Shown here piece after piece: positions 1 through 64,000 of a stretch of DNA of 64,000 nt. Numbering within the stretch: the stretch's first letter is position 1; each line of letters begins with the position of its first letter. A model generated the notes under the pieces. That model did no database searches. It saw only the letters and a program-made list of their open reading frames with translations, and had not been told where the DNA came from. A program made the position numbers and the translations under genes. This stretch comes from Planctomycetota bacterium (GTDB taxonomy: Bacteria > Planctomycetota > UBA8742 > UBA2392), in the NCBI GenBank assembly GCA_019186845.1, contig JABARW010000063.1, positions 26,337 through 90,336 on the forward strand, in the 5' to 3' direction.

Positions 1-790
1 CGAGGCGGATCAGCACGCTGTCGTCGGCTTTCTGGTTGTAGCGCAGCACCAGCAGGGTGACGTCGTCTTCCTGAGGGGCCTGCCCGCGGAACGCCGCCAC
101 CTCGGCCTCCAGCCTCTCGGCCACTTCCCGGGCCGTGGCCTGGCTCAGCCGCTTGAGGGACTCGGCCAGGCGCTGCTCGGTGAATTCCTCGCGCGCGGCG
201 TTGGCCGTTTCACTCACGCCATCGGTGTAGAGCAGCATGACGTCGCCGGGCTCGACCTGAAGCGTTTCCTCAGTCAGGGAGCGCTGGAACATGTCGTGGG
301 CCGCCATGCCCAGCACCATGCCGCCCGGCGCGCTCTGCCTCAGGGCCTGGGTGTGGCCGTTGGTCACGAGCAGAGGGCAGTGGCCCGCCCGCGCGCAGGT
401 CAGCGTCTGTTCTTTGAGGTCGAGAATGGCAAAGAACAGGCTCACGAAAGTGCCCTGCGGCATCTCGGGCTTGATGGAGTTGTTCACCGCCAGCAGGGTT
501 TCCTTGGGCGACATGGCGCCCTGCCCGTGGATCTGCAGGGCCTTCTTGGCCGCGGCCATGATCAGCGCGGCTTCCACGCCGTGGCCGGAAACGTCTCCAA
601 TCACGATGCCCAGGCGATAACGCCCCACAACAAAGAGGTCGTAGAAGTCACCGCCCACGTGCTCACAGGGCTTGTACACGGCGGCGATTTCCAGGCCGGG
701 AATCTCGGGCAGCTTGGGCAGCATGGAAAGCTGCGCCTTGCGCGAGCGCTCGATGGAGACGGCGTCTGGGCTTTTGACGGTGTCGGACAT
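1..790 (-). CDS. PP2C/SpoIIE-family protein serine phosphatase (C-terminus lies beyond window start)
   Basis: Own minus-strand translation from ATG at 790..788: MSDTVKSPDAV..CEHVGGDFYDLF..IVIGDVSGHGVEAALIMA..LLYTDGVSE..QEDDVTLLVLRY, the SpoIIE/PPM motif order. The ORF is still open at position 1, so it is absent from the ORF track. Confidence 0.8.
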   Translation of the reverse strand, partial: MSDTVKSPDAVSIERSRKAQLSMLPKLPEIPGLEIAAVYKPCEHVGGDFYDLFVVGRYRLGIVIGDVSGHGVEAALIMAAAKKALQIHGQGAMSPKETLLAVNNSIKPEMPQGTFVSLFFAILDLKEQTLTCARAGHCPLLVTNGHTQALRQSAPGGMVLGMAAHDMFQRSLTEETLQVEPGDVMLLYTDGVSETANAAREEFTEQRLAESLKRLSQATAREVAERLEAEVAAFRGQAPQEDDVTLLVLRYNQKADDSVLIRL

Positions 791-930
791 GTCGGGGCGC
801 CGATTGTATAGGAGACCCGCCGGCTCCGAAAGCCGCGATTTCAGTCCCGTGGCGCGGCTGTTTTCGCCCGCGCCATGCGGTGGGCCTCCCGGAAAACGTA
901 ACGCGACCAGTGGTTCATGGGAGTCGAATG

Positions 931-995
931 CAGGGGCGACCCATGGGTCGCCCCTGCGGTGCACATGGCTAGGGGCGCAGCATGCTGCGCCCCTA
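931..995 (-). repeat. Two adjacent perfect GC-rich palindromes (possible terminator pair or REP-like element)
   Basis: CAGGGGCGACCCATGGGTCGCCCCTG (931-956) and TAGGGGCGCAGCATGCTGCGCCCCTA (970-995). They share AGGGGCG..CGCCCCT arms and lie just downstream of the minus-strand gene ending at 1025. No T-run follows. Confidence 0.35.
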
Positions 996-1024
996 CATTC
1001 AATGACTGCGAACCACCGGGGTGC

Positions 1025-2197
1025 CTACTTGGCCATAAGCTTCAGCATTTCGGCGCGAGCGGCGTCAATCTCAACCTGTTGGCTGTGGATGCGCGAGCTG
1101 GCTGCTTGAAGATTGGCAGACATCACCAAACCCTGCTGATCAGCCGTCCGCACTGTGTAGGGCGGCGATTGTCCTTGAAGTTCCAATACCTGTGCCGCGT
1201 AGGTGCGCAAACCGGTTGTCCAGTCTTCGCGATAACGTATGCCGCGCGTGAACTTGTTTTGGCGATCGCCATCATCAAAGGGCGAGTCCTCAATGTCCGG
1301 TCTTGCCCATGCGAACCAGGCTTCGCTGGGCCACTCCCGAGCCCAATCTGAAATCTGAATCCTGGACGCCAACTTGCCGTTTGCGGCGACCGGGAGAAGT
1401 GACTCGCAGTCCATGTTGAGCGACGTGAGTTCTTTCAACTGCGCCGCCGCGATCCGCCCGTCCTTGATCCATTGCAGAGCCAGGTTCAGTACCGCTGAAA
1501 AACCCGATGCCCGAGTGATGAGCTGAAGCTCGTACAGCGGCAGGCGCATGAGGGAACAAAGCCGCGCCATAGTCAACAATTGCCGCGCTGCAGAATCGCC
1601 GTTCCCAAGCAGCGCGTGCCCGTTGGCACGCCCGAGCATGACCCAAATGATTCGGAAGTGGACTCCCCCCCAAGACAGCGAATCGCCGCCGAGAAGGTCT
1701 CCATAGGTATCGCCATTGTGAATGACCTGCGCGATGACATCGCAACGCGAAATCTCTTCCAGCTCGGCAGACCATGCTTCCGTCGCCGCTAGAAACTGGC
1801 GCGTTTTCTCCGCATCGGGCGGGTCGCGCTTCAAGCCGGGCCACTCATTCATGGCCAGTACCTGTGAAACGCCCTTTGGGGTGAATTCCTCGGTGTCTTC
1901 GGCCGCCTCGTACGTTCCGGTCCCGATGGGTGGTGCGCTTTCAACCGCTTCCGCGACCCTTTTCAGGCGCTCGTAACCGTTGGTTCCCTTGACGCGGCCT
2001 TGTGTGAACTGGGCCGGCGTCATGCCGTTGAGCACGTTGTTGCGCGCAAATTCAACGGCATCCCGGAGTTCAGCGCGGGAGCTGGAAATCTGTGATTGAC
2101 GCCAAGCCTCCAGGCCCAGCAGCGCCATCAACACCAAGGACAAGGGAGTCGTCCAGCACGCGACTTGACGCCCACGATGTTTACCCACCGTACCCAT
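1025..2197 (-). CDS. Hypothetical protein with single N-terminal TM helix
   Basis: Track ORF 1025..2209 opens on TTG; first ATG is at 2197 (MGTVGKHRGR..). One hydrophobic helix (LSLVLMALLGLEAW) is followed by about 350 aa. No family motif recognised. Confidence 0.5.
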   Translation of the reverse strand: MGTVGKHRGRQVACWTTPLSLVLMALLGLEAWRQSQISSSRAELRDAVEFARNNVLNGMTPAQFTQGRVKGTNGYERLKRVAEAVESAPPIGTGTYEAAEDTEEFTPKGVSQVLAMNEWPGLKRDPPDAEKTRQFLAATEAWSAELEEISRCDVIAQVIHNGDTYGDLLGGDSLSWGGVHFRIIWVMLGRANGHALLGNGDSAARQLLTMARLCSLMRLPLYELQLITRASGFSAVLNLALQWIKDGRIAAAQLKELTSLNMDCESLLPVAANGKLASRIQISDWAREWPSEAWFAWARPDIEDSPFDDGDRQNKFTRGIRYREDWTTGLRTYAAQVLELQGQSPPYTVRTADQQGLVMSANLQAASSRIHSQQVEIDAARAEMLKLMAK

Positions 2198-2283
2198 GGC
2201 CTCAGTCAAACAGGGTCAGTCCAAGGCCTCCAGTCTTGGTGTCCTACAAACCTGCACTGCAGTTGGAGCGGCAGGACGGTCTG

Positions 2284-2838
2284 CTAGCGGCCGAAGTCGC
2301 GGCGGTTGAACAGGGCCTCGAACTCAAAGCCCGCCTTGGTCAAGGCTTCCTGGGCGCCTTCCATGCGGTCCACCAGGGCCATGATTTTCACGATGTTTGG
2401 CTTGTACTGCGTGCGCAGACCCTCAATGGCCTTGAGGGCGCTGCCGCCGGAGGTCACCACATCCTCCACCACCACCACCCGCGCCCCGTCGGCCAGGGCC
2501 GGGCCCTCCACCCAGCGCTGCATGCCGTGCCCCTTGGGCTCCTTACGAATGAGGAACCCGCTCAAAGGTGCGCCCTGCCGCGCGCTTTCCATGATGATGC
2601 CCGCCACCACGGGGTCAGCGCCCATGGTGGGCCCGCCCACGGCCACCACGTTCAAGGCCTTGATGCGCTCGTAAAAGAGGCGCGACATCAGCTCAAGCCC
2701 CCGGCCCGAAAGGGTCGTGAGCCGGCCATCAATGTAGAAGTCGCTCATCTTGCCGCTGGCCAGCTTTACGGGCCCTTCGGCGATGGTCTTGCCAATCAAT
2801 TGCCTGAGTTCTTCGCGGGCGGCTTTGAGGTCTGCCAT
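2284..2838 (-). CDS. pyrE: Orotate phosphoribosyltransferase
   Basis: 184 aa. PRPP-binding loop VVVVEDVVTSGGS and OPRTase-type pattern (SDFYIDGR..VGGPTMGADP). Confidence 0.9.
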   Translation of the reverse strand: MADLKAAREELRQLIGKTIAEGPVKLASGKMSDFYIDGRLTTLSGRGLELMSRLFYERIKALNVVAVGGPTMGADPVVAGIIMESARQGAPLSGFLIRKEPKGHGMQRWVEGPALADGARVVVVEDVVTSGGSALKAIEGLRTQYKPNIVKIMALVDRMEGAQEALTKAGFEFEALFNRRDFGR

Positions 2839-2924
2839 GTCTGCACCGTATCGGGGCGCTTGGGGCGGCGCGAAGGCACCCCCCGCAGCAGCGTGGGCCT
2901 TATAGCGAAATCCGGGGCATTGCG

Positions 2925-3881
2925 CTAACGGGCCGCTGAAAGTTCCGCCTCGCGTCGGCGGATCTCGGTCACGTCGGCGACCAGCTGGGCCTTGAGGGCT
3001 TCCAGGCCGGAAAAGCGGTGCTCGTCGCGCAGCTTGAAAAGGAACTCCACCTCGATCTCCCGCCCATAGAGGTCGCCGGAGAAGTCCAGCAAATGAACCT
3101 CAAGCAGGGGCATGCGGCGCATGGGGTCCACGGTGGGGCGGGTGCCGATGTTGGCCGCGCCCAGCCACTGCCGCCCGTCAAGATGGACGCGCACGCCGTA
3201 CACGCCCAGGGGCGGTGAGGCCAGGCCCAGCAGGGAGATGTTGGCCGTGGGAAAGCCCAGGGTGCGGCCCCGCTGGTCGCCGTGGACAACCTGGCCCACG
3301 ATGCTGTAGGCGCGGCCGAGCATCTTGCGCGCCCAGAGAAAATCGCCGTTCTGCACGTGCTGTCGAATGGCGCTGGAGCTCATGGCCTGGCCGGACACTT
3401 CCACGCGCTCGGCCTCGCGCACGTCCACACCGATGTCGCGGCCGATGTCGCGCAACAGCTCATAGCTGCCCTCGCCGTCCTTGCCGATGCGATTGTTGAA
3501 CCCGACCAGCATGGCACGCGCGTTGAGCCGGCCCCGCACGTACTGCTCCATGAACTCGCGGGCCGAGACCTTCTGCAGCTTTTCATCGAAGTGCAGCAGC
3601 AGCACGGCATCCACCCCGGCCTTGAGCAGCAGGCGCCGCTTGTGCTCGGGCGTGGTCAGGGCGGGCATGGGCTTGCCGGTCATGAATTCGCGCGGATGCA
3701 CGGAAAACGTCACCACCACGCAGGGCGCGCCCTCGCGCCGCGCCCACTCCACCAGCTCAGCCACCAGATACTGGTGGCCCAGGTGCAGGCCGTCAAAGCT
3801 GCCCACGGTGACCATGGGCCGCGCGCCCGCAATGGCCGCACCCAGCTTCGTGAATTCCTCAAATGATCGGAAGGTGTTCAT
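2925..3881 (-). CDS. ribF: Bifunctional riboflavin kinase / FAD synthetase
   Basis: 318 aa. N-terminal nucleotidyltransferase motif VTVGSFDGLHLGHQ plus C-terminal riboflavin kinase motifs GFPTANI..GVYGV..LEVHLLDF. Confidence 0.9.
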   Translation of the reverse strand: MNTFRSFEEFTKLGAAIAGARPMVTVGSFDGLHLGHQYLVAELVEWARREGAPCVVVTFSVHPREFMTGKPMPALTTPEHKRRLLLKAGVDAVLLLHFDEKLQKVSAREFMEQYVRGRLNARAMLVGFNNRIGKDGEGSYELLRDIGRDIGVDVREAERVEVSGQAMSSSAIRQHVQNGDFLWARKMLGRAYSIVGQVVHGDQRGRTLGFPTANISLLGLASPPLGVYGVRVHLDGRQWLGAANIGTRPTVDPMRRMPLLEVHLLDFSGDLYGREIEVEFLFKLRDEHRFSGLEALKAQLVADVTEIRRREAELSAAR

Positions 3882-3888
3882 CCGGCGG

Positions 3889-4551
3889 TCAGCGGCGGCC
3901 CTTGCCGAACTCCTCGCCCTTGTAGCCCTCGCCGGCGCCGCCGCGCGGCAAGGCCCAGCGCGAATAGCGCAGCACCCACTCCTGGGCGTCGTTGAAGCGG
4001 CGGTAGCGGGTTTTGTCGGCCTCGCTGGGATTGACGATGTACTGCTCGCGCGGACGCATCAGGTAACTGCAATCCACCTTGCCGCCACGGATGATCTCCA
4101 CGGCGATCATGCGGTCGGCGCGGCTGTCGGCCTTGACCTTCTTGACGGGGTCGCTGTTGCCGATGTTCACAGCCATGTTGCGCTCGAAGAACTGGACCTT
4201 GTCCTGAAGGATGACCAGCAGGTCGTGGGCATCAGCATTGGAAAGGTAGAACTCCTCGCGGGCCAGGCGAGAATCTGGCATGCCGCGGTAAAGCGAATGG
4301 GTGCGGTTGATCAGGGTGATGCGCACTTCCTTCTGGTCTTCGTTGCGTTCCACGCCCGAGGCGCCGCGCGCTCCGGGTTTGACGTAGTAGAAGATGCGCA
4401 CATCGCCGATGTTCTGGTCGGCCCACTCGATAGATTCGGTGTCCGACGCCGGGTCTGCGGCGCGCGGCCCGTCGCCGGGCTCAGTCGACGATGAACAGGC
4501 GCCGCAGAGCAGCGCCAGGGCGATCAGCACCAGCAGGGAGCGACAATGCAT
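3889..4551 (-). CDS. Hypothetical secreted or lipoprotein
   Basis: Track ORF opens on TTG at 4572. ATG at 4551 gives MHCRSLLVLIALALLCGACSSS, a signal peptide with Cys at the cleavage region. No recognised domain. Confidence 0.55.
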   Translation of the reverse strand: MHCRSLLVLIALALLCGACSSSTEPGDGPRAADPASDTESIEWADQNIGDVRIFYYVKPGARGASGVERNEDQKEVRITLINRTHSLYRGMPDSRLAREEFYLSNADAHDLLVILQDKVQFFERNMAVNIGNSDPVKKVKADSRADRMIAVEIIRGGKVDCSYLMRPREQYIVNPSEADKTRYRRFNDAQEWVLRYSRWALPRGGAGEGYKGEEFGKGRR

Positions 4552-4656
4552 GGCAGGCTCAAACCGGGGCAACCAGGGAGTGCCAGTGTGGCTTCAAAGC
4601 CCTCCGTGCGCAACCCGGGGAGCAGGCAAGCGACCGGCAGAGCCCGGCTTTGGCCG

Positions 4657-7089
4657 TCAGGGAGTTGGCAAGACAAGCCTGACGATGGATGTTTCAGGCA
4701 CTTCGACAATGGACGACCACCGGTCACCGGCCATGCCCGCCGGAACGCCTGCCTTCTCCAGCATCACGGTCACGAAGTAGCGACCGGGAGGCACGCCACA
4801 CAGGGTGGTAACGGGACCCTCGATTTCAACACGCCTTCCCAGCCCGACCGTGGCGTTCAAGCCGGGATCGCTTTCCGAAAACACCGCAGTTATCACGACA
4901 TAAACCCGGTCAGCCCGTTGCTTCAACCACTGCACATTTTGCTCTGAGACGGTGACTTCGAGGCTCGGCCCAAGACCGCACGAAACCAAGATGACCTCAA
5001 ATCGGGTGACAGCCGGCGACGGGTCTCGCACCCATGAAACCCGCGCGAAGGAACCATCGGCCATGATTCCGTACTGATCCGAAACAAGTCCCTCGATACC
5101 GGCCAGAGACAACTTCTGCGTTCGACCCTTGCGAACGTAAAGACACCCGAACACCTGGGCTCGCTCGAAGTCAGGGAAATTGGTTACGGTCCATGCCGTT
5201 GCCGAATCCAGCTTGGCCGGCAAAATGAAAACGTCTTCCGTTGACACAATTTCCACCCGGGTCAGGTTCGCAACTGCGATCGTGTGCATCGACGCAGTCC
5301 GAGGGTGATATGCTACCTCAGATGCAAGGAAGACCTCCCCCCAGGTCACGAACACCATATATAGTCCAGCGGTAGTAACAGTTGTGGAGAAAGCGCCGTG
5401 GGTCAACTCGCGCGCAACCGCAAAGTCGGCCGAGCCGCCGCCACCGCGTGCCATCGGAACTATGAGGAATGACACGGACACAGCCGCGGTCGGCGGGTCC
5501 GCGAACTCCAGCTTGACGGAAAGCGGACATGCTCCCATGCCGGAAACGCGTAATACAGTCAAGTCGGGCAAGGACGCGCAGGCCCCAAGCTCACGCCACC
5601 CATTGGCACTCGACTCCGCCACCTCATCGTAGAAAGTCGCGCTGCGGACACGCAGCGCGACTCGCCTCAGGCGTGGTACTTGCCCAAGACTTATTTCGCC
5701 GTTTTCATTGGCCATGGCGCGAGTCGAGAAAATGGTCACGACTTTTCCAGGGCCGCCAGCCGTCATCTCCAATTCAACCAGGTGAAATGGCGCGATGGTT
5801 CCCGAATCGCGCTCGATTCTCAGACATGCATCGGCGCTGCGCCGGTAGCTGGCCGCAGAAAGTACGATAGTCTGCTCGTCCGCGCCTGTGATCGCCGCGT
5901 CAGCGTAGGCCAGAACAGGCGCGCGTGCCCCCCCCGATAAAGTGAACGCGTATGAAGCATTAACGGATACGCCCGTCAGACTTACTCGAAAGGAATAGGC
6001 CAGTCCTCCAGCTTCGGAAATGGAACTTACATCCACCTTGGCCGCTTCAGACCAACGCGTCCGTGCATGGGGCGCGTCAAGCGCCACAATATCAAGAGTC
6101 AGATTCAAGCCGGTCTCGTCACGCTGTCCTGGAGTGGACGGCCCGGGCGCTTTCTTCCGGGCGCCGGCAGCTTGCAGTTGCCCTCGTACGCTCTCGGCAA
6201 ATGTCCCGGACTCCTCTTCCCAAATCTCTATGAGACAATCATAGGCGCGGGTCAATGCGAGGCGCAGGGCTTCCCCCGCCGCAGCGACTTTTCCGCGATG
6301 CGAAAATTCTGTAATTCGCCAGCGGGCACGACCTGACGTGGCTGCATACCTGGCCGACAGCGGCCACTGGGGAACCCACATCTCTGAGGCAACTTTCCCG
6401 CCCGACACGCCACTCAGGCGACGACTCCAGCGGCCAGCCCCCATGCTTAGAATCCTTGGCGCTTCGGGGTTTCGGTGTGGCCGTGCCTCCAAAAACACCT
6501 CGGACCAGTCCAGAGCACCTTGAGGTTGGCCCTCTATCGTAACCGGCACCTTCTGTACAACATGAAGCACTTCAGCCAGCACCTCTTTCTGCCCTGGCTC
6601 CCGGACCCACAGTTGTTCACCCTGAATCCGAAACTCGTTCACGGGAAACCATGCCTCGTTGGTCTCGTCTATCCGATACCAGAGGCCGGCTCTAAGATTG
6701 CGGCATAAAAGCCTGGCGCCTTCAATCGAACACGTCGTCATCGAGTCATCGGCCAGACAGGCCGCTTGAACAATGACCGTACCCTCGGCCATAGCCGAAA
6801 GCCACCGAAGGGGCACCCGAGTTGCCTCGACAACCGCAGCAGACCCGGCATCTGAATCAGGCTTCGACCCGGCAAGCGGGTTGGCGCGAGGCGCATGCGA
6901 AGGCTGCTCCGGAATGGCCCCGGATCCGCGAGTTGCTACGGCAGCCGGGCTGGCCCTTGACTGTATGAAATATTCCACGACGGCGTACGAAGTCGCGCCC
7001 ATGGCGGCACAAAGCACGATAACCCGGAGCCATCTCCTGCTCGAACCAGGCCCGTCGGGCGCATCAGATTTTGTGTTGGACTTCGCCAT
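4657..7089 (-). CDS. Large hypothetical membrane-anchored protein (about 810 aa)
   Basis: Track ORF 4657..7119. ATG at 7089 sits 1 nt after the stop of the upstream gene (7091-7093). N-terminal TM (WLRVIVLCAAMGATSYAVVEYF), then a long region with no motif I recognise. GC is visibly lower than the flanks. Confidence 0.5.
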   Translation of the reverse strand: MAKSNTKSDAPDGPGSSRRWLRVIVLCAAMGATSYAVVEYFIQSRASPAAVATRGSGAIPEQPSHAPRANPLAGSKPDSDAGSAAVVEATRVPLRWLSAMAEGTVIVQAACLADDSMTTCSIEGARLLCRNLRAGLWYRIDETNEAWFPVNEFRIQGEQLWVREPGQKEVLAEVLHVVQKVPVTIEGQPQGALDWSEVFLEARPHRNPEAPRILSMGAGRWSRRLSGVSGGKVASEMWVPQWPLSARYAATSGRARWRITEFSHRGKVAAAGEALRLALTRAYDCLIEIWEEESGTFAESVRGQLQAAGARKKAPGPSTPGQRDETGLNLTLDIVALDAPHARTRWSEAAKVDVSSISEAGGLAYSFRVSLTGVSVNASYAFTLSGGARAPVLAYADAAITGADEQTIVLSAASYRRSADACLRIERDSGTIAPFHLVELEMTAGGPGKVVTIFSTRAMANENGEISLGQVPRLRRVALRVRSATFYDEVAESSANGWRELGACASLPDLTVLRVSGMGACPLSVKLEFADPPTAAVSVSFLIVPMARGGGGSADFAVARELTHGAFSTTVTTAGLYMVFVTWGEVFLASEVAYHPRTASMHTIAVANLTRVEIVSTEDVFILPAKLDSATAWTVTNFPDFERAQVFGCLYVRKGRTQKLSLAGIEGLVSDQYGIMADGSFARVSWVRDPSPAVTRFEVILVSCGLGPSLEVTVSEQNVQWLKQRADRVYVVITAVFSESDPGLNATVGLGRRVEIEGPVTTLCGVPPGRYFVTVMLEKAGVPAGMAGDRWSSIVEVPETSIVRLVLPTP

Positions 7090-7090
7090 G

Positions 7091-8242
7091 TCAGGGCTTC
7101 GGAGTACCGGTGTCATCATCAGGCCCGTACTTCAGGCACGGGCAACCGATGCCGCCACTGTCACAATTCCGCGTCACGTGAACCTTCCACACAAACACAT
7201 AGCTTCCGTACTGAATCGCCAGCGAAGCGTCCGATTTGACCGAGGGGTTCGGGTCTGCTTCAGAGGAAAAAGCCCCGTCCGTCACAAGAAGCACAACGTC
7301 CGCGCTCTCGGTCGCCGGGTAACTACCGGTGTTGCCGCACCCCATTCGGATTGGCTGTGTCGTCGAGGAAAAATTTGCTTGAACACTGACGGTGAAATCA
7401 AAGTCCGTGGTCGAATCACCGTATGTGGACATTCCCCATTCGTTCTGCCCCAGATTGTTGGGCCCTACCTGCCCATACGTGTAATATCCCGAAAAGCTGG
7501 TTGGCGATGGAAACGCGGAGTTCGAGTTCCACTGACGCTGCTTATAGGTACCGCTATGGGGTGTGGAGTTACCACTGGATAACGAACCACAGGAGCCACC
7601 GTACCACACACCATTCTCATTGATCCAGCGGTCTAGATGGATAAATAGCTCGTGCTCTGATCCATCCAGATGGACGTCCTTGCTCCTGATCACCTTGGCT
7701 CCGACAGATACAGAGTCTGACGGCACAGTTGCCGTTTCCAAATAGTGATTCGGGTCGCCCGAATACCAGTGAAGGGCAATGCAGTGCCACGTGCGCTGAA
7801 TCAATTCAACGGACACCTCGCCTGCGCAGTCCGTGCAATCAAATATGATGTCGACATTCCGCGAACTCGACTCGGACCAATCGACACCAAGTGAGCCGGC
7901 GAAGCTCTCGGCCGGTGTTTGACCACCGCCGTATCTCCCACCGGCGTGCAGGTTATCCGCCATCACTACGCCTGCCGACAAATCTCCATCGACCAGTGGG
8001 TCAAACGAGTTGACCGTCACGTTAATTCCACCCAGGTTATCGTCCAAGATCACTTCGTAATCTGCGGGAACGTCAGGCGGCGTCCCGAGCGCCACTTTCA
8101 GGGTGCCCATTGTCTCGGAGTTGCAATCTGCTACACTTATTCCGTTGTTTCCGCCAAGTAGCTTCAGGCCCCGTATTCCGTGTACCACGGAGGGCGTGAC
8201 TGACAGAATCAAAATCAGCGCCACGAACAATTTTCTTACCAT
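7091..8242 (-). CDS. Hypothetical secreted protein (about 383 aa)
   Basis: Track ORF 7091..8368. Internal ATG at 8242 yields a classic signal peptide, MVRKLFVALILILSVTPSVVHG. Gly/Ser/Asp/Cys-rich with no recognised domain. Lower GC. Confidence 0.5.
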   Translation of the reverse strand: MVRKLFVALILILSVTPSVVHGIRGLKLLGGNNGISVADCNSETMGTLKVALGTPPDVPADYEVILDDNLGGINVTVNSFDPLVDGDLSAGVVMADNLHAGGRYGGGQTPAESFAGSLGVDWSESSSRNVDIIFDCTDCAGEVSVELIQRTWHCIALHWYSGDPNHYLETATVPSDSVSVGAKVIRSKDVHLDGSEHELFIHLDRWINENGVWYGGSCGSLSSGNSTPHSGTYKQRQWNSNSAFPSPTSFSGYYTYGQVGPNNLGQNEWGMSTYGDSTTDFDFTVSVQANFSSTTQPIRMGCGNTGSYPATESADVVLLVTDGAFSSEADPNPSVKSDASLAIQYGSYVFVWKVHVTRNCDSGGIGCPCLKYGPDDDTGTPKP

Positions 8243-8282
8243 CTCGCACTCCCCGGGAATAGTGATCGAATCTTCCGCCATC

Positions 8283-8627
8283 ATGCAAAACCGACTGAGA
8301 GGCATCCTGTTGCTCCGTGTCGCAATCGGCTTACTATTGGTTGCCCACGGTCTTGATAAGCTACTCAACTTCGAGAATTATGCAAGGAGATTCCCCTCAA
8401 TTGGAAACCTGTCACCCCAAACATGCCTACTGTTGACCATTCTGTCCCAACTGCCATGCGGGCTCTTGATCGCGGCGGGCATTCGAACGCGCTACGCTTG
8501 CCTCCCACCTTTACTGGTGCTGACGGTGGCCATCCTCCTGGTTCATCTTCCGCGCGGCATGGTGGATGGCGAGCTGGCATTGCTCTACGTCACGTGCTTG
8601 ATTGTGCTGGCAATGGTCAATGAATGA
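8283..8627 (+). CDS. Small polytopic membrane protein, DoxX-like (tentative)
   Basis: ATG 8283 gives MQNRLRGILLLRVAIGLLLVAHGLDKLLNF.. About 114 aa with 3-4 hydrophobic helices. The N-terminal R..GL.F..HG..K pattern is typical of the DoxX family. Confidence 0.55.
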   Translation: MQNRLRGILLLRVAIGLLLVAHGLDKLLNFENYARRFPSIGNLSPQTCLLLTILSQLPCGLLIAAGIRTRYACLPPLLVLTVAILLVHLPRGMVDGELALLYVTCLIVLAMVNE

Positions 8628-8676
8628 CGCTTGCGTTCCGCACAACCCGCACAGGGGCTTGACCCGGACGATGGCG

Positions 8677-9768
<1,092 letters not shown>

Positions 9769-9803
9769 GGCCTGATTCTACAAGCCGCGGAGGCAAAAGG
9801 GGC

Positions 9804-10952
9804 TTACACGCGGGCGGCCAGCGCGCTTTCAGCCATGGCGTAGAAGCGGGCAAAGAGGTGCAGCGAATCGTGGGGGCCGGGGCTGGCCTCGGGGTGATAC
9901 TGCACGCCGAATACGGGCAGCACTTTGTGGCGGATGCCGCTGACGGTGTTGTCGTTGATGTTCAGGTGCGTGACCTCGACGTCTTCGGGCAGGCTCTGGG
10001 GGTCGGTGGCAAAGCCGTGGTTCTGGCTGGTGATTTCAACGCGGCCGGTTGCCAGCTCCTTGACGGGATGATTGGCCGCATGATGCCCGAACTTGAGCTT
10101 ATAGGTCTTTCCGCCCATGGCCCAGGTGAGCAACTGGTGCCCAAGGCAGATACCGAAAATCGGCAGCTTGCGCGCGATGAGCCCCTTCACGACGGAGATT
10201 TCGTGGGGCAGCGCGGCGGGATCTCCGGGCCCGTTGGAAAGGAAGGCGGCTTGGGGATTCCAGGCGAGAATCTCCTCCAGCCTGGCCCGGGCGGGGAACA
10301 CCCGCACCTCAAAGCCCGCCTGAACCAGGCAGCGAAGGATGTTGGACTTTGCGCCGTAATCGATGGCGGCGCAGCGGATGCGCGGGCCCTCGCGACGGGG
10401 CAAGTTGAGCTTGTCGGCAAACTCACTCTCAAAACCCGCCGTGAAGTCGTAGGCGCGGGCGCAGGAAACTTCCTTGACGAGGTCCTGGCCTTCCATTTCC
10501 GGGCTTTGCAGCACTTCGTCGAGCAGTTTCTCGGCGTTGGACTCCGGGGCAATCACGCCGCGCATGGCGCCGTGGGTACGCAGGTGCAGCGTGAGCGCAC
10601 GGGTGTCCAGGCCGTCAATGGCGGGCACGCCCATGGCCTCCAGGAAATCGTTGAGGGAACGCTCGCTACGGAAATTGCTGGTGACACCGGATAGCTCGCG
10701 AATCACAAAGCCGCTGAGCCAGAGTTTCTCGCACTCGTTGTCTTCGGAGTTGATGCCGTAGTTGCCGATCTGGGCGGCCGTCATCACGACAATCTGGCCC
10801 GCGTAACTGGGGTCGCTCAGGACTTCCTGATAGCCCGTCAGGGCCGTGTTGAAGACCACCTCGCCAAAGCCTTTTCTCGGCGCGCCGAACAAACGGCCCT
10901 TGAATGCCCTTCCATCTTCCAGCAGCAGCACTCCGGCCTGGCGTTTACGCAT
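9804..10952 (-). CDS. carA: Carbamoyl-phosphate synthase small (glutamine amidotransferase) subunit
   Basis: CPSase small-subunit N-domain (LLLEDGRAFKG..NTALTGYQEVLSDPSY) plus class-I GATase (PIFGICLGHQLL..VQYHPEASPGPHD). Start moved to ATG 10952 (MRKRQAGV..). Confidence 0.9.
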   Translation of the reverse strand: MRKRQAGVLLLEDGRAFKGRLFGAPRKGFGEVVFNTALTGYQEVLSDPSYAGQIVVMTAAQIGNYGINSEDNECEKLWLSGFVIRELSGVTSNFRSERSLNDFLEAMGVPAIDGLDTRALTLHLRTHGAMRGVIAPESNAEKLLDEVLQSPEMEGQDLVKEVSCARAYDFTAGFESEFADKLNLPRREGPRIRCAAIDYGAKSNILRCLVQAGFEVRVFPARARLEEILAWNPQAAFLSNGPGDPAALPHEISVVKGLIARKLPIFGICLGHQLLTWAMGGKTYKLKFGHHAANHPVKELATGRVEITSQNHGFATDPQSLPEDVEVTHLNINDNTVSGIRHKVLPVFGVQYHPEASPGPHDSLHLFARFYAMAESALAARV

Positions 10953-11113
10953 GGCGCTCCAGTGGGTTGTGTCCGGCGCGCAGTGTAACGAGGGCCGGCT
11001 CCCGGGCAACGCTGTGGAAATCGCGTCAGCTGCCGACACCAGGCCCCTGACACTCCGAACTTGCCTCGGGGCACAAACGGGGTAGGATTACGCCATACTT
11101 TGCCGGACAGAGT

Positions 11114-11845
11114 ATGCCGACCGTACCCCGTCACATCGCCATCATCATGGATGGAAACGGCCGCTGGGCCCAATCCCGCGGCATGATGCGCATTCGCGGC
11201 CATGAAGCCGGGGTGGACTCCGTTCGCGCCATCACTGAAGAGTGCGCCAGGCTCAAGGTCGGGCAGCTCACCGTCTATGCTTTCTCCGCCGAGAACTGGA
11301 AGCGTCCCCGCCTTGAGATCGAACTGCTGATGCAGTTGCTCAAGCGCTTTCTCGTGGCTGAGCGCGACACGCTGATGAACAACGACGTGCGCCTCACCGC
11401 CATCGGGCGCCTCGACGCCTTGCCCAAGTATGTTCTGCGCGAGTACGAACTCACGCGCAAGCTGACAGAGAACAACAAGGGCACCAACCTTTGCCTGGCT
11501 TTGAACTACGGCGGTCGCAACGAAATTGTGGATGCCATGCAGGCCCTGGCGCGTGAAGTGGCCCAGGGGCGCCTCAAGCCTGAGCAGTTGGACGAGGCCC
11601 TGATCCAGGCACGCCTCTATCAGCCCAACATGCCCGAACCGGACCTTGTCATCCGTACCGGCGGCGAAATGCGCATCTCCAACTTTCTGCTCTGGCAGAT
11701 CAGCTACAGCGAACTCTACGTAACCGAAACGCTCTGGCCGGACTTCCGCGCCGAGCACCTCCATGCGGCCATCACCAACTTCAACGCCCGCGAGCGCCGC
11801 TTCGGCGGCCTGGTGGACCGCCTCAAGCCCGCCAACGCCGGCTAG
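11114..11845 (+). CDS. uppS: Undecaprenyl-diphosphate synthase (cis-prenyltransferase)
   Basis: HIAIIMDGNGRWA near the N-terminus and RTGGEMRISNFLLWQISYSELY near the C-terminus. Confidence 0.92.
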   Translation: MPTVPRHIAIIMDGNGRWAQSRGMMRIRGHEAGVDSVRAITEECARLKVGQLTVYAFSAENWKRPRLEIELLMQLLKRFLVAERDTLMNNDVRLTAIGRLDALPKYVLREYELTRKLTENNKGTNLCLALNYGGRNEIVDAMQALAREVAQGRLKPEQLDEALIQARLYQPNMPEPDLVIRTGGEMRISNFLLWQISYSELYVTETLWPDFRAEHLHAAITNFNARERRFGGLVDRLKPANAG

Positions 11846-11859
11846 GACTTCTCTCGACC

Positions 11860-12459
11860 TCAAATCAGCTGCAACGCGCGCTTGACCAGGTCTTCCGTCG
11901 CCGCACCTTCCTTCAGCGCTTTGAAGGCTTCATCCACGGCCTGCTCGCTCTGGCCGCGCGGATAGCCCAGGGCCAGCAGTGCCAGCACGGCGTCGGCAGC
12001 AGCCCCCGCCCGAGTAGACGCCGCCTTGCGTGGAGCCTCAGCCGACTGCACAAGGCCCGCCACCTTGTCCTTCAGCTCAATGACCAGGCGTTCGGCGCGC
12101 TTGGGCCCGATACCCTTGAGGCGCTTGAGGGTAGCCAGGTCCCCCAAGGCAATGGCATTGATCAGCTCGTCGGGGCTGGCCGCGCACAGCATCTGCAAAG
12201 CCGTGGAGGGCCCTACGCCCTGGACGAGGAGCAGCGCCTCAAACAACTCGCGCTCGCGTTCCGTGGCGAAGCCGTAAAGGCGCTCTTCGCCCTGTTCGGC
12301 GTTGATGGTGTGGTGGAGCAGCAGCCGCGCTTCCTGGCCGGGCTTGAGCTTGCCGCTGGTGGAAAGGGGGACCAGCACGCGATAGCCAATGCCCCCGGCC
12401 TCGACGATGGCCAGACCGGGAAAGGCGGAAATCACGCTGCCGCGGATGTACTCAAACAT
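11860..12459 (-). CDS. ruvA: Holliday junction branch-migration complex subunit RuvA
   Basis: ATG 12459 gives MFEYIRGSV..GIGYRV. Two helix-hairpin-helix motifs (LLLVQGVGPSTAL, LKRLKGIGPKRAERL). Confidence 0.9.
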   Translation of the reverse strand: MFEYIRGSVISAFPGLAIVEAGGIGYRVLVPLSTSGKLKPGQEARLLLHHTINAEQGEERLYGFATERERELFEALLLVQGVGPSTALQMLCAASPDELINAIALGDLATLKRLKGIGPKRAERLVIELKDKVAGLVQSAEAPRKAASTRAGAAADAVLALLALGYPRGQSEQAVDEAFKALKEGAATEDLVKRALQLI

Positions 12460-12590
12460 GGGTCGACTTCCTGCCGGGTTTGGCGCAGAGCCTATCGCCC
12501 GCAGCGCGGCAGGAAACACCCAAATTCGCGGGAACTCGCGGCAAGCCCTTGGCGTTTCATGGGCGAACCCCAGTCTTCCCCGGAGTAGAC

Positions 12591-13604
12591 ATGCGTTTGA
12601 ATCGCTATGCCGCCGTCGGCGCCCTGGTGCTTGCGGCCGGCGCCTTTACCTTACTTGCGATGCAGGGCGGCGTGACCCGCGCCTGCGAACACCCGCCCAG
12701 GGAGTTCAAGTACCCCATCAAGGCCGGCGCCCAGCGCGGCCTGATCATGTTCGCCGGCGGGCGCCAGCACATGGTGATTGCGCCCAGCTACTCAATTGAG
12801 GATGTGCCGGCGGAAAAGATCAAGAACGACGCCATCGAGGGATTCACCAGCCTGGCCTGGGTCATACCCGTGCCTGCGCTGCCGGATACCTACGAAGAGG
12901 CCAGCGCCAAGCTGTTTGCAAGTCTCGAAGAGTTCACCAGGCCCCACGAAGCCGTCGGCAAGAACAGTCAGCGCGACGACAACGACGAGAAGAGCGAGGA
13001 AGAAGGCGCGCAGTTCTTTGAGCCCGTCAAGGCCGGGGCCTACGCCATCCAGCCCATCAAGGCCAGCGGCGACAAGGGCAGCCTGGAGCTGAACACCTGG
13101 CTGGACGAGAACGGCTTTGGGAAGATCAAGGAAGACCTGCTGAAGTATTACAACGAGAACAACTTCTACTGGCTGGCCATCAAGCTTTCCGCGGAAAAGG
13201 GCCTCCCCGTCGAGGGCGCGCTCAAGCCCCTGCACATCGGCATGTTCTGCACCCGGCCGACCTACCCCCTGAAGATCCGGGCGGGCATGGGCGCCTTCGA
13301 CCTCGAACTCTACCTGATCACTCGGGACGAAGTAGACCTCGAAAAGTCCAAGGGCTTTGGCCTGCACACCATCGAACAGGCCGATAGCGCATTCCTCCAG
13401 AGCAATCGCAAGACGACCTTCGACGTCCTGCCTTCGGAGGTGCGTGATCTGGTCAAGAATGTGGCGGAGGACAAGCCCCGCATCGGCCAGTTGCGCCAGG
13501 GCGAGATCTATTGTTACCGCTTCATGGGCAGCGAGCTGGACGCCGGCAAGCTGACCGCTGAGCTGACCTTCGAATTCAAGGCATCCGGGGACAAGCGCAA
13601 GTAG
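12591..13604 (+). CDS. Secreted DUF2330-like protein, paralog 1
   Basis: ATG 12591 gives a signal peptide (MRLNRYAAVGALVLAAGAFTLLA) and a Cys right after it (RACEHP). AQRGLIMF..MVIAPSY..SLAWVIPVPALP pattern as I remember for DUF2330. Family assignment not verified. Confidence 0.55.
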   Translation: MRLNRYAAVGALVLAAGAFTLLAMQGGVTRACEHPPREFKYPIKAGAQRGLIMFAGGRQHMVIAPSYSIEDVPAEKIKNDAIEGFTSLAWVIPVPALPDTYEEASAKLFASLEEFTRPHEAVGKNSQRDDNDEKSEEEGAQFFEPVKAGAYAIQPIKASGDKGSLELNTWLDENGFGKIKEDLLKYYNENNFYWLAIKLSAEKGLPVEGALKPLHIGMFCTRPTYPLKIRAGMGAFDLELYLITRDEVDLEKSKGFGLHTIEQADSAFLQSNRKTTFDVLPSEVRDLVKNVAEDKPRIGQLRQGEIYCYRFMGSELDAGKLTAELTFEFKASGDKRK

Positions 13605-13629
13605 CGCCCCAGATCAAGGAGACATCGAC

Positions 13630-14658
13630 ATGCTGCTGAAGACCCTGAGTTACTCGGCCCTGTGCGCGGGCCTGTTCGTGGGCGGCTTGAGCCTGTTTGC
13701 GCCCGCCACGGAAGCCTGCATCCACCCCGCCAAGACCTTCGAGTATCCCCTGCGCGCAGGCGCCCAGAGGGGCATCATCTTCTTCCACGACGGTCGCGAG
13801 GAACTGATCCTGCGACCCAGTTATCAGGTGGAGGTGGACAAATCCAAGATCCGCGAAGACGGCACCCTGCCCGGCCTGTCCACCCTGGCCTGGATCGTGC
13901 CCCTGCCCAGCCTGCCCGACCGCTACACCGAGGCCGACGACAGCCTGGTCACCGACCTTCAGAAGTTCGCCGCCGTCGAAACCGAACGACAGTGGCGCGG
14001 CGGTGCCGCCAAGGGGGCGGACCGCAAAAACCCCAGCCCGGCTGAGGATGGGGCCGAATTCCACGAGGAGGTCAAGGTGGGCAACTACACGATTCAGCCC
14101 ATCAAGGCCAGCGGTGAAAAGGGCGGCATTGAACTGAACGCCTGGCTCGACGAAAACGGCTTTGGCAAGGTCGCTGATGCGACGCTGAAGCACTACCTCG
14201 ACAAGGGCTACTACTGGCTGGCTGTCAAGCTGCACAAGAGCGAGGGCCTGCCCGCCAACGGCACCGTCAAGCCCCTGCAGATCAGCTTCGCTACAGACAA
14301 GCCTGTCTATCCGCTCAAGATAAACGCCGGCCGGGGCACCATTGACCTGGAGATGTGGCTGTTCATCAAGCAGAAGCTGGACGTCAAGTGCCTGGACGCC
14401 TACGGCCTCTGGCTGGCCGAAACTGAGCCCACCATGGGCGACGGCGCCGTCCAGAAGAACCGCGAAACCGCCTTTGACAAGCTGCCGGAGAGCGCAAGAA
14501 AGGCTCTGGAGGGCGCCATGGAACAGCAGAAGTCCCTCAGACCCCTCAAGGAAGGCCCGCTCTACTGCTACCGCGTCTTCGGACAGAATCTGGATCAAGG
14601 GGGCAAGCTCTCCAAACTTGACAAGGATCTTGAGTTCCGCTTCGAAGCAGCCAAGTAA
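13630..14658 (+). CDS. Secreted DUF2330-like protein, paralog 2
   Basis: AGGAG RBS before ATG 13630. Signal peptide, then EACIHP..AQRGIIFF..LILRPSY..TLAWIVPLPSLP. Colinear with the upstream gene at roughly 40% identity by eye. Confidence 0.55.
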   Translation: MLLKTLSYSALCAGLFVGGLSLFAPATEACIHPAKTFEYPLRAGAQRGIIFFHDGREELILRPSYQVEVDKSKIREDGTLPGLSTLAWIVPLPSLPDRYTEADDSLVTDLQKFAAVETERQWRGGAAKGADRKNPSPAEDGAEFHEEVKVGNYTIQPIKASGEKGGIELNAWLDENGFGKVADATLKHYLDKGYYWLAVKLHKSEGLPANGTVKPLQISFATDKPVYPLKINAGRGTIDLEMWLFIKQKLDVKCLDAYGLWLAETEPTMGDGAVQKNRETAFDKLPESARKALEGAMEQQKSLRPLKEGPLYCYRVFGQNLDQGGKLSKLDKDLEFRFEAAK

Positions 14659-14664
14659 CCTTCA

Positions 14665-14688
14665 AGGGGGCCCGGCAACGGGCCCCCT
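14665..14688 (+). terminator. GC-rich hairpin after DUF2330-like gene 2 (weak terminator candidate)
   Basis: AGGGGGCCCG-GCAA-CGGGCCCCCT, a 10-bp stem with a GNRA loop, 7 nt after the stop. No clear T-run. Confidence 0.35.
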
Positions 14689-14758
14689 GGGCTTGCCTTG
14701 CCCCATGCTGGCAAGGCGTGGCTGCGTTGCTACCATTCGCGCCCGACGCGTTGGGAGT

Positions 14759-14835
<77 letters not shown>

Positions 14836-14963
14836 ACGGGTCCCGATGGTGAACGCGGCAAACGCAGCGATGCCTGTTCGGCCCTTTGGGCCGGCCGCTG
14901 CGCTTACGCGCGGCTTGTGTGCCGCGCTGCTCCGCTTCGCCAACGCGCCACTGGCGCGTTGGC

Positions 14964-15004
14964 GGGTTCGAGTCCCAGCCGACCTACCAACGGGTCCTGA
15001 TGGT
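14964..15004 (+). repeat. Direct repeat of the tRNA-Lys 3' end plus 15 nt of flank (copy 2 of 14810-14850)
   Basis: GGGTTCGAGTCCCAGCCGACCTACCAACGGGTCC[C/T]GATGGT occurs at 14810-14850 and 14964-15004 (40/41 identical). Copy 2 lacks D and anticodon arms. Confidence 0.85.
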
Positions 15005-15078
15005 AGACGCCAAGAAGCGTGGCAACGCCTGTTCGTCCCTTCAGGCCGGTCGCTATATTGGAAATTCAGGAGCCTCTC

Positions 15079-15198
15079 ATGCTTGCAGCTCTCGACCACA
15101 ACGACATCATGGGCCTCATCACCTTTGCGGCCTCCGCTTCTCTCTGGGCCTTTGTCATCGGCCTGGCGCTCTGGTCCCAGTTCGCGCAGGAGCATTGA
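15079..15198 (+). CDS. Possible 39-aa small membrane protein
   Basis: AGGAG 7 nt upstream of ATG 15079. MLAALDHNDIMGLITFAASASLWAFVIGLALWSQFAQEH with one hydrophobic helix. Below the ORF-track size cutoff. No homology evidence. Confidence 0.25.
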   Translation: MLAALDHNDIMGLITFAASASLWAFVIGLALWSQFAQEH

Positions 15199-15287
15199 CC
15201 TCTTGGGCCGCGCAGGCCCGCCGGCGCTCTGCGCAGCCCCCGTGGATGCCCCAAGCGCCGCACAGGCCCCGGACCGGGCATTGAGCC

Positions 15288-17069
15288 ATGGCTGAAGAAC
15301 GCATCGAACCTGCCTCCCGCCGGCAGAACTCCGCCTCCACGACGCTGGCCATTCACTACACGGTGCGCATGCCGCACCCGGCCAGCCACAATTTCGAGGT
15401 GGAGATCGCGGTCAGCGGCGCGCCGGGTGAGGTGACTCTGGCGTTGCCCGCCTGGACTCCCGGCAGCTACAAGATCCGCGACTTTGCCAAGAACGTATCT
15501 AGTTTCCGCGCGCTAGATTCCCGCGGCGCCCTTGAAGTACGCCAGCTTGACAAGCAGCGCTGGCGCATCGCCCCGGGTCATCAGGGCCGCTTCAAGGCCA
15601 GCTTCACGCTCTACGCTGACGAGTTTTCCGTCCGCACCCCGCACCTCGATGACATGCACGGGTTCTTCCTCGGAACGAACCTGCTGCCCTACATCGAACG
15701 CGAAACGGGCTTTCCGGCCGCGGCCAGGCACAGCGTCACCGTGGTGCCGCCCCGGGGCTGGAAGGTGGCCACCGGGCTCAAACCCGTGAAGGGTAAGGCC
15801 TTCACCTATCTCGCCGAGGACTACGACATCCTGGGCGACTCCATCTTTGAGATCGGCACCCACGAACTGCACAGCTTCAAGGCCTTTGGCGTGCGCCACG
15901 ACGTCGCCATCGTGGGCTGGGGCAACTACAACGCCCGCCAGATGGTGGCTGACATCAAGAAACTCTGCGAGACCGAGCCCCGGCTGTTTGGCGGCGTCCC
16001 GTACGACTACTACCTTTTTGTGATTCACTGTTTCCCCGATGCCGGGGGCGGGCTGGAGCACCTCAACTCCTGCGTCTGCGGCTGGCCCAGCTTCAAATTC
16101 AAACCTCGCGAGGAATACGACAACTTCCTGCGCCTGGTAGCTCACGAGTACTTTCATGTCTGGAACGTCAAGCGCATCCGGCCCGCCATCCTGGGCCCCT
16201 TTGACTATTCGCGCGAGCAGCACACCCGCGCGCTGTGGGTCATGGAAGGGCTGACGCAGTACTACGAGAAACTCTGGTGCGCTCGCGCCGGCCTGCTGGG
16301 CGACGAAGCCCTGCTCAACAGCTACGCCGAGAACATCGACCGTGAAGACAACCGCCCGGGCCGCAAAGTCATGTCCCTGGAGGAGTCGAGCTGGCTGGCC
16401 TGGACCAAGCTTTATCAGGCCGACGAAAACTTCATCAACAGCGGCGTGAGCTACTACTCCCGGGGCTCCCAGGTGGGCTTTGTGCTTGATGCGCACCTGC
16501 GCGCCCTGACGGAGGGCGAAGGATCCCTCGATGATGTCATGAAGGCCGCCATGGACCGCTATGGCTGGCCCAAGCCCGGCTTTGCCGAGGGCGAGTTCGA
16601 GAAACTCTGCGCCGAGGTGGCGGGCCAATCCCTGGACGACTTCTTCGACGCCCACGTGCGCGGTACCTCTGAACTCGATTACCGCGAGGCCCTGCAGGTC
16701 TACGGTCTGGAGTTCAAGCACGACAAAGACGGGCACACACCCTGGCTTGGCCTGACCCACGGCACCAAAGACGGCGCCTTTCAGGTGCGGACTGTGGAGG
16801 CGGGCAGCCCCGCCATGGCCGCGGGCCTGCAGGTCCGCGATGAATTGCTGGCCCTCAACGGACATAAGGTCACCGCCAAGGACTTTGACGACCGTCTCAA
16901 GGACTGCCGCAAGGGCGACAAGATCAGCCTGGCCCTGTTCAGGCGCGGCAGGCTCGTCGAGGCACACCTGACCGTGGCTGAACGGCCCGCGGGCAAGCTC
17001 AAGCTGGTCCGGGTGGCCAAGCCCACGGCGCTTCAAGACAAGAACTTCCGTCGCTGGTTGTGGAAGTAA
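15288..17069 (+). CDS. M61-family (glycyl) aminopeptidase with C-terminal PDZ domain
   Basis: Zn motif in LVAHEYFHVWNVKRIRP, downstream WVMEGLTQYY, and a PDZ-like GAFQVRTVEAGSPAMAAGLQVRDELLALNG. Confidence 0.85.
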   Translation: MAEERIEPASRRQNSASTTLAIHYTVRMPHPASHNFEVEIAVSGAPGEVTLALPAWTPGSYKIRDFAKNVSSFRALDSRGALEVRQLDKQRWRIAPGHQGRFKASFTLYADEFSVRTPHLDDMHGFFLGTNLLPYIERETGFPAAARHSVTVVPPRGWKVATGLKPVKGKAFTYLAEDYDILGDSIFEIGTHELHSFKAFGVRHDVAIVGWGNYNARQMVADIKKLCETEPRLFGGVPYDYYLFVIHCFPDAGGGLEHLNSCVCGWPSFKFKPREEYDNFLRLVAHEYFHVWNVKRIRPAILGPFDYSREQHTRALWVMEGLTQYYEKLWCARAGLLGDEALLNSYAENIDREDNRPGRKVMSLEESSWLAWTKLYQADENFINSGVSYYSRGSQVGFVLDAHLRALTEGEGSLDDVMKAAMDRYGWPKPGFAEGEFEKLCAEVAGQSLDDFFDAHVRGTSELDYREALQVYGLEFKHDKDGHTPWLGLTHGTKDGAFQVRTVEAGSPAMAAGLQVRDELLALNGHKVTAKDFDDRLKDCRKGDKISLALFRRGRLVEAHLTVAERPAGKLKLVRVAKPTALQDKNFRRWLWK

Positions 17070-17102
17070 CCGGCGTCGAGGCCTTCCCCAAGCGGTGAAC
17101 CC

Positions 17103-17531
17103 ATGACCAGGAAACCCGTCCGACTGCCCAGCGCCGAACAGATCAAGGGCTATCGCCGGCGACAGCGTGTGGCCCTGCAACAGCAGGACATCACGGACGA
17201 AATGCGCAGCGCCAGCTTCTGGCGGGGTGCCCGGGGGCGCGACGAGGTACTGGCCCGCCACGTGCAACGGATCTCCCACAATGTCAGCCAGGCCCTGCGC
17301 AAGAGGCCGGGGGAATCGGCCGAGCTGGAAGAGGCCCTGACCATGCTTTCGGACCAGCTGGCCTCCCAGGCGCTGCTGATTCAGACCCTGCTTTGCTACC
17401 TCGAGGACACCCCGGACTTCGACCAGGCCAAGTTCCGCGAGATCATGCTCAACCTGGACGCGGCCGACGGCGAGGTGGATGGCAGGCTCGGCGGACGCAA
17501 GGCGGCTTCGCGGCGCCCAAATCGCCCTTGA
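17103..17531 (+). CDS. Hypothetical protein (142 aa)
   Basis: ATG-started ORF 34 nt after the M61 gene. Codon bias looks native. No motif recognised. Confidence 0.4.
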   Translation: MTRKPVRLPSAEQIKGYRRRQRVALQQQDITDEMRSASFWRGARGRDEVLARHVQRISHNVSQALRKRPGESAELEEALTMLSDQLASQALLIQTLLCYLEDTPDFDQAKFREIMLNLDAADGEVDGRLGGRKAASRRPNRP

Positions 17532-17624
17532 CGCCGCCGCCAAGTGGGCTAACCTTCACATTCCCTCTGAAGAACCCCTATGGCTGCCGCGCTTGACCGC
17601 GGTCCATACGTTGCGGGGAAACAT

Positions 17625-17837
17625 ATGCGCAAGCTGTTGCTCCTGGCCATCATCGCGATCGGTACGTCGTTCACCACGGGCTGCTTCTCGTTCGTGGACT
17701 GGCAGCACAACCTCAACCACCTGCGTGCGTGGAACGAGGACCTCGATCGTATGCATCGCACGATTGACCGGTACATCTTCAACTACGACTACGACGACCC
17801 GAGCCGCGACATCCGTTACGAGTCGCCCAACACTTAG
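17625..17837 (+). CDS. Small putative lipoprotein (70 aa)
   Basis: ATG 17625 gives MRKLLLLAIIAIGTSFTTGCFSF, a signal peptide with Cys. The rest is polar and Asp/Tyr-rich. Confidence 0.4.
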   Translation: MRKLLLLAIIAIGTSFTTGCFSFVDWQHNLNHLRAWNEDLDRMHRTIDRYIFNYDYDDPSRDIRYESPNT

Positions 17838-17933
17838 GCTTGGTCTCTATGCCGCTTCGCGACGCCTCAGGCGTCGCGTAAGTGTTTGGAGAGGCCCCCA
17901 CCGGCACGGCCCCCTTTCTCCCTGAGGTTCACC

Positions 17934-18368
17934 ATGAACATCGCCGTCAAACGCCTGCCCAGCGCCGAAGGCTTGCCCCTGCCCGCCTACGCCACGGAAA
18001 TGGCGGCCGGCGCCGACGTTTGCGCCGCCGAAGAACACAACTTGGCCCCCGGCGCCTGGGTGGCCGTGGGTACGGGGCTGGCCTTTGAAATACCCGCCGG
18101 GCTGGAAATCCAGGTCCGGCCTCGCTCGGGCCTGGCCGCGCGCCAGGGCGTGACGGTGCTCAACGCCCCCGGCACCATTGACGCCGACTATCGCGGCGAA
18201 CTGCGCGTCCTGCTCATCAATCATGGGCGCGAGCCCTTCATCATCACGCGCGGCATGCGTATTGCGCAGATAGTCGTGGCCCCGGTGGCTCGCGCCGCAT
18301 TCAGCGAAACCCAGCGCCTGAGTGAAACAGCGCGCGGCGAGGGCGGTTTTGGCTCCACGGGGCGCTGA
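17934..18368 (+). CDS. dut: dUTP diphosphatase
   Basis: ATG 17934. AGADV.., [24 protein letters not shown] and a C-terminal [10 protein letters not shown] motif. Confidence 0.9.
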
Positions 18369-18387
18369 AGGTGTTGCGCGAAAGTTG

Positions 18388-18419
18388 CGGGGGCCGCTGG
18401 CGCGTCGGCCCCGTTTTTT
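18388..18419 (+). terminator. Rho-independent terminator after dut
   Basis: CGGGGGCCG..CGGCCCCG stem followed by TTTTTT (18414-18419). Confidence 0.6.
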
Positions 18420-18504
18420 CGTATTGTGCGGTTGCGCCGCGAAGGGCCGCACGGTCTTTGAGCCGTGAAAGGCGCAATTCATCCAACCAACAACAGGAGT
18501 CCGT

Positions 18505-19113
18505 ATGAGGTGGCTCAGGACATGGGGGTGGCAGGCGGCCGCACTGCTGCTGCTGGCGGCGCTGGCGCTGTCTTTCGCGTCAACACCCGCCGAGGGTAAA
18601 GAAGTCTACTGCGCCCAGCAGGAAGGCGGCGCCGATGCGGTGCTGACTGACAAGGCCACGCCCTTCGGCAAGCTGGTCAAGCGCCTGAAGCTGAATGACG
18701 TGCTTGAGGTGCTGGACGAATCGAGCAGCAAGACGCACATCCGGGTACGCTCGGGCGGCGTCGAGGGCTGGGTCAAGCGCTCGGCCATTTCAACCGCGCG
18801 CACGGAACAGGGGGGCGATTCGGTGTCTTCGGGCACAGATTCCTCCAAGGCCGGCGCCGCAGCCAAAGGCCTGAACAAGGAAATCGAGAATGAAGTCTCG
18901 GCCAGCGACCCCAAGTACCGCGAGGCCATGGGCAAGGTGGACACCCTGGAAATCGCCGTCCATGAACAGATTGGCGGCGGCAACCAGGTGATTGTGACGC
19001 GCAAGACCGCCAAGGGCGACGAAACCGAGAACGTGCCCAAGGACAGCGAGAAGATGCGCAATTCGTACAGCGGTTTTGGCACTGAAGGCGGACTTCTCAA
19101 ACTCAACCCCTAA
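18505..19113 (+). CDS. Secreted protein with SH3b-like domain
   Basis: AGGAG RBS and a signal peptide (AAALLLLAALALSFAS). GKLVKRLKLNDVLEVLDESSSKTHIRVRSGGVEGWVKRSAI resembles a bacterial SH3 domain. Confidence 0.5.
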   Translation: MRWLRTWGWQAAALLLLAALALSFASTPAEGKEVYCAQQEGGADAVLTDKATPFGKLVKRLKLNDVLEVLDESSSKTHIRVRSGGVEGWVKRSAISTARTEQGGDSVSSGTDSSKAGAAAKGLNKEIENEVSASDPKYREAMGKVDTLEIAVHEQIGGGNQVIVTRKTAKGDETENVPKDSEKMRNSYSGFGTEGGLLKLNP

Positions 19114-19122
19114 GAGGCGAAC

Positions 19123-20133
19123 ATGAAAACGAACAAGCGGATGATTGCGCTGGTGCTCGCCCTTTCGGCGCTGAGCCTGACTTCGTGCGCGGCCATGCAG
19201 GCTCTGGCGCGGGGCGACGTGGGCGGAGCCATAGTCGAGGCGGGCAAGACGGTGGGCGAGATCGCGGCGGCCGCCATTGAGGACTGCGCCAACGGCAAGG
19301 TTTCCCAGGAATACACAGCGGAGCAGGAGTATTACATCGGGCGGGGCGTTTCAGGCGCCATCATGGTGCGCTATCCCGCCACGGAAGCGAACAGCGACCC
19401 TCGTCGGCGCCAGCTTGCCTACCTGAACCAGATGGCCGGCTACATCGAGGCCATGAGTTACGGCGTTGACCGCAAGAATCTCGGCGGCTATGTGGACCGC
19501 AGCGAGGAGGAGTGGGAGCGCCAGAGCCGCTTTGCCCTGTACAAGGGCGTGCGCGTGGGCCTGCTGGAAAGCAAGGAAGTCATGGCCTATGCCACTCCCG
19601 GCGGCTTCATCTGGATTTCGCAGGGTGCTGTCAACATGTGCCAGAACGAGGATGAACTGGCCGCCATCATCGCCCACGAAATGGGCCATATCGTGATGAA
19701 CCACGGCATGGACGCCTACCGCAAGGCGACCGAAGGCAAAATCACGGACAGCAAGGCGTTCCAGGCCTTCTCCAAGGAGATGGGCCCCGTGGTCGGGAAC
19801 TTCGCCGAGATGGTAGGCGGCTTTGCCGACAATCTGATCGAGAGCGGCTACAACAAGGACCAGGAATACGAGGCCGACAATTTCGGCACCAGGGCCCTGG
19901 CCGCGGCGGGCTATGACCCCAACGCCATGTCGCGCATGCTGGAGCGGGTGGAGGCCTACGAGAAGTCGCACAAGGACAACGACAAGTTCCTCAGCAACCA
20001 TCCCAACCCGGAAAGCCGCATCGAGAAGGTCAAAGACCTGATCAAGAACCCCAAGAATAACCTGAAGGCGCCGGCCGGCGATCCCGGCCGCACCACGCGC
20101 GAGAAGCGCTTCAAGGAAGTCTGGGGCCGGTAG
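19123..20133 (+). CDS. M48-family zinc metalloprotease, lipoprotein
   Basis: Lipobox LSLTSC. HEXXH in AIIAHEMGHIVMNHG. Downstream EYEADNFG. Lies 9 nt after the SH3b-like gene. Confidence 0.8.
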   Translation: MKTNKRMIALVLALSALSLTSCAAMQALARGDVGGAIVEAGKTVGEIAAAAIEDCANGKVSQEYTAEQEYYIGRGVSGAIMVRYPATEANSDPRRRQLAYLNQMAGYIEAMSYGVDRKNLGGYVDRSEEEWERQSRFALYKGVRVGLLESKEVMAYATPGGFIWISQGAVNMCQNEDELAAIIAHEMGHIVMNHGMDAYRKATEGKITDSKAFQAFSKEMGPVVGNFAEMVGGFADNLIESGYNKDQEYEADNFGTRALAAAGYDPNAMSRMLERVEAYEKSHKDNDKFLSNHPNPESRIEKVKDLIKNPKNNLKAPAGDPGRTTREKRFKEVWGR

Positions 20134-20144
20134 CACGTGCCGAA

Positions 20145-20179
20145 ACAAAAAACACCCGGCCCTCAGGCCGGGTGTTTTC
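20145..20179. terminator. Bidirectional rho-independent terminator between convergent M48 and trxA genes
   Basis: AAAAAACACCCGGCC-CTCA-GGCCGGGTGTTTT. 10-bp stem flanked by an A-run and a T-run. Confidence 0.6.
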
Positions 20180-20191
20180 ATGGGTTCAGCT

Positions 20192-20521
20192 TCAGGAAGC
20201 CAGCTTGCTCAGGCGCTGGCGCAGGGTGCCTTCGGGCAGCAGGCCCGGGTGCTGGTCTACGACTTTGCCGTCCTTGAAGAAAACCAGTGTGGGCACTGCC
20301 ATGACGCCGAACATGCCGGCGAGGTCCGGGTTTTCGTCGATGTCCACCTTGCCGATGGCGACCTTGCCCTTGAACTCCGTGGCCAGCTTGTCCACGATCG
20401 GCGAGAGCACCTGGCAGGGGCCGCACCAGGTCGCGCTGAAGTCGATCACGGCCGCCTTGGATTTCTTGAAGCTCTCAAAATTGTCATTCGTAACGTGTAC
20501 CACGTCGGCCGAAGCTGCCAT
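20192..20521 (-). CDS. trxA: Thioredoxin
   Basis: WCGPC active site. ATG at 20521 (MAASADVVHVTNDNF..) is preceded by GGGAGA and gives a typical 109-aa Trx. The track start at 20548 is less likely. Confidence 0.9.
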   Translation of the reverse strand: MAASADVVHVTNDNFESFKKSKAAVIDFSATWCGPCQVLSPIVDKLATEFKGKVAIGKVDIDENPDLAGMFGVMAVPTLVFFKDGKVVDQHPGLLPEGTLRQRLSKLAS

Positions 20522-20787
20522 GTCAGTCTCCCATTTCAGGCCGTCCATTCGGCCTCATCCCAAGAACGGCGCGAGCTTAAGAAATATTCCTTGGGCAAAA
20601 AGGGGCAAGCGCTGCGCATTGATTCCCACCGGGGTTGTTGCGATACTCAACCCTCCGATGGCGCCCCTTCCTTTCGCTGCGGGAAAGTCCCGTCGGATGT
20701 TGCGTAACCATAGGTCTGCGCGCGCCACAAGGCGTGTGCCGACAAGCCCCTGTGTGCTGTGCCGGGCACTGACCGGCAATCGGGAAC

Positions 20788-23649
20788 ATGCCGCGTCTGT
20801 TGATTGAAAAAGGGCCGGACCGAGGCAAAAGCCTGACGCTGAAGTTGGGCGACCAGGCCGTCGTGGGGCGCGACGCCCAGGCCAACCTTCAGCTGTCCGA
20901 CGTCATGTGCTCGCGCAAGCACTTCCTGATCGCGAGCAAGGGCAGCGTGTACGGCCTCAAGGACCTGGGTTCGGCCAACGGCACCCAGGTCAACGGCAAA
21001 ACCGCCGACGGCCCCGTCAAGCTGGCCCACGGCGACATGATCCAGTGCGGCGAGACCCTGCTTTCCTGGCTGGCCGACGAGTCAGACGCCAGGCAGGGCG
21101 GCCTGATCGGCCAGCAGATCGGCGGCTACCGCATCGAGATGCGCCTGGGCCGCGGCGCCATGGGCACCGTCTACAAGGCCATCCAGCTCTCGCTGGGCCG
21201 CATTGTCGCGCTCAAGGTGCTCTCGCCTGACCTGGTCAAAGACGCCAAATTCTGCGAGATGTTCCTCAAGGAAGCCCGGGCCGCGGGCGGCCTCAACCAT
21301 CCCAACATCATCCAGGTCTATGACGTCGGCGAGGAAAAGGGTCAGTACTACTTCTCCATGGAATTCGCCGCCAAGGGCAGCGTGCTGGATCTGCTCAACA
21401 GCGCCAAGCGCATCGAACTGCTGCGCGCCGTGGTCATTATCAAGGACGCCTGCCGCGCCCTGGACTACGCCGAGCGCAAGGGCCTGGTGCACCGCGACAT
21501 CAAGCCCGACAACCTGATGGTGATGGACGACGAAATCGTCAAGCTGGGCGACCTGGGACTGGCCATGAGCGCGCAGGAACTGCAGGGCGAGCAGGCCGGC
21601 GTTTTCGGCACGCCGCACTACATTGCGCCTGAACAGGCCATGGGCAAGCCCATTGACCACCGGGCCGACATCTACGCCCTGGGCGCGTCGTTCTATCGCA
21701 TCCTAACGGGCCAGACCCTGTTTACGGGCCAGACTGTCAAGGAAATCCTCAAGAAGCAGGTGCGCGACCCTCACCCGCCCGTCACGACACACCTGCCCGA
21801 TTGCCCGCCGGCCATCGTCACCATCATCGACAAGATGCTGGCCAAGAACCCGGCCGAGCGCTACCAGCACGCCAGCGATGTGCTCAACGACCTCGAAAAC
21901 TGGCAGTCCCTGGCCAGCAAGAAGGGAGGCGTGCAGCCCGCAGCCTTTGCCAAGGCGGTCAAGGCCCCCGGCGCCGAACTTCAGGAACAGATGGTGGCCT
22001 CCGCCCAGCGCCGCAACCTGGCCCTTGCAGCCATTGCCGCCGTCGTGGGGGTGGCGGCGCTCTCCATCATGGTCTGGGTGTTCTTTTTCAGTGACAGCCC
22101 CACGCCCAACACCAACGTGGCCGAGGCCAACAATACGCCGGCCAACCTGCCCCCCGCCAATTCCGGCAATGGCGGCGGCACGACCGCTCAGCTCACGCCC
22201 GAGCAGGAAAGCGCCAACCGCAAGCTCCAGCAGGCCATCGGCGCGGCACAGCTCTCCAGCAACAAGGGCGATCACGCCGCCGCCATTGCCATTCTTGAGA
22301 AGGCCCTCAAGGACAACGCCCTGGCGACAGAAAGCGCCCAGGCGGAAGCGCGCAAGTACCTTGAGCAGGTCAAGCTCAAGGCCGAGCAGGAAGGCCAGTC
22401 CGAACAGGCCATGCGCGAGGAGTGGTCTGAAACGCAACGGCACAAGGCGGCCAAAATCGAGGAGTACAAGTACAAGGCGGCTGACGACATCCTGCGCGGC
22501 TTCATTGAAAAGCACGCCGAAGTCCAGCACCCCGGCAAGAAAAAAATCTGGGACGACGCCGACGCCTACTGGCGCGCCCAATTCTGGGAGGATGTCAAGC
22601 GCCACATCGCCGCTTTGCGCCAATGGGTGGTCAAGCAGAGCGAGCAGGCCATCCTCGAGCAGGACCTGGAAAAGCGCCTCGCGATCTTCGAGGCCGCACA
22701 GTCAAAGGCACAAGGCGCCTTTGACGCCTGCGACCACGAAGACTCGCGCAAAGAGCTCAAAAAAATCCTCGATTCGGTCACGACCAACCTGGACATCGTC
22801 AAGCGCAGTATCTCCGATGAAAAGCGGCGCGTGATCGAACAGGCACTGGCCGAGTGCGAGCAGGCCGTGACTGATCTCTGCACCTCCGTGGGCAACGACA
22901 TCCAGCGCGGCGACTTCCGCTCGGCCATGTCGCGCGTGGACAACTACGAGAAGTCCGACAAGAACTGGAACCAGTACAAAGCAGACCCCCGATTTGCAGG
23001 CGTGGGCGAAGTCCTGCGCCGCCGCCGCGAGCAGACGCGCCATGAGCTGGAGGCCCTGCGCGCCTTGGGCGCGGGCGGCCGCGGTGCCCTGACTTCGGCC
23101 CCCAAACAGGCGGAACTGCTCAAACAAAAGCCCTGGCCCAAGGCCGCCGCCGACCTTTTCGGCTCCAAGGATGCGCGCTTCCGCATGGACGTCCAGGACG
23201 CCGCCGGCGACCGCCAGTTTACGCTCACGGTCTTCGTGGGCTCGAACAAGAGTGAATGGAGCGCGGGCGACTTCGCACCCAGCGGCAGCCGCAGCGCCGC
23301 CGGCCTGGCCGCGGCCATCACGCATCTCGCGCTCAACGACGACACCCTGCGCGCGGCATTGCTCCAGCCGGGCAGCGTCAAGGGCGACCCCCCGCTCGTG
23401 GCGGGGCTCTGGGCCTGGCTGGCGGAACTGGGCCACACCTATGAGATTTTCGCGCTGATGGACAGTTGCTATGCCCAGGCGCCGGTCGCCGACCCCGGGC
23501 GTGCCGTGTTCCGCGAATACATGGCTTACGCGCTCAAGGTACAGGCCCGCGACGAGTTGAATCGCGGCAACACCGCGCGCAGCGAGGATCTGATCCAGCG
23601 CCTGAATTCCGACGAGTTCGCGGGCACGCGTGCCCGCACCGCGAAGTAG
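20788..23649 (+). CDS. FHA-domain Ser/Thr protein kinase with TM helix and long helical C-terminal region
   Basis: N-terminal FHA (VVGRD..SRKHF..LKDLGSANGTQVNG). Hanks kinase (GRGAMGTVYKA..VALK..HRDIKPDNLM..DLGLA..GTPHYIAPE). TM (LALAAIAAVVGVAALSIMVWVFFF). About 500 aa helical tail. Confidence 0.85.
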   Translation: MPRLLIEKGPDRGKSLTLKLGDQAVVGRDAQANLQLSDVMCSRKHFLIASKGSVYGLKDLGSANGTQVNGKTADGPVKLAHGDMIQCGETLLSWLADESDARQGGLIGQQIGGYRIEMRLGRGAMGTVYKAIQLSLGRIVALKVLSPDLVKDAKFCEMFLKEARAAGGLNHPNIIQVYDVGEEKGQYYFSMEFAAKGSVLDLLNSAKRIELLRAVVIIKDACRALDYAERKGLVHRDIKPDNLMVMDDEIVKLGDLGLAMSAQELQGEQAGVFGTPHYIAPEQAMGKPIDHRADIYALGASFYRILTGQTLFTGQTVKEILKKQVRDPHPPVTTHLPDCPPAIVTIIDKMLAKNPAERYQHASDVLNDLENWQSLASKKGGVQPAAFAKAVKAPGAELQEQMVASAQRRNLALAAIAAVVGVAALSIMVWVFFFSDSPTPNTNVAEANNTPANLPPANSGNGGGTTAQLTPEQESANRKLQQAIGAAQLSSNKGDHAAAIAILEKALKDNALATESAQAEARKYLEQVKLKAEQEGQSEQAMREEWSETQRHKAAKIEEYKYKAADDILRGFIEKHAEVQHPGKKKIWDDADAYWRAQFWEDVKRHIAALRQWVVKQSEQAILEQDLEKRLAIFEAAQSKAQGAFDACDHEDSRKELKKILDSVTTNLDIVKRSISDEKRRVIEQALAECEQAVTDLCTSVGNDIQRGDFRSAMSRVDNYEKSDKNWNQYKADPRFAGVGEVLRRRREQTRHELEALRALGAGGRGALTSAPKQAELLKQKPWPKAAADLFGSKDARFRMDVQDAAGDRQFTLTVFVGSNKSEWSAGDFAPSGSRSAAGLAAAITHLALNDDTLRAALLQPGSVKGDPPLVAGLWAWLAELGHTYEIFALMDSCYAQAPVADPGRAVFREYMAYALKVQARDELNRGNTARSEDLIQRLNSDEFAGTRARTAK

Positions 23650-23697
23650 GCTCTATCAAGAGTTGTTCCGGCGGACTCCGCCGAGCAGGTAGGAAAC

Positions 23698-25074
23698 GTG
23701 GCCATCACTGACTTTCTGGTGTTCAGTTGCATCCTCACGCTGAACGCGTTTTTCTGCGCTTCCGAGACCGCCCTGACGGGCGCCTCGGAGGCCGCCGCGC
23801 GCTCCAGGGCTGACTCCGGCTCGCGCCGCGGCAAGCTGCTGCTCAAGCTGCTGGCCGACCGGCCCCGCGTGGTGACAGCGCTGCTGATCGGCCAGAACAT
23901 TGCCGGGGCAGTCCTGGCCGTTTACTCCTCCCGCGTCATCGATGACACCTTGGGGGCGCAGCTCTCTCCCGTCTTGTCGGCGTTGCTGGCGGTGGCCGTT
24001 TCGATCCTTCTGCTGCTGGTCTTTGGCGAGGTCATCCCCAAGACCCTGGCCGTGCGCTTTGCGACACCCTGGGCCCTGTTTTTCTCCGGGCCTGTGTTCC
24101 TCACGACGCTCGTTTTCTGGCCCGTGACTGCCGTGCTGGCCGTGGCCAGCACCGGGATCCTGCGCCTGGTGGGCAAGCATGAAGAAGGCGCCACGGTCAG
24201 CGTGGATGAAATCCAGACCATCGCCAAGATGGGTCAGGAAATGGGCGTGATTGACTCCATGGAAATGGAGATCGTGCAGAAAGCCAGCGTGCTCAACGAA
24301 ACCAAGGTGCGCGACATCATGGTGCCGCGCACCGACATCCATGCCATCCCCGCGAGACTGAACCTGGCCGAGCTGCGCCAGGCCTTCAAACGCGACCTGT
24401 TCTCGCGCACCCCCGTCTACCTGGGGGACCTCGACGACATCATCGGCGTGCTCAACTTCAAGGAACTCCTGCGCCTGACCCCGCAGGATGAGGCCCGCTT
24501 CAAGCTGCAGGACTATCTGCACCCCGCCCTCTTCGTTCCCGAAGCCATGAGCGTGGGCGTGCTCCTGACCAAAATGCGCGAGCGCCGCACGCACATGGCC
24601 ATCGTCATTGATGAATACGGCGGCACTTCAGGCCTGGTCACGTTTGAAGACATCGTCGAGGTGCTGGTGGGCCGTGTGGAGGACGAATACGACGTCACGG
24701 CCAAGCTGATTGAACGACGCGAAAACGGCCTGTGGGAGGTGGACGGCCGCCTGACCCTCGAGGAGCTGGAGGAGACCCTCGGGGTGAGCCTGGGCGAATC
24801 CGAGAAGGAAGGGGTCACCACGGCTGCGGGCCTGGCCCTGAAGGCCTTCGGAAAAATACCGGCGGAAGGCGACGCCACGACGTTCAATAAGCTCAGCCTC
24901 AAGGTGACGCGCATGCGCGACCAGCGGGTGCGTCGCCTCGAGCTGCGCTGCATCGAGGAATGTCCGGCGGAGACGGAGGGCCGCATCGAGGTCAGCGACC
25001 ACCCCCTTTCCGACGAATCAGCTATCATGCCACTGCCGCGGCCCCAGCCGCCTACGTCAGGAAGTCAGCCATGA
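23698..25074 (+). CDS. CNNM/DUF21-CBS-CorC family membrane protein (hemolysin/TlyC-type annotation)
   Basis: GTG start. N-terminal DUF21 TM domain (FFCASETALT..LLIGQN). CBS pair (VRDIMVPRTDI.., RTHMAIVIDEYGGTSGLVTFEDIVE). CorC_HlyC C-terminus. Confidence 0.85.
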   Translation: MAITDFLVFSCILTLNAFFCASETALTGASEAAARSRADSGSRRGKLLLKLLADRPRVVTALLIGQNIAGAVLAVYSSRVIDDTLGAQLSPVLSALLAVAVSILLLLVFGEVIPKTLAVRFATPWALFFSGPVFLTTLVFWPVTAVLAVASTGILRLVGKHEEGATVSVDEIQTIAKMGQEMGVIDSMEMEIVQKASVLNETKVRDIMVPRTDIHAIPARLNLAELRQAFKRDLFSRTPVYLGDLDDIIGVLNFKELLRLTPQDEARFKLQDYLHPALFVPEAMSVGVLLTKMRERRTHMAIVIDEYGGTSGLVTFEDIVEVLVGRVEDEYDVTAKLIERRENGLWEVDGRLTLEELEETLGVSLGESEKEGVTTAAGLALKAFGKIPAEGDATTFNKLSLKVTRMRDQRVRRLELRCIEECPAETEGRIEVSDHPLSDESAIMPLPRPQPPTSGSQP

Positions 25075-26675
25075 AGTTCACCGCACTCGCCCTGCTGCTG
25101 GTCACCGGTTTGGCCGCCCAGCTCCAGGCCCAGGGTGGGCCGCAACTGCCCGCCAACTCCAACCAGGCCTCGCCCTCCAAGGAAAGCTTCCTGCTCGAGC
25201 CCCCGGGGCTGGCCACGGGCGCCAAAGATGCCTACTTGCGCCTGGTGTCCAATTCTCCCGCCGGTTTTGCCAGCAGCAGTTCCAAACAGCCTGAAATCCG
25301 CCTGGGGGAAGGTGTCAAGCTGGTCACGGGGAGCTTCCGACTGCTCAGTCCCAATGAGGCGGAATGCCGCGTCGATGTGGACGCTGACGCCATGGGCACG
25401 GTCGAAGTCAGCCTGGTTTTCTATTCCGTCAACGGCACTTCCGTGCTGAGCACGCAGCGCGCCACCCTGGGCCTGCTGGGTCCCACAAAGATTTCCGGCA
25501 TTGACATCTCCGTGGAAAGTGTGGCCCTGGTGCGCGTCAACGTGAGCGAGGCACAGGCCGCGGGCGTCGTCGTACTCAGCGGGCCAGTCAATGGCGCGCT
25601 CACGCTGGTGGCCCCCACCGGCTGCCGCTTTTCGCGCGCCCCGCTGGCCACCACGACCAAGGGCACCATCAACACGCCCGGCCTGGCCGAGGGCAACACA
25701 CAGTTCACATTTGGCGTCGGCAACGCCGCCGGAGAGGCGGCCGTCGTTCGCATCACCGAAATCCTCTACGACACCTCGACCTTCACGCTCACAGGCGGCG
25801 CCTTGGGCGCGCTCAACTGCGAACTGCGCGGCGGCGCCCTTTCCGGCCAGAGCACCCTGGTGGCCAACGCCTACACCGCGCTGATCACCATCGCCGGAAC
25901 CAATGACAACACGGACACCCAGCCCGCGCCAGGCGGCCAGAACAGCAACTCCACCAGCACGCCCGAGGGCGCGCCCGTGACCACCACCGTACCCGGCGAC
26001 AGCACTTCCGGCGGCACGGGCCGCTCACGTGATTCCGAGCGCGCCCCGCGCCAGGGCAACCAGCGCGACACCTCGTCGCCCGCCCGCAGCTCCCCTCCCA
26101 CCTCCGGTCCCACCCCCCAGGGTGGCGGCTCAAGCACCCCTCCCCCCCGGGCGCCCGAAGTGCGCAGCGATGTGCCTCCGCCGCCCCCGCGCAGCGAGGC
26201 GCCGGCGCCGCCGCGCGCCGTGCCTGCGGGCTCGGGCGCTTCGAGCGCAGGCGGTGACGGCGGGGCACGCTGGGTCAATGACCCCAAGCCTGCCGCGCCA
26301 GCGGAAGCCCCGGATGCCGCGCCCAAGATGGTTCTGATCACCACGCCGGGTCTTTACTTCTGCGACAAGGACTTTGGGCCCGTGGACATGGTGGTGCTGA
26401 ATTCGCTGGTCTCAGACCGCGCTGCGGCACGCGTCTGGATCGTGGTCAAGCTCGAGAAGGACAAGAACCCCGACGCCATCGAGACCATCGACGTCACCCT
26501 GCGCGTCAGCGGGACCGTGCGCCAGCTCAAGCTGACCGAGACGGGCAAGAACACGGGCGAGTTCCGCTGCGACAAGGCCGGGGTGCTGCTGGTCAGCGAC
26601 GAAAACCCGGAAAGCAATCCCGCCGAGAAGCCGGTCAGTGAACCCAAGGCGCGTCCCAGCGGTCTGGCCCGCTGA
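25071..26675 (+). CDS. Hypothetical secreted protein with Pro/Ser-rich linker
   Basis: ATG 25071 overlaps the CNNM stop (ATGA). Signal peptide MKFTALALLLVTGLAAQLQAQG. Central low-complexity P/S/G-rich stretch. No recognised domain. Confidence 0.5.
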   Translation: MKFTALALLLVTGLAAQLQAQGGPQLPANSNQASPSKESFLLEPPGLATGAKDAYLRLVSNSPAGFASSSSKQPEIRLGEGVKLVTGSFRLLSPNEAECRVDVDADAMGTVEVSLVFYSVNGTSVLSTQRATLGLLGPTKISGIDISVESVALVRVNVSEAQAAGVVVLSGPVNGALTLVAPTGCRFSRAPLATTTKGTINTPGLAEGNTQFTFGVGNAAGEAAVVRITEILYDTSTFTLTGGALGALNCELRGGALSGQSTLVANAYTALITIAGTNDNTDTQPAPGGQNSNSTSTPEGAPVTTTVPGDSTSGGTGRSRDSERAPRQGNQRDTSSPARSSPPTSGPTPQGGGSSTPPPRAPEVRSDVPPPPPRSEAPAPPRAVPAGSGASSAGGDGGARWVNDPKPAAPAEAPDAAPKMVLITTPGLYFCDKDFGPVDMVVLNSLVSDRAAARVWIVVKLEKDKNPDAIETIDVTLRVSGTVRQLKLTETGKNTGEFRCDKAGVLLVSDENPESNPAEKPVSEPKARPSGLAR

Positions 26676-26690
26676 TACCCGTCAGCAATG

Positions 26691-26718
26691 CAAAGGGCGC
26701 CCCGAGGGGCGCCCTTTG
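26691..26718. terminator. Hairpin between convergent genes (bidirectional terminator candidate)
   Basis: CAAAGGGCGCCC-CGAG-GGGCGCCCTTTG, a 12-bp perfect stem. Confidence 0.5.
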
Positions 26719-26735
26719 TACTGTTTGAAGCCGCG

Positions 26736-29700
26736 TCAGGCGCAGAGCCTGCGGCGCATTGCAACGGCCAGCGCGCAGACCAGGCCTGCCAGAACCAGCC
26801 AGGAGCTGCCCTGGCCGGTGGTGCAGCCGGCTTCTTCCTCTTCCTCTTCCAGCACGGTGATAGCCAGGGTGTGAGGCACAGAGCAATCCTGGCCGCCGTT
26901 GGCAACGCCGCCATCGTCCATCAGCACCAGGCTGATCTGGGCGCTGCCTTTGGCCCCGCGCCGCACGGTGAAGCTCAGGGTACCGTCCTGGGCCACCGCG
27001 GGCTGAACGTCAAAGAGGCCGGGGTTATCGTTGGCGAGCACGGCAAAGCCCAGCACCTGGGAGGCTTCGTTGGCGGCCCCGCTGTGCATGCCCTGGGCCC
27101 ATCCGCTGAGGCTGATTGCGCCGGCGTTGTTCTTCACCTGCACGTTGGCGCCGGGCGTGAAGACCGGGGCATCGTTGACCTCCAGCACGGCGATCTTGAA
27201 GTGCTGGGTGGGCGAGGCCAGGCTGGCTGGATTGACACCGTAGGTGACTTCTTCGAGCACCACCTCGAAGTACGCCACGCCATGAGCATCGGGCAGCAGG
27301 GTGAAGGTGAGATCGCCGGTGAAGACATCGATGGAGGGCGCCACGGCGAAGAGCTGCACGTTGTTGAGCTGTGAGACCACGAACTGGATGTTCTGAACTC
27401 CGTTGCCCGGGCCGCTGGAGATGCTGGTGGCCCAGCCGCTGAGGGTCACCGCCAAGCTGTCCTCCAGGACAGTTACGTCGGCGCCCTTGACGAAGCTTGG
27501 CGCATCATTGACGGGATTGATGACGATTTCGAACTGCTGGCCCGCGGACGTGTCCTGGCCGCCGTTGGCCGTACCGCCGTCATCGTAAAGCTCCACACTA
27601 AGCTTGGCGCTGCCCCAGGCGTTGGCCGCGGGCTCGAACTCCAGCGTGCCGTTGGCAAGGATCTGGATGTAGGCAAACAGCGAGGGATTGTTGGAGGAAA
27701 TCTTGAAGCCCACGGTTTGGCCGGACTCGTTGGCCGGACCGGCGCTGATGTTCGTGGCCCAGCCGGAGAATGACTGGGGACCGCAGTCCTCCTGCAGAAT
27801 GATGTCTGCACCCTTGCTGAAAGACGGCGCGTCGTTGATCTCGCTGATCCGGATGCGCAGCGTATACGCGGCCGAGGTGTCGGCCCCGCCGTTGGCGGTG
27901 CCGCCGTCGTCCTGAAGCTGGACCGTCACGTCGCACGCCCCATAAGCGTTTGGCGCGGCCTGGAAGGTCAGATCTCCCTGGGCATTGATGATCACGCCAC
28001 CTGTGAACAGCGAGGGATCCGACATGGAAACCACCACAAACGTGAGCATCTGGCCCGACTCGCCTGCACCCGCATCGATGCCCTGAGCCCAGCCCGTAAC
28101 CGTGACCACGCCCGCGTCCTCATTCACACTCACGTCCTGGCCCGGGGTGAAATAGGGCGCATCATTCACAGGCTGAATCACGATCGACACCGTCGCGGCC
28201 GAGGTGTTCCCCGACGGGTCCTGCACTTCATAGTCAAAGCTGTCGGTGCCGAAGAAGTCCGCGTCGGGCATGTAGTCAAAGCTGCCGTCGGCCTTGAGGA
28301 CCAGCGTGCCGTGCGAGGGGGCCGTCTTCATGGTGATTGCAAGGCTGTCGCCGTCGGCGTCATAGTCATTGGCCAGCACACCCTGCACGCCTGAACTCAA
28401 GGGCTGGTCTTCGTTGCTGGTGTAGTGATCAGCCACGGCCACCGGGGCATCGTTGACGTTGAGAATGTCCAGGATGACCGCCACGACTGCGCTGTCGGCG
28501 CTGCCGTCATTCAGCTTGTAGCTGAAGCTGTCAGTGCCAAAGAAGTCAGCGTCGGGCATGTAGTCGAAGCTGCCGTTGGGCTGAAGCGTCAGAGTGCCGT
28601 GACTGGGACCGCTGACCAGGACCACCGTGAAAGGGTCGCCATCAACGTCGTAGTCGTTGACAGTCACTCCGCCGCCGTTGATGTGCAACAGAGTGTCTTC
28701 CGTACCCTGATGCATGTCTGACACGGCCACGGGGGCGTCATTGACCGGATTCACCGTCAGGCTGACCATGACGACGTTGCCGTAGACCGTGCCGTCATAG
28801 GCGCGATAGCTGAAGGCGTCGGCGCCGTGATAGTCCGGGTCAGGCGTGTAGCTGAAGCTGCCGTCGGCGTTGAGCGTCAGCGAGCCTTGGGCCGGGCCGC
28901 TGACGAGCTGCACCGTCAGGGTGTCGCCGTCAACGTCAGAGTCGTTGGCCAGAAGGCCGGGCGCCGCGACGTTCAGAGGGGTGTCTTCGTTTGTCACGTG
29001 GACGTCCGCCACCGAGATCGGGGCATCATTGGCCGCCGTCACGGTGAGCGTGACGTTCACAGTGTTGCCCGCCTGGTAGCTATCATGGGCGCGATAGCTG
29101 AAAGAGTCGGCGCCGCTGTAGTCCGGGTCAGGAATGTAGCTGAAGCTGCCGTCGGCGTTGAGCGTCAGCGAACCGTGGGCCGGACCGCTGACAAGCTGCG
29201 CCGTCAGGGGGTCGCTGTCGCCGTCGCTGTCGTTGGACAACACGCCGGGCGCGGCAACGGAAAGCGTGCCGTCCTCGCTGACGCTGTGGCTGTCGGCCAC
29301 GGTCACAGGCGCGGAGTTGGGCGTGCCCTCGATGGAGAAGAGCCAGGTGTAGCCGCCCATGATGGACCAGGAGGCGCCGCCATCGGTGGAGAACGCCCAC
29401 AGTGCCGTGCCGATATTGGAGTGGTGGTTGCCGATGCTGCTGCCCGCCGCAGCCGACATCACGTACCAGTATTGCGTGGAGCTGCTGAGGTAGGCGGGCG
29501 ACATGGCGACGTTGACATAGCCGCTGCCCGAGACCGTCGCACTGCCGGAGGAAATCAGCGCACCGGGCTGGCCGCCGTTATTGGCGCGGATGGCCAGGTT
29601 GATGGTGCCGCTGCCACTGAGACTGGCAGAAATCTGCGTGATGATACCGCTTTGCGTGGGCGTGATGCGCTCAGCGTAGTGCCAGGTGTCAGAGGGTCCG

Positions 29701-29867
29701 CCGGTGCCGTAGTGCGTGCCGGCCGTGCTGTCATAGAGCGTCGCGGCACAGAGCGCGGGCGAGAGCGCCATCAGGGCCGCCAGGCAAAGCAGGCGCGGGG
29801 CCCAGCCTGCGGGCGGCCGCGCCGGGGCGCGACGGTAGCAGCACGAAACATCGGGATGAGAAGACAT
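26736..29867 (-). CDS. Large repeat-containing surface adhesin (cadherin-like / tandem ~95-aa Ig-like repeats) with Cys-containing C-terminal sorting-type tail
   Basis: ATG 29867 is preceded by GGAGGA. Signal peptide (APRLLCLAALMALSPALCAA). Eight NDAP-delimited repeats. Tail EEEEEEAGCTTGQGSSWLVLAGLVCALAVAMRRRLCA. Confidence 0.8.
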   Translation of the reverse strand: MSSHPDVSCCYRRAPARPPAGWAPRLLCLAALMALSPALCAATLYDSTAGTHYGTGGPSDTWHYAERITPTQSGIITQISASLSGSGTINLAIRANNGGQPGALISSGSATVSGSGYVNVAMSPAYLSSSTQYWYVMSAAAGSSIGNHHSNIGTALWAFSTDGGASWSIMGGYTWLFSIEGTPNSAPVTVADSHSVSEDGTLSVAAPGVLSNDSDGDSDPLTAQLVSGPAHGSLTLNADGSFSYIPDPDYSGADSFSYRAHDSYQAGNTVNVTLTVTAANDAPISVADVHVTNEDTPLNVAAPGLLANDSDVDGDTLTVQLVSGPAQGSLTLNADGSFSYTPDPDYHGADAFSYRAYDGTVYGNVVMVSLTVNPVNDAPVAVSDMHQGTEDTLLHINGGGVTVNDYDVDGDPFTVVLVSGPSHGTLTLQPNGSFDYMPDADFFGTDSFSYKLNDGSADSAVVAVILDILNVNDAPVAVADHYTSNEDQPLSSGVQGVLANDYDADGDSLAITMKTAPSHGTLVLKADGSFDYMPDADFFGTDSFDYEVQDPSGNTSAATVSIVIQPVNDAPYFTPGQDVSVNEDAGVVTVTGWAQGIDAGAGESGQMLTFVVVSMSDPSLFTGGVIINAQGDLTFQAAPNAYGACDVTVQLQDDGGTANGGADTSAAYTLRIRISEINDAPSFSKGADIILQEDCGPQSFSGWATNISAGPANESGQTVGFKISSNNPSLFAYIQILANGTLEFEPAANAWGSAKLSVELYDDGGTANGGQDTSAGQQFEIVINPVNDAPSFVKGADVTVLEDSLAVTLSGWATSISSGPGNGVQNIQFVVSQLNNVQLFAVAPSIDVFTGDLTFTLLPDAHGVAYFEVVLEEVTYGVNPASLASPTQHFKIAVLEVNDAPVFTPGANVQVKNNAGAISLSGWAQGMHSGAANEASQVLGFAVLANDNPGLFDVQPAVAQDGTLSFTVRRGAKGSAQISLVLMDDGGVANGGQDCSVPHTLAITVLEEEEEEAGCTTGQGSSWLVLAGLVCALAVAMRRRLCA
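26850..29318 (-). repeat. Intragenic tandem domain repeats of the adhesin (4 x ~95 aa type A, then 4 x ~110 aa type B)
   Basis: Type A: N[SD]AP..VAD..EDT.L.V..PG.LANDSD.DGD.LT..LVSGP..G.LTLNADGSF.Y.PD.D..G.D.F.Y. Type B: NDAP.F..G..V.V.ED......SGWA..I..G..NE..Q...F.V..N....F......I...G.L.F......G.A...V.L.DDGG.ANGG.D.S. Confidence 0.8.
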
Positions 29868-30094
29868 GGTTCCTCCATTCAGCAGTAAGGCCGCCCGCAG
29901 TCCGGTGGCGCCGCAAGGCGCGCGTGATCTCGAAGGCACGCGCGGCGGGAAGCGCGCGTGTCGGAGAGCAACGTACACCGAACATCAAAAACCGAAAAAC
30001 CAGAGAGTTTGAACAAGCGCAAGGTTTGCGTTTTTTCAGCGTGCCGGGACGTCGAGAATTTGCTTTGCTAATAAGACTGCGTCTCATTCTCATT

Positions 30095-30454
30095 ATGCCA
30101 GCCCCAAAGGACCACGTCATGATCCCAGACTTCCATCCGCCCCTGGATGCCTGCGTTGTCGTCGCGCCGGACGGCTATGATTGCTGGCGCGAACGCGTTC
30201 AGCGCTTCGCCCAGCGCTGGCTCGATAACCCCATGAGCGAGCTGGTATTCAAGCGCGGCCGCGCCGTGGCAGTACGCTGCGCGATACGGCGCAGCGTACT
30301 GCGCGGGGCACGCAACATTGCCGTCATCGAGCTGTGCGTGACGCGTGAGGGCGAACCCGCCGTGGCGGGCTGCTTTCCGCTCTGCCGCCACATGATCGAG
30401 CGCATCGCCGGGCCGGAGCTCAAGTGGGCGGCCGGCCAGCGGACAGGGCACTGA
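30095..30454 (+). CDS. Hypothetical protein (119 aa), weak call
   Basis: ATG 30095 (MPAPKDHVMIPDF..). By hand count GC3 is about 81% versus GC1 about 72%, which favours this strand over the overlapping minus ORF 30068..30451. No motif. Confidence 0.3.
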   Translation: MPAPKDHVMIPDFHPPLDACVVVAPDGYDCWRERVQRFAQRWLDNPMSELVFKRGRAVAVRCAIRRSVLRGARNIAVIELCVTREGEPAVAGCFPLCRHMIERIAGPELKWAAGQRTGH

Positions 30455-30460
30455 CGAAGC

Positions 30461-31384
30461 TCAGGCCTTGCCCGCACTGCCCAGCAGGCGGATCTTTTCC
30501 TTGATGACCTCGCGCACGGCGTCGCGCGCGGGGCCCAGCAGCTTGCGGGGGTCGAACTCGCCGGGCTTCTCGGCCAACAGCCGCCGCAGCACGGCGGTCC
30601 ACTTCAGGCGCAGATCGGTGTCGATGTTGACCTTGTTGATGCCGCGCAAGATGGCCTCGCGGTAAGAGGGTTCATCCAGACCGTGGGCGTCTTCGAGATG
30701 GCCGCCGTAGCGGTTGATGTCGGCGACGCTGGCGGGGTCCACACTGGAAGCGCCATGGAGCACCAGGGCGATGCCCACCCTGCGTTTGATGGCGCTGATG
30801 CGCTCGAAGTCGATGACGGGCCGGCCCTTGAACTTGTAGGCGCCGTGGCTGGTACCCACGGCGACGGCCAGGGCGTCACAGCCGCTTTCGCGCACAAAGC
30901 GGGCGGCATCGTCTGGGTCCGTCAGGAAAGCCTCGCGCTCGCTGACCTTGACGTGATCCTCGATACCGCCCAGGCGCCCCAGCTCGGCTTCCACGGTCAC
31001 GCCCATCAATCTTGCACGCTGGACAACTTCACGGCTGATGCGGATGTTCTCCTCAAGGGGCGCGTGCGAGGCGTCAATCATCACGCTGGTATAGCCGTGC
31101 TTCATGCACAGCTCGGCCTGAGCGAGATCTTCGCCATGGTCCAGGTGCAGGGCCACCGGCACCGGGGCGCGGTCTGCCACGCTGCGCACCATGGCCACGA
31201 GTGTTTCGATACCCGCATATTTGATGGCACTCGACGAGGTGGCCAGGATGACCGGGGCATTGAGTTCTACGGCCGCCCCCACGGCAGCCTGCACGAACTC
31301 CAGGTTGCTGACGTTGAACTGGCCAATCGCGTAGTTTTCGCGATTGGCCCTCTCGTACATGCGTGAAAGATATTCAAGCGGCAT
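30461..31384 (-). CDS. fba: Class II fructose/ketose-bisphosphate aldolase
   Basis: 307 aa. YAIGQFNVSNLE.., HLDHG, GYTSVMID.S, ELG..GG.ED, AVAVGTSHGAYK, LVLHGASS. Confidence 0.88.
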   Translation of the reverse strand: MPLEYLSRMYERANRENYAIGQFNVSNLEFVQAAVGAAVELNAPVILATSSSAIKYAGIETLVAMVRSVADRAPVPVALHLDHGEDLAQAELCMKHGYTSVMIDASHAPLEENIRISREVVQRARLMGVTVEAELGRLGGIEDHVKVSEREAFLTDPDDAARFVRESGCDALAVAVGTSHGAYKFKGRPVIDFERISAIKRRVGIALVLHGASSVDPASVADINRYGGHLEDAHGLDEPSYREAILRGINKVNIDTDLRLKWTAVLRRLLAEKPGEFDPRKLLGPARDAVREVIKEKIRLLGSAGKA

Positions 31385-31446
31385 GGCCCCATGATCGGAG
31401 CGCGCGGCGGCAATTCAATGCAAAGCCGGAACAAGATGGGAAAGCG

Positions 31447-31914
31447 CTACAGGAAAAGGCCCGCCAGCGTCGAGGGCACGTTGGCGACAAAGGCCACCGC
31501 AAAGCCATAGAAGAGGGCGGGGGCGGGCGCGCGGCAGCCCTCTTTGCCCCAGCGCATGATGGCCAGGGCCACGAGCAATCCCTCGATCGCGACCACGCAG
31601 GACTCGGCAATCACCAGCCATGTGATGTAGACGGGGTCCATTCCTGCGGGCACCAGCGGCGCCAGATAACTCGGGTCAGGCTCGAACCAGGGGAAGTAGT
31701 ACCAGAGCAGAGGGTGCGTCACCAGATTGACGAAGAGCGCGAGCGGAAGGGGAATCCACCAGCGCCGGCAGACCCAGCAGAGCAACAGAAAGTAAATCGG
31801 CCCCTCGATGCTCTGGGTGTGCCAGTGGGCGCGCCACCACAGATCCAGGGGGTTGTAGTCGTTGAGCACCCAAGGAGCGAGCCACTCGGGCACCATGACG
31901 GGGTACTCGCTCAT
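31447..31914 (-). CDS. Hypothetical polytopic membrane protein (155 aa, Trp/Pro-rich)
   Basis: ATG 31914 overlaps the stop of the upstream gene (ATGA at 31911-31914). About 4 hydrophobic helices. No recognised family. Confidence 0.5.
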   Translation of the reverse strand: MSEYPVMVPEWLAPWVLNDYNPLDLWWRAHWHTQSIEGPIYFLLLCWVCRRWWIPLPLALFVNLVTHPLLWYYFPWFEPDPSYLAPLVPAGMDPVYITWLVIAESCVVAIEGLLVALAIMRWGKEGCRAPAPALFYGFAVAFVANVPSTLAGLFL

Positions 31915-32885
31915 GGCGCGGGCCTCGCGCCACTGACAGCGAAGTAGGAAAGAAACGCCAGCTCCAGCCAGCCGTGAAACAGCACGATGGTGAGATAACC
32001 CCAGTTGGCCATGGAGGCGTTCTCAAGTGAAAGGGCAGGCCAGGCCCCGCTGAAGTCCACAAAGGCATAGGCGGGAACGGCCAGCACGCCCACCACAATC
32101 AGCAGCAGACCGGTCACTCCAAAGTCAGAGCGGAGCGATTTCAGGTCCTGGACGAAGGTCGTGGGCGGAGCCGTTTCATGCAGTTCCTGCGGCATGAGGC
32201 GCAACCAAACGGTGTAGTGCATGGCTTGGGCGAAGATGTATGTCTGCACCACGCGAAGCGCCATGGCATCCGGCAGGCCGGGCGCCAGCGCCATGGCCCA
32301 ACCCTCGGCCTCAAACCCCCACACAGGGGCAGCCCAACCCGCGAAGCTCGCCGTGATGCCATCCAGAACGCCGGCCATGATGGCCAAGCAGCAGGCAAGG
32401 AAAAACAGACTGGCCAAGGCTGCCTTGAACCCACCCCCTGCCCGCACTGCAAACAGAAGCCAGATGCCTACTGCTATAAAATTGTGCAGGTGCGCCAGGG
32501 CCAGGCCCGACTCCCTTGGCCAGTACAGGGCCGCGCTGCCAATGGCCGCCACCGCCGCGCCCGTCACCAGGCGCCGCCAGAGTCTTCCCGGCGCGGCAAC
32601 CACCCCGAGCATCACAGCCGCAACGCCAAAGGACACCTCGGCCAAGGCATGGCGCGGCATGTCAAACATCACGGAAACTCTCAGGGCAGTCTGGGCCAGC
32701 AGAGGAATCAGCAGCAAGGCCACAAACCAGCGACGCAGGGCAATGGGCGGCCGCACCAACAGATAGCGAATGTCTCCTACTATATGAGGGGCGCCCAGAA
32801 GGATGGGAGCGAGCAATAGCATCCAGAGGGGAGCCACAGCCGTAATAGCCAAAGCCACGGACATTGAGGCAATAGCCAGGATCAT
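31911..32885 (-). CDS. Hypothetical polytopic membrane protein with four His-containing TM motifs
   Basis: Track ORF opens on TTG at 33002; first ATG is at 32885 (MILAIASMSVALAI..). About 8 helices. Motifs LGAPHIVGD, LAHLHNF, QAMHYTVW, VLFHGWLE. Start uncertain (32885-33002). Confidence 0.5.
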   Translation of the reverse strand: MILAIASMSVALAITAVAPLWMLLLAPILLGAPHIVGDIRYLLVRPPIALRRWFVALLLIPLLAQTALRVSVMFDMPRHALAEVSFGVAAVMLGVVAAPGRLWRRLVTGAAVAAIGSAALYWPRESGLALAHLHNFIAVGIWLLFAVRAGGGFKAALASLFFLACCLAIMAGVLDGITASFAGWAAPVWGFEAEGWAMALAPGLPDAMALRVVQTYIFAQAMHYTVWLRLMPQELHETAPPTTFVQDLKSLRSDFGVTGLLLIVVGVLAVPAYAFVDFSGAWPALSLENASMANWGYLTIVLFHGWLELAFLSYFAVSGARPAP

Positions 32886-32988
32886 CAGCCGCGTGTGGCG
32901 GTCGTGAATGCAGTGGCGCCCCAAGGAGGTCTTGGCGGATATGCGCCAGAACTCCCGCCGAACGGAGTCAGCGAGGTTGACAGGTAGG

Positions 32989-33183
32989 CTAAGCCCGGCC
33001 AAGGCGCCACCTCCAGAAGATGCGCAGCCCCAGCAATGCTGCTGTAACTAGAGCCACGGCGGCCAGCGTGAAATTACTTTCGTCACCAGTTGTGCAATTG
33101 CCCTTGCGCGGAGGCACATCGGCAAGGGCTACCGTGCATTGCACGGCCAGCATCATCATTGCCAGCAAGAGTCGAAAGATCAT
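32989..33183 (-). CDS. 64-aa mini-protein: signal peptide directly followed by CTTG-TM-Arg C-terminal tail
   Basis: ATG 33183 (track ORF opens on TTG 33204). MIFRLLLAMMMLAVQCTVALA|DVPPRKGNCTTGDESNFTLAAVALVTAALLGLRIFWRWRLGRA. The tail is colinear with the adhesin tail at 26739-26831. Confidence 0.5.
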   Translation of the reverse strand: MIFRLLLAMMMLAVQCTVALADVPPRKGNCTTGDESNFTLAAVALVTAALLGLRIFWRWRLGRA

Positions 33184-33542
33184 CCGCAAGTTCCTCGCAG
33201 GCAAGTGGACGAAAAAGAAGATGGAGCGGTTCCGGCTGACCTGGGTGGGTTTAGATGTCGGGAAGTCAGGCGTTTGGGAACCAAAGGGTGCCGCTGGTAT
33301 GAAGCATTGTGTTTCGTTTTGGTTCCAAAACCAGCATTACCGGGTCATGGTTTTGTGTTACGGCCCGGTGGCGACGGAAATAAAACTGCGTGGTTCGAAT
33401 CTGTAAGTATCTATTTTATAATGTTTTGCGACGACACACTGGGGCGGTAACCGGCGCGGGCATCAAGAAATTTCAGTTTGGCACGGACAACGCTTATGCT
33501 TCGGCGCACTGTAAACAAGTCCACCAACTTCGGGAGATAGAG

Positions 33543-34364
33543 ATGCATAGGTTTCTACTGGGAGTCGCGGCTCTGGCGATCGCCTTCTGCGCGAACGCGC
33601 TGAGCGCTCAGGCTGCGGCCAACCCGCAGCTTTCCAGCGACGACACCGCCAAGACGGACACCCATGACCGTCCGGTGGGTGGCGTCAAGATGAAGCTGCC
33701 GGCGCCTGCCGTTGCGCCTCCGACGCAGCCCACACCTCCTCCTCCGCCCCCGGCCCCGACGCCGGTTCCGCCCCCGGAGGATGATGACATTCCCCCGACG
33801 GAGACGCCTCCGGCTCCTCCGCCGCCGGAAGATCCCCCGACCTACTATGACGAGCCTGTGCAGGGCAAGTTCGCCTTCCTGCTCGACTCCTCGGGTTCCA
33901 TGTACGGCTCGCGCATTGCGTCCGTCCGCCAGGAGACGGTGGCCGTCATCCAGCAGCTCACGGAAGACGACGAGTTTGACTGCAACACCTACGGCGGTCA
34001 GCACCCCTCGCCCTGGTACACCGTGTTCCTCTGGGGCTCCCTGCAGCCCGCGACGGACGGCAACAAGAGCGCGGCCATTGCCTGGGTCAACGGCCCTGCC
34101 ACGAACCCCGGCGGCGGCACACCGACCTATGAGAACCTGCAGCGCTCCTGCCAGGTTTACCCCGCCGACCTCGACAAGATGTTCCTGCTGACGGACGGCT
34201 ATCCCAACAGCGGCCCCGGCCCGATTCTCTCGGCCTTCCCCGGCTGGTGGTCGAAGTTCACCGACTGCACCCTGGTCTGCATCTGCATCGGTGGCGTCGG
34301 TTCAGCGCAGCAGTTCATGCAGCAACTGGCGGCCCTGGCTGGCGGCACCTACATCCAGCGGTAG
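33543..34364 (+). CDS. Secreted vWA-domain protein with Pro-rich linker, copy 1
   Basis: ATG 33543 (MHRFLLGVAALAIAFCANALSAQA signal peptide). PPTQPTPPPPPPAPTPVPPPEDDD linker. MIDAS DSSGS in FAFLLDSSGSMYG, later TPTY and LLTDG. Confidence 0.75.
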   Translation: MHRFLLGVAALAIAFCANALSAQAAANPQLSSDDTAKTDTHDRPVGGVKMKLPAPAVAPPTQPTPPPPPPAPTPVPPPEDDDIPPTETPPAPPPPEDPPTYYDEPVQGKFAFLLDSSGSMYGSRIASVRQETVAVIQQLTEDDEFDCNTYGGQHPSPWYTVFLWGSLQPATDGNKSAAIAWVNGPATNPGGGTPTYENLQRSCQVYPADLDKMFLLTDGYPNSGPGPILSAFPGWWSKFTDCTLVCICIGGVGSAQQFMQQLAALAGGTYIQR

Positions 34365-34385
34365 ACACGCCAAAGATTGAAGGAA

Positions 34386-34420
34386 CTTGGGGGAGCGCAT
34401 GCTCCCCCAAGTTCGTTTTT
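34386..34420 (+). terminator. Rho-independent terminator after vWA copy 1
   Basis: CTTGGGGGAGC-GCAT-GCTCCCCCAAG followed by TTCGTTTTT. Confidence 0.65.
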
Positions 34421-34904
34421 CCCAGCCGCGCCAAGCCTGCATGGCGTTGCGGAGGCGAGAGGGGGCCCTGGCACTTCTCGGTGCAGAGAACCACCAACTG
34501 CCCCCCATCCAGTTTCTCCAAATAACTACGCAGTCAAGCCTTATGGCACTGTGCGAGGGGAGCCACGGCCCGAGCCATTGGCCGCGACGTCCAAGCCCCT
34601 ACACTGTCATGCGGGAATCATTGCGAGACTTGCAGCCCTTTTTGGTTACCTGACAGGCCCCGATTGTGACTGCATTGGGTTCCCAATTGGTGCCGTAACA
34701 GCCTGAAATGCCAAAACCAATTGGTTACCAAATGGTCTCAGGCGGGGAACCTTCCGGGAACAAGCGTCTCAACTCCTTGTAAATAAAGCCTTTACGGCTG
34801 TTACACTCCAGGGGGCCTCGGTTGCCGCACATTGCCTGAATTCTGGCACGGCGGGTGCAATAGATTCCTGCGTCCCGATCCCAATTTCCTGACCAGGAGC
34901 AGAG

Positions 34905-35732
34905 ATGAACAGGTTCTTCCTCGGTGTTGTGGCTCTCGCCTTGGCGTTCTGCGCCAACGCCCTGAGCGCTCAGGCCGCAGCCAACCCTGAGCTGTCCAGT
35001 GATGACACCACCAAAACGGACACCCATGACCGTCCGGTGGGTGGCGTGAAGATGAAGCTGCCGGCGCCTGCTGTGCAGCCGCCCACGCAGCCCACGCCTC
35101 CTCCTCCGCCCCCGGCCCCGACGCCGGTTCCGCCCCCGGAGGATGACGACATTCCCCCGACGGAGACGCCTCCGGCTCCTCCGCCGCCGGAAGATCCCCC
35201 GACCTACTATGACGAGCCTGTGCAGGGCAAGTTCGCCTTCCTGCTCGACGCCTCGGGTTCCATGTACGGCTCGCGCGTTGCCTCTGTCCGCCAGGAGACG
35301 GTGGCTGTGATCCAGCAGCTCACGGAAGACGACGAGTTTGACTGCAATGCCTACGGCGGGCAGCACCCCTCGCCCTGGTACACCGTGTTCCTCTGGGGCT
35401 CTCTGCAGCCCGCGACGGACGGCAACAAGAGCGCGGCCATTGCCTGGGTCAACGGTCCTGCCACGAACCCCGGCGGCATGACCCCCACCTATGCCTGCCT
35501 GCAGCGCTCCTGCCAGGTCTACCCCGCCGACCTCGACAAGATGTTCCTGCTGACGGATGGCTATCCGAACATCACCGGCGACGCCTCGGCCATTCTGGGC
35601 GCCTTCCCCGGCTGGTGGTCGAAGTTCAGCGACTGCACCCTGGTCTGCATCTGCATCGGTGGTGTGGCATCGGCCCAGACCTTCATGCAGCAACTGGCGG
35701 CTTTGGCCGGCGGCACCTACATCCAGCGATAA
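34905..35732 (+). CDS. Secreted vWA-domain protein with Pro-rich linker, copy 2
   Basis: MNRFFLGVVALALAFCANALSAQA... Roughly 90% aa identity to copy 1. MIDAS DASGS. Differences cluster at GYPN[ITGDASAILG]AFPGWW. Confidence 0.75.
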   Translation: MNRFFLGVVALALAFCANALSAQAAANPELSSDDTTKTDTHDRPVGGVKMKLPAPAVQPPTQPTPPPPPPAPTPVPPPEDDDIPPTETPPAPPPPEDPPTYYDEPVQGKFAFLLDASGSMYGSRVASVRQETVAVIQQLTEDDEFDCNAYGGQHPSPWYTVFLWGSLQPATDGNKSAAIAWVNGPATNPGGMTPTYACLQRSCQVYPADLDKMFLLTDGYPNITGDASAILGAFPGWWSKFSDCTLVCICIGGVASAQTFMQQLAALAGGTYIQR

Positions 35733-35772
35733 ACGGGACCTTGTGAGGCACCCCGTACTTGGAGGAAAACCG

Positions 35773-35838
35773 GAGAGCGCAAGCTCTCCGGTTTCGATTT
35801 GCGCAGCCACCAGAGAGCGCAAGCTCTCCGGTTTCGAT
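35773..35838 (+). repeat. Perfect 26-nt direct repeat, each copy carrying a GCAA-loop hairpin (tandem terminator-like structures)
   Basis: GAGAGCGCAAGCTCTCCGGTTTCGAT at 35773-35798 and 35813-35838. First hairpin AAACCGGAGAGC-GCAA-GCTCTCCGGTTT (35767-35794). Confidence 0.7.
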
Positions 35839-35923
35839 GGTGCAGCACCCACTTACGTCAAGGCCGCGCTTCCCAGCCGGACGTTCAAGGCTAAAGTAAG
35901 CCGCACCTGCGCAAGAGACTGAC

Positions 35924-38167
35924 ATGGCACTGAACCGGCCCGGCGACAACAAGCCAACACCCGAAGCCGTCCTGCGCGAGATTGCCACCAAGAAGATTGA
36001 GGCGGAGCGGGTACGCAACGCGGAGCTGGCCCAGGAGAACCTGCGCCTTCGCAACCTGGCCGCCGAGCTGCAGCAGAAGCTTTCCCTGCTCAATGCCGAG
36101 GTCGCCAGCGCCCAGCGCACCACGCGCAAGGAACTGGAAGACTACCAGCGCAAGGCCATCGCCGAGATCGACCAGCTCAAGCACCACCATGCCCTGATGG
36201 TGGACCAGCTCAAGGATACCCACCGGCGCCAGGTCGAAGAACTCAAGCACAACCACCAGCGCGAACTCAGCCAGTACCAGAGCAAACAGCAGCGCGTGCT
36301 CTCCAAGGTTGAGCAGGAGCAGGAACTGGAAAGCCGCCGGGTGGCCGAGCTGTCCGAAGAACTGACCGCCGAGAAGGCCGAGCGGGCCCGCCTTGAAGAA
36401 AGGCTGCGCCGCCTCGAAAGCGCCACCAAGCGCAGCGCGGCACGCTTTGGACAGATCACGGGTTTTGAGGTCGCCACTCCCGAAGATGTGTTCAACGTGC
36501 TGCTGGAACTGGCGCCTGACGCCGCGGTGCAGCTCCTGCGCCGCACGGTGAAGGACCTGCGCGCCGCGGCCTCGGCCGTGGAGCGGGCCTTTGCCCAGGC
36601 CGTGAAGGAAGACACGGGCAAGAAGCAGCTTCAGGAAGCAGGCGAGAAGCTGGGCGACGCCATGGCCATGCCGGACACGTCCGACCTTCCGCCGGCCGCG
36701 GCCGAAGCGGTGGAGGAGGCCTTCTCTCTCATCGCTGAAGAAGTCAGCGCCCGGGTCAAGGGCAAGCACTACAGCGTGCTGATCGGCGCGCTGGCCCAGG
36801 AGGCGGCCCGCACGCTGCGCGACGACCGCCAGGACCTCCAGGCGCTCCAGCGTCTCGTCGAAATCGCGGAGGGCACCGAACTGGCCACGGCCGCGCGCCT
36901 GCTGCTCAAGGGCGCAACCTCCCATCAGCAGGCCATGAAAGCCGCCGAGCTGGTGCAGGCCGAGCTCAAGGAGCTCAAGCAGGAATTGCGTGAGCATTCC
37001 GCCAAGGCCAAGAAGCTGGTGGCCGTGGCCGAGAGCGGGCTAGCCGGCGAGTGGGCCGTATCGGCGCTGCAGGCCATGGCCGAACTTCAGCCCCTGCCCC
37101 CGGCCGACCCCGAGGCCTCCAAGCGCAAGTTCTATTCGCGCGTGCTGGAGAGCGCCAAGCTCATCAGCGACCGCATCGACAGCGCCATGAACCTGGGAGC
37201 GGAGGCCGAAGCGGCCCTGCGCGAATCCGACGAAGCCGCCACCCTGCTGGAGGGGCTGGTGGCGGGGCTCCATGAACTGCTCAGCGCCGTGCGCCGCGAG
37301 GTCATGAGCAAGATCCGCGGCGAGGAAGACCAGCGCCTGAAGCTGAAGGCCGAGCGCGCCGCCCTCGAAGCCCTGGGCAAGCGCGGTCAGCGGCTGGCCC
37401 AGGTCTTCGACGAGCAGTTGCGCGCCCTGGACACGATTTTGGGTCAGTGGCGCGCGACCTACACGGCATACTCGGCCATCTCGCGCGACGTCGAGCGAAT
37501 CGTGGCGGGCATCGAGGGCCAGATGCTGGACCTCAATCAACCCCTCGAGAGCGAGCCCGGCAAGCGGCTGTACGGCATCGTGCATGATCTGTCAGAGCAC
37601 CTGGCGGAGTACCGTGCCATCTCGGTCATGCGCCAGCGCATCTTCTATCACCTGCAGAACGCCCGGCAGCGGCCCATCGAGCTCAAGAACGTGCGAGACG
37701 CGGCGCACCGGGTTTTCATCGCTTTGGGCGAGCCCTCGCCCACGGATGCGCAACGAAGCTGGCAGCTGTGCATGGCAAGGCTGTATGACATCTGGGCGTC
37801 TTTGGAGCTGGTTCGCGGCGGCAGCCACAGCGATCTGGCCGTATGCGCCGAGCGCATCGAACCCCTGTTCGAGGCCACCATGGTCTGGGCCTCGAGCACC
37901 CACGTGGAGCAGTGCACGGACAACGAGCAGAATGAGCTGATGCTGACGCTGGCCTACCTGCGGCGGCTCAAGAAGGACGTGCTGGGCATCCATGACCGCA
38001 CCACGAGTAAGGTCGAGCGCAGCGAAGTCGCCGTGGACCAGTTCGAGCACCGCCTCGACGAAATGCCGTTCCCCGACGAATGGGACGTCGTAATGAGGCG
38101 TCTGGCGGGCCGCAAGGGCCCCGCCGGCGACCTGGACGAAACCCAGCGCGAGCCTCCCCGGCGCTGA
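35924..38167 (+). CDS. Hypothetical 747-aa coiled-coil protein
   Basis: Long E/Q/L/A/R-rich heptad-like sequence (KKIEAERVRNAELAQENLRLRNLAAELQQKLSLLN..). No TM or signal peptide. No enzymatic motif recognised. Confidence 0.55.
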   Translation: MALNRPGDNKPTPEAVLREIATKKIEAERVRNAELAQENLRLRNLAAELQQKLSLLNAEVASAQRTTRKELEDYQRKAIAEIDQLKHHHALMVDQLKDTHRRQVEELKHNHQRELSQYQSKQQRVLSKVEQEQELESRRVAELSEELTAEKAERARLEERLRRLESATKRSAARFGQITGFEVATPEDVFNVLLELAPDAAVQLLRRTVKDLRAAASAVERAFAQAVKEDTGKKQLQEAGEKLGDAMAMPDTSDLPPAAAEAVEEAFSLIAEEVSARVKGKHYSVLIGALAQEAARTLRDDRQDLQALQRLVEIAEGTELATAARLLLKGATSHQQAMKAAELVQAELKELKQELREHSAKAKKLVAVAESGLAGEWAVSALQAMAELQPLPPADPEASKRKFYSRVLESAKLISDRIDSAMNLGAEAEAALRESDEAATLLEGLVAGLHELLSAVRREVMSKIRGEEDQRLKLKAERAALEALGKRGQRLAQVFDEQLRALDTILGQWRATYTAYSAISRDVERIVAGIEGQMLDLNQPLESEPGKRLYGIVHDLSEHLAEYRAISVMRQRIFYHLQNARQRPIELKNVRDAAHRVFIALGEPSPTDAQRSWQLCMARLYDIWASLELVRGGSHSDLAVCAERIEPLFEATMVWASSTHVEQCTDNEQNELMLTLAYLRRLKKDVLGIHDRTTSKVERSEVAVDQFEHRLDEMPFPDEWDVVMRRLAGRKGPAGDLDETQREPPRR

Positions 38168-38380
38168 CTTGCCCGCGAGACGAAACCCACAGTGCGGGCT
38201 TGAGACCCTTCAAGGCCAAAGCTTCTCTGCCGTTGAACCTGCGCGCCCCGCCAATATGATGTTTGCCCTGCGTTGCGAGCCTTGGAGGCCGCAACCATTT
38301 GCGCTGGTCTGCGCCCCACGAGGGCGATGAGAACTGACGACACTGGCCAAGGACCAGCAGGACCCCGAAGGATCCCGAAG

Positions 38381-40273
38381 ATGAGCACAGCAACGGCAGC
38401 ACCGCCCGCCCAGCAGACGCGTGTGATCAACGATTTCAGCTTCCATGTGGCCACGGCCAACGGCTCGGGCTCGCAGACCGCGAACATGGTTCTGCTCCGC
38501 GGCCTTTTCAAAATGGGAATTCCGGTCAGCGGCAAGAACCTGTTTCCCAGCAACATCCAGGGCCTGCCCACCTGGTTCACCATCCGCGTGAACAAGGACG
38601 GCTGGATCGGCCGCGCCACGACGCCGGACATCATCATCTGCATGAACCCGGAAAGCGCGATCGAGGACGTGGAGACCGCGCGCAAGGGCGCCGTGCTGAT
38701 CTACGACGACAGCCTGGGGCTTTCCAAGATGCGCCCGGACTGCATCCACTATCCCGTTCCTTTCAAGAAGCTGGTGGTGGACGCCTGTCCCGACCTCAAG
38801 CTGCGCAAGCTGGTCATCAACATGCTGTACGTCGGCGTGTGCAGCGCTCTGTTCAACATCGCGGAAGACAAGCTGATGTCCGCTCTGTCCGCCCAGCTCA
38901 AGACCAAACCCAAGGCGGTCAAGGTCAACGAGCCGGCGATTACCCTGGGCCGCAAGTGGGCGCTGGAGAACATCAAGAAGGTGGACCCCTTCTGGTGCGA
39001 GCCCCTGAACAAGAACGGCGGCAAGATCATCATTGAGGGTAACGCCGCCACGGCCCTGGGCCTGATGTTCAACGGCTGCACCGTCGCTTCGTGGTATCCC
39101 ATCACGCCCTCCTCGAGCCTGTGTGAATCGCTCGAGGATTACATGCGCGACTACCGCGTGAACCCTGACGGCAAACGCACGTTTGCCGTCATCCAGGCCG
39201 AAGATGAGATCGCGGCCGTCGGCATGCTGGCGGGCGCCGGGTGGGCCGGCGCGCGGTGCTTCACCAGCACCAGCGGCCCCGGCATCTCGCTCATGAACGA
39301 GATCATCGGCCTGGGCTACTTCGCCGAGATTCCCTTCGTGATCTGCAACGTGGCCCGCACCGGCCCCTCCACGGGCCTGCCCACTCGCACCATGCAGGGC
39401 GACATTCTCAACGTCATTTACGCCTCGCACGGCGACACCAAGCATGTCGTGATCTTCCCCAGCAACCCCAAGGAAGCCTTCGAGTTCGCGGGCGTAGCGC
39501 TGGACCTGGCCGAACAGCTTCAGACCCCGGTTTTCATCAATTCGGACCTCGACCTGGGCATGAATTACTGGATGAGCGACCGCTTCGACTACCCGACGGG
39601 GCCCGTCAAGCGCGGCAAGGTATTGCACAAGGCCGACCTCGAGAAGCTGAAGGGCCAGTGGGCCCGCTACCGTGACGTGGACGGAGACGGGATTGGTTAT
39701 CGCACGCTGCCCGGCACCGACCACCCCAATGCCGCCTACTTCACGCGCGGCACCGGCCACACGGAAATGGCCACGTACAGCGAAAAGGCCACGGACTGGA
39801 AGAAGAACATGGACCGTCTCACCCGCAAGTTCGAGACGGCCAAGACCCTCGTGCCCAAGCCGGTGATCGACGGCTACACCAACCGCGTCGGCATTCTTTA
39901 CTTCGGCACGACCGAATCGGCCGTGCGCGAGGCTGCCAGTCTGCTGGAGAAGCAGCACGGCCACAAAGTGGACCTCTGCCGTGTGCGCGCCTTCCCCTTC
40001 AGCCGCGAGGTGGAGGACTTCCTGGCGACGCACGAGCGCGTGTATGTCGTGGAAATGAACCGCGACGCGCAGATGGCGATGGTCATCCGCGCCGAGTTGC
40101 CGCGCTTTGCCATGACGCTGCGCAGTATTCTGCACTACGACGGCCTGCCCCTGACGGCGGGCGTGGTGGTGGAGCAGTTCCTGGCGCAGCACAAGGACGA
40201 ACCCAATCCGACAAAGATTGCCCAGTCGGCGTCGCACGCGACGGCGGCCCTGGGCACGAAAGGCAGGGACTAA
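38381..40273 (+). CDS. korA: 2-oxoacid:ferredoxin (acceptor) oxidoreductase alpha subunit (fused gamma-alpha type)
   Basis: ATG 38381. ANGSGSQTAN..GKNLFPSNIQG (gamma-like), then GNAATALG..ASWYPITPSS..QAEDEIAA..TSGPG.SLM.E. Substrate specificity not determinable. Confidence 0.85.
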   Translation: MSTATAAPPAQQTRVINDFSFHVATANGSGSQTANMVLLRGLFKMGIPVSGKNLFPSNIQGLPTWFTIRVNKDGWIGRATTPDIIICMNPESAIEDVETARKGAVLIYDDSLGLSKMRPDCIHYPVPFKKLVVDACPDLKLRKLVINMLYVGVCSALFNIAEDKLMSALSAQLKTKPKAVKVNEPAITLGRKWALENIKKVDPFWCEPLNKNGGKIIIEGNAATALGLMFNGCTVASWYPITPSSSLCESLEDYMRDYRVNPDGKRTFAVIQAEDEIAAVGMLAGAGWAGARCFTSTSGPGISLMNEIIGLGYFAEIPFVICNVARTGPSTGLPTRTMQGDILNVIYASHGDTKHVVIFPSNPKEAFEFAGVALDLAEQLQTPVFINSDLDLGMNYWMSDRFDYPTGPVKRGKVLHKADLEKLKGQWARYRDVDGDGIGYRTLPGTDHPNAAYFTRGTGHTEMATYSEKATDWKKNMDRLTRKFETAKTLVPKPVIDGYTNRVGILYFGTTESAVREAASLLEKQHGHKVDLCRVRAFPFSREVEDFLATHERVYVVEMNRDAQMAMVIRAELPRFAMTLRSILHYDGLPLTAGVVVEQFLAQHKDEPNPTKIAQSASHATAALGTKGRD

Positions 40274-40275
40274 TC

Positions 40276-41337
40276 ATGGCAGGAACCACTGAAACCGCTC
40301 CTCCGGCGGAATCCAAGCAGCCGCAGGTCAACCGCATCGGCCTGGCCAAGAAGGACTACGGCGGCCTGAAGAGCACCCTGTGCATCGGCTGCGGCCACGA
40401 CTTGATCACGGCCCGCATCATTGACGCCTGCTACAACCTCGGCATCCGTCCTGAACAGGTGGCCAAGCTCTCGGGCATCGGCTGCTCATCCAAGACGCCG
40501 GCCTACTTCCTCAACCGCGCCCACGGCTTCAACGCCGTGCACGGCCGCATGCCCGCCATCGCCACGGGGGCGCAGGTCGCCAACAAGCACCTCAAGCTGA
40601 TTGCAGTCTCGGGCGACGGCGACAGCGCCAACATCGGCATGGGTCACTTCGTGCACGTCATGCGGCGCAACCTGAACCTGACCTACATCGTTGAGAACAA
40701 CGGCGTGTACGGCCTGACCAAGGGCCAGTTCAGCGCGACGGCCGACAAGGGCAGCAAGCAGAAGTCGGGCAACGTCAACCCCAACGACCCCATCGACCTC
40801 TGCGAGATGGCCTTCATGCTGGGCTGCGGCTTTGTGGCACGTCTGTTCGCGGGCAACACCAAGCAGATGACCAGCGTGATAGAGGCCGCTCTGGCCTATC
40901 AGGGCCTGGCCCTGCTGGACATCATCAGCCCCTGCGTGACCTTCAACAACCACGAAGGCAGCACCAAGAGCTTCCCCTACGCCAAGGCCAACGAAGAACC
41001 CCTGCACGACATCGGCTTTGTGCCGGCCTACGATCCCACCTACATGGAAATGGATCACGGCGAGGAACGCGAGATTACCCTCTCCGATGGCTCGCACATC
41101 ACGCTCAAGGCACTGGCGCGGGACTTTGACCCCACCGATCGCAAGGCAGCCGCCCTGCAGATCATGGAGGCCAAGAACACCAACAAGATCCTCACGGGTC
41201 TGATCTACGTGAATCCCAAGGCCGAGCTTTACACCGAGCAGCTGGGCCTCATTGACACGCCGCTGGCCCTGTTGACGGAGAAGGAGACCCGTCCGCCGGA
41301 AGGCGTCCTCAAGCAGATTATGGACGACCTGGCCTGA
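40276..41337 (+). CDS. korB: 2-oxoacid:ferredoxin oxidoreductase beta subunit (TPP-binding)
   Basis: CIGCGH.., SGIGCSS, GDGD...IG..H, ENNGVYGLTKGQ. Starts 2 nt after the alpha subunit. Confidence 0.9.
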   Translation: MAGTTETAPPAESKQPQVNRIGLAKKDYGGLKSTLCIGCGHDLITARIIDACYNLGIRPEQVAKLSGIGCSSKTPAYFLNRAHGFNAVHGRMPAIATGAQVANKHLKLIAVSGDGDSANIGMGHFVHVMRRNLNLTYIVENNGVYGLTKGQFSATADKGSKQKSGNVNPNDPIDLCEMAFMLGCGFVARLFAGNTKQMTSVIEAALAYQGLALLDIISPCVTFNNHEGSTKSFPYAKANEEPLHDIGFVPAYDPTYMEMDHGEEREITLSDGSHITLKALARDFDPTDRKAAALQIMEAKNTNKILTGLIYVNPKAELYTEQLGLIDTPLALLTEKETRPPEGVLKQIMDDLA

Positions 41338-41360
41338 ACGCGGCCAAGCCCCAGGGCAAC

Positions 41361-41395
41361 GAAGCCCCGCGATTTCGCGGGGCTTCCTTTTTCTG
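41361..41395 (+). terminator. Rho-independent terminator after korB
   Basis: GAAGCCCCGCG-ATTT-CGCGGGGCTTC followed by CTTTTTCTG. Confidence 0.65.
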
Positions 41396-41427
41396 TTCGC
41401 AATGCAGGGAAAAGCCTGCCGCGCCGG

Positions 41428-41913
41428 CTACAGCCCGGCGTCGTCCAGGGCCTTGAGCACCTGGGCGGCGTGGCTTGATGCCGTCACCCGTTCAATCACC
41501 GCGCGGATCACTCCCTGCCGGTCTAGAATGAAAGTGACCCGTGCGGGGGCCAGGAAGCCGTAAACGCCATAAAGCCTGGCCACCCGCTTCTCCGTGTCAC
41601 ACAGCAGGGTCATGGGCAGATGCAGCTTGTCACTGAAGCGCCGCATGGTGGCCGGGTCGCTGTAGCTGATGCCAAGAACGTGAGCGCGTCGCGCGAGCTC
41701 TGAATCGGCATCGCGCAGCGAGCACATCTGCGCGGTGCAAACGGGGGTATTGGCCCGCGGGAAGAACGCGAGCACCAAGGGCCTCTCACCCAGCAGTTCC
41801 TTCAGCGATACGGGTTTTCCCGCCGCGTCAGGCAGGGTGAAGTCCGGCGCGACATCGCCCACGCGCGCCCCCGGCTGCGGGTGATAGCCGCCCAACCCCG
41901 GAAACTTGAACAC
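41428..41913 (-). CDS. Peroxiredoxin, AhpC/TSA (Bcp-like) family, Cys-type
   Basis: GTG start at 41913, 1 nt after the upstream stop. VGDVAPDFTLPD..LVLAFFPRANTPVCTAQMC. Confidence 0.8.
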   Translation of the reverse strand: MFKFPGLGGYHPQPGARVGDVAPDFTLPDAAGKPVSLKELLGERPLVLAFFPRANTPVCTAQMCSLRDADSELARRAHVLGISYSDPATMRRFSDKLHLPMTLLCDTEKRVARLYGVYGFLAPARVTFILDRQGVIRAVIERVTASSHAAQVLKALDDAGL

Positions 41914-41914
41914 G

Positions 41915-42379
41915 TCAGCCTTTCTGGGCCGTCAGCGCCTCGAGCACCGCCCGGGCATGGCCATCGACCTTGACGTTAGACCAGATGCGGGCCAGCTTGC
42001 CCTTGGGGTCAATCAGGAACGTGCTGCGCACTATACCCATGTAGGTTTTGCCGTAGTTCTGCTTTTCGGCCCAAACGCCATAGGCTTGGGCCACTTTGTG
42101 GTCCTCGTCGGCCAGCAGGCGCACGCCGAGCTGGTGCTTTTCCTCGAACTTCTTCTGCTTGGCGCAGGAATCCGGGCTGATGCCCAGCACTACCGCGCCC
42201 GCCTTGACAAACTCCTTCACCTGACCGGTGAAGTCGATGGCCTCCCTCGTTCAGCCCGGCGTGTCCGCCTTGGGGTAAAAGAAGAACACCACCCACTTGC
42301 CGGCGCAGTCCGCCAGCCTGATTTCCTTGCCGTCCTGATCCTTCAAGGCAAAGGCCGGCGCCTTGTCTCCCTCTTTCAT
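41915..42379 (-). CDS. bcp: Bcp/PrxQ peroxiredoxin with in-frame UGA (probable selenocysteine) at the peroxidatic position, 154 codons
   Basis: ATG 42379: MKEGDKAPAFALKDQDGKEIRLADCAGKWVVFFFYPKADTPG-TGA(42253..42251)-TREAIDFTGQVKEFVKAGAVVLGISPD.., in frame to the stop at 41915-41917. Aligns with E. coli Bcp FYPKAMTPGCT. The track reports only the 101-aa C-terminal part. Confidence 0.6.
42215..42233 (-). promoter_or_regulatory. SECIS-like hairpin 17 nt downstream of the in-frame UGA
   Basis: mRNA sense: UGA-N17-CUUCACC-GGUCA-GGUGAAG. 7-bp perfect stem with a G/U-containing apical loop starting GGUC. Confidence 0.45.
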
Positions 42380-42408
42380 GGCATCCTCTCTGTTGCCCCC
42401 GTTGGCCC

Positions 42409-44574
42409 GTGACTATAGCTTGCCCCACCATGCCTGAAGTTTCGCCCGAGGCAACAGTCAAACCCAGCGGCTACATGCGCCTGCCGCTACGCCTGCGCCG
42501 CCTCATCGCCGACGCGCTGGCCCTGGGCGCCTTTAGCTGCGCCTGGGTCGCCGTGTTCAGCGCCTCCGACATCGCCGGCCTCTGGCTGCGGCGCCCCGCG
42601 CTGCTGGGTCTGGCGCTGGTGCTGATCGTCAATTGGCTGGCATGGCGGCGGCTCCCGCGGCACCTCGGCCGCATCACACGCCAGGGTCTCTTTGTTTCCG
42701 GCGCCGGTCTGGGTCTGCTGTGCATGACCTTTCATCTCGCGGGAGGCGTGAACACCCTGGCGGGTCTGGCCGGCCTGCTGGCCTGCATGGCTTTGCGCAA
42801 CAGCTACGACGATCCGGACCTCGCCGCCGAAGCCGCGCTGCGGGCCGCCCGCAGCGGCGATCTGCGCGGCCCGGTGACGGTGATACGGGACAACATCGAG
42901 AACCTGGCCCTGAGCCTGGTGGTCGTGGTGCTGGTGTGGCACTTCTGCCTTGAGGCCTTCCGCATTCCCACGGGTTCCATGCTGCCGACATTGTACGGCG
43001 ATCCTGTGTGGGGCGACCGCGTGCTGGTGGACAAGTTCATCTATGAGTTCCGCGACCCCGAGCGCTGGGAGCCTACCGTCTTCCGCTATCCGTTGAGGCG
43101 CACGGACCCTTACGTCAAGCGCATCATCGGCATGCCGGGCGAGCAGGTGCTGATCGCCCAGGGAGACATCTACCTGCGGCGCCACCCCGGCGCGGAAGTG
43201 GAGTTGCTGCAGAAGACCCCCGCGGCCCGCGAAGTACTCTGGTACCCCGTCACGGGGCCAGTCACCGAGAAAGGTCAGTTCCTGAAGTGGTTCGCTCGCG
43301 AAGGCGAGGCCGACTTCGACAGCGGTGCCATCAAGCTGGGCAAGGGCGCCGTCGTGACTTTCCCCAAGGGCGACGACGGCAAGCCGGGCGACGTGCGCGA
43401 TCATGATCCCAGCGGCGAGGGCTTCTCCCCTGAAATCGGCTACAACCGGCGCGTTGTGGGAGATCTGCGTACGCGCGGCGCCATCGCGTTCACCGATCGA
43501 TTCTGGGCCGAAATCACACTGGTGCGCGACACCGAGAGTTACGTGCTGCGCCTGTCTTCGCCCGCTGAGGACCACTACCGCTATGTGGACGTGGCCCTGA
43601 CCCACCGCAGCACGGCACCCGGTACGATGGAAACGGGCCTTGACCTCGGTGACATGAAGCGCGTGGACATTCCCGGCGGCAGCACCAGCCGCAAAACCCT
43701 GAGCTTTGACCTGAGCCTGGCCGACGGCCAGCTCAGTGTGACGCTTTGGGGCAACCAGTCCCTCTGGGGCTCCCCCGAGTCCTGGACCCGGGCCGTGAGG
43801 GTCGGCTCGCCCATGCTGGACCTGCTGCGCGCCCAACCCAAGGACAGGCCTTTGAGCGAGGTGGCCCAGGCCCTCACGGAGCCGACCCCACGCCGGGGGC
43901 GCGTCTCCTTCAGCGGCGGCGCCCTGAGCGATGCGGAGTCAGGCCACAGCCCCCAGCTCATCGTGCACGGCATCGAGCGCGACGTCTATTACCTCGGGCG
44001 CATCCTCGACACCGAAGTCGGAGGCAAAACCGAACAGCGGGAGCTTCCCTTCGGCTTCAATCTGGGGCCCGACGAATACCTGGTGCTCGGCGACAACTCG
44101 CCCGGCTCCAAAGACAGCCGCTTCTGGACCGCCATCGACCTCGTGACCCAGGACGGTACTCTATTCACAGGTGGCGTGGACGACGAAGGCCAAATCATCG
44201 CCTCCCTGCTCAACAGTTTTGATGCCGGGGAACAGCTGGTGTTCAAGGATGCCGCCTCGGGCCGGACCGCCCCCTGCAGCGCGCTGCGTTCGCTTACACG
44301 CGTGGCCCGGTTCAGCCACAAAGAGCGTGGCAGCCAGATGCCCACGGACGCCGAGATTCTGAAGAACACCCTGGAAGGCCTCAAACGCGCCGCCCAAAAG
44401 CAGAACCTGACGCGGCTGCACTTCATTACGGAAGGGGGCGGCGTCGTGTACGTGCCGGTGGACGAAATCCGGGAGATTCGTGTGCGGGCCGTGGCGGGTG
44501 TCAAGCGGGAGCTGTTTGTGGGCAAGCCCTTTGCTGTGTTTCTTTGGCCCCATCGCATGAAGCTGATTCAATGA
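42409..44574 (+). CDS. lepB: Atypically large signal peptidase I (S26) with N-terminal polytopic domain and long insertions
   Basis: Catalytic Ser box FRIPTGSMLPTL, Lys box YVKRIIGMPGE, box E LVLGDNSPGSKDSRFW about 340 aa later. About 170 aa of TM helices precede the catalytic domain. Start (GTG 42409, ATG 42430 or 42475) uncertain. Confidence 0.75.
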   Translation: MTIACPTMPEVSPEATVKPSGYMRLPLRLRRLIADALALGAFSCAWVAVFSASDIAGLWLRRPALLGLALVLIVNWLAWRRLPRHLGRITRQGLFVSGAGLGLLCMTFHLAGGVNTLAGLAGLLACMALRNSYDDPDLAAEAALRAARSGDLRGPVTVIRDNIENLALSLVVVVLVWHFCLEAFRIPTGSMLPTLYGDPVWGDRVLVDKFIYEFRDPERWEPTVFRYPLRRTDPYVKRIIGMPGEQVLIAQGDIYLRRHPGAEVELLQKTPAAREVLWYPVTGPVTEKGQFLKWFAREGEADFDSGAIKLGKGAVVTFPKGDDGKPGDVRDHDPSGEGFSPEIGYNRRVVGDLRTRGAIAFTDRFWAEITLVRDTESYVLRLSSPAEDHYRYVDVALTHRSTAPGTMETGLDLGDMKRVDIPGGSTSRKTLSFDLSLADGQLSVTLWGNQSLWGSPESWTRAVRVGSPMLDLLRAQPKDRPLSEVAQALTEPTPRRGRVSFSGGALSDAESGHSPQLIVHGIERDVYYLGRILDTEVGGKTEQRELPFGFNLGPDEYLVLGDNSPGSKDSRFWTAIDLVTQDGTLFTGGVDDEGQIIASLLNSFDAGEQLVFKDAASGRTAPCSALRSLTRVARFSHKERGSQMPTDAEILKNTLEGLKRAAQKQNLTRLHFITEGGGVVYVPVDEIREIRVRAVAGVKRELFVGKPFAVFLWPHRMKLIQ

Positions 44575-44741
44575 GGCTTTGTTTGTAAGCGGTGTCTTGG
44601 GGCGTCCACATGATGGGGCTTCCCCCGCAACCTTTCCCGACTCGAAGTGTGTTACTGGCGTCGCTTGCGGCCCGCGGGGGTCTTGCGTAGACTCCCGTTC
44701 TCCCTGTGTGCGCGTAGAAGCGGCAGTACGGTTGCTATTTC

Positions 44742-47700
44742 ATGCCCAGACTGGTCTTCAAAAAGGGCGAGCAGGCGCCGGTAGAGATGGCCGGCCCCAC
44801 AGTGCTTGGACGCTCGAGCGACCAGGCCCAGATCGCCATCAAGGACAACCGCCTTTCGCGGGCCCATTGCCGTTTTGAGCCCCGGGAAGACGGCCAATGG
44901 GCCATTGTGGACCTTGGCAGCCAGAATGGCACCTTCCTCAATGGCCGTCGCGTGCGCGAAAGCGTAGTCCGCCCCGGCGACGTCGTTACGATCGGACAGT
45001 GCGACATTCTGTTTGAGGCTACAGGCGGCCCCAGCGGCAGCGACCTGATGGCCGGGGTGGCCAGCACTCGCATCAACGCCACGCCCGCGGGCGGTCCGGC
45101 CATGGAGCCGGCCGAGGACAACCCTAACTCCACACGCACGGTGGTTGCTCCAGCGGCCCTGGCGCTGATTCAGGGCACGCTCAAGGACAAGATTTTCCCG
45201 CTGCTCAAGGACGAATTCGTCATTGGCCGCAAGGCCCCCTCCGACCTGATTCTGGAGGGAGACACCAAGGCCTCGGGCCAGCACGCAAAGATCACCCGCA
45301 AGGACGCCACCACCTGGGTCATCGAAGACCTCAAGAGCACCAACGGCGTGACCGTGAACGGCCACAAAGTGACGGAAGCCGTGGTGCTCAAGAATGGCGC
45401 CAAGATCATTGTTGGCCTTCAGACGTTTCAATTCACGCTGCAGGGCAAGCCGCCGGAAACCACGGGCGTCACGGCGCCCATGAGCGCCAAAGAAGTCCAA
45501 CAGAAGCTGGCCAAGGCCCAGGCGGCTGAGGCGGCCCCGCCGATGGACCTGGGCGACCCGTCCATCGGCGAGAAGAGCGAAACGCTGGACCGTCAGGCCC
45601 TGAACGTCGACGTCAAGGGCGGCGGAGGCGGCGGCCTCATTTTCTCGATTCTTGAAGTTGTACTGGCCCTGGCTGTGGTCGGCATGGTTCTGGGCGGCGG
45701 CTACATGCTGCTTCAGGAGAGTCCCGAGACCGTGGGCGGCGGTGGCACGACCAGCGAATCCCGCGATGGCGGGCTTTTGCAGGCCGCCAATTCGTCCATG
45801 GACAAACTTGACGCCGCCGGCATGCCCGAAGGCTGGAGTTTTGATCCCGTGGGCGGAGACTCCGTCTCCATGACCGAGGCCAGCCGCGGCGGCGCCCAGG
45901 CAGTGCAGCTGACGCGCTTCAACGCAAGCAATTCCATCTCCTATCTGTTCAGCGCTCCCATTGAGGTCAAGGGCATCGGCCTCAAGGCCAGTGTCTTTGC
46001 GGTCAACAGCGAACTCTCGGCCGGGCGCACGGGCACCGCCCTGCTTTCGCTCTTCTGGTACAAGGATTTCCGCGATCCCGCCATCGCCCGCACCCCTCTG
46101 GCTGCGGCCACCAACCTCACCACCTGGACGGAACTCAAGGGCGCATCGGCGGTGCCCCAGGGCGCCAAGTATGTGCGCCTGGCCCTGGGCATCACCGGAA
46201 AGTCCGGCAGCGTCGTATTTGACGACGCCCTGCTTCAGGATGACTCCACAGCGCCCGCAGCGGCCAAAGCCGCCAGCGTCGAGTTGAAGAACCGCCTGCG
46301 CTGGACCCTCGACGAAAACGGAGTGATCTCGCTGCTGGACCGCAGCGTGGTGCTGCTGCGCAACGGTGTGGTCATGCTGCATCAGGCCGACGGCCGCGCC
46401 GATCCCCTGGACCCTCGCCTCCTGCTGCTGGCGCCCCCTGCCGTCATCTCCGGAGAGTCGGGCATCAGCGTGAAGTACCAGTACTTTGACCCCATTGCGG
46501 AAAAGCCCGTCGAGCTGCGCATTGAACTGGGCGAGAATGCCTCACAGGCCACCCTGAACGCCTTGTTCAGCCCTGGCGGCGCTGACAAGGCCGCTTCCCG
46601 CCTGGCCCTGAGTTTCGTGGCCACGCCCGCCTTCGTGCCCAGCGAACTGGTGCGCCTGGAGGGTGAGCGCGTGGCAGACTACCGCCGTGAGATGCCTGAG
46701 GAAGGCCAGCGCATCAACCTTTCCACGGCCCTGGCTGCGGACACCGGCACGGGCAATCGCCTGGAAGCCCTGAACTCGACTTCGCCCCTGTTTGAAGCCC
46801 GGGCCGGCTCGGGCGGACGTGAGCTGTTCTTCCAGGGGCCTGCCACTGTGCAACTGGGTTTCTCGCTGGGCGGCGGCCGCGAAGAACTGGCGCAGCTGGC
46901 GGCCCTGGCTTCCGCCCTTCAGACGGGCGAGACCCAGCTGGACAGGCTGGCCCGCGCCCTGACAATTTTCCGCACCTATCCCTACAACCAGCGCGAGCTG
47001 ACTATCGCCGGCCAGGCCTGCGACAGCGCAGCAACGCACTACAAGCTGCGGCACCTCGAGTTGCGCGACGGCATCAATGTGCCCGACCTGCGCCGCAACG
47101 AGGGGCTCTACATCGCCGCCATGGACGAGTGCATCAGCGTGGCCGAGCAATTGCGCGCCCGCCAGCCTGAATGGGCCGATCAGTTCCTGCCGCTGTTGCG
47201 CGGCCTTGAAACCCCCAGCATGAGCGACGTGACGCAGCGCGCGGCGCGCCAGGCCCGCGGCGCGCTGGAAGACCTGCTGCGCAGTGCCGACGATTTCGAG
47301 GCCCTTTCGCGCGTGGCCAAGCGCGCCCGCTTCTGGCTGCGCGTCTCTATTGAGCAGCGCGACAGCGGCAACCTGCTCGCCAGCGCCCAGGATTTTCTGG
47401 AAAGCGGCCTTTCAACCCAGGGGCGCATCAAGCTGCGCACCATCGTTGAAAGTTACCCGCGCTGCCTCAATGGCATCTCGGCCAAGTCGCTCATGGTCGA
47501 ACAGGCGGAAGCCGTCTATGCCGAGGCGCTCCAGCGCCGTGCCGAGGGCCTCAATCAGATTGCCGGCGCCCTGCGCCAGCGCTGCAAGGAGTACCTGGAC
47601 CTGGTGGAAGCCAACCTGCTGACAAGCCCCCGCGTGCTCACCACTGAAGAGCGCGGCTGGCTGACCCGTCCCGACGAGGGCTCCGCTTCGGACCCCCGCA

Positions 47701-47768
47701 ACTGGCTGGAATTGGAAAACAAGATTGCGGACCGCATCAAGCTGCTGAGGGAGAAGCTGGCCAAGTAG
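44742..47768 (+). CDS. Twin-FHA membrane protein with extracytoplasmic jelly-roll-like and helical domains (1008 aa)
   Basis: FHA1 (VLGRS..SRAHCRF..IVDLGSQNGTFLNG). FHA2 (VIGRK..SGQHAKI..IEDLKSTNGVTVNG). TM (LIFSILEVVLALAVVGMVLGGGYMLL). Then a CBM4/9-like beta region ending GSVVFDDALLQDD. Confidence 0.7.
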   Translation: MPRLVFKKGEQAPVEMAGPTVLGRSSDQAQIAIKDNRLSRAHCRFEPREDGQWAIVDLGSQNGTFLNGRRVRESVVRPGDVVTIGQCDILFEATGGPSGSDLMAGVASTRINATPAGGPAMEPAEDNPNSTRTVVAPAALALIQGTLKDKIFPLLKDEFVIGRKAPSDLILEGDTKASGQHAKITRKDATTWVIEDLKSTNGVTVNGHKVTEAVVLKNGAKIIVGLQTFQFTLQGKPPETTGVTAPMSAKEVQQKLAKAQAAEAAPPMDLGDPSIGEKSETLDRQALNVDVKGGGGGGLIFSILEVVLALAVVGMVLGGGYMLLQESPETVGGGGTTSESRDGGLLQAANSSMDKLDAAGMPEGWSFDPVGGDSVSMTEASRGGAQAVQLTRFNASNSISYLFSAPIEVKGIGLKASVFAVNSELSAGRTGTALLSLFWYKDFRDPAIARTPLAAATNLTTWTELKGASAVPQGAKYVRLALGITGKSGSVVFDDALLQDDSTAPAAAKAASVELKNRLRWTLDENGVISLLDRSVVLLRNGVVMLHQADGRADPLDPRLLLLAPPAVISGESGISVKYQYFDPIAEKPVELRIELGENASQATLNALFSPGGADKAASRLALSFVATPAFVPSELVRLEGERVADYRREMPEEGQRINLSTALAADTGTGNRLEALNSTSPLFEARAGSGGRELFFQGPATVQLGFSLGGGREELAQLAALASALQTGETQLDRLARALTIFRTYPYNQRELTIAGQACDSAATHYKLRHLELRDGINVPDLRRNEGLYIAAMDECISVAEQLRARQPEWADQFLPLLRGLETPSMSDVTQRAARQARGALEDLLRSADDFEALSRVAKRARFWLRVSIEQRDSGNLLASAQDFLESGLSTQGRIKLRTIVESYPRCLNGISAKSLMVEQAEAVYAEALQRRAEGLNQIAGALRQRCKEYLDLVEANLLTSPRVLTTEERGWLTRPDEGSASDPRNWLELENKIADRIKLLREKLAK

Positions 47769-47784
47769 CCGCGCGAGGAGAGGC

Positions 47785-49443
47785 ATGCCGTACGGTATCG
47801 ACATCGGGTCGTCGCTCACCATGCTCGTGAATCTCACGGGCAAGGGAAGTGCCATGAAGCTGCAGAAGGCCATGGTGCTCCCCGGCGTGAAGATTGACAC
47901 CGAACTCAAGCCGGAAAGTTACGCCTCCCACGCCCTGGGCACGACCTGGCGCGGCCTGAGCTCTCTGGGCGTCCGGGCGGGCAGGCCCGTCTCGCTCATT
48001 CCGGGCCGCGACATCGTGTATCGGACGCTGGCCGTCAGCGGGCCGGATTCCCGCGTGATCCAGTCCATGGTGCGCCTGGAAGCCGACGAGATTTCAGGCG
48101 GCAGCGGCGGCATTCTGGGCGACTTTATGATGGGTGCCGCGCCGGATGGCTCGCCCGTGGCGCTGATCGGGCTGGCACGAGACGCGGTGGTCGACCATTA
48201 CGCATCCTGCCTGCTCAAGATGGGCGTGGACCCCACACTGCTCGTGCCGGGCTGCGCGGCGCTGTTTTCCGCCTATCAGCTCGCCGGGGACGTAACGTTT
48301 GAGGGTGTTTACCTGCTGGCGAACATCGGCGATGAAGTCACGGACGTCATCATGGTCAAGGAGGGCAACCTGCTGTTTGCCCGCACGGTGGCCATTGGCG
48401 TGTCCGATTTCATAGACCGCCTCGCGCCCGAGTACGGCGGAGACCGTGACAGCATCCGCCAGATCCTGTTCCGGGACATCGACCTGCGGCCCAGCGTCGC
48501 CGCCGAGAACATCGCCGCAGACCGCGGCGTCGAAGCCGGCCAGGAAGTGGCATCGCGCCTGTTTCAGCAGATTGGCGGCGTGATCATGCTGGCCAAGGGC
48601 GCCCACGGCGACCCCAAGCTGGACGCTTCACGCATTGCCCTGTGCGGACCCGGCGCCGCGGTGCCGGGCCTGCGCGAGCTGATGATGCACCGCACGCGCA
48701 AGACGGTCGAAGTTTTTGACCCGCTCAACGGCGTTTCACTCGACGGCCTCGACGACGCCAGCAAGGAAACCGCCGAGATTTATCGGCCGGCCCTTGCCCT
48801 GGCCGTGGGCCTGGCCCGCATCGGCAACGAGAAGGACAGCAAGTACCTGAACTTCGTGCCGGGCTCCGTGCGTAAGCGGCGCGAATTCCTGAACAAGAGC
48901 CTGTTCCTTTATCTGGCGGCGGCCGTGGTGCTGGCCGTGATGCTGCCGGCCTATGCCCTGACCCAGAAGGCCGCGGCGGACGTGGAGAAAGGCGCGCGCG
49001 AACTGCAGGGCGAAGTGGGCCGCTATGCCAGCGCCTCGGGCCAGCTGCCGGCACGGACTGATGCCCTGGAAGAGGCCCAGCGGCGCTCAAAAGTGTCCCT
49101 GGACGCCATTGCTCCGGGTCATACTGCGACGGAGCTGCTCGTGGCCTTTGCGGAAAAACGGCCCGAGACTGTTCAGATCCGCAAGGTCATTCTCGAACCC
49201 GGCAAGAAGGCCCAGGCCGAGAAGGGCGCTGAGAAGCCTCGCGTCGTATTCGAGTTCTTCGTTGAAAGGCGCGGCACATCCGACCCCGCCCAGGTCGTCA
49301 TCGAGCTTCAGGGCCTGCTGAAGAAGCTGCCCGGCGTGGCGGATGTCCAGCAGAAGGGCGAGGCCAAGCAGAACACCCAGGTTCAGGGTCTGGACGTGGT
49401 GTTTGCCGTGGAACTGAAGATTGAAGAGGAGGTGCGCCCGTGA
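47785..49443 (+). CDS. PilM-like actin-fold ATPase fused to TM plus PilN-like domain (GspL-like architecture)
   Basis: GAGGAG RBS. YGIDIGSSLTMLV.., LLANIGDEVTDVIMV..FARTVAIGVSDF, IALCGPGAAVPGL. TM FLYLAAAVVLAVMLPAYAL. About 170-aa C-terminal domain. Confidence 0.65.
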   Translation: MPYGIDIGSSLTMLVNLTGKGSAMKLQKAMVLPGVKIDTELKPESYASHALGTTWRGLSSLGVRAGRPVSLIPGRDIVYRTLAVSGPDSRVIQSMVRLEADEISGGSGGILGDFMMGAAPDGSPVALIGLARDAVVDHYASCLLKMGVDPTLLVPGCAALFSAYQLAGDVTFEGVYLLANIGDEVTDVIMVKEGNLLFARTVAIGVSDFIDRLAPEYGGDRDSIRQILFRDIDLRPSVAAENIAADRGVEAGQEVASRLFQQIGGVIMLAKGAHGDPKLDASRIALCGPGAAVPGLRELMMHRTRKTVEVFDPLNGVSLDGLDDASKETAEIYRPALALAVGLARIGNEKDSKYLNFVPGSVRKRREFLNKSLFLYLAAAVVLAVMLPAYALTQKAAADVEKGARELQGEVGRYASASGQLPARTDALEEAQRRSKVSLDAIAPGHTATELLVAFAEKRPETVQIRKVILEPGKKAQAEKGAEKPRVVFEFFVERRGTSDPAQVVIELQGLLKKLPGVADVQQKGEAKQNTQVQGLDVVFAVELKIEEEVRP

Positions 49444-50375
49444 ACTTCCTCAAGCTCCATGCACGGTTTCTGGTTGCCCTGGTGCTGCTCATGGGCCTGG
49501 TGGGGTTTGGCTATTCCCAGGTCAATGAAATGGCCGACAACGTGGCCCGCAAGCAGACCTCCCTGACATCGAGCCTCAAGACGCACTACAAGCGCATCTT
49601 CGACGACGCCAAGTCCGCCGGCGGCAATCCCGCCAACGTGCAGGGACTGGTGCTGGGCGAGAAAACCCAGCGCGTGCAGGAACTGGAAGAGCGCCGCAAC
49701 AGCCTGCTGACCTTCCGGCCGGACCCCGCCTTCACGTTGGCGGCGGTCAAGGGCGGTCCGGAAGGCGTAAGCGACGCCGACAAGGTGAACTACTTCTATG
49801 CCGTGCGCCTCGACCTGAAGAAGGAACTGGTGCGCGCGCGCTACTTCAAGCCGGACCTGGATGCGGACAACGCCCTGGGCTTCTCTACGCCCAAAGAAGG
49901 CGTGAAGGCCGAGCAGGTTGCGGAGTTCCTGTTCAAGATGGACATGGCGCGCGAAGTCGCCCGCTGCGTCGAGCGGTCCGGCACCCAGGTGCTGGAAAGC
50001 CTCAAGTTTGAGGACGCCCGCGGTATCGAGCTGCTGGCCCAGCGAGGCCTGCCTGTCCAGAAGGTCCAGAGCGAAGCCCCCTACCTCGAGGCGCGCACCC
50101 TGAACTTCAACGTACGCGGCACCGAGCGCGCCATCTACAACCTGCTGATCGAGCTGCAGCGGCCCGTGAAAGGTGACCTGCGCGAACGCTATCTGGCCGT
50201 GGAGAATTTCACGCTTTCCAAGCCCGACCTGCTGGACCCTGCCGACGACCTGGTCTCGGCCTCCTTCATGGTCGTGGCCTATCGCGTGAACAAGGATGGC
50301 GCTGTGCCCGGCGGCAAGCGGCAGGCGGAGACAACGACGACAGCCCCCGTCAGCGGCGGCGGGCGTTACAGGTAA
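49440..50375 (+). CDS. Bitopic membrane protein, PilO/GspM-like by position and architecture
   Basis: GTG start overlaps the upstream stop (GTGA). N-terminal TM FLVALVLLMGLVGFGY, then coiled coil, then a mixed alpha/beta region. No sequence motif recognised. Confidence 0.4.
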   Translation: MNFLKLHARFLVALVLLMGLVGFGYSQVNEMADNVARKQTSLTSSLKTHYKRIFDDAKSAGGNPANVQGLVLGEKTQRVQELEERRNSLLTFRPDPAFTLAAVKGGPEGVSDADKVNYFYAVRLDLKKELVRARYFKPDLDADNALGFSTPKEGVKAEQVAEFLFKMDMAREVARCVERSGTQVLESLKFEDARGIELLAQRGLPVQKVQSEAPYLEARTLNFNVRGTERAIYNLLIELQRPVKGDLRERYLAVENFTLSKPDLLDPADDLVSASFMVVAYRVNKDGAVPGGKRQAETTTTAPVSGGGRYR

Positions 50376-50379
50376 GGCC

Positions 50380-50880
50380 ATGAACGACATCATCCAGAAA
50401 CTCGGTGAGCACAAGGAAAAGCTGCTGTTCGGCTTTGTCGTGCTGGTGGCCCTGCTCGTGGCCCTCAAGGCGCCCCTGGGCGGCGCAGGGGTGGAGAGCA
50501 TCAACAGCACCCAGCGCCAGGGCGCCATTTCCGCGGCCGGCCTCGACCAGGCCAAGGCCGACCAGATTCTCAAGCAGGTGAAGTCGCCCGAGCCGCCCAA
50601 GTCCCTGCCGCTTGATGAAAAGGCCATCGTGCGCCGCTTCTACGATGACCGCGCCGCCTTCAAGCCCGCCAAGGGCTCGGCCTTCGTGCGCGGCACGGAA
50701 TCGCTGGAGCGCCTGCCGGCGCTTTCCGTCAGCTTTCCCGGCTTTCCGCGCCTGCCGGATTATGACCTGATTGCGGGGCCCACCCCCGAAGCCGCCCGCC
50801 AGCGCGCGTACGTGCCGCGCGACACGCGCCCCGTGGCCCTCACGCGCAAGGAGACCAGCGAGTTCGGGGGTGACAAGTGA
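50380..50880 (+). CDS. Small bitopic membrane protein (166 aa)
   Basis: ATG 50380, 4 nt after the upstream stop. TM LLFGFVVLVALLVAL. No motif. Confidence 0.4.
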   Translation: MNDIIQKLGEHKEKLLFGFVVLVALLVALKAPLGGAGVESINSTQRQGAISAAGLDQAKADQILKQVKSPEPPKSLPLDEKAIVRRFYDDRAAFKPAKGSAFVRGTESLERLPALSVSFPGFPRLPDYDLIAGPTPEAARQRAYVPRDTRPVALTRKETSEFGGDK

Positions 50881-53822
50881 CCCGCTTGCTGCCCTGGCTT
50901 GTGCTGCTGCCGCTCCTGGCGCCCGCCCTGTTCGGTCAGGCCCCGCTGCCGGACGCCACGCTGGAAAAACCCCGCACCAACCTGGTGATCCGCGTGCAGG
51001 GGGCGACGCGCGACTGGGAGGTCATGCCCCTGGCCATCAAGAAGGGCGGCACCACGATTGCCAGCACGGCCAATGATTTCCGGCTCGAACGAGACAAGTG
51101 GGAGCGCACAGGCGCGCCCAAGCGCTACCGTCTCGACAAGTGGCGCAAGGTGTTCAATGACTTCACGGATACGGCACCCCAGGCCCAGGGTGCCTTCTTC
51201 GAGTTTCAGGCCCGCGCGCCGCGCACGCCCACCCTGGCCGGCGTGGTCGAGGAGCGCACGTCCGGCCGCAGCACCTATTTCCGCGTGCCGTGTGACAAAG
51301 TGAAGGTCCTTGGCTATCCCCAGACCTGGGTCAACATCTACGAAGACTACGTCGGGCAATTCGAAGGCGATCAGCGTCGCCTGGCCGTCAAGGCCTGGGA
51401 GGAGGCCAATCGCTCCCTGATTGAAAACGCCGACCAGGTGGCCTCCGGCTTCTCCGCCGAAGAGCGCAATGATTTCGCCGAGTTCTACCAGAAGCAGTTC
51501 GTCTACGTCCGCGACCGCAACCCGCAGCTGGCCTCGATTTACCAGGAGCTGGCCGAGTACCACCGCCAGCGCGGCAACCTCGACGCCGAACTCTCCACCT
51601 ACCTCGACGGCATCGAGAACAAGGTGCCCTCGCCTCAGATGGAGGAATTCAACCTCAACGTGGGGCGCATCTTCGTGACGCGCCTGCTGCTGCACCGTCA
51701 GGCCCTGCCCTATCTCCAGGCCGCGCGGGCATTCTCCGAGGCCCGCGTGCTGGCCGCGCGCTGCCACATCGAGCTCGGAGAACTGGACCAGGCCCGCGAG
51801 ATGCTCAAGAGCCTGTTGGCCGCTATTGCGTCCAGCGCCGCGGACCTCGTGCTGGAGCTGACGCCTGAGAACGAGACCGGCCGCGCCAACCTGCTGCTGG
51901 CGCGCGTCGAGTTCAGTGAGGCCAATTACGCCGGGGCCGAGGCCACCATCAAGCTGATTCCTCAGGCCTCCACGAGCTGGCAGGAGGGGCAGCTGCTGTT
52001 TGCCGCCATGCTTACACAGCGGGGCCTGCGCGACGACTTCCAGAAAGTCAAAGAGACGCTGGACCCCCTGCCGAAGATGGCCGAGGCCAAGCGTCTGACC
52101 AGCACCAAATCTACGGACCCCAACCTGATCTATCCCTACGACCCCGCCATGTGCGAGGCGCTGGTGCTGTATGCCCAGACGGACGCCCAGTTCCGCCAGC
52201 CCATCGAGACCGGAGACAAGCCCCCGGTCAAGCCCAGCGACGCCGTGCTGCGCATGCTGGAAGTGGCCAAGGCCACGGACCCCCTCTCCGCCGAGCCCTA
52301 TCTGGCCGAGGGCCGTCTCAAGCAGCGGCTGGGGGATTTCCCCGGGGCGCTGGAGGCCTACATGGCGGGACTGGTGATTGACCCGGGCAACGTGCGCCTG
52401 AACTACGCCGTCGCCGCGCTTCGCTACAAGGCGGGCGTGGTGAGCGAGGCCAAAGACCTGGCGTCACGCTGCCTGCGGCAGAACCCCAAGTTCCACCCGG
52501 CCCTGGTTCTGCTGGGCGAAATTGCCCTGTCCGACCTTGATCGCCTGCGCGACGACCTGATGCAGCGTCGCGCCGCGGGCGAAAAGGTGGCCTTCGAAAG
52601 CGAGCTGCTTGGCCCTTTGAAGGAAGCAACAGCCTTCTTCCAGGGCGCGCTGGAAGTCCAGCCCGCGCAGCCGGAAGTCAAGTTGACGCTGGCCTCGCTC
52701 TACCTGCAACTGGCAGACATCACCCCGGCCACCATGAACGTGAAAGCCGACGCCGATGACGTGCGGCGCGCCTACCTGGTCAAGGCCCGGGACCTGGCGG
52801 GAGAGCTCATGGCCGCCGTGCGCAAACTGGGCGAACGATCCAGCGTGGACGAACAGGCCACGGCCTCCGAAATCGCGGCCACACCCACGCCCGCCTGCTT
52901 CAACGTTTACGCGGCAGCCTGCTACGCCATGGGCGAGTACGCCCAGGCGCGAAGCGCACTGGAAGAGCACCTAGCCATTCTGCGCGGCCCCAACGCCCGC
53001 AAGCACTTCGCCAGCAATCGCGTGCTCAGTGATTACCGCAACTCCGAGCATGTGAAGTACGCCGAGCGCTGGCTGGCGGCCATTCGTGCCAACGAGCGCC
53101 AGTACGTCGAGCGCGAAGAGTTCTCCGGCGAGTTCAAACCTGATTTCTACGGGCAATGGAACATCGTCAACGCGCCCAAGCCGGACCTTTCTTTTATGAA
53201 ATCGACCGGCGCCGGCATCAAGGACGGCAAGCTCACCATCGGGCTGGCGGGCCAGAAAGAGGCCTTCGTCGTCAGCCGGCTGTCCGTGCCCAAGAACTAT
53301 GCCACGCTGACCCGCTTTTCCGCCCGCTTTGACAAGCGCGGCGAGCAGTTGTTCCACCGCGGCGTATCGCTGACCAAGCTTTCATCCAATACGGGCAAGC
53401 CCGGTCTGGCGCCCGTCAATTGTGTGATGCTGGGCATCGACCCCCAGGGGCAGGTGTTCTGGCAGGTGCGTCGCTTCAAGCTCGACGACCAGGCCCGCCA
53501 GGAAGAGGTCGTGGCCGGAGACCTGATTGATGTGCGCCGCTACAACGGCCCCCTCGACAAGGACGCTCCCCTCACGCTGGCCCTGGTGCGGCGCCTCTCC
53601 ACAGACCGCAGCAACATTGTGTTCGTGGCGGTCATCAACGGTTACGAAGTGGAGTTGACCCTGCCCGAGGGCCTCGACGACGTGCGCCGCAACGACCTCG
53701 AAGACAAGTCGCTCCAGATCGATTGCGGCTTCTTTGTCTGGGCTCTCTCCGATGTCGCGGGCGAGTTCAGCGTGGACAGCGCCCAGTTCGTCTTCGACAG
53801 CGGCCTGGGCAAGCCGGAGTAA
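50877..53822 (+). CDS. Secreted TPR-repeat protein with C-terminal beta-sandwich-like domain (981 aa)
   Basis: GTG start overlaps the upstream stop. Signal peptide LLPWLVLLPLLAPALFGQA. Multiple TPR-like helical pairs (e.g. AEGRLKQRLGDFPGALEAYMAGLVIDPGN). About 230-aa C-terminal beta-rich region. Confidence 0.6.
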   Translation: MTRLLPWLVLLPLLAPALFGQAPLPDATLEKPRTNLVIRVQGATRDWEVMPLAIKKGGTTIASTANDFRLERDKWERTGAPKRYRLDKWRKVFNDFTDTAPQAQGAFFEFQARAPRTPTLAGVVEERTSGRSTYFRVPCDKVKVLGYPQTWVNIYEDYVGQFEGDQRRLAVKAWEEANRSLIENADQVASGFSAEERNDFAEFYQKQFVYVRDRNPQLASIYQELAEYHRQRGNLDAELSTYLDGIENKVPSPQMEEFNLNVGRIFVTRLLLHRQALPYLQAARAFSEARVLAARCHIELGELDQAREMLKSLLAAIASSAADLVLELTPENETGRANLLLARVEFSEANYAGAEATIKLIPQASTSWQEGQLLFAAMLTQRGLRDDFQKVKETLDPLPKMAEAKRLTSTKSTDPNLIYPYDPAMCEALVLYAQTDAQFRQPIETGDKPPVKPSDAVLRMLEVAKATDPLSAEPYLAEGRLKQRLGDFPGALEAYMAGLVIDPGNVRLNYAVAALRYKAGVVSEAKDLASRCLRQNPKFHPALVLLGEIALSDLDRLRDDLMQRRAAGEKVAFESELLGPLKEATAFFQGALEVQPAQPEVKLTLASLYLQLADITPATMNVKADADDVRRAYLVKARDLAGELMAAVRKLGERSSVDEQATASEIAATPTPACFNVYAAACYAMGEYAQARSALEEHLAILRGPNARKHFASNRVLSDYRNSEHVKYAERWLAAIRANERQYVEREEFSGEFKPDFYGQWNIVNAPKPDLSFMKSTGAGIKDGKLTIGLAGQKEAFVVSRLSVPKNYATLTRFSARFDKRGEQLFHRGVSLTKLSSNTGKPGLAPVNCVMLGIDPQGQVFWQVRRFKLDDQARQEEVVAGDLIDVRRYNGPLDKDAPLTLALVRRLSTDRSNIVFVAVINGYEVELTLPEGLDDVRRNDLEDKSLQIDCGFFVWALSDVAGEFSVDSAQFVFDSGLGKPE

Positions 53823-53825
53823 GCC

Positions 53826-54506
53826 ATGGTCGCCAGGCGCGGCTTCACCCTGATTGAACTCATGATCGTGATCGCGATTATCGTCGTGATTGCGGGCGTG
53901 CTCGTGGCCAGCTTCGGCGGCGTATTCAGCAAGCGTGATGACGCCGTGGCCAAGACCACGATCGAGACTCTGAGCTCCAACATCCAGAGCTTCCAGGGTC
54001 GCTGGCACAGCTACCCGCCGGGCAGCGTGGAGGCGCTTTCGGTCATGGCGCGCTCGGCCATTCCGGTGGCCGATCCCAATGAAGTCAACTGCGGCATCGA
54101 GGCGCTGGTGCTGGCCTTGCGGTCAAGGAAGAACGGCGGGGCCTACCTCTCCGCCGATCTTTTCGCCAACGACGAATACCGCAAGAATACCGATGCCGAC
54201 ACGCTCATGGACGACCCCTTCGACATCGACGGTTCACGGGACCTGTTCGAGATCGTCGATCCCTGGGGCACGCCCTATGTCTATGTGAACATGAACGAGC
54301 TGCGCAACGGCAAGGTCAAGCAGAGCATTCAGCTTGAGGACGGCACGGTGGTTGAACTCAACCTCACCGAGATGCAGGAGAAGCTCAAGCACCCCACCAC
54401 CGGCCAGTACCCGACAGGCTACGCCATCTGGAGCTTCGGCGCGGACAAGAAGAACGATTACGGACGCGGTGACGACGTCACCAGCTGGCCCAAGTACAGC
54501 GACTAG
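53826..54506 (+). CDS. Type II secretion / type IV filament major pseudopilin (GspG-like)
   Basis: Prepilin cleavage/methylation motif RRG|FTLIELMIVIAIIVVIAGVL (Glu at +5). C-terminal SFGADKKNDYGRGDDVTSW resembles the GspG signature. Confidence 0.75.
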   Translation: MVARRGFTLIELMIVIAIIVVIAGVLVASFGGVFSKRDDAVAKTTIETLSSNIQSFQGRWHSYPPGSVEALSVMARSAIPVADPNEVNCGIEALVLALRSRKNGGAYLSADLFANDEYRKNTDADTLMDDPFDIDGSRDLFEIVDPWGTPYVYVNMNELRNGKVKQSIQLEDGTVVELNLTEMQEKLKHPTTGQYPTGYAIWSFGADKKNDYGRGDDVTSWPKYSD

Positions 54507-54513
54507 CCCGGTC

Positions 54514-55110
54514 TCACGCAGACGCGGGGTCTTTCCATTCGCCGCGCAGGGCGGCATAGCAAACGGTGTCCCGGCGGCTGCCGTCGGGGTCCACGCTGTG
54601 CGAGCGCAGCACGCCCTCCTTGAGCATCCCGGCCTTCTCCGCCACGCGCTGACTGGCACCATTGGCGCCGCTGCAGCGCCAGGCCAGCCTCAGCCAGGGC
54701 CACTCGCCAAAGCCCCAGGCCAGCAGCGCGCGCAGCACGGCGCTGCCCAGGCCGCGGTAGGCCGCGTCGCCGCGAATCCACATGCCGATCTCGGCGTTGC
54801 GCAACTCCAGGCCGCCTTCGCGCAGGTGAAAGCCGGTGCCGCCCAGCAGGCGAGACTCATCCGGCGCCCAGATGCCCAGCACGAACTCCGTGGAGCTGAG
54901 GTATCTGCCTGCGAAGTCGCGGCAGCGCCCCTCGCTTTCCTCGACGCTCTGGTGGGGCTTGGCCCAGGGCATGAAGGTTTTGAGATGCGCATAGGAGGCG
55001 TTCACAGCCTCGGCCAGTCTTTCGCCGTCTCCGGGCCTGTAGGCGCGCACGACAAAGTCAGCGCGGGCCAGGCGCTGCGGTGCCGCGAGATAGTTCAGCG
55101 ACTCGCCCAT
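54514..55110 (-). CDS. GNAT-family N-acetyltransferase (RimJ/RimL-like)
   Basis: 198 aa. AEIGMWIRGDAAYRGLGSAVLRALLAWGF acetyl-CoA-binding motif A pattern. N..S.RV.EK.G. Confidence 0.75.
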   Translation of the reverse strand: MGESLNYLAAPQRLARADFVVRAYRPGDGERLAEAVNASYAHLKTFMPWAKPHQSVEESEGRCRDFAGRYLSSTEFVLGIWAPDESRLLGGTGFHLREGGLELRNAEIGMWIRGDAAYRGLGSAVLRALLAWGFGEWPWLRLAWRCSGANGASQRVAEKAGMLKEGVLRSHSVDPDGSRRDTVCYAALRGEWKDPASA

Positions 55111-55112
55111 GG

Positions 55113-56270
55113 TTACCAGGTGTCCGGGTCAAACAGCTTCTTGTACTGTTCCAGCGCGTAACGGTCCGTCATGCCGGCGATGTAGTCGCAGACCACGCGG
55201 TGGCGGTTCTCGCCCTGCTCGATGCGCCGGTGGAAGCCGCCCGGCAGCAGAAAGGGCTCCTCCACATAGCGCTCGAACATCTCCTTCATGAACCGCGTGC
55301 CCTTCTCCATGCTGCGCATGACGCGGCGGTGCTTGTAGAAGCGACCATGCAGCATGCGCTTGAGTTCGATGACCTGCTTCTTCATGGGCGCACTGAACTC
55401 AATCACGGGCGGCCCATTGTAGCCCAGCACGTCGTCGATGCATGAAAATCCGGCCTGGGCAATGCGGCTTGCCGAGTAAGCCAGCAGGTCGCTGATCTGA
55501 TAGTCCTTGAGGCGGCGGACAATCTGGTAGCGCAGCAGATCTTCTTCGTCCTGCCCCACGGCCTGGGCTGCTTCGCGCTCGGCGCGGGCGAACAGCTCGC
55601 TCTCCCGCGCCGCCTCGCGCGTCAACAGGCCGGAGTAGAGGCCGTCGTCGACGTCATGGGCGTTGTAACTGATTTCGTCGGCGAAGTTGGCGACCTGCGC
55701 CTCCAGAGATGGAGATTCGCGCTCGACCAGTCCCTTGAACAGGGGCTTGTCATAGTCCGTCCGGTGCTTCATCAGGCCGTAGCGCACTTCATGGGTCAGG
55801 TTCAGACCCTTGAAGGCCGGCAGGTAGCTTCGCTCGAGTTCGTCCACGATGCGCAGGCTCTGGCCGTTGTGCTCATAGCCGCCGTGTTCGCGCATGAGTT
55901 CGCGCATGGCGTGTTCGCCGGCATGCCCAAAGCAGGTGTGCCCCAGATCGTGGGCCAGGCTCACGGCCTCACAGACATCCTCGTTGAGGCGCAGGGCCCG
56001 GGCAATGGTGCGGGCGGCCTGAGCGACTTCCAGCGTGTGGGTCAGGCGCGTGCGGAAGTGGTCGCCTTCCCAGTTCAGGAAGACCTGCGTCTTGTACTCG
56101 AGGCGGCGAAAGGCCGCACAGTGGATCACGCGATCCCGGTCGCGTTGAAAGCAGGTGCGATAGGCATGCTCGGCCTCGTTGACGCGACGCCCGCGCGATT
56201 TCGACGCGCGCAGCGCCCAGGGCGCCAGGGCCTGGTCTTCGGCAGCCTCAATCTGCTTGCGGTCATGCAT
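55113..56270 (-). CDS. dgt: dGTPase-like HD-domain deoxynucleoside triphosphate triphosphohydrolase
   Basis: FQRDRDRVIHCAAFRRL..KTQV, RLTHTLEVAQ, SLAHDLGHTCFGHAGE, C-terminal CDYIAGMTD.YA. Confidence 0.85.
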   Translation of the reverse strand: MHDRKQIEAAEDQALAPWALRASKSRGRRVNEAEHAYRTCFQRDRDRVIHCAAFRRLEYKTQVFLNWEGDHFRTRLTHTLEVAQAARTIARALRLNEDVCEAVSLAHDLGHTCFGHAGEHAMRELMREHGGYEHNGQSLRIVDELERSYLPAFKGLNLTHEVRYGLMKHRTDYDKPLFKGLVERESPSLEAQVANFADEISYNAHDVDDGLYSGLLTREAARESELFARAEREAAQAVGQDEEDLLRYQIVRRLKDYQISDLLAYSASRIAQAGFSCIDDVLGYNGPPVIEFSAPMKKQVIELKRMLHGRFYKHRRVMRSMEKGTRFMKEMFERYVEEPFLLPGGFHRRIEQGENRHRVVCDYIAGMTDRYALEQYKKLFDPDTW

Positions 56271-56315
56271 GACCTTCCCGTATTACAAGGCACGGCGACG
56301 GCAACAAGGGCCCTC

Positions 56316-57371
56316 ATGCGCGTCCTCATTCTCGGTGGTACAGCATTCATCGGCGCGGCAGCGGCGCGCCGGCTTCACGCCCTGGGGCACGAAGTCATGG
56401 TGTTCCATCGCGGCAAAACGCGAAGCCCTCTTCCGCCCGAGATACGCCACGTGCTGGGCGACCGGCACGACTGGAACAGGCACGCCGGGGAGCTGGCAGC
56501 CCTGAAGCCCGATGTACTTCTCGACATGCTGGCCATGACCGCCCAGGATGCCCGCGACGCGGTGGCGACCTTTGCTGGCGTGGCGCGCCGCGCCGTGGTG
56601 ATTTCAAGTTGCGACGTGTATCGCGCCTTTGGCGTGCTCAACGGCAGCGAAAGCGGCGCGCCGGACCCCCTGCCCCTGACCGAGAAGTCGCCCCTGCGCG
56701 AAAGGCTCTACCCCTACCGCGGCAGCAAGCCCAGGCCCGAAGACCACCCCCAGCGCTGGATGGACCACTACGACAAGATACTCGTCGAGCGCGCCTACCA
56801 CGAAGACAGGCGACTGCCCGCCACCGTGCTGCGCCTGCCCATGGTTTACGGGGAGCGCGACCGCCAGCACCGCATGTTCCCCTACCTCAAGCGCATGGCC
56901 GACGGCCGCCCCGGCATCCTGCTTCAGGACAGCGTGGCCCCCTGGCGCGGCTGCCGCGGCTACGTCGAAAACGTGGCCGAGGCCATCGCGCTGTGCGTCG
57001 TTCACCCCGCCGCCGCCGGCAAGACCTATCACGTGGCCGACCGCGACTCGCCCGCCGAACGCGACTGGGTCAAGGCCATTGGGCGCGCCATGGGCTGGGT
57101 TGGCCGCGTGTACGAACTGCCTGAAGAAGAGCTGCCCATGGATCTGCAGGCGGGCGTGAACCCTGCCCAGGAACTGGTGCTTGACTCCAGCCGCATCCGC
57201 AAGGAGCTGGGCTACAGTGAAAGCGTGCCCTTCGAAGAGGCTGTGCGTCGCACGGCGGCCTGGGAGCGCAACAACTACCCCGAGGCTTTTGACGCCGCGC
57301 GCTTCAATTACCCGGAAGAGAACGACGTGTTGGCGCGCATCATCAAGCGCGAGCGTGACAACAACGCCTGA
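56316..57371 (+). CDS. NAD-dependent epimerase/dehydratase (extended SDR) family protein
   Basis: ATG 56316: MRVLILGGTAFIGAAAARRL Rossmann motif. The 220-codon upstream extension of track ORF 55656.. is antisense to dgt. Confidence 0.8.
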   Translation: MRVLILGGTAFIGAAAARRLHALGHEVMVFHRGKTRSPLPPEIRHVLGDRHDWNRHAGELAALKPDVLLDMLAMTAQDARDAVATFAGVARRAVVISSCDVYRAFGVLNGSESGAPDPLPLTEKSPLRERLYPYRGSKPRPEDHPQRWMDHYDKILVERAYHEDRRLPATVLRLPMVYGERDRQHRMFPYLKRMADGRPGILLQDSVAPWRGCRGYVENVAEAIALCVVHPAAAGKTYHVADRDSPAERDWVKAIGRAMGWVGRVYELPEEELPMDLQAGVNPAQELVLDSSRIRKELGYSESVPFEEAVRRTAAWERNNYPEAFDAARFNYPEENDVLARIIKRERDNNA

Positions 57372-57400
57372 GGAGCCGATCTCGTCAGGCCTGGCGTCGC

Positions 57401-59218
57401 CTATTCTTCGTTGCTGACCTGCAGGATGCTCAAGAAGGCGCTCTGGGGCACCTCAACGCCGCCGATCATCTTCATGCGGGCCTTGCCGCGCTTCTGCTTT
57501 TCCAGAAGTTTGCGTTTGCGGCTGACGTCGCCGCCGTAGCACTTGGCCAGCACGTCTTTTCTCAGCGCGCTGATTTTTTCGCCGGCGATGATCTTGCCGC
57601 CGATGGCGGCCTGTAGCGAAATCACGAACAACTGGCGGGGGATTTCTTCACGCAGCTTCACCAGCACCTTGCGCCCGCGGGTCTCGGCGAACTGGCGATG
57701 AACAATCATGCTCAGGGCGTCCACGTCTTCGCCAGCCACCAGAATGCGCAGCTTCACGAGGTCGCCCGGCTCAAAGCCGATGATTTCGTAGTCCATTGTG
57801 CCGTAGCCGCGCGTGATGGACTTCAGGCGGTCGAAGTAATCGAAGATGATCTCGGCCAGCGGAACGCGGTAAGTGAGCATGACTCGGTCGGCGCCGAGAT
57901 GCTCCTGGTTCTCGTAGATGCCGCGGCGCTCGATCGTCAGCTTCATGATGTCGCCGATGCAGTCCGTCGGAGCGATCACGTTGAGGCGCGCAACAGGTTC
58001 GCGGATTTCCTGAATCTTGGTGATCTCGGGCATGTCGGCCGCGCTGTCCACGCGAATGACGCTGCCGTCGGTTTGCAGCACTTCGTAGCTCACGTTGGGC
58101 GCGGTCTGCACGAGGTCAAGGCCTGATTCGCGCTCCAGGCGTTCCTGCACGATGTCCATGTGCAACAGGCCCAGATAGCCGCAGCGGAAGCCCGTGCCGA
58201 GCGCACCGCTGTTCTCGGGCGCGTAGGTGAACGCGCTGTCGCTGAGCGAGAGTCTGGCCAGGCCCTTGCGCAGGGCGTCAAAGTCCGCCGCGTTCACGGG
58301 GTAAATACCCGCATACACCATGGGCTGGGGCTTCTTGTAGCCGGGCAACGCCTCCACCTGCTCCAGATTGGAGGACAGGGTGATGGTATCGCCGATGCCG
58401 ACATCCTGAATCGTTTTGATGCCGCACATGACATAGCCGACGCAGCCGGTGTCGAGGCGGTCCTGCTTGATGAATTGCCCCAGGCGCACAACGCCGACCT
58501 CGAGCACTTCAAACTGCGACTTCGTGGCCTTCAGCGCGATCTTCTGGCGCGACTCAATGAATCCGTCGCGCACGCGCACGTACATTACGACCCCGCGGTA
58601 ATCGTCGTATACCGCGTCAAAGATCAGAGCCTTGAGCGGCGCATCCGGGTTGCCGCTGGGCTGTGGAATGCGGTCCACGGCGGCCTGAATGATGTCCTCG
58701 ACGCCGAAGCCCGTCTTGCCCGAGCACTTGATGACTTCCTCGGCCTTGAGCCCGAAGACCTGCTCAAGTTCCTTGACTGTTTCCTCAAAGCGCGAAGCCT
58801 GCATGTCCACCTTGTTCGCGCAGGGAATCACGTGCAGGTCGGCACCCATGGCCAGGTACATGTTGGCCACGGTCTGCGCCTGGATGCCCTGCGTCGTGTC
58901 CACGAGCAAGAGCGCTCCCTCGCAAGCGGCCAGCGCGCGGCTGACCTCATAGCCGAAGTCAACGTGGCCGGGCGTATCAATCAGGTTGAACAGGTACTTC
59001 TCGCCGCGCACGACCATGGGAAGCGCTACGGCCTTGGCCTTGATGGTGATGCCGCGCTCGCGCTCGAGATCCATGGAATCCATGGTCTGCTCGCGGATTT
59101 TGCGCTGATCGACGGCGGTGCTTGCCTGAAGCAGACGGTCGGCCAAGGTCGACTTGCCGTGGTCGATGTGGGCGATGATGCTGAAGTTTCGGATGCGGGA
59201 CTGGTCGTACTCGGGCAC
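57401..59218 (-). CDS. lepA: Translation elongation factor 4
   Basis: GTG start. IRNFSIIAHIDHGKSTLADRLL, DTPGHVDF, NKVD, C-terminal LepA-specific region ..KRKLLEKQKRGK.RM...G.V..P..AF. Confidence 0.95.
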   Translation of the reverse strand: MPEYDQSRIRNFSIIAHIDHGKSTLADRLLQASTAVDQRKIREQTMDSMDLERERGITIKAKAVALPMVVRGEKYLFNLIDTPGHVDFGYEVSRALAACEGALLLVDTTQGIQAQTVANMYLAMGADLHVIPCANKVDMQASRFEETVKELEQVFGLKAEEVIKCSGKTGFGVEDIIQAAVDRIPQPSGNPDAPLKALIFDAVYDDYRGVVMYVRVRDGFIESRQKIALKATKSQFEVLEVGVVRLGQFIKQDRLDTGCVGYVMCGIKTIQDVGIGDTITLSSNLEQVEALPGYKKPQPMVYAGIYPVNAADFDALRKGLARLSLSDSAFTYAPENSGALGTGFRCGYLGLLHMDIVQERLERESGLDLVQTAPNVSYEVLQTDGSVIRVDSAADMPEITKIQEIREPVARLNVIAPTDCIGDIMKLTIERRGIYENQEHLGADRVMLTYRVPLAEIIFDYFDRLKSITRGYGTMDYEIIGFEPGDLVKLRILVAGEDVDALSMIVHRQFAETRGRKVLVKLREEIPRQLFVISLQAAIGGKIIAGEKISALRKDVLAKCYGGDVSRKRKLLEKQKRGKARMKMIGGVEVPQSAFLSILQVSNEE

Positions 59219-59325
59219 GCTGCGGGCTTTCTGAACTCGTCAAAGGCTGCGCCACTGGCGCTCAAACACGCGCGGATGATAGCGCCAATTGGCCCGGGCG
59301 AAAGCGGGCTGGGCCAAAAGCCGGC

Positions 59326-61716
59326 CTAGCTGATGGGGTAGCCGTCTTCCTTGAGGCGGGGCTTGAGGTCTTCCAGGGTCTTCTTGAACACGTCAGCCGC
59401 GCCCGCGAGGGTAACGTTGTCATAGCGGCCGGGATGGCTGGCCTTGAGCTTCTCGACAAGTATCAGGGCCACAAAATCGCGCCCTTCGCTGGTTGCGGGC
59501 GTGGCCAGCAACTGCTCGACAGCCGCGCAGACGAACATGTCCGACAGCACCCCCTGGGCGCAGCCCCGCAGATCTTCCCGTTGCTTGTCGCTGGGAGCAG
59601 CGCCCAGGGCCGCGTCGATGCGCCGTGCATAGAGGGCTGTCACAGCCGCTCGCAAGGATTGGAAATAAGTCTTGTACTCCGCGCTTTCGCGCGTGGCTGA
59701 AGAAAGCAGGGGCTCTATGGCGCGCGTCAGGCGGCCGACGCGCTCGGGTTCCAGCTCAATGCGCGGCTGCAGCGACTTGACCAGCAGGGTTCCCCGCGGC
59801 GCGGGCAGAAAGCGCAGAACATCGAGCACATCGTTGTCACTGTACGGCTGGGCCAGCAGCTCCTGAATCAGGGCCACCTGCTCGTCGAGGCTGCGCGCGG
59901 CGCGCGCCAGGAGCCGGCGGGCGGCAGCCCGCTGGGTGGTGGCGGGAGCGTCAGGGGGCGTGGTCGTGGTGTCAGCCGACGCGCCGGCGCGCTCCAGAAG
60001 GTCCTTGCGCAGGGCGGCCAGCACTTCTTCCGGCGCGCTGCCCAGTTCGGTGTAAACACTGAGCAGGGTGATCAGAAGGCCCTGTCCGTTGGAATCCTGG
60101 GAGAGCTGGTCGTACAGAGCACGCAGCTTGCCCACCAGGGGGTCGGCGCTGAGACGCTTGATGAGCTGCTCACGCGCGGCCAGGACCCCCAGAGACTCGC
60201 GTACTGCCGTCAGGGCACTGGAAGAGGCAGCCGGGGCCCGAAGGGAGATCGCCTGGGCAACGTCAAGCAAGGCCTCCACGCAATCCGAAGTGTCGGCGGC
60301 GCGCACGCGAGCCACGGCCGTGAGTGAAACGGAGGCCTGCTGCGCCAGACTCGCGAAGCGGTCCCGCTCGCTGACTGAAAGCTCCTGCCTGAACTTGGCC
60401 TCGACCGCACGCAGCAGATTGGTGAACGCGGCCAGCACCGCGGTGCGAGCCTCGGGAGAAGTCTGGGGTTCAAACACATTCTGGGCCTGCTGGATCAGTT
60501 CATGCAGCAGGGTGTTGCCCGCGGAATCCAGCAGAAGGATTTCAGCCTGGAACAGCGCGGCCAGGCGCAGAGCAGCGCGCGAACCCTTGAGCGCGCGCAC
60601 GAGTTCAAGCCTCAGGGCAGGAGTCAGCCCGTTGGCCTCCAGGGCCTTGTCCACGTACTCAAAGCCCATGGCAGGGCGGGCCGAGAGCGCCTTGGCGCAA
60701 GCCACGCGCAGGGCTTCGCTGCGTGCGGAATCCAGCAGAAGGGCTCCCAGTTCTTCAACAGCCGGCCGGGCTTCTTCGTCGGTGGCGAGCTTGGCCAGCA
60801 GTTCTCCCAGCAGCTCCGCGGCGCGCAGCCTGACGCGCTGGAACTCGGACGTTTTCAGGTGCTTGAGCAGTGCTGACACGCTGCCCTTCTGCGCATTCAT
60901 CTGCTCAAGGGTGACCGCGACGAGCTTCTCTTCGAGTTCCTTGCGCTCGGCTTCACTCTTGCGCAAGGCAGCGTCGAGACGATTGGCAATCTCTTCGACC
61001 AGAGTTTCTTCGCTCTTCTGGCCCAGATACTCCCGCCACAGGGCCGCGTCATCGCCCAGGTCCAGCAGCGTGATGTCGCGCAGGGCCCGCGCCGCCGTGG
61101 CCCTCAGGTCACTGCTCTTGGATTCCAGCGCCGCCACCAGCGGCGCCACGAGTTTCGCGCGGCCGGCCACTCCCCCGATGCCCTGGCGCGCAAATCCCGC
61201 TGCCGCCAGCGCCAGCAGGGCATCGTCGCCCTTGAGCATGGCCTGCATCGCCGCGATCACGCCCTCGGCGTCGTAGGCGCCCAGCACTTCCCGCGCCGGC
61301 TTGGACACGGCATCCACCGGGTCATTGGCGGCCACCACCAGCAGCGGCAAGAACGCCACATGACGCACGGGCGCACTCTCGCGCAGGTAGGCCACCAGTT
61401 CGGTGTGTACCGCTTCGGGCTTGCGGTTCTTCAGGACCTCCACGAGCGGCAGCGGGTCGACCTTGAGTTCGGCAGCGCGGACCAGCACGGCATCAATGGC
61501 TTTGCGACGCGCGTCTTTGTCCGAGGCGGCGTTGAGGGCCTTGACCTGCTCAACAAAGGGGTCGCCCTCGGCCTGGAGTTCCACGCTGGGCGGCCTCTCC
61601 TGCGCGGGTGGAGCGTCGGCGCCGAGGGTGACTTGCGCTTGAGCGTCATTGACGCAAGCGGAAAGAACGAGCGCGCACAACGCCCCGCAAACCCAGGTTT
61701 TGAGGGTCCAGTTCAT
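59326..61716 (-). CDS. Secreted all-alpha HEAT/ARM-like repeat protein
   Basis: ATG 61716 gives the signal peptide MNWTLKTWVCGALCALVLSACVNDAQAQ. About 770 aa of Leu/Ala-rich helical repeats. No catalytic motif. Confidence 0.5.
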   Translation of the reverse strand: MNWTLKTWVCGALCALVLSACVNDAQAQVTLGADAPPAQERPPSVELQAEGDPFVEQVKALNAASDKDARRKAIDAVLVRAAELKVDPLPLVEVLKNRKPEAVHTELVAYLRESAPVRHVAFLPLLVVAANDPVDAVSKPAREVLGAYDAEGVIAAMQAMLKGDDALLALAAAGFARQGIGGVAGRAKLVAPLVAALESKSSDLRATAARALRDITLLDLGDDAALWREYLGQKSEETLVEEIANRLDAALRKSEAERKELEEKLVAVTLEQMNAQKGSVSALLKHLKTSEFQRVRLRAAELLGELLAKLATDEEARPAVEELGALLLDSARSEALRVACAKALSARPAMGFEYVDKALEANGLTPALRLELVRALKGSRAALRLAALFQAEILLLDSAGNTLLHELIQQAQNVFEPQTSPEARTAVLAAFTNLLRAVEAKFRQELSVSERDRFASLAQQASVSLTAVARVRAADTSDCVEALLDVAQAISLRAPAASSSALTAVRESLGVLAAREQLIKRLSADPLVGKLRALYDQLSQDSNGQGLLITLLSVYTELGSAPEEVLAALRKDLLERAGASADTTTTPPDAPATTQRAAARRLLARAARSLDEQVALIQELLAQPYSDNDVLDVLRFLPAPRGTLLVKSLQPRIELEPERVGRLTRAIEPLLSSATRESAEYKTYFQSLRAAVTALYARRIDAALGAAPSDKQREDLRGCAQGVLSDMFVCAAVEQLLATPATSEGRDFVALILVEKLKASHPGRYDNVTLAGAADVFKKTLEDLKPRLKEDGYPIS

Positions 61717-61880
61717 GTTCAGGTTATTTTGTTTCGCCTCGTCCAACGCCTTGGCCCATCCATTAAACGTGATTTGCGGGCAAGATGCGAACCAAAGTTC
61801 TGGCAAGCTTTCAGCGGCCTTACCCTGCCAGAGAACGGGCAGTCCGGGCCGCAATGGCCTGCCCTTGCTAGATTGCCTCT

Positions 61881-62372
61881 ATGCCCACTGTGACCGCCTT
61901 CATCGCCCTCGGTTCCAACATGGGCCAACGCGAGCAGAACCTGACGCGGGCCCTGGACTACCTGCGGCGCGTCGAGGGCGTTCAGGTAATCAAGGTTTCC
62001 TCCATGGTTGAGACCGCACCCGTGAACTGCCCCCCCGGCAGCGGGCCCTTCCTCAATGCCGTGGCCAAACTTGAAACCACTCTAAACGCCCGCGCTCTCC
62101 TTGATGCCCTGCTGGCCGTCGAACTCAAACTGGGCCGCGATCGCAGCCAGCCCAACGCGCCCCGCACCATCGACCTCGATCTGCTTCTCTATGGCCAGGA
62201 AATCCTCGACGAGCCCGGACTACAGGTGCCCCATCCCCGCATGCACGAACGCTTCTTTGTGCTCTGGCCCCTGCTCCAGATTGACTCCCGCGTGAAGGAC
62301 CCCCGCAGCGGCGAACCCTTTGCCGACGCCTATGACCGCCTGCCGGACAGGCGCGGCATGGCCTTGCCTTGA
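61881..62372 (+). CDS. folK: 2-amino-4-hydroxy-6-hydroxymethyldihydropteridine diphosphokinase
   Basis: AFIALGSNMG..; RTIDLDLLLYG; L.VPHPRMHERFFVL.PL. Confidence 0.88.
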   Translation: MPTVTAFIALGSNMGQREQNLTRALDYLRRVEGVQVIKVSSMVETAPVNCPPGSGPFLNAVAKLETTLNARALLDALLAVELKLGRDRSQPNAPRTIDLDLLLYGQEILDEPGLQVPHPRMHERFFVLWPLLQIDSRVKDPRSGEPFADAYDRLPDRRGMALP

Positions 62373-62421
62373 CGCCGGTCGCTGGTTCGACAATGGGCGG
62401 CGCCCCTTGCACAATGTCAGG

Positions 62422-63981
62422 GTGAACGCCGAAACCGCCTACCTGTTCAGGCACGCGCTGCTGCGCGATGCGGCCTACCAGCTTCAATTGCCCGCGGACC
62501 GGGCGCGGCTGCACGCCCTCGCGTTCGAGATCTTTGAAGGGCTGCTGGGTGGCCGGCCCCCTTGGCCGAACTTCAAGATCGCGGCGCCCGGCGAGCGGCG
62601 TTTGTTGCCCGCCGACGCGTTTGCGGCGGAACTGGCCGACCACGCGGAGCAGGCAGCTCAGGTCGAAGACTCCGCCCGACTGCATGAGGCTCGCTCTCTC
62701 TACCTGGCCAGAGCTTCCCTGTTCGAGTCCGCCCGCTGGAGGCCCGCTGAAGCGGGACGCCTGGCCCAGAAGGCTTCCGCACTGTGCGAGGGCAGGAGGC
62801 AGTCAGAAATGCTGACGGAGGCTGTCGGATGCCTGCTGGATGCCGGTCTGCTGAGCGAGGCCGAAGGCGTATCGAGGCGGCTATTGGAGCTGGAGTTCAC
62901 GCGACAGGATGCCGCGCTGCATGCCGGCGCCCTGAATCTCATGGCCAAAGTACTGGACGCCATGGGCCAACACCATTCCGCGCTGCCCCTGGCCGAAGAG
63001 GCGTTGCGCATCAGTGAATCTGCGGGGGATCCCCAGAGAATCGTACGCGAATTGAGCAACCTTTCAGGCACGCTGCTGTATTCCCGGATGCTGGATCGCG
63101 CGGAAGCTGTGACAATGCGCTGCATCAAGATGATGAAGACGCATGGCATGTCGCAGGAACTGGGAGTAGCTCTCGGCGCATTGGCCAACTGCTATCAGAT
63201 GTCCGGCCGCTACGACGACTCCCTGGCGACATACCGGGAGGCGGTGGCCGCTTTGCGGAAAGCAGGCAACAAGAGGTCCGAAGGCGTGACCCTCACGAAC
63301 ATGGGAGCGCTTCTGTTTGCCATGGACTGCTTGGCCGAAGCGACGGGAGTTCTCGCTGCGGCCCTCAGCCTCCACCGGCAGGTCGGCAACCGACGCTCCG
63401 AGGGCATCTGCCTGGGCAACTATGGGAATGTTCTCTTCGACCAACGCCAATACGACAAAGCGCTGGAGACCTACTCCCTGTCACTGAGCATTCACCGGGA
63501 AGTGGGCAACCGTCGCTCCGAAGGCCTGGTGCTCGGGTCCCTCGGTAACTCCTGGCTGCAGCTGGGCAAACCGGAAGAGGCAGAGCGCTGTCTTATGGAG
63601 GCCCTCACCATCCATCGCGAGTTGCGCAACCGGCGCTCTGAAGGCATCACGCTGGGAGATCTGGCGGAGGTCTATCTGACAACGCACAGGTATTCCGAGG
63701 GTGCCAGCCTGCTGGAACAGGCGCTGGCGGCCGACCGCGAGGTCCAGAACCGCCTTCACGAGGGTCGGCACCTTTGCCGCATGGGGCTGATGCACCTGCG
63801 GCAGGGGCAGCGCGAGCCCGCCGCCGAAACGTGGCGCCGGGGCATCCTTTTGGTGCGCTCGCACGGGGGGCCGGCCGAAGTCGCAAGGCAGGTGTCTGAC
63901 CTGGAATCCCTGTGCCGCGAAGCGGGCCTTGAACTCCTTCCCCTGCCTGCTGAGCTTGCCCCCGGGGAAAGGCGGCCCTAA
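62422..63981 (+). CDS. TPR-repeat protein (8-9 TPR_12-like units with recurring NRRSEG motif)
   Basis: In-frame GTG 62422 just past folK. YLFRHALLRDAAYQL..R..LH, then units of about 40 aa: ..A..IHRE.GNRRSEG..LG.LG... The track start at 62320 overlaps folK. Confidence 0.65.
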   Translation: MNAETAYLFRHALLRDAAYQLQLPADRARLHALAFEIFEGLLGGRPPWPNFKIAAPGERRLLPADAFAAELADHAEQAAQVEDSARLHEARSLYLARASLFESARWRPAEAGRLAQKASALCEGRRQSEMLTEAVGCLLDAGLLSEAEGVSRRLLELEFTRQDAALHAGALNLMAKVLDAMGQHHSALPLAEEALRISESAGDPQRIVRELSNLSGTLLYSRMLDRAEAVTMRCIKMMKTHGMSQELGVALGALANCYQMSGRYDDSLATYREAVAALRKAGNKRSEGVTLTNMGALLFAMDCLAEATGVLAAALSLHRQVGNRRSEGICLGNYGNVLFDQRQYDKALETYSLSLSIHREVGNRRSEGLVLGSLGNSWLQLGKPEEAERCLMEALTIHRELRNRRSEGITLGDLAEVYLTTHRYSEGASLLEQALAADREVQNRLHEGRHLCRMGLMHLRQGQREPAAETWRRGILLVRSHGGPAEVARQVSDLESLCREAGLELLPLPAELAPGERRP

Positions 63982-64000
63982 CATCGCCGGCCTGCACTGG

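Follow-up and report, generated by a model that had tools for sequence, protein, structure and literature searches.

A Cys-containing C-terminal sorting-type tail in large secreted proteins of one Planctomycetota family

The adhesin-like secreted protein encoded in the analyzed window (a 64,000-nucleotide stretch of a Planctomycetota genome) ends in a C-terminal tail that, judging from its sequence, belongs to the known tripartite sorting signals of the Cys type, as a variant specific to this lineage; for the cognate enzyme there are so far only candidates. Iterated profile searches detect this tail in 38-40 large secreted proteins of the same 3.7-Mb MAG, and it is essentially confined to one family of Planctomycetota, in which such a signal was previously unknown.

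The tail and its recurrence in the genome

The adhesin gene is located on the reverse strand (26736..29867 for the 1043-aa product that starts at the ATG at 29867; the open reading frame, 26736..29978, gives 1080 aa from the first GTG). The protein combines an N-terminal signal peptide (…RLLCLAALMALSPALCA) with repeats that match the NCBIfam tandem-95 family NF012211 (316 bits, six stretches) and the Pfam families Big_9, Cadherin_4 and Cadherin_5 (six stretches each), and ends in the tail. Positions 26736-26849 correspond exactly to the stop codon and the last 37 codons, which read EEEEEE-AGCTTGQGSS-WLVLAGLVCALAVAM-RRRLCA, that is, a spacer of six Glu residues (26832-26849), the signature AGCTTGQGSS (26802-26831, with the Cys codon at 26823-26825), a hydrophobic helix (26757-26801) and RRRLCA (26739-26756), all on the reverse strand; the C-terminal end of the open reading frame is ...TVLEEEEEEAGCTTGQGSSWLVLAGLVCALAVAMRRRLCA, followed by the stop codon. 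An ortholog in a related MAG (~90% nucleotide identity) retains the tail with two substitutions. The second tail-bearing gene of the window encodes a mini-protein of 64 aa from its ATG (32989..33183, reverse strand), which consists of a signal peptide, the segment ADVPPRKGN-C-TTGDE, a transmembrane helix and RWRLGRA, and terminates in ...GNCTTGDESNFTLAAVALVTAALLGLRIFWRWRLGRA and a stop codon.

A profile of the tail was built and iterated on the C-termini of the six-frame open reading frames of the genome and converged at 38 matches, with 0 matches in reversed and 0 in shuffled control C-termini; the recurrence of the tail in the genome is far beyond chance. The adhesin tail matches this profile with an E-value of 3.3e-9 (37.9 bits; 38.6 bits in a six-frame search of the genome) and the mini-protein with an E-value of 2.6e-5 (43.9 bits in the six-frame search). 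The original prediction, namely that the adhesin carries a tail with the tripartite layout of a sorting signal and that the mini-protein carries a tail of the same kind, is thus borne out by coordinates, sequence and profile matches, and the suggested scan of the proteome extends the family well beyond these two members.

Most of the matches (36 of 38) end within 11 residues of a stop codon, and the common layout is [G/D-rich]-G-G-C-[ST]-[TA]-[GS]-[ED], a transmembrane helix, an Arg cluster and the stop. The sole invariant column is the Cys, so that CTTG, originally taken as the signature, is better replaced by the consensus G-G-C-[ST]-[TA]-[GS]-[ED], which in the relatives most often takes the form C-S-T-G; the run of Glu residues is likewise a peculiarity of the adhesin, most members of the family having a Gly/Asp-rich spacer. 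The majority of the tail proteins are 400-3200 aa long and most contain a signal-peptide-like N-terminal segment (identified with a crude regular expression), and five of the predicted starts are exact database sequences. The cargo includes proteins with adhesin-like repeats (cadherin-like, beta-helix), and the public names of the tail proteins are currently "hypothetical". The genomic context of the tail genes is not telling: the neighbors are housekeeping genes, such as those for succinate dehydrogenase cytochrome b, DinB, MarR, an S41 peptidase and an FAD-dependent protein, and no CPBP gene adjoins them.

Distribution among Planctomycetota

Of 201 Planctomycetota genomes sampled, each of the 8 that belong to the GTDB family of this MAG carries the tail, in 21 to at least 37 copies, 37 being the upper limit of the scoring; counts across nine related genomes range from 21 to 41. 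The names of related MAGs point to bioreactor communities as possible habitats. A genome from the same order contains 0 tails, and the 192 other Planctomycetota yielded only 3 single, marginal matches. All 20 tails sampled from the relatives retain the Cys, the transmembrane helix, the Arg cluster and the stop. A literature search found no description of a Cys-type sorting signal in planctomycetes.

Relationship to known sorting signals

The closest named relative of the tail is MYXO-CTERM, the Cys-containing signal that had been named in the original prediction. The MYXO-CTERM profile TIGR03901.2 matches 27 of the 38 tails at E<=1 and 9 of the 38 at E<=6e-4, and about 9 of the 38 reach roughly the curated cut-off (20 bits). 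Among 10 tails scored individually, three exceeded the cut-off (29.1, 23.8 and 23.0 bits), their matches extending from position 2 to position 33 of the 34-position profile. Several of the tails have further matches at the C-terminal ends of protein families anchored by MYXO-CTERM. The adhesin's own tail gave no match to TIGR03901.2 even at E<=1. Because these matches exclude the adhesin tail, the proposal that the tail belongs to no named class appears to hold for the adhesin but gives way for the family, part of which significantly matches a named sorting profile.

The tails share with MYXO-CTERM (TIGR03901.2/TIGR03382) the placement at the extreme C-terminus of a motif, a transmembrane helix and an Arg cluster, the invariant Cys after a Gly-rich stretch, and the occurrence on large secreted or adhesin-like proteins that number in the dozens in each genome; furthermore, the planctomycete genome also encodes CPBP paralogs and T2SS-like genes, namely homologs of secretin, GspE, GspF and GspG/pseudopilin. 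In MYXO-CTERM, the motif is often GCGC, whereas the planctomycete tail contains one Cys followed by [ST]-[TA]-G-[ED]. The host range differs as well: MYXO-CTERM is described as myxobacteria-specific, being found in Myxococcota and Bradymonadales (PMC11980579; 10.1101/2023.06.07.544157), whereas the hosts of the present tail form one Planctomycetota family outside that range. Finally, the cognate enzymes of MYXO-CTERM are the CPBP proteases MrtX, MrtC, MrtP and MrtZ, with the common core NF040914, whereas none of the CPBPs in this genome attains the core cut-off. MrtX cleaves MYXO-CTERM in a Cys-dependent manner, and the model of this pathway includes export by the T2SS (PMC11980579; Haft preprint 10.1101/2023.06.07.544157). 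The complex of MrtX and a lipidated tail peptide has been modeled with AlphaFold 3.

[quoted passage not shown] The JDVT-CTERM profile, however, matches only 8 of the 38 tails at E<=1 (best score 18.1 bits, cut-off 27), the DP motif is missing from the planctomycete tails, and JDVT systems are one-target cassettes, in contrast to the ~40 targets in this genome. The Synerg-CTERM and CGP-CTERM profiles match 2 of the 38 tails each. None of the local CPBPs reaches the cut-offs of the respective proteases MrtJ (75 bits; best score 38.3), MrtS (130) or MrtA (200). With regard to PEP-CTERM, the match to PF07589 is 12.1 bits, below the cut-off of 20.7.

Candidate processing enzymes and the predicted pathway

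No canonical sorting enzyme was detected above its cut-off. The exosortase/archaeosortase family PF09721 has no match in the genome, and the myxosortase core NF040914 (cut-off 100 bits) gave at best 34.4 bits across 10 genomes, a level that is also reached in control genomes without the system; in a separate search of the CPBPs, the best score was 28.9 bits. The genome contains five CPBP genes. Two of these encode clade-restricted proteins that are the best candidates for the processing enzyme: the C13 type (294 aa, C13:51383-52264), found at full length in all 8 tail-bearing genomes and elsewhere only as 2 weak partial matches, and the C18 type (207 aa, C18:22633-23253), also present in 8 of 8. 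Given that all tail-positive genomes form one clade, this perfect phyletic match counts as only one evolutionary event and would be expected of every gene specific to the clade.

The other CPBPs fare less well. The protein with a MORN-like N-terminus (C7:92989-93987) has orthologs in only 3 of the 8 family genomes, and the one encoded at C22 is found in 7 of 8 but has a full-length ortholog in the tail-free genome of the same order and many weaker homologs outside the family. The fifth, which contains a V-E-F-F-F-R-G motif (C7:95966-96853; best NCBIfam match MrtA, 58.6 bits), is the best conserved (51-57% identity in 7 of the 8 family genomes) and remains a weaker candidate: core homologs with 39-52% identity are encoded in ~16 tail-free genomes, and no Cys-tail gene was detected nearby in 14 loci.

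These observations make it probable that the adhesin and ~38 other large secreted proteins are anchored via the Cys tail by a non-canonical CPBP pathway. By analogy with the described systems, we infer the following course of events. The N-terminal signal peptide would export the protein, and the C-terminal helix would retain it in the cytoplasmic membrane with the Arg cluster on the intracellular side. The invariant Cys, located just outside the membrane beyond the flexible Gly/Asp spacer (Glu in the adhesin), would be lipidated, and an intramembrane protease of the glutamic type, from the CPBP/Rce1 family, would then remove the helix distal to the Cys. The lipid-anchored protein would finally be transferred to the cell surface, probably via the T2SS-like machine. 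The protease is predicted to be distinct from the canonical myxosortases, with the C13 and C18 types as the likeliest choices. Against this pathway count the failure of the adhesin tail to match TIGR03901.2, the lack of a CPBP at the myxosortase core cut-off in the 10 genomes, the single-event nature of the phyletic match and the separation of CPBP genes from tail genes, the latter lying in housekeeping contexts.

The chances seem to us evenly balanced that the tails represent a fifth, Planctomycetota-specific Cys-type sorting system ("GC[ST]TG-CTERM"). Such a system would serve ~20-40 surface proteins per genome and employ its own unnamed protease, either a clade-restricted CPBP subfamily of the 294-aa C13 or the 207-aa C18 type or another enzyme class, with an origin or divergence independent of the myxosortases.

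Alternative explanations

A sorting signal of the same kind might be processed by an enzyme other than a CPBP, either one of the two rhomboid-family proteases encoded in the genome (C17:15619-16701 and C2:75198-75920) or an undescribed membrane enzyme. Apart from the presence of these genes, such a possibility is suggested by the lack of a CPBP at any Mrt cut-off and by the G-G directly ahead of the Cys, which is reminiscent of GlyGly-CTERM, the substrate of rhombosortase, where G-G likewise precedes a transmembrane helix and a basic tail and the cargo would be T2SS-dependent. In the planctomycete tails, however, GG and the helix are separated by the invariant Cys and a polar spacer of 8-10 residues; the GlyGly-CTERM profile TIGR03501 matches just 1 of the 38 tails (E 0.05); and the rhombosortase profile TIGR03902, with a cut-off of 84 bits, gives 48.1 and 44.6 bits for the two rhomboids. 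Moreover, a CPBP is the assigned enzyme in every described Cys-type signal (PMC11980579; 10.1101/2023.06.07.544157), and the undescribed 363-aa/155-aa pair encoded near the adhesin gene fails the phyletic test (see below). A non-CPBP enzyme is therefore unlikely.

The tail might also be a permanent, uncleaved anchor in the cytoplasmic membrane that faces the periplasm, with the Cys engaged in a disulfide or lipidated without proteolysis. A transmembrane segment followed by Arg residues suffices by itself for stop-transfer, the processing enzyme is still a candidate only, and in Myxococcus xanthus part of the uncleaved proteins still arrives at the surface (PMC11980579). A plain anchor, however, has no need of the invariant Cys that lies at a constant distance ahead of the helix in ~40 unrelated proteins and in 9 genomes; the tails are related at the profile level to a signal that is known to be cleaved; and cargo with adhesin-like repeats (cadherin-like, beta-helix) would be expected on the surface of the cell, all of which renders a permanent anchor quite unlikely.

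An LPXTG-like signal, with C-[ST]-T-G in place of LPXTG and sortase cleavage between T and G, is highly improbable: although the order of T-G, acidic or small residues, hydrophobic helix and basic, Arg-containing tail is similar and TIGR01167 gives borderline scores on isolated tails (16.5-18.5 bits, cut-off 15.9), the matches begin at profile position 4-5 and are hence limited to T-G, the helix and the basic tail, the tails lack Leu-Pro and contain an invariant Cys foreign to sortase signals, the host is a diderm, and no sortase (PF04203) was detected in this one 88%-complete genome, in a search in which the positive controls gave signal.

Implications for planctomycete surface display

Sorting of the Cys type, by MYXO-CTERM and myxosortase, has been experimentally demonstrated only since 2025 and is regarded as specific to myxobacteria. 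The present analysis points to an uncultured Planctomycetota family that would route dozens of adhesin-like proteins via a closely similar tag, with no recognizable myxosortase. If the predicted pathway is correct, the known range of this route of surface anchoring becomes wider, and a handle is gained on surface display in planctomycetes, about whose envelope biogenesis little is known; in each genome, ~40 proteins now named "hypothetical" could be annotated as surface-anchored, and a small set of candidate proteases is available for follow-up. The finding overturns no concept.

Other features of the window

The end of the mini-protein gene overlaps the start of a gene for a 363-aa polytopic membrane protein (31911..33002, reverse strand) that matches no Pfam or NCBIfam family and is itself joined by an ATGA overlap, indicative of translational coupling, to a gene for a 155-aa membrane protein (31447..31914, reverse strand). 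The neighboring membrane proteins had been put forward as the processing machinery, a role that does not agree with their distribution: the pair is present in only 1 of the 8 tail-bearing family genomes and absent from the other 7, and it is encoded in 2 tail-free Planctomycetota and 9 tail-free Verrucomicrobiota genomes. Because of this phyletic mismatch with the tails, the pair is not a general sorting enzyme. The pair is conserved over three phyla, the 155-aa gene lying downstream in loci of Planctomycetota, Verrucomicrobiota and Myxococcota, and in two related loci of Planctomycetota (L006 and L007) the 363-aa gene is likewise preceded by the mini-protein gene.

Between the adhesin gene and the convergent gene for a 571-aa protein, we observed a perfect 13-bp inverted repeat, CAAAGGGCGCCCC-GA-GGGGCGCCCTTTG (26691..26718), that looks like a putative bidirectional terminator, suggesting that the adhesin gene ends its transcription unit.

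A C-terminal tail shared by the adhesin and many other proteins

The adhesin is encoded by an open reading frame (ORF) at 26736-29978 on the minus strand and comprises 1043 aa counted from the ATG at 29867, which lies ahead of a typical signal peptide; profile matches indicate that its body is made up of cadherin-like, Big_9 and tandem-95 repeats, so that "adhesin" is a fair label. The protein ends in ...TVLEEEEEE-AGCTTGQGSS-WLVLAGLVCALAVAM-RRRLCA-stop, with the tail Cys codon at 26823-26825. The originally predicted tripartite arrangement of Cys motif, helix and Arg cluster is thus real, as read both in the ORF and in the DNA, and it indeed recurs in the 64-aa mini-protein encoded at 32989-33183 (minus strand), which ends in GN-CTTGDES-NFTLAAVALVTAALLGLRIF-WRWRLGRA.

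The adhesin gene converges with the gene for a 571-aa Pro/Ser-rich secreted protein (24960-26675); between the two lies a perfect inverted repeat of 13 bp with a 2-nt centre (26691-26718), a likely bidirectional terminator. The nearest public record, the Planctomycetota MAG isolate PLA1, shows ~90% DNA identity over 8.5 kb, and the tail is retained in its adhesin ortholog with two substitutions. The mini-protein (window 32989-33204 compared with 5667-6014 of the homologous locus L006) is far more diverged than its neighbours in a region with ~90% DNA identity: the signal peptide and the helix are different and CTTG is replaced by CTAG, but ADVPPRKG-x-C is conserved along with the tripartite arrangement.

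The assembly containing the window (3.74 Mb, 89 contigs, 63.8% GC, rated 88% complete) was scanned for additional tails at the C-termini of six-frame ORFs. A literal C[ST]TG scan yielded eight convincing tails, and a looser tripartite pattern many more, spelled CSTA, CTAG, CSAG, CTSG and so on. A tail HMM seeded on the pattern-scan tails and iterated to convergence produced 38 matches, with two further tails seen by eye; the same model gave no matches on either reversed or shuffled C-termini. When whole ORFs were searched, 36 of the 38 matches finished at most 11 residues before the stop. The Cys is the sole invariant column, and CTTG, proposed in the original prediction as the signature, is only one spelling. 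The consensus starts with a spacer rich in Gly and Asp and continues as G(-2) G(-1) C(0) [S/T](+1) [T/A](+2) [G/S/A](+3) [E/D](+4); some four further polar residues, a helix rich in Leu and Ala and 2-5 Arg/Lys complete it. The spacer of six Glu is unique to the adhesin. The tail carriers are mostly 400-3200 aa long, and most contain an N-terminal signal-peptide-like segment, as detected with a crude regular expression. Five predicted products of tail genes have exact matches in the public protein collection, and their close relatives there are called "hypothetical protein" or named after a generic repeat.

Outside the window, a 1936-aa stop-to-stop ORF of contig C39 (C39:419-6229) contains a complete internal tail (…DDDEGCTTGEGVSFAWLLVSILALLAVQRCRKLRD; C39:3554-3655) located 859 aa before the ORF end, past which the stop-free frame continues into an apparent new signal peptide (…KKHRSQLVRFGALVLVLGLPAASLDAQ). 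This ORF could represent two tandem tail-protein genes joined by an assembly error or by the loss of a stop, or else a case of read-through; both genes that follow it on C39 are likewise tail-bearing. On contig C59, two small ORFs located 1.4 kb apart (C59:3903-4328 and 5689-6033) have identical last 50 residues including the tail (…YGDDDSCRTSGQSGVALWLALALAVSGLALRRLRRV), which suggests that a small tail-bearing gene was recently duplicated in tandem.

Relationship to MYXO-CTERM and taxonomic distribution

The original prediction assigned the tail to no named class, which holds for the adhesin but not for the family as a whole. Taken by itself, the adhesin tail has a borderline match to LPXTG_anchor (16.5-16.9 bits vs the cut-off of 15.9) that covers profile positions 5-24, that is, the helix only, and it reaches the cut-off of no other sorting-domain model. 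Among the 38 tails scanned individually, however, the most frequent match by far is the MYXO-CTERM model TIGR03901.2, with 27 tails at E<=1 (best 9.4e-7) and nine at E<=6e-4, roughly its 20-bit cut-off. Individual matches score 29.1, 23.8 and 23.0 bits and align profile positions 2-33 of 34, and therefore include the Cys. The next most frequent matches are to the C-terminal ends of several MYXO-CTERM-anchored families and to the older GC_trans_RRR model; those to JDVT-CTERM (8/38 tails, best 18.1 bits vs 27), Synerg-CTERM, CGP-CTERM, GlyGly-CTERM and PEP-CTERM are marginal. Given the dominance of TIGR03901.2, the family is MYXO-CTERM-like, at the detection edge of the curated model, with the adhesin tail beyond that edge. 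The sorting-signal reading is supported. The author of the MYXO-CTERM model has described just such a case, noting that lineage-specific forms of a signal need lineage-specific models (10.1101/2023.06.07.544157).

The tail model derived from this genome was run over 201 Planctomycetota genomes (8 of the same GTDB family, 1 of the same order and 192 others). It detected 21 to at least 37 tails in each of the eight family genomes, none in the single same-order genome and three single marginal matches in the 192 others; SJ383, a further related MAG, has 41 tails. All 20 tails drawn from eight related genomes contain the Cys, helix, Arg cluster and stop, the commonest spelling being C-S-T-G. MYXO-CTERM has been described from Myxococcota and Bradymonadales and called myxobacteria-specific, with matches elsewhere treated as singleton false positives (10.1101/2023.06.07.544157; PMC11980579); our literature search found no paper tying such a signal to planctomycetes.

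Sorting enzymes

Neither a sortase nor an exosortase/archaeosortase domain was found in the genome; in the rhombosortase search, two rhomboid-family proteins scored 48 and 45 bits vs the cut-off of 84. None of the five genes of the CPBP family, which includes the myxosortases (Mrt), reaches any Mrt cut-off. In the search for the myxosortase core, the eight family genomes, SJ383 and the same-order genome gave at best 34.4 bits vs the cut-off of 100, a level also seen in control genomes without the tail system; the incompleteness of a single MAG therefore does not explain the absence. The tail family appears to work in the manner of MYXO-CTERM, to which it has a detectable relationship, but differs in lacking a recognisable cognate myxosortase and in taxonomic range, and is best considered a variant of the known Cys-type signal. 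These observations support a Cys-type sorting signal that is specific to a planctomycete family and related to MYXO-CTERM, with the protease at the level of candidates.

The phyletic profiles of the five CPBPs were obtained over the same 201 genomes. The 294-aa protein C13:51383-52264 is present at full length in 8/8 family genomes (33-39% identity), with only two weak partial matches elsewhere, and the 207-aa protein C18:22633-23253 has orthologs in 8/8 (27-32% identity), with one weak full-length match elsewhere. The MrtA-like C7:95966-96853 (58.6 bits) is found in 7/8 (51-57% identity), and about 16 tail-free genomes have core homologs of 39-52% identity; the CPBP of contig C22 is found in 7/8 and also in the tail-free same-order genome; and C7:92989-93987 in 3/8, with a few weak or partial homologs elsewhere. 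Because all positive genomes belong to one clade, these profiles are weak evidence that ranks candidates and does not identify the enzyme. No CPBP gene was found adjoining a tail gene, and the gene neighbourhoods are of a housekeeping kind. The tail might instead be processed by a non-CPBP protease, a rhomboid or another enzyme.

The top NCBIfam match of C7:95966-96853 is archaeal MrtA. Its motif 1, Q-F-F-A-V-E-F-F-F-R-G, has a single Glu vs the usual E-E-x-x-x-R, a feature shared by the four orthologs examined from the family and by 2/10 more distant homologs; in the other eight, motif 1 was missed by a crude regular expression. A simple pattern found no standard HxxxN motif in this subfamily.

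A putative sorting pathway

By analogy with the Myxococcus xanthus model (PMC11980579; 10.1101/2023.06.07.544157), from which every step after export is inferred, tail proteins would leave the cytoplasm by Sec export and be retained through their C-terminal helix, the Arg cluster staying cytoplasmic; a separate enzyme would lipidate the Cys, a CPBP would cut distal to it, and a type II secretion system (T2SS) would move the protein to the surface. The genome encodes secretin, GspE, GspF and pseudopilin homologs. Within the window, the plus-strand ORF 53823-54506 (C11:80159-80842) has a 36-bit match to GspG, the E. coli pseudopilin; other contigs carry three GspE-like genes, as many GspF-like ones and two or more secretin homologs. 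Alternatively, the tail might be an uncleaved anchor. An unlikely rival is a sortase-type signal: with C-S-T-G-[DE] ahead of a helix and basic residues, the tails do resemble LPXTG, which accounts for the borderline TIGR01167 matches, but they contain no Leu-Pro and the genome no sortase.

A pair of genes for membrane proteins of 363 and 155 aa (31447-33002, minus strand), whose start overlaps the end of the mini-protein gene, matched no Pfam or NCBIfam family. As a candidate sorting enzyme, the pair was rejected on its phyletic distribution: it occurs in one of the eight tail-bearing family genomes (this one only), in two tail-free Planctomycetota and in nine tail-free Verrucomicrobiota genomes including Akkermansia. 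Comparison of loci L008-L023 showed that the pairing is conserved in Planctomycetota, Verrucomicrobiota (including Akkermansia MAGs) and Myxococcota. The mini-protein precedes the pair only at the two Planctomycetota loci; directly upstream of the pair at a Polyangiaceae locus (L020, 5189-5896) lies the gene for a MYXO-CTERM-type protein.

Follow-up and report, generated by a model that had tools for sequence, protein, structure and literature searches.

A 64-residue protein encoded in a Planctomycetota MAG is the first product of a conserved three-gene cassette. The other two genes encode polytopic membrane proteins (A2 and A1) of two undescribed families, which may help mature cysteine-containing C-terminal tails. 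Tentatively, the small protein is regarded as the dedicated minimal client of this cassette, and A2 and A1 as a maturation module for Cys-type anchors. Such an operon, a tail-bearing gene with two undescribed intramembrane proteins, occurs across Myxococcota and also in Planctomycetota beside Cys-tail adhesins; Cys-type C-terminal anchors are thereby extended to Planctomycetota, a phylum with no earlier report of them. Three protein families lacking a Pfam or NCBIfam model or a solved structure are also defined.

The small gene and its operon

The mini-protein gene is located at positions 32989..33183 (minus strand) of the window, i.e. the whole 64-kb stretch of DNA that was analysed, and encodes 64 residues plus a stop codon, as judged from the ORF list, hydropathy and the orthologues. 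The ORF list entry is longer (32989..33204) and uses an alternative TTG start, whereas translation from the ATG at 33183 yields precisely the 64 residues quoted in the sequence-only reading; the start Met is the same in the orthologues. A Shine-Dalgarno-like hexamer, GAGGAA, could be read at 33191..33196 (minus strand), its end placed 6 nt before the ATG. The Kyte-Doolittle scan revealed two hydrophobic segments, from residues 1 and 37. The protein includes a signal-peptide-like part (residues 1-21, nt 33121-33183), the 17-residue ectodomain DVPPRKGNCTTGDESNF (residues 22-38, nt 33070-33120), a hydrophobic helix of the TLAAVALVTAALLGL-type (residues 39-54, nt 33022-33069) and the basic tail RIFWRWRLGRA (residues 55-64), all on the minus strand. 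The protein is kept in nine further distinct sequences; the ten orthologous sequences share 26-56% identity and retain frame and architecture, with A21, D22, P25, G28, C30, R54 and R58 invariant (C30 in 10/10).

The ORF is a short one with a GC3 (0.65) below that of the neighbouring genes (0.74-0.87), and a scan around the operon found no sigma-70-type promoter. These points might suggest that it is not a gene and resembles the adhesin only by chance; however, that explanation has next to no probability and is already refuted by the conservation of frame, architecture and seven invariant residues in ten distinct orthologues. The Shine-Dalgarno-like site and the conserved overlap with the A2 start also argue against it, and the codon-position GC (0.60/0.49/0.65) is coding-like. 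The original observation is confirmed: the mini-protein is the product of a real, conserved gene and consists of a signal peptide, the short ectodomain, a hydrophobic helix and an Arg-rich end.

The stop of this gene overlaps by 14 nt with the TTG start of A2 (31911..33002, minus strand), a membrane protein of 363 residues for which about ten TM helices are predicted. The A1 gene (31447..31914, minus strand), which encodes a 155-residue four-helix membrane protein, starts within the A2 stop (overlap ATGA). These overlaps agree with the earlier proposal of an operon headed by the mini-protein gene and continued by genes for two uncharacterised polytopic membrane proteins, and they show translational coupling of the three. 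Elsewhere in the 64-kb window, at least four TM segments are predicted for only two proteins, one of the CNNM/CorC type and the other an S26 signal peptidase. The invariant residues of A2 include H73, D77, R79, H171, H173, N174, Q259, H262, Y263, W266, H343 and E347, and those of A1 are W26, T33, E37, P39, T66, H67, P68, W71, E104, E111, N145 and S148; neither protein has an invariant Cys. In a topology drawn up manually with the help of AF2 helix boundaries and the positive-inside rule, the invariant polar residues of A2 (His/Asp/Arg/Asn/Gln/Tyr/Glu) and A1 (Glu/His/Glu/Glu/Asn/Ser) are predicted to sit mid-membrane.

The mini-protein gene and the upstream intergenic region form a variable patch (32990..33550, assigned to no strand), which is 66-78% identical to a same-species MAG, whereas the flanking genes are 97-100% identical. 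Between the two same-species MAGs the signal peptide and the helix of the mini-protein are largely replaced and the ectodomain core is kept; A2 is 99.2% and A1 100% identical. This pattern suggests a generic anchor with a recognised motif, since a tightly packed subunit helix is not expected to vary so. Recombination is the more likely cause of the patch; diversity-generating mutagenesis was rejected on a substitution spectrum without adenine bias.

Cysteine-containing tails

The cadherin-like/Big_9 adhesin (1080 residues; 26736..29978, minus strand) lies on the same strand as the mini-protein gene and starts 3.0 kb downstream of it; a class II aldolase gene separates the two. Its C-terminus is AGCTTGQGSSW-LVLAGLVCALAVAM-RRRLCA, and the last 31 residues (nt 26739-26831) constitute the tail. 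A tripartite architecture is present in both proteins: NCTTGDESNF, a 16-residue uncharged run and RIFWRWRLGRA in the mini-protein; GCTTGQGSSW, a helix and RRRLCA in the adhesin. A six-frame scan of the whole 64 kb for C..G followed by a hydrophobic run and a basic end recovered these two tails and one other match (CWSG in a 91-codon ORF), which was discounted as spurious. The sequence-only reading described the two as the same CTTG-TM-Arg tail. The tripartite Cys tails stand; however, the C-T-T of the mini-protein may descend from the first Cys of an ancestral Cys-rich domain, because the myxobacterial homologues begin with ADVPPPDSCTT, and the two origins are indistinguishable in a 17-residue ectodomain.

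The MYXO-CTERM model TIGR03901 (TIGR03901.2) has a curated cutoff of 20 bits. The window mini-protein and adhesin tail gave no match at E<=10 and so fall below this cutoff; the orthologous planctomycete mini-proteins score 15.8-18.2 bits, and the Myxococcaceae type of first gene did not match the model. Scores above the cutoff were obtained for the L107 mini-protein (32.8), the L001 adhesin (25.6), the L049 first gene (21.9) and the L093 cargo protein (21.7). The window tails are MYXO-CTERM-like, yet under the model cutoff, and it is through these relatives that the mini-protein tail can be placed among the known tripartite sorting signals that contain a Cys. The idea of a cargo-less mini-substrate also gained from a second lineage: the L107 protein is cargo-less, consisting of a signal peptide and the MYXO-CTERM segment alone, and is encoded upstream of the same membrane protein. 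An LPXTG anchor (TIGR01167) was rejected for the tails. The scores of 16.2-17.8 bits (cutoff 15.9) reflect matches to the T-G, the helix and the basic end only, which were judged generic; the L-P of LPXTG is absent from the tails, and no sortase is encoded in the window.

The proximity of the adhesin to the operon has counterparts elsewhere, as unrelated large Cys-tail proteins adjoin the A2/A1 pair in several lineages. In lineages of planctomycete and delta type, three non-homologous proteins of this kind have their genes 0-3 kb from the pair: the cadherin adhesin (the window and L001), an unclassified 977-residue protein (L003), and a Golvesin_C+Amidase_3+fn3 protein (L015 and L093). The signature Cys is found in all of these adhesin-type tails, and the L001 adhesin is an orthologue of the window adhesin with the same tail class. 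The flanks of L007 and L005 contained no large Cys-tail gene.

Distribution of the cassette and the first-gene family

The sequence-only reading had proposed a gene-neighbourhood search for orthologous triads in related genomes. Such triads do exist: at least five planctomycete-type lineages have the three genes, with overlapping stops and starts. A2 was detected in 85 species, two of them Planctomycetota and nearly all others Myxococcota, including Bradymonadia; the A2+A1 pair is present in about 80 species, almost all Myxococcota. A1 lies directly downstream of A2 in at least 56 of 86 loci, and look-ups anchored on A1 gave the pair arrangement in 3/4. The A1 family has thousands of members, including a paralogue without A2 in Chondromyces crocatus. 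Domain fusions were rejected as clues, because the one A1-rhodanese fusion (P0263) and the long N-terminal extensions are single cases, possibly gene-call artefacts. No other gene family is conserved around A2/A1, the largest being lineage-specific and found in 19 of about 115 loci. The taxonomic overlap of the pair with MYXO-CTERM is weak evidence by itself, because many families are Myxococcota-specific; for example, Haft's profiling returned 44 perfect scorers (10.1101/2023.06.07.544157).

By our own count, the gene directly upstream of the pair ends in a TM segment and an Arg tail in about 48 of 80 genome loci. Among 52 distinct first-gene products, 46 have a Cys 3-12 residues before the helix or within a G-G-C start of the hydrophobic run. 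The myxobacterial first gene usually encodes a small Cys-rich secreted protein, in which a low-complexity linker joins a 4-6-Cys domain to a MYXO-CTERM-class tail. Searches of these proteins against Pfam and NCBIfam assigned no family; the Cys-rich domain gave one weak Antifungal_pept match (E 0.011, below cutoff). First-gene products from Planctomycetota and Myxococcota alike begin, once the signal peptide is removed, with D-[VIL]-[PA]-P, the P at position 4 being present in 51/55 sequences; only this position counts independently, because the regular expression used to locate this N-terminus demanded D-[IVLAS] and a nearby Pro. The mini-protein is a planctomycete reduction of this family of small Sec-type secreted proteins. 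Its portrayal as a free-standing tail could not be maintained, since the family is conserved from the first mature residue (D-V-P-P). The juxtamembrane Cys is absent from the second Sorangium copy (L025/L034), L102a/b and L059/L109/L112, and A2 and A1 keep all their invariant residues there.

Identity and possible roles of A2 and A1

A2 and A1 gave no match to Pfam or NCBIfam at E<=1, and PF02517 was absent from the recurring families among 11 A2 and 110 A1 members at E<=10. The comparison with PDB sequence profiles likewise returned no family match, Lgt and LspA included. The AF2 models of A2 and A1 are confident (pLDDT 80.9 and 88.5); when the PDB was searched with Foldseek, the best E values were 0.07 and 1.0 and the TM-scores were at most 0.36 among the matches listed, and the top 50 listed matches included no Rce1 (MmRce1-type) or rhomboid chain. 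Several specific candidates were rejected. A CPBP or Rce1-type glutamic protease (PF02517, NF040914) had no HMM match, and the conserved motifs differ from EExxxR, FxxxH and HxxxN. Exosortase/archaeosortase had no HMM match and no invariant Cys-Arg-His triad, while rhombosortase had no HMM match, no rhomboid chain in the listed fold matches and no GxSG/His pair. Lgt and LspA (Pfam LGT and Peptidase_A8) were supported neither by HMM nor by PDB profile or fold. A common GxPHxxxD motif prompted the comparison of A2 with the Brp/Blh beta-carotene dioxygenases (PF15461), which was not significant: hhalign of the A2 profiles with a Blh sequence (validated on PF15461 at 1.6e-43) aligned only 12-20 columns around the motif (E 0.22 and 0.58). 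The commonest weak Pfam match of A1 was MBOAT_2 (4/110 members, best E 0.015), treated as noise. The earlier suggestion that the membrane proteins are the processing enzyme is weakened here, as neither A2 nor A1 shows a likeness, in sequence or in predicted fold, to a sorting enzyme already described, or to any protease or transferase.

In the MYXO-CTERM system with MrtX/MrtC/MrtP, as in the present case, Sec-exported proteins end in a Cys motif, a hydrophobic helix and an Arg cluster; proteins related to the mini-protein and to the adhesin pass TIGR03901, and A2/A1 occur mainly in MYXO-CTERM taxa. The differences include the planctomycete host, the motif (C-[ST]-[TA]-[GS] rather than GCGC), the window tails under the model cutoff, and the membrane proteins, which are not CPBP enzymes. 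Moreover, the tail gene here is co-operonic with membrane proteins, whereas a myxosortase is reported never to be encoded beside its client (PMC11980579); dedicated clients sometimes adjoin the enzyme in the rhombosortase, exosortase and archaeosortase systems (10.1101/2023.06.07.544157). The dedicated one-client system JDVT-CTERM/MrtJ is similar in that a Cys-type tail protein is encoded beside a polytopic membrane protein, with sporadic occurrence outside one phylum and unrelated passenger domains having only the tail in common. However, its neighbour is a recognisable CPBP protease, whereas two novel families are found here; a mini-protein (L091) scored 16.7 bits against the JDVT cutoff of 27, and the helix has no DP motif. 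GlyGly-CTERM/rhombosortase, PEP-CTERM/exosortase and PGF-CTERM/archaeosortase follow the same logic of a C-terminal anchor removed or exchanged by an intramembrane enzyme. Their tail motifs differ, and A2/A1 show no rhomboid match or GxSG/His pair in the first case and no exosortase match or invariant Cys/Arg/His triad in the other two. The eukaryotic CAAX pathway (prenyltransferase, Rce1, ICMT) and the bacterial lipoprotein pathway (Lgt, LspA) represent multi-step maturation at one Cys beside a membrane-inserted segment, with separate polytopic enzymes for modification and cleavage, and the sizes of Lgt and LspA are paralleled by A2 (about ten TM) and A1 (four TM). No sequence or fold similarity of these enzymes to A2/A1 was found, and the substrate topology here is inverted relative to lipoprotein signal peptides, with no lipobox.

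These comparisons leave the sorting-system reading partly standing. The conserved triad, the tail class and the Cys-tail neighbours support it, whereas the lack of likeness to a sorting enzyme, the homology beyond the tail, the Cys-less first genes and the sufficiency of MrtX do not. In the client model favoured here, the mini-protein precursor would be exported and cut by signal peptidase before Asp22; the C-terminal helix and Arg cluster would retain it in the inner membrane, with the 17-residue DVPPxKGxC[ST][TA][GS][DE][DE] segment presumably at the periplasmic face. At this face A2 and A1 might form an intramembrane enzyme module that matures Cys-type C-terminal anchors, by modification of the juxtamembrane segment or by removal of the anchor. 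Their clients would be the mini-protein and further proteins that carry this tail, the nearby adhesin among them, and the step would be separate from CPBP myxosortase cleavage. MYXO-CTERM sorting was proposed to proceed in two steps, of which the cleavage enzyme MrtX is known and the cognate modifying enzyme is not yet; moreover, the defect of the mrtX deletion is not absolute (PMC11980579). The literature thus leaves room for an extra maturation step, and A2 and A1 are a concrete candidate gene pair for the missing modification. A further proposal, which we consider unlikely, is that A2/A1 are accessory machinery of Cys-type sorting, responsible for anchor attachment, other Cys modification or CPBP-independent anchor removal, with the first gene as a built-in model substrate. 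In planctomycetes that substrate would retain just the signal peptide, the anchor and between them a recognition segment of 17 residues, so the product of such machinery would be a lipopeptide of about ten residues. In a radical variant, the invariant free D-V-P-P N-terminus of the anchored mini-protein would be the acceptor for ligated cleaved cargo.

The first-gene homology beyond the tail (D-[VIL]-[PA]-P and the Cys-rich domain) fits a specific partner as well as a substrate. It is possible, though somewhat doubtful, that the first-gene product is not a substrate of A2/A1 but works with them. It might be a single-pass subunit whose invariant mature D-V-P-P N-terminus is the functional element, or else the client of a sortase encoded elsewhere, whose mature form cooperates with the pair; A2/A1 could then form, for instance, a membrane complex concerned with metals, redox chemistry or lipids. 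The mature N-terminus shared by the two phyla, the Cys-less first genes beside fully conserved A2/A1, the matched production suggested by translational coupling, and the resemblance of the five invariant His plus Asp and Glu of A2 to a metal site all favour this possibility. It also agrees with Haft's reasoning on JDVT-CTERM neighbourhoods, where full-length homology of the target marks a partner of the mature protein rather than the sorting enzyme (10.1101/2023.06.07.544157). Moreover, the CPBP protease MrtX is sufficient for MYXO-CTERM cleavage in E. coli (PMC11980579), which therefore does not require the pair. A partnership would nevertheless leave the clustering of unrelated large Cys-tail proteins with the pair unexplained. 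Strains with unchanged A2/A1 carry swapped anchor helices and signal peptides, and the long low-complexity linkers and MYXO-CTERM tails of the myxobacterial first genes are typical of proteins leaving the inner membrane; both count against a partner.

Inherited gene order alone might also link the genes, with the mini-protein and the adhesin as clients of a CPBP myxosortase elsewhere in the genome and A2/A1 unrelated. This is distinctly unlikely: the first gene and the pair adjoin across two phyla with overlapping frames, though the surrounding genes differ in every lineage, and a crude motif scan found no CPBP-like gene in the window or any flank. In its favour, each of the four Cys-type tails has a CPBP enzyme as its established or predicted partner (10.1101/2023.06.07.544157), A2/A1 have no protease signature, and the inspected part of the genome is 64 kb. 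MYXO-CTERM has been reported as restricted to Myxococcota and Bradymonadales (10.1101/2023.06.07.544157), so a planctomycete myxosortase is an assumption rather than an observation. Very unlikely is a small exported peptide or Cys-rich mini-protein acting as a signal or toxin, with the pair releasing it or giving immunity. The first gene does vary between strains with identical neighbours, ectodomains are very short in several lineages, and the myxobacterial domain, which is small and through its richness in Cys recalls knottins, has its single weak Antifungal_pept match; but it is the signal peptide and anchor that vary, not the ectodomain. Unlike immunity proteins, A2/A1 do not co-vary with the first gene, and their invariant residue constellations look enzymatic. 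If the pair were an unrelated membrane complex, the three genes would still represent a new and widespread three-component module.

The small gene, its operon and a divergent allele

The 64-residue ORF quoted in the sequence-only reading was borne out, and its strand, which had not been stated, is the minus strand. The ORF is listed at 32989-33204 from a TTG; the 64-aa protein (the mini) starts from the ATG at 33183, and a GAGGAA hexamer ends 6 nt ahead of it. Two membrane protein genes follow on the same strand: A2 (363 aa, 31911-33002), whose TTG start is shared with the last 14 nt of the mini ORF, and A1 (155 aa, 31447-31914), whose start overlaps the A2 stop as ATGA. A class II aldolase gene lies 62 nt beyond A1, and 482 nt beyond this gene is a cadherin/Big_9 adhesin (1080 aa, 26736-29978, minus strand) ending in AGCTTGQGSSW, a helix and RRRLCA. 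A hydropathy scan showed two hydrophobic segments in the mini, from residues 1 and 37, and a scan of all six frames across the window found convincing tails of the type 'C..G, hydrophobic run, basic end' only in the mini and the adhesin. Because the ORF, the hydrophobic segments and the tail scan agree, the observation that both proteins carry a Cys-tail (Cys motif, helix and basic cluster) was correct. A third tail match of the same scan, in a 91-codon ORF, was discounted as spurious.

Apart from A2 and A1, four or more TM segments are predicted for just two window proteins, one of CNNM/CorC type and the other an S26 signal peptidase. The latter (721 aa, 42409-44574, plus strand) is unusually long for signal peptidase I; it contains the domain of that enzyme and four predicted TM segments. 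Two tandem genes (33540-34364 and 34905-35732, plus strand), 91% identical, are transcribed away from the mini and encode secreted proteins that combine a VWA domain with a Pro-rich segment; the related locus L001 also encodes a large VIT-VWA protein, ~4 kb from its triad of mini, A2 and A1. Also on the plus strand, an FHA-Ser/Thr kinase (20788-23649), a double-FHA protein (44742-47768) and a PilM-like/actin-like protein (47785-49443) form a cluster, with genes for a TPR protein and a prepilin-type protein (the latter 53826-54506) close by.

The window matches metagenome contig L086 at 100%, and the Planctomycetota MAG isolate PLA1 (QEVF01000013.1) at ~90-93% overall DNA identity. When 5.8 billion proteins were searched by a word index, only ten A2 relatives and two A1 relatives came up; on the contigs that encode them the triad recurs, with genes of 62-64, 351 and 154 aa and overlapping junctions, and genome and metagenome scans added further relatives. 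The consensus of ten distinct minis is a signal peptide ending in A, DVPPxKGxC[ST][TA][GS][DE][DE], a helix and an Arg-rich end; A21, D22, P25, G28, C30, R54 and R58 are invariant in their alignment. Orthologous triads are thus present in related genomes, and the small ORF is kept where the membrane genes are kept. Judged by this conservation the ORF is a real gene, and that it is a non-gene is hardly credible.

Compared with PLA1, a MAG of the same species, the identity is 99.2% for A2, 100% for A1, 100% for the aldolase gene and 97% for the divergently transcribed VWA gene; whereas the mini shows 56% protein and 71% DNA identity, and its codon differences comprise 16 synonymous and 28 non-synonymous changes. 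The stretch of low identity (~32990-33550 versus 9450-10014 of the PLA1 locus) runs from the mini stop to the VWA start, is 66-78% identical and has sharp edges. The mini retains LADVPPRKGxCTxGDES as its core, with other sequence in place of the signal-peptide core, helix and basic tail. The synonymous divergence of the mini far exceeds that of the flanking genes, which suggests an imported or exchanged allele rather than relaxed constraint. The mini has a GC3 of 0.65, lower than the neighbouring genes. The anchor helix was swapped while A2 and A1 were kept, and therefore the helix needs no matching change in either protein; this mildly supports a generic anchor plus a recognised ectodomain. 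The adhesin, the other fast-evolving gene nearby, is 85% identical.

Spread of the cassette and class of the tail

With one genome scanned by pattern for each species, A2 relatives turned up in 85 species, including two Planctomycetota and a handful labelled Pseudomonadota or unclassified. Myxococcota account for ~69 of the 80 kept A2 loci (among them Sorangium, Chondromyces, Nannocystis, Archangium, Myxococcus and a Bradymonadia MAG). An A1 gene was detected directly downstream of A2 in 56 of 86 loci with an HMM built from only six sequences, and in three of four A1-anchored look-ups a ~340-aa gene lacking Pfam domains shares 4 nt with the A1 start. An exhaustive profile search gave 2985 A1 representatives at 50% clustering; the top matches listed are small, and where a source name is given it reads 'hypothetical protein' or, in rare cases, names a generic transporter. 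Comparison of flanking genes across loci revealed no further gene family conserved around the A2/A1 pair.

Directly upstream of A2, a small secreted protein (90-350 aa) is encoded in ~48 of 80 genome loci by our own count. After the signal peptide, the mature protein begins with AD[IV]PP and continues with a domain of 4-6 Cys, often a Gly/Ser/Thr-rich linker, and a tail, for example DDGGC[SA]xS, a helix and RRRR. Because these neighbours have the same parts plus the Cys-rich domain and linker, the planctomycete mini is a family member reduced by these two parts. Minis arose independently in other lineages too: that of L107 reads ADVAPKCGCSIDGAGVGAGW, helix, RYRRR; that of a second Sorangium cassette copy, without Cys, reads ADVIPPANGGGGPD, helix, RRRR; and L102 has two tandem Cys-less minis. 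That the cassette is a secreted-peptide or effector system is very improbable.

Two tandem first genes (those directly upstream of A2) occur in L072 and L102, and likewise in a Myxococcus sp. MAG (L023, ~9290-9911), where the first paralogue is without a membrane anchor and has a Lys-rich end. Compared between genomes, Sorangium has two kinds of cassette locus, at ~3.7 Mb and ~1.6-2.0 Mb (L025/L034 versus L060/L065/L066/L070/L074), one with a Cys-less mini and the other with a Cys-rich MYXO-CTERM first gene.

The CTTG tail is no novel kind of signal: it fits the Cys-containing tripartite signals of Haft (10.1101/2023.06.07.544157). Against the MYXO-CTERM model (NCBIfam TIGR03901.2, cutoff 20 bits), the L107 mini scored 32.8 bits, the L001 cadherin adhesin 25.6, the first gene of a Polyangiaceae MAG (L049) 21.9 and the Cys-tail cargo of L093 21.7; two planctomycete minis tested scored 15.8 and 18.2, and neither the window mini nor the window adhesin tail matched. 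The window mini matched only the generic LPXTG_anchor (cutoff 15.9 bits; 17.8 for the tail alone, 16.2 for the whole protein); the adhesin tail matched this model too (16.8 bits), and also the tail region of a MYXO-CTERM equivalog. Since relatives pass the TIGR03901.2 cutoff and the window tails fall short, the CTTG tail is, by sequence, a divergent planctomycete version of the known signal, with the form C-[STE]-[TA]-[GS]. Alternatively, the C-T-T of the mini may be homologous to that in ADVPPPDSCTT, with which the ancestral domain begins, and not to the tail motif. MYXO-CTERM was reported from Myxococcota and Bradymonadales only (10.1101/2023.06.07.544157), and our literature search turned up none in Planctomycetota; relative to known systems, Cys-type C-terminal sorting signals are seen here in a new form and in a phylum new to them.

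Conserved residues and predicted folds of A2 and A1

No Pfam or NCBIfam family was found for A2 or A1 of the window or of myxobacteria, nor for 11 A2 and 110 A1 members scanned singly at E<=10; there are three protein families here without description in these databases. Profile searches of all PDB sequences found nothing. The AlphaFold2 model of A2 (pLDDT 80.9, pTM 0.81) has about ten TM helices, and that of A1 (pLDDT 88.5) four long helices. Foldseek found no PDB match (best E 0.07 and 1.0; listed TM-scores <=0.36), and Rce1, rhomboid, Lgt and LspA chains were absent among the top 50 matches listed. A2 was also suspected to be a Brp/Blh oxygenase from a shared GxPHxxxD, which was unsupported when tested.

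Among 98 distinct A2 sequences, H73, R79, H173, Q259, H262, Y263 and W266 are invariant, and D77, H171, N174, P271, H343 and E347 nearly so. The invariant residues in 110 A1 sequences are W26, T33, E37, P39, T66, H67, P68, W71, E104, E111, N145 and S148. From helix boundaries and the positive-inside rule we infer that A2 would be N-in/C-in and A1 N-out/C-out, and the invariant polar residues are predicted at mid-membrane depth. Such a pattern is typical of intramembrane enzymes or ion/metal sites, and indicates nothing more specific.

Candidate role of the pair

In Planctomycetota and a delta-type lineage (L009, labelled 'Deltaproteobacteria bacterium HGW-14', L015 and L093), the pair has a gene for a large Cys-tail protein nearby. 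The cadherin adhesin lies 1.5 kb from A1 in the window, and its homologue in L001 2.1 kb from A1 with other intervening genes. In L003/L004 an unclassified 977-aa protein is convergent and overlaps the A1 3' end. In L015 a ~1100-aa Golvesin_C, Amidase_3 and fn3 protein adjoins the pair, and its homologue in L093 is within ~0.8 kb. The last two (6549-9989 and 11851-15168, respectively), with an N-acetylmuramoyl-L-alanine amidase domain and a Cys-tail, would be surface-anchored cell-wall hydrolases. The three types have no similarity outside the tail. Such proximity is not universal: L007 and L005 have no large Cys-tail neighbour within 7-9 kb. Haft paired the JDVT-CTERM tail with its enzyme by unrelated neighbours, and the Cys-tail neighbours of the pair form the same pattern (10.1101/2023.06.07.544157). 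We tentatively favour the reading that the mini is a dedicated minimal client, and that A2 and A1 form a two-protein intramembrane module for maturing MYXO-CTERM-class C-terminal anchors, in a step distinct from cleavage by the CPBP myxosortase. Beyond gene structure, conservation, architecture and neighbourhood, all the mechanistic steps are what we infer. An inherited linkage, with the myxosortase encoded elsewhere, is unlikely; a crude motif scan saw no CPBP-like gene in any flank.

The idea of a sorting system is thus partly supported by the Cys-tail neighbours; however, first-gene homology beyond the tail, Cys-less first genes, an A1 paralogue without A2 and the possible other origin of the C-T-T in the mini count against it. 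On the same side, Guo, Haft & Wall 2025 suspect Lgt as the lipidating enzyme (PMC11980579). The first-gene products are homologous from the start of the mature protein (D-[VIL]-[PA]-P), in a search whose regex itself demanded part of this pattern, and those of Myxococcota also have the Cys-rich domain in common. According to Haft, clustered targets homologous over their full length indicate partnership with the mature protein rather than sorting (10.1101/2023.06.07.544157). Several first genes have no Cys near the helix, and the A2 and A1 beside them keep every invariant residue. The same holds beside Myxococcaceae-type first genes, whose four Cys are probably all structural and which do not match the MYXO-CTERM model. 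In the main rival reading, the first-gene product would be a partner or subunit for which the D-V-P-P N-terminus is important, the pair having a different membrane role; this is somewhat less likely, and the unrelated Cys-tail neighbours fit better with the maturation module.

An A1 paralogue of Chondromyces crocatus (WP_050429825.1; CP012159.1, 5035-8027) has no A2 beside it, and adjoins two DUF5985 small membrane proteins and a squalene/phytoene synthase. A rhodanese gene lies ~5.5 kb away from this paralogue. In a single A1-family member (P0263, 268 aa), the C-terminus carries a fused rhodanese-like domain whose active-site loop reads CSIGWRS; this fusion may be a gene-call artefact.

What the first reader, a model, noticed from the sequence alone, without database searches (positions are those of the whole stretch)
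41915..42379. Probable selenocysteine peroxiredoxin: in-frame UGA at the Bcp peroxidatic Cys plus SECIS-like hairpin
On the minus strand, ATG 42379 opens MKEGDKAPAFALKDQDGKEIRLADCAGKWVVFFFYPKADTPG. A TGA follows (42253..42251), then TREAIDFTGQVKEFVKAGAVVLGISPD.., in the same frame to the stop at 41915. Against E. coli Bcp (..VYFYPKAMTPGCTVQAC..) the TGA falls exactly on the peroxidatic Cys. There is no resolving Cys 5 residues later (UTREAI). 17 nt after the UGA is a perfect 7-bp hairpin, CUUCACC-GGUCA-GGUGAAG. Its apical loop begins GGUC, as I recall for the E. coli fdhF SECIS, and its distance from the UGA fits the range used for bacterial SECIS models. Other genes here terminate on TGA (e.g. 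dut, CNNM), so this is local recoding, not a reassigned code. A Cys-type peroxiredoxin follows 1 nt downstream in the same operon. Sec-containing Prx proteins are a known bacterial selenoprotein class, so the biology is plausible. The ORF track and ordinary gene callers would split or truncate this gene.
Basis: partly seen in the sequence, partly recalled or inferred. Interest (0 to 1): 0.75.

Follow-up and report, generated by a model that had tools for sequence, protein, structure and literature searches.

The report
Selenocysteine peroxiredoxin gene in a planctomycete
This is a real but ordinary selenoprotein gene: a Bcp/PrxQ-type peroxide-removing enzyme whose catalytic cysteine is replaced by selenocysteine, encoded by an in-frame UGA followed by a recoding hairpin, and public annotations cut it short.

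Summary
On the minus strand, ATG 42379 opens a 154-codon Bcp/PrxQ peroxiredoxin. It has TGA (42253-42251) at the peroxidatic position of the PxxxTxxC motif, and a perfect 7-bp hairpin with loop GGUCA (42233-42215) 17 nt downstream.

The TGA is neither an error nor a pseudogene lesion. Ten independent SRA assemblies carry the identical gene. Diverged relatives (a Planctomycetota MAG and metagenome contigs at 92%, 72% and 67% aa identity) keep the TGA and an intact frame. dN/dS downstream of the UGA is 0.07-0.09.

On its own the hairpin is weak evidence, with about 2% chance background. It does meet all four criteria of the published bacterial SECIS model. Its loop GU is kept by a rare GGU/AGU codon in all six Sec forms. 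Syntenic Cys orthologues use GGC/AGC; two of the three Cys lineages lose the stem through synonymous changes and one keeps a relic.

Sec-containing Prx (TxxU) is a long-known, common bacterial selenoprotein family, so this is a new member of a known kind. One mildly new detail: the SECIS loop sits 24 nt after the UGA, against 17 nt in most environmental Sec-PrxQ genes.

Not tested: selA/B/C/D in the rest of the genome. None lie in the window.

The parts
41915..42379 (-). Complete Sec-containing Bcp/PrxQ peroxiredoxin gene: 154 codons including UGA-Sec at codon 43, plus the TGA stop at 41917-41915
   Evidence: Translation. Pfam AhpC-TSA E 2.8e-43. NCBIfam NF006960 at 164 bits against a cutoff of 140. 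PDB X. campestris Bcp E 2.6e-35.
42384..42390 (-). Shine-Dalgarno-like GAGAGGA, 4 nt upstream of ATG 42379
   Evidence: Read directly from the sequence. Identical in L001 and L002.
42251..42253 (-). In-frame UGA read as selenocysteine (U43), at the peroxidatic position of the PxxxTxxU motif (P36...T40-P-G-U43)
   Evidence: The TGA is kept in L001, L002, L003, L203, L204 and L210-L219.
42215..42233 (-). Candidate SECIS hairpin. 5' arm CUUCACC 42233-42227, loop GGUCA 42226-42222, 3' arm GGUGAAG 42221-42215. The loop starts 24 nt after the UGA.
   Evidence: Energy -11.2 kcal/mol, 1 of 200 shuffles as stable. Meets the published bSECIS criteria. Kept in all six Sec forms. Lost in two of the three Cys-orthologue lineages; a relic stem without the loop GU remains in L205.
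41918..42220 (-). Artefactual 101-aa ORF from GTG 42220, which lies inside the 3' arm of the hairpin. This is what gene callers and GenBank annotate in place of the full gene.
   Evidence: ORF list. Exact match to MBV6516965.1 'putative peroxiredoxin bcp', 101 aa. Contigs show 42-aa plus 101-aa gene calls.
41428..41913 (-). Downstream Cys-type Bcp paralogue (161 aa). Active site PVCTAQMC, so Cp plus a resolving Cys at +5. GTG start 1 nt after the Sec-Prx stop; probably the same operon.
   Evidence: Pfam AhpC-TSA E 1.1e-33. The same tandem occurs in L003 and L210-L219.
41361..41386 (.). 11-bp GC-rich palindromic hairpin between the convergent prx operon and the 2-oxoacid:ferredoxin oxidoreductase beta gene. 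Terminator-like; the T-run is on the + strand only.
   Evidence: sequence.

Best explanation
The locus is an intact selenoprotein gene. It encodes a 154-residue Bcp/PrxQ-type, thioredoxin-fold peroxiredoxin in which selenocysteine (U43, codon UGA 42253-42251) replaces the peroxidatic cysteine.

How it most likely works:

- Recoding (inferred). During translation the hairpin at 42233-42215 forms in the mRNA. Its loop, GGUCA, starts 24 nt after the UGA. The hairpin would be bound by SelB-GTP-Sec-tRNA(Sec), which delivers Sec to the UGA in competition with RF2. This is the standard bacterial mechanism.
- Chemistry (inferred from family chemistry). The selenolate, positioned by T40 and R118 of the conserved Prx active site, reduces peroxide to give a selenenic acid.
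- Recycling (open). The protein lacks both canonical resolving-Cys positions: Cp+5 in helix alpha2, and the alpha3 site of X. campestris C84. The oxidised Sec is therefore recycled either directly by thioredoxin (1-Cys-like) or through Cys72 at the N-cap of alpha3.
- Operon. The gene is co-transcribed with a conventional 2-Cys Bcp paralogue.

What is shown: gene integrity, conservation of the UGA, purifying selection across the UGA, and a hairpin that tracks the UGA.

What is inferred: SelB dependence, actual Sec insertion, and the recycling route.
For: (1) Family and position. Pfam and NCBIfam Bcp matches are above cutoff. The UGA aligns to Cp C48 of X. campestris Bcp. The Prx active-site residues P36, T40 and R118 are invariant in a 52-sequence alignment.

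(2) Not an error. Ten independent SRA assemblies give the identical gene with TGA.

(3) Not a pseudogene.
- Contigs at 96%, 92%, 72% and 67% aa identity (L003 = MAG PLA1 QEVF01000013, then L002, L203, L204) keep the TGA and an uninterrupted frame.
- dN/dS downstream of the UGA is 0.072 and 0.087, at dS 0.85 and 0.32. Upstream it is 0.16 and 0.

(4) TGA is otherwise a stop. Eight of 19 confident genes end on TGA, and dut, FBA, CNNM and the radical-SAM gene show profile matches that reach the profile end. No other in-frame TGA candidate exists in the window.

(5) The hairpin behaves as a SECIS.
- It meets all four bSECIS criteria: 5-nt loop, 7-bp stem, GG at loop positions 1-2, 24-nt spacing, -11.2 kcal/mol (criteria from PMC13188914; energies).
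- L204 shares only 67% aa identity yet has a hairpin identical at 19 of 19 nt to that of L002.
- L203 keeps a hairpin in the same place with altered pairs: GCCUUC-A-CCA/GUU/UGG-C-GAAGGC, -13.5 kcal/mol.
- The loop codon is GGU or AGU in all six Sec forms and GGC or AGC in all four Cys forms. GGU makes up only 8.7% of Gly codons here.
- L207 is the Cys orthologue closest to L204 (83% aa). It encodes the same L-V-K but with CUU GUA AAA, which breaks all three third-position pairs (0 kcal/mol). L208 folds at -2.7 kcal/mol.
- All these orthologues share synteny with a divergent signal-peptidase gene.

(6) The kind is known and common. All 80 loci fetched encode Prx sequence on both sides of the TGA, and most have a GU-loop hairpin. 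Sec-Prx with the TxxU motif (COG1225) is reported in PMC1088965, PMC1794560 and PMC5029168. Some Planctomycetes carry complete Sec-insertion gene sets (PMC4807772).
Against: - No tRNA-Sec and no selA, selB or selD in the 64-kb window. The rest of the genome could not be searched, so the capacity to decode Sec is assumed.
- Rfam gave no match, though it has no general bacterial SECIS model.
- The hairpin alone is weak. The amino-acid sequence fixes 4 of its 7 pairs, and P(stem | protein, codon usage) = 0.23.
- Stem covariation is minimal. Five of the six Sec forms have identical stems, and only L203 differs.
- One Cys orthologue (L205) keeps a -9.9 kcal/mol relic stem, so a stem does not strictly require a UGA.
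- There is no protein-level evidence for selenium.
Confidence: 0.87

Rival explanations
1. The gene is a true selenoprotein gene, but the 7-bp hairpin at 42233-42215 is not the functional SECIS. On this view it is a by-product of the F-T-G-x-V-K coding sequence and high GC3, and Sec insertion is directed by another structure or by a broader fold.
For: - Four of the 7 pairs are forced by the amino acids, and P(stem | protein, codon usage) = 0.23.
- About 2% of random codons in this window's genes are followed by an equivalent hairpin.
- The Cys orthologue L205 keeps a similar stem.
- The 67-nt fold is not unusually stable, z = -0.74.
- Most Sec-PrxQ genes place their loop 17 nt after the UGA, not 24 nt.
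Against: - The rare GGU/AGU loop codon tracks the UGA perfectly: 6 of 6 Sec forms against 0 of 4 Cys forms.
- Synonymous codons in the stem are invariant across Sec forms at 67% aa identity, but are broken in the Cys sister L207, which encodes the same residues.
- No alternative hairpin is conserved across the six Sec forms in the 66 nt after the UGA.
Confidence: 0.07
2. The UGA is read through or bypassed without selenocysteine, either by near-cognate Trp or Cys insertion in an organism lacking Sec machinery, or by expression as two products: a 42-aa peptide plus a 101-aa protein started at GTG 42220.
For: - The Sec machinery was not found in the window and could not be sought elsewhere.
- Gene callers predict exactly these two products.
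Against: - Trp at the peroxidatic position, or a fragment lacking the PxxxTxxC motif, would be catalytically dead. Yet both halves are under strong purifying selection, and the active-site residues on both sides (T40; R118) are kept.
- A GU-loop hairpin conserved against codon bias has no role in this model.
- GTG 42220 has no evident function other than being the Val codon in the stem.
- At least 80 homologous genes carry UGA at the same codon, a pattern typical of selenoproteins.
Confidence: 0.04
3. The gene is a pseudogene or an assembly or sequencing error: a TGC/TGT to TGA nonsense change in a decaying Bcp gene made redundant by the downstream paralogue.
For: - A single base change converts TGC or TGT to TGA.
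- A second Bcp gene lies immediately downstream and could compensate.
Against: - Ten independent assemblies show the identical TGA.
- The TGA is kept in lineages with dS up to 0.85-1.35, with no further frame disruption and dN/dS of 0.07-0.17.
- All 80 metagenome homologues fetched encode Prx sequence in frame on both sides of the TGA; 75 run to a stop and 5 are cut short only by a contig end.
Confidence: 0.02

Closest known systems
Sec-containing peroxiredoxin (Prx) selenoprotein family, COG1225/PF00578, TxxU motif (Kryukov & Gladyshev 2004; Zhang et al. 2005, 2006; Peng et al. 2016)
   Same: - Bcp/PrxQ fold, a PxxxTxxU active site with Sec at the peroxidatic position, and widespread Cys homologues.
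- A hairpin with a G/U-containing apical loop just downstream of the UGA.
- 43 genes in the Sargasso Sea data, and 91 genes in 78 genomes.
- More than 120 hits in my metagenome scan.
   Different: - The lineage is an uncultured Planctomycetota clade. In a neighbour-joining tree it nests among Cys forms, apart from the environmental Sec-PrxQ groups.
- The SECIS loop starts 24 nt after the UGA and is built on the FTGxVK codons. Most environmental members use a GCGUGCGG-GUU-CCGCGACGC hairpin with the loop at 17 nt.
- There is no Cys at Cp+5.
E. coli fdhF SECIS and the bSECISearch consensus model of bacterial SECIS
   Same: - A stem-loop in the coding region directly after the UGA.
- The loop starts GGUC, as in fdhF.
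- All four consensus criteria are met.
   Different: - The loop is 24 nt after the UGA, against 18 nt in fdhF.
- The loop has 5 nt rather than 4.
- There is no bulged U equivalent to fdhF U17, and no extended lower helix that includes the UGA.
- SelB binding was not tested.
PrxU of Eubacterium acidaminophilum (Sohling et al. 2001), NCBIfam NF040737
   Same: A thioredoxin-dependent peroxiredoxin with Sec at the peroxidatic site. It is the experimentally shown precedent for a Sec-Prx (cited in PMC13188914).
   Different: It belongs to a different Prx subfamily. The window protein scores 52.6 bits against a cutoff of 270 for NF040737, but passes the Bcp model NF006960.
Xanthomonas campestris Bcp/PrxQ (PDB 3GKK, 5IIZ, 5IPH)
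   Same: - Closest solved structure (E 2.6e-35), with a gap-free alignment over 136 residues.
- The same lack of a Cp+5 Cys (TTEGLDF against TREAIDF).
   Different: - Cys rather than Sec at the peroxidatic site.
- Its resolving Cys84 in helix alpha3 aligns to Glu79 here.
- The window protein instead has Cys72, aligned to Xc Val77, at the N-cap of alpha3.

Membership tests
Sec-containing peroxiredoxin (Prx, TxxU) selenoprotein family | AhpC-TSA/Bcp thioredoxin-fold peroxiredoxin domain | tested here: met
   Pfam PF00578 E 2.8e-43. NF006960 at 164 bits against a cutoff of 140. PDB Bcp E 2.6e-35. The AF2 model of the 76%-identical Cys orthologue has pLDDT 96 and Prx-like secondary structure.
Sec-containing peroxiredoxin (Prx, TxxU) selenoprotein family | In-frame UGA aligned to the peroxidatic Cys of the PxxxTxxC motif, with the catalytic Thr and Arg retained | tested here: met
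   The motif reads P36-K-A-D-T40-P-G-U43. U43 aligns to Xc C48. T40 and R118 are invariant columns.
Sec-containing peroxiredoxin (Prx, TxxU) selenoprotein family | Sec/Cys pairs: close homologues with Cys at the same column, and other homologues with UGA | tested here: met
   Cys orthologues in the same synteny are L205, L207 and L208. Sec orthologues are L002, L003, L203 and L204. A further 80 Sec-PrxQ genes came from metagenomes.
Sec-containing peroxiredoxin (Prx, TxxU) selenoprotein family | Coding sequence under purifying selection downstream of the UGA | tested here: met
   dN/dS is 0.072 against L002 and 0.087 against L003 downstream of the UGA.
Sec-containing peroxiredoxin (Prx, TxxU) selenoprotein family | Host genome encodes the Sec-decoding trait (selA, selB, selC, selD) | not testable with these tools
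   None of these genes was found in the 64-kb window. Other contigs of the genome cannot be fetched. Some Planctomycetes are reported to have the full set (PMC4807772).
Sec-containing peroxiredoxin (Prx, TxxU) selenoprotein family | Selenium actually incorporated in the protein | not testable with these tools
   This needs 75Se labelling or mass spectrometry.
Bacterial SECIS (bSECISearch consensus model) | Apical loop of 3-9 nt on an upper stem of 4-16 bp | tested here: met
   The loop is GGUCA (5 nt) on a 7-bp perfect stem. Criteria are from PMC13188914.
Bacterial SECIS (bSECISearch consensus model) | A G in the first two loop positions, usually followed by G or U | tested here: met
   The loops are GGUCA, GGUCU and (A)GUU(U) in the six Sec forms. 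The GU is lost (GC) in all four Cys forms.
Bacterial SECIS (bSECISearch consensus model) | 16-37 nt between the UGA and the apical loop | tested here: met
   The spacing is 24 nt: a 17-nt spacer plus the 7-nt arm.
Bacterial SECIS (bSECISearch consensus model) | Minimum free energy of -7.5 kcal/mol or lower | tested here: met
   -11.2 kcal/mol for the window hairpin, and -10.4 and -13.5 kcal/mol in relatives.
Bacterial SECIS (bSECISearch consensus model) | Structure conserved through compensatory change among Sec-containing orthologues | tested here: inconclusive
   Five of the six Sec forms have identical stems. L203 keeps a hairpin in register with an A.C mismatch and added G-C pairs at the base. 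There are too few independent variants for covariation statistics.
Bacterial SECIS (bSECISearch consensus model) | Binds SelB and is required for UGA recoding | not testable with these tools
   This is an experimental test.
PrxU (NF040737, E. acidaminophilum type) | Scores above the equivalog cutoff | tested here: not met
   52.6 bits against a cutoff of 270. The protein is not a PrxU orthologue.
Atypical 2-Cys Bcp (alpha2 or alpha3 resolving Cys) | Resolving Cys at Cp+5, or at the X. campestris C84 position | tested here: not met
   The Cp+5 position is Ile48, and the Xc C84 column is Glu79. The only other cysteines are C25 and C72.

The most novel reading that the evidence does not exclude
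Sec use in this planctomycete Bcp clade may have arisen independently of the main environmental Sec-PrxQ groups. It would have done so with its own SECIS, built on the FTGxVK codons and placed 7 nt further from the UGA. Sec would then have been lost at least three times by Sec-to-Cys conversion. The hairpin now appears at graded stages of decay: a relic stem without the loop GU in L205, and full loss through synonymous changes in L207 and L208. That would make the clade a natural series for studying how a bacterial SECIS is born and dies. The Sec-Prx plus Cys-Prx tandem could then act as a selenium-dependent and selenium-independent pair.
Probability: 0.35. Interest if true: 0.45.

Novelty: new member of a known kind. 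Interest (0 to 1): 0.3.

Why it matters
- Annotation. GenBank lists this gene as a 101-aa or 107-aa fragment in several Planctomycetota MAGs (MBV6516965.1, GIK52691.1, HRJ80124.1), and gene callers on metagenome contigs split it in the same way. The organism's main Sec-dependent peroxidase is therefore invisible to metabolic reconstructions, and its selenium dependence is missed.
- Biology. The finding adds an uncultured Planctomycetota lineage to the known users of Sec-Prx. The gene sits next to an oxygen-sensitive 2-oxoacid:ferredoxin oxidoreductase.
- SECIS evolution. Closely related Sec and Cys orthologues in conserved synteny give a small, clean data set on how SECIS hairpins are maintained and lost.
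- It does not change any concept. Sec-Prx is a textbook bacterial selenoprotein family.

Tried and rejected
- Rfam, at gathering thresholds over the whole window and in E-value mode over 42100-42320, found nothing relevant. The only hit was a chance IRES match at E 5.8.
- ARAGORN found only tRNA-Lys.
- NCBIfam and Pfam scans of 35 window ORFs found no selA, selB or selD. The one SelB-model hit is LepA's GTPase domain, far below cutoff.
- A window-wide scan for other TGA-joined coding segments found only this gene.
- The genome-contig scan returned only one close genome, PLA1.
- A literature search for QEVF00000000 found nothing. BSepDB and Peng 2016 do not mention Planctomycetes.
The Cys orthologue P0001 was modelled instead. 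No coordinates are returned, so the U43-C72 distance could not be measured.
- DNA for P0146, a further split 43-aa plus 99-aa relative, was unavailable.
- I considered reassignment of the genetic code and rejected it, because TGA terminates 8 of 19 confident genes and several of them show profile matches that reach the profile end.
- I considered extending the window ends by protein look-ups to search for sel genes. I dropped the idea as low-yield, because the exact start codons of the called genes are unknown.
Full report
**1. The observation**

- ATG 42379 lies 4 nt after an SD-like GAGAGGA. Forty-two sense codons end in ...FFFYPKADTPG.
- TGA follows at 42253-42251. Another 111 sense codons (TREAIDFTGQVKEF...) run in the same frame to TGA 41917-41915.
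- The mechanical ORF list splits this into a 42-aa ORF and a 101-aa ORF that starts at GTG 42220.
- Seventeen nucleotides after the UGA lies CUUCACC-GGUCA-GGUGAAG, at 42233-42215.
- A second AhpC-TSA gene begins at GTG 41913, 1 nt after the stop. Its active site is PVCTAQMC.

**2. What the protein is**

- With Cys in place of the stop, the product matches Pfam AhpC-TSA (E 2.8e-43). It passes the NCBIfam equivalog for thioredoxin-dependent thiol peroxidase Bcp (NF006960, 164 bits, cutoff 140).
- It does not pass the model for PrxU, the experimentally characterised Sec-peroxiredoxin of E. acidaminophilum (52.6 bits against 270).
- The closest solved structure is X. campestris Bcp/PrxQ (E 2.6e-35). 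In the gap-free alignment the UGA column is the peroxidatic Cys48. The Xanthomonas resolving Cys84 aligns to Glu79, and the Cp+5 position is Ile.
- The only other cysteines are C25 and C72. An AlphaFold model of the 76%-identical Cys orthologue P0001 (pLDDT 96) places residue 72 at the N-cap of helix alpha3.
- The Prx catalytic residues P36, T40 and R118 are invariant in a 52-sequence alignment.

**3. Is the TGA real and selected?**

- The exact 101-aa fragment is in GenBank as MBV6516965.1, 'putative peroxiredoxin bcp', from a Planctomycetes MAG. Related truncated entries are GIK52691.1 and HRJ80124.1.
- Ten independent SRA assemblies carry the identical gene with TGA.
- Diverged contigs also keep the TGA and an unbroken frame:
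  - L003, from MAG Planctomycetota bacterium PLA1 (QEVF01000013), about 90% nt identity and syntenic over 20 kb, 96% aa for this gene;
  - L002, 92% aa;
  - L203, 72% aa;
  - L204, 67% aa.
- Nei-Gojobori counts give dN/dS of 0.072 and 0.087 downstream of the UGA, at dS 0.85 and 0.32. Upstream values are 0.16 and 0.
- TGA is a normal stop elsewhere. Eight of 19 confident genes end on it, and dut, fructose-bisphosphate aldolase, the CNNM gene and a radical-SAM gene have profile matches that run to the profile end.
- No other pair of TGA-joined coding segments exists in the window.
- Error, pseudogene and code reassignment are therefore excluded.

**4. Is the hairpin a SECIS?**

Taken alone, the hairpin is weak evidence.
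- The amino acids F-T...V-K force four of its seven pairs.
- Given the protein sequence and local codon usage, a full stem arises with P = 0.23, or 0.02 if the Gly codon must also be GGU.
- About 2% of random codons in this window's genes are followed by a stem of at least 7 bp with a GG/GU-initiated loop at 16-37 nt.
- A 67-nt fold is not unusually stable, z = -0.74.

The comparative data are what count.
- The hairpin meets the four criteria of the published consensus model: loop of 3-9 nt, stem of 4-16 bp, G in the first two loop positions, 16-37 nt spacing, and MFE of -7.5 kcal/mol or lower (PMC13188914). Here the values are a 5-nt loop GGUCA, a 7-bp stem, 24 nt and -11.2 kcal/mol.
- All six Sec forms keep a hairpin in this register.
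  - The window, L001 and L003 are identical.
  - L002 and L204 have loop GGUCU and identical stems. L002 and L204 match at 19 of 19 nt despite 67% aa identity.
  - L203 has GCCUUC-A-CCA/GUU/UGG-C-GAAGGC at -13.5 kcal/mol.
- The codon that supplies the loop GU is GGU or AGU in 6 of 6 Sec forms. It is GGC or AGC in 4 of 4 Cys orthologues. GGU makes up only 8.7% of Gly codons and AGU 7.2% of Ser codons in this window.
- The Cys orthologues are true orthologues, each with the divergent signal-peptidase gene upstream.
  - L207 is 83% identical to Sec-form L204 and encodes the same L-V-K. It uses CUU GUA AAA, which breaks all three third-position pairs (0 kcal/mol).
  - L208 folds at -2.7 kcal/mol.
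  - L205 is 83% identical to Sec-form L203. It keeps a relic stem (-9.9 kcal/mol) but has AGC in the loop.
- The hairpin and its GU therefore follow the UGA rather than the phylogeny. This is the behaviour expected of a SelB-binding element.
- The E. coli fdhF comparison holds. The sequence I recalled was verified in 5419 genomes, and it folds with a GGUC loop 18 nt after the UGA.

**5. How it compares with what is known**

- Sec-containing peroxiredoxin (COG1225, TxxU motif) is a long-established bacterial selenoprotein family.
  - It has 12 members and five inferred Cys-to-Sec events in Zhang et al. 2006 (PMC1794560).
  - It has 91 genes in 78 genomes in Peng et al. 2016 (PMC5029168).
My own estimate of chance matches is only a few. 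All 80 loci fetched encode Prx sequence on both sides of the TGA.
- Most of those loci carry a different hairpin, GCGUGCGG-GUU-CCGCGACGC, with the loop 17 nt after the UGA. None outside the window's clade has the GGUCA/+24 arrangement.
- In a neighbour-joining tree without bootstrap support, the planctomycete clade nests among Cys forms and lies apart from those environmental Sec groups. Within the clade, Sec and Cys forms are interleaved.
- The simplest reading, which is an inference, is a clade-specific SECIS followed by several Sec-to-Cys conversions.
- Complete Sec-insertion gene sets are reported in some Planctomycetes (PMC4807772).

**6. What remains untested**

- The window has no tRNA-Sec and no selA, selB or selD among the 35 ORFs scanned. 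I could not fetch the other contigs of this genome or of PLA1.
- SelB binding, selenium incorporation and the recycling route are inferred. Recycling could be direct reduction by thioredoxin or a selenenylsulfide with C72.

**7. Verdict**

- This is a genuine but unremarkable member of a known selenoprotein family that public annotation truncates.
- Two modest points of interest remain: a SECIS in an unusual register, and a tidy set of Sec/Cys orthologue pairs that show hairpin maintenance and decay.
- Interest 0.3. Novelty: new member of a known kind.

Noticed in passing
window 41918-42220 (-); GenBank MBV6516965.1, GIK52691.1, HRJ80124.1: Public annotations of several Planctomycetota MAGs list only the C-terminal 101-aa or 107-aa fragment of this gene, as 'putative peroxiredoxin bcp' or 'hypothetical protein'. 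Gene callers on Logan and JGI contigs split it into 42/43-aa and 99-101-aa products.
   Followed up: yes
L083-L162 (metagenome contigs): Most environmental Sec-PrxQ genes share a conserved hairpin, GCGUGCGG-GUU-CCGCGACGC, with the loop 17 nt after the UGA. It is encoded by the A-C-G-F-R-D-A codons. Smaller groups have CGUGA-type loops at 21 nt. So at least three SECIS registers exist within one protein family.
   Followed up: partly
window ~35765-35845; L003 16541-16770: An intergenic 40-nt unit contains an inverted repeat (AACCGGAGAGC-TTGC-GCTCTCCGGTT). By eye it is present in about 2 copies in the window, although Tandem Repeats Finder reports no array there. It forms a 5.8-copy tandem array at 98% match in the related MAG PLA1. 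It is a REP-like, copy-number-variable element upstream of the 747-aa coiled-coil ORF at 35924-38167.
   Followed up: partly
window 38273-41337 (+): The 2-oxoacid:ferredoxin (acceptor) oxidoreductase alpha and beta subunits lie convergent to the Sec-Prx/Cys-Prx operon. They share an 11-bp GC-rich palindromic hairpin (41361-41386) as a likely bidirectional terminator. An oxygen-sensitive enzyme next to two peroxidases suggests an anaerobic or microaerophilic lifestyle.
   Followed up: no
window 41428-41913 (-): The downstream paralogue is a conventional alpha2-type atypical 2-Cys Bcp (PVCTAQMC). The tandem Sec-Prx plus Cys-Prx arrangement is kept in the window's own clade (L003, L210-L219) but not next to the Sec orthologue L203. 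It may be a selenium-dependent and selenium-independent pair.
   Followed up: partly
window 20773-23649, 44742-47768, 47749-49443, 53823-54506: The neighbourhood is rich in FHA-domain proteins: an FHA plus Ser/Thr kinase of 958 aa, and a double-FHA protein of 1008 aa. It also holds PilM-like and N-terminal-methylation (pilin-like) genes. This suggests an FHA/kinase-regulated type IV pilus-like system.
   Followed up: no
window 33384-34364 and 34893-35732 (+): Two paralogous ORFs give weak matches to the same region (model positions 269-426) of the 'marine proteobacterial sortase target' model. L003 shows cross-matching duplicated segments here. The function is unknown.
   Followed up: no
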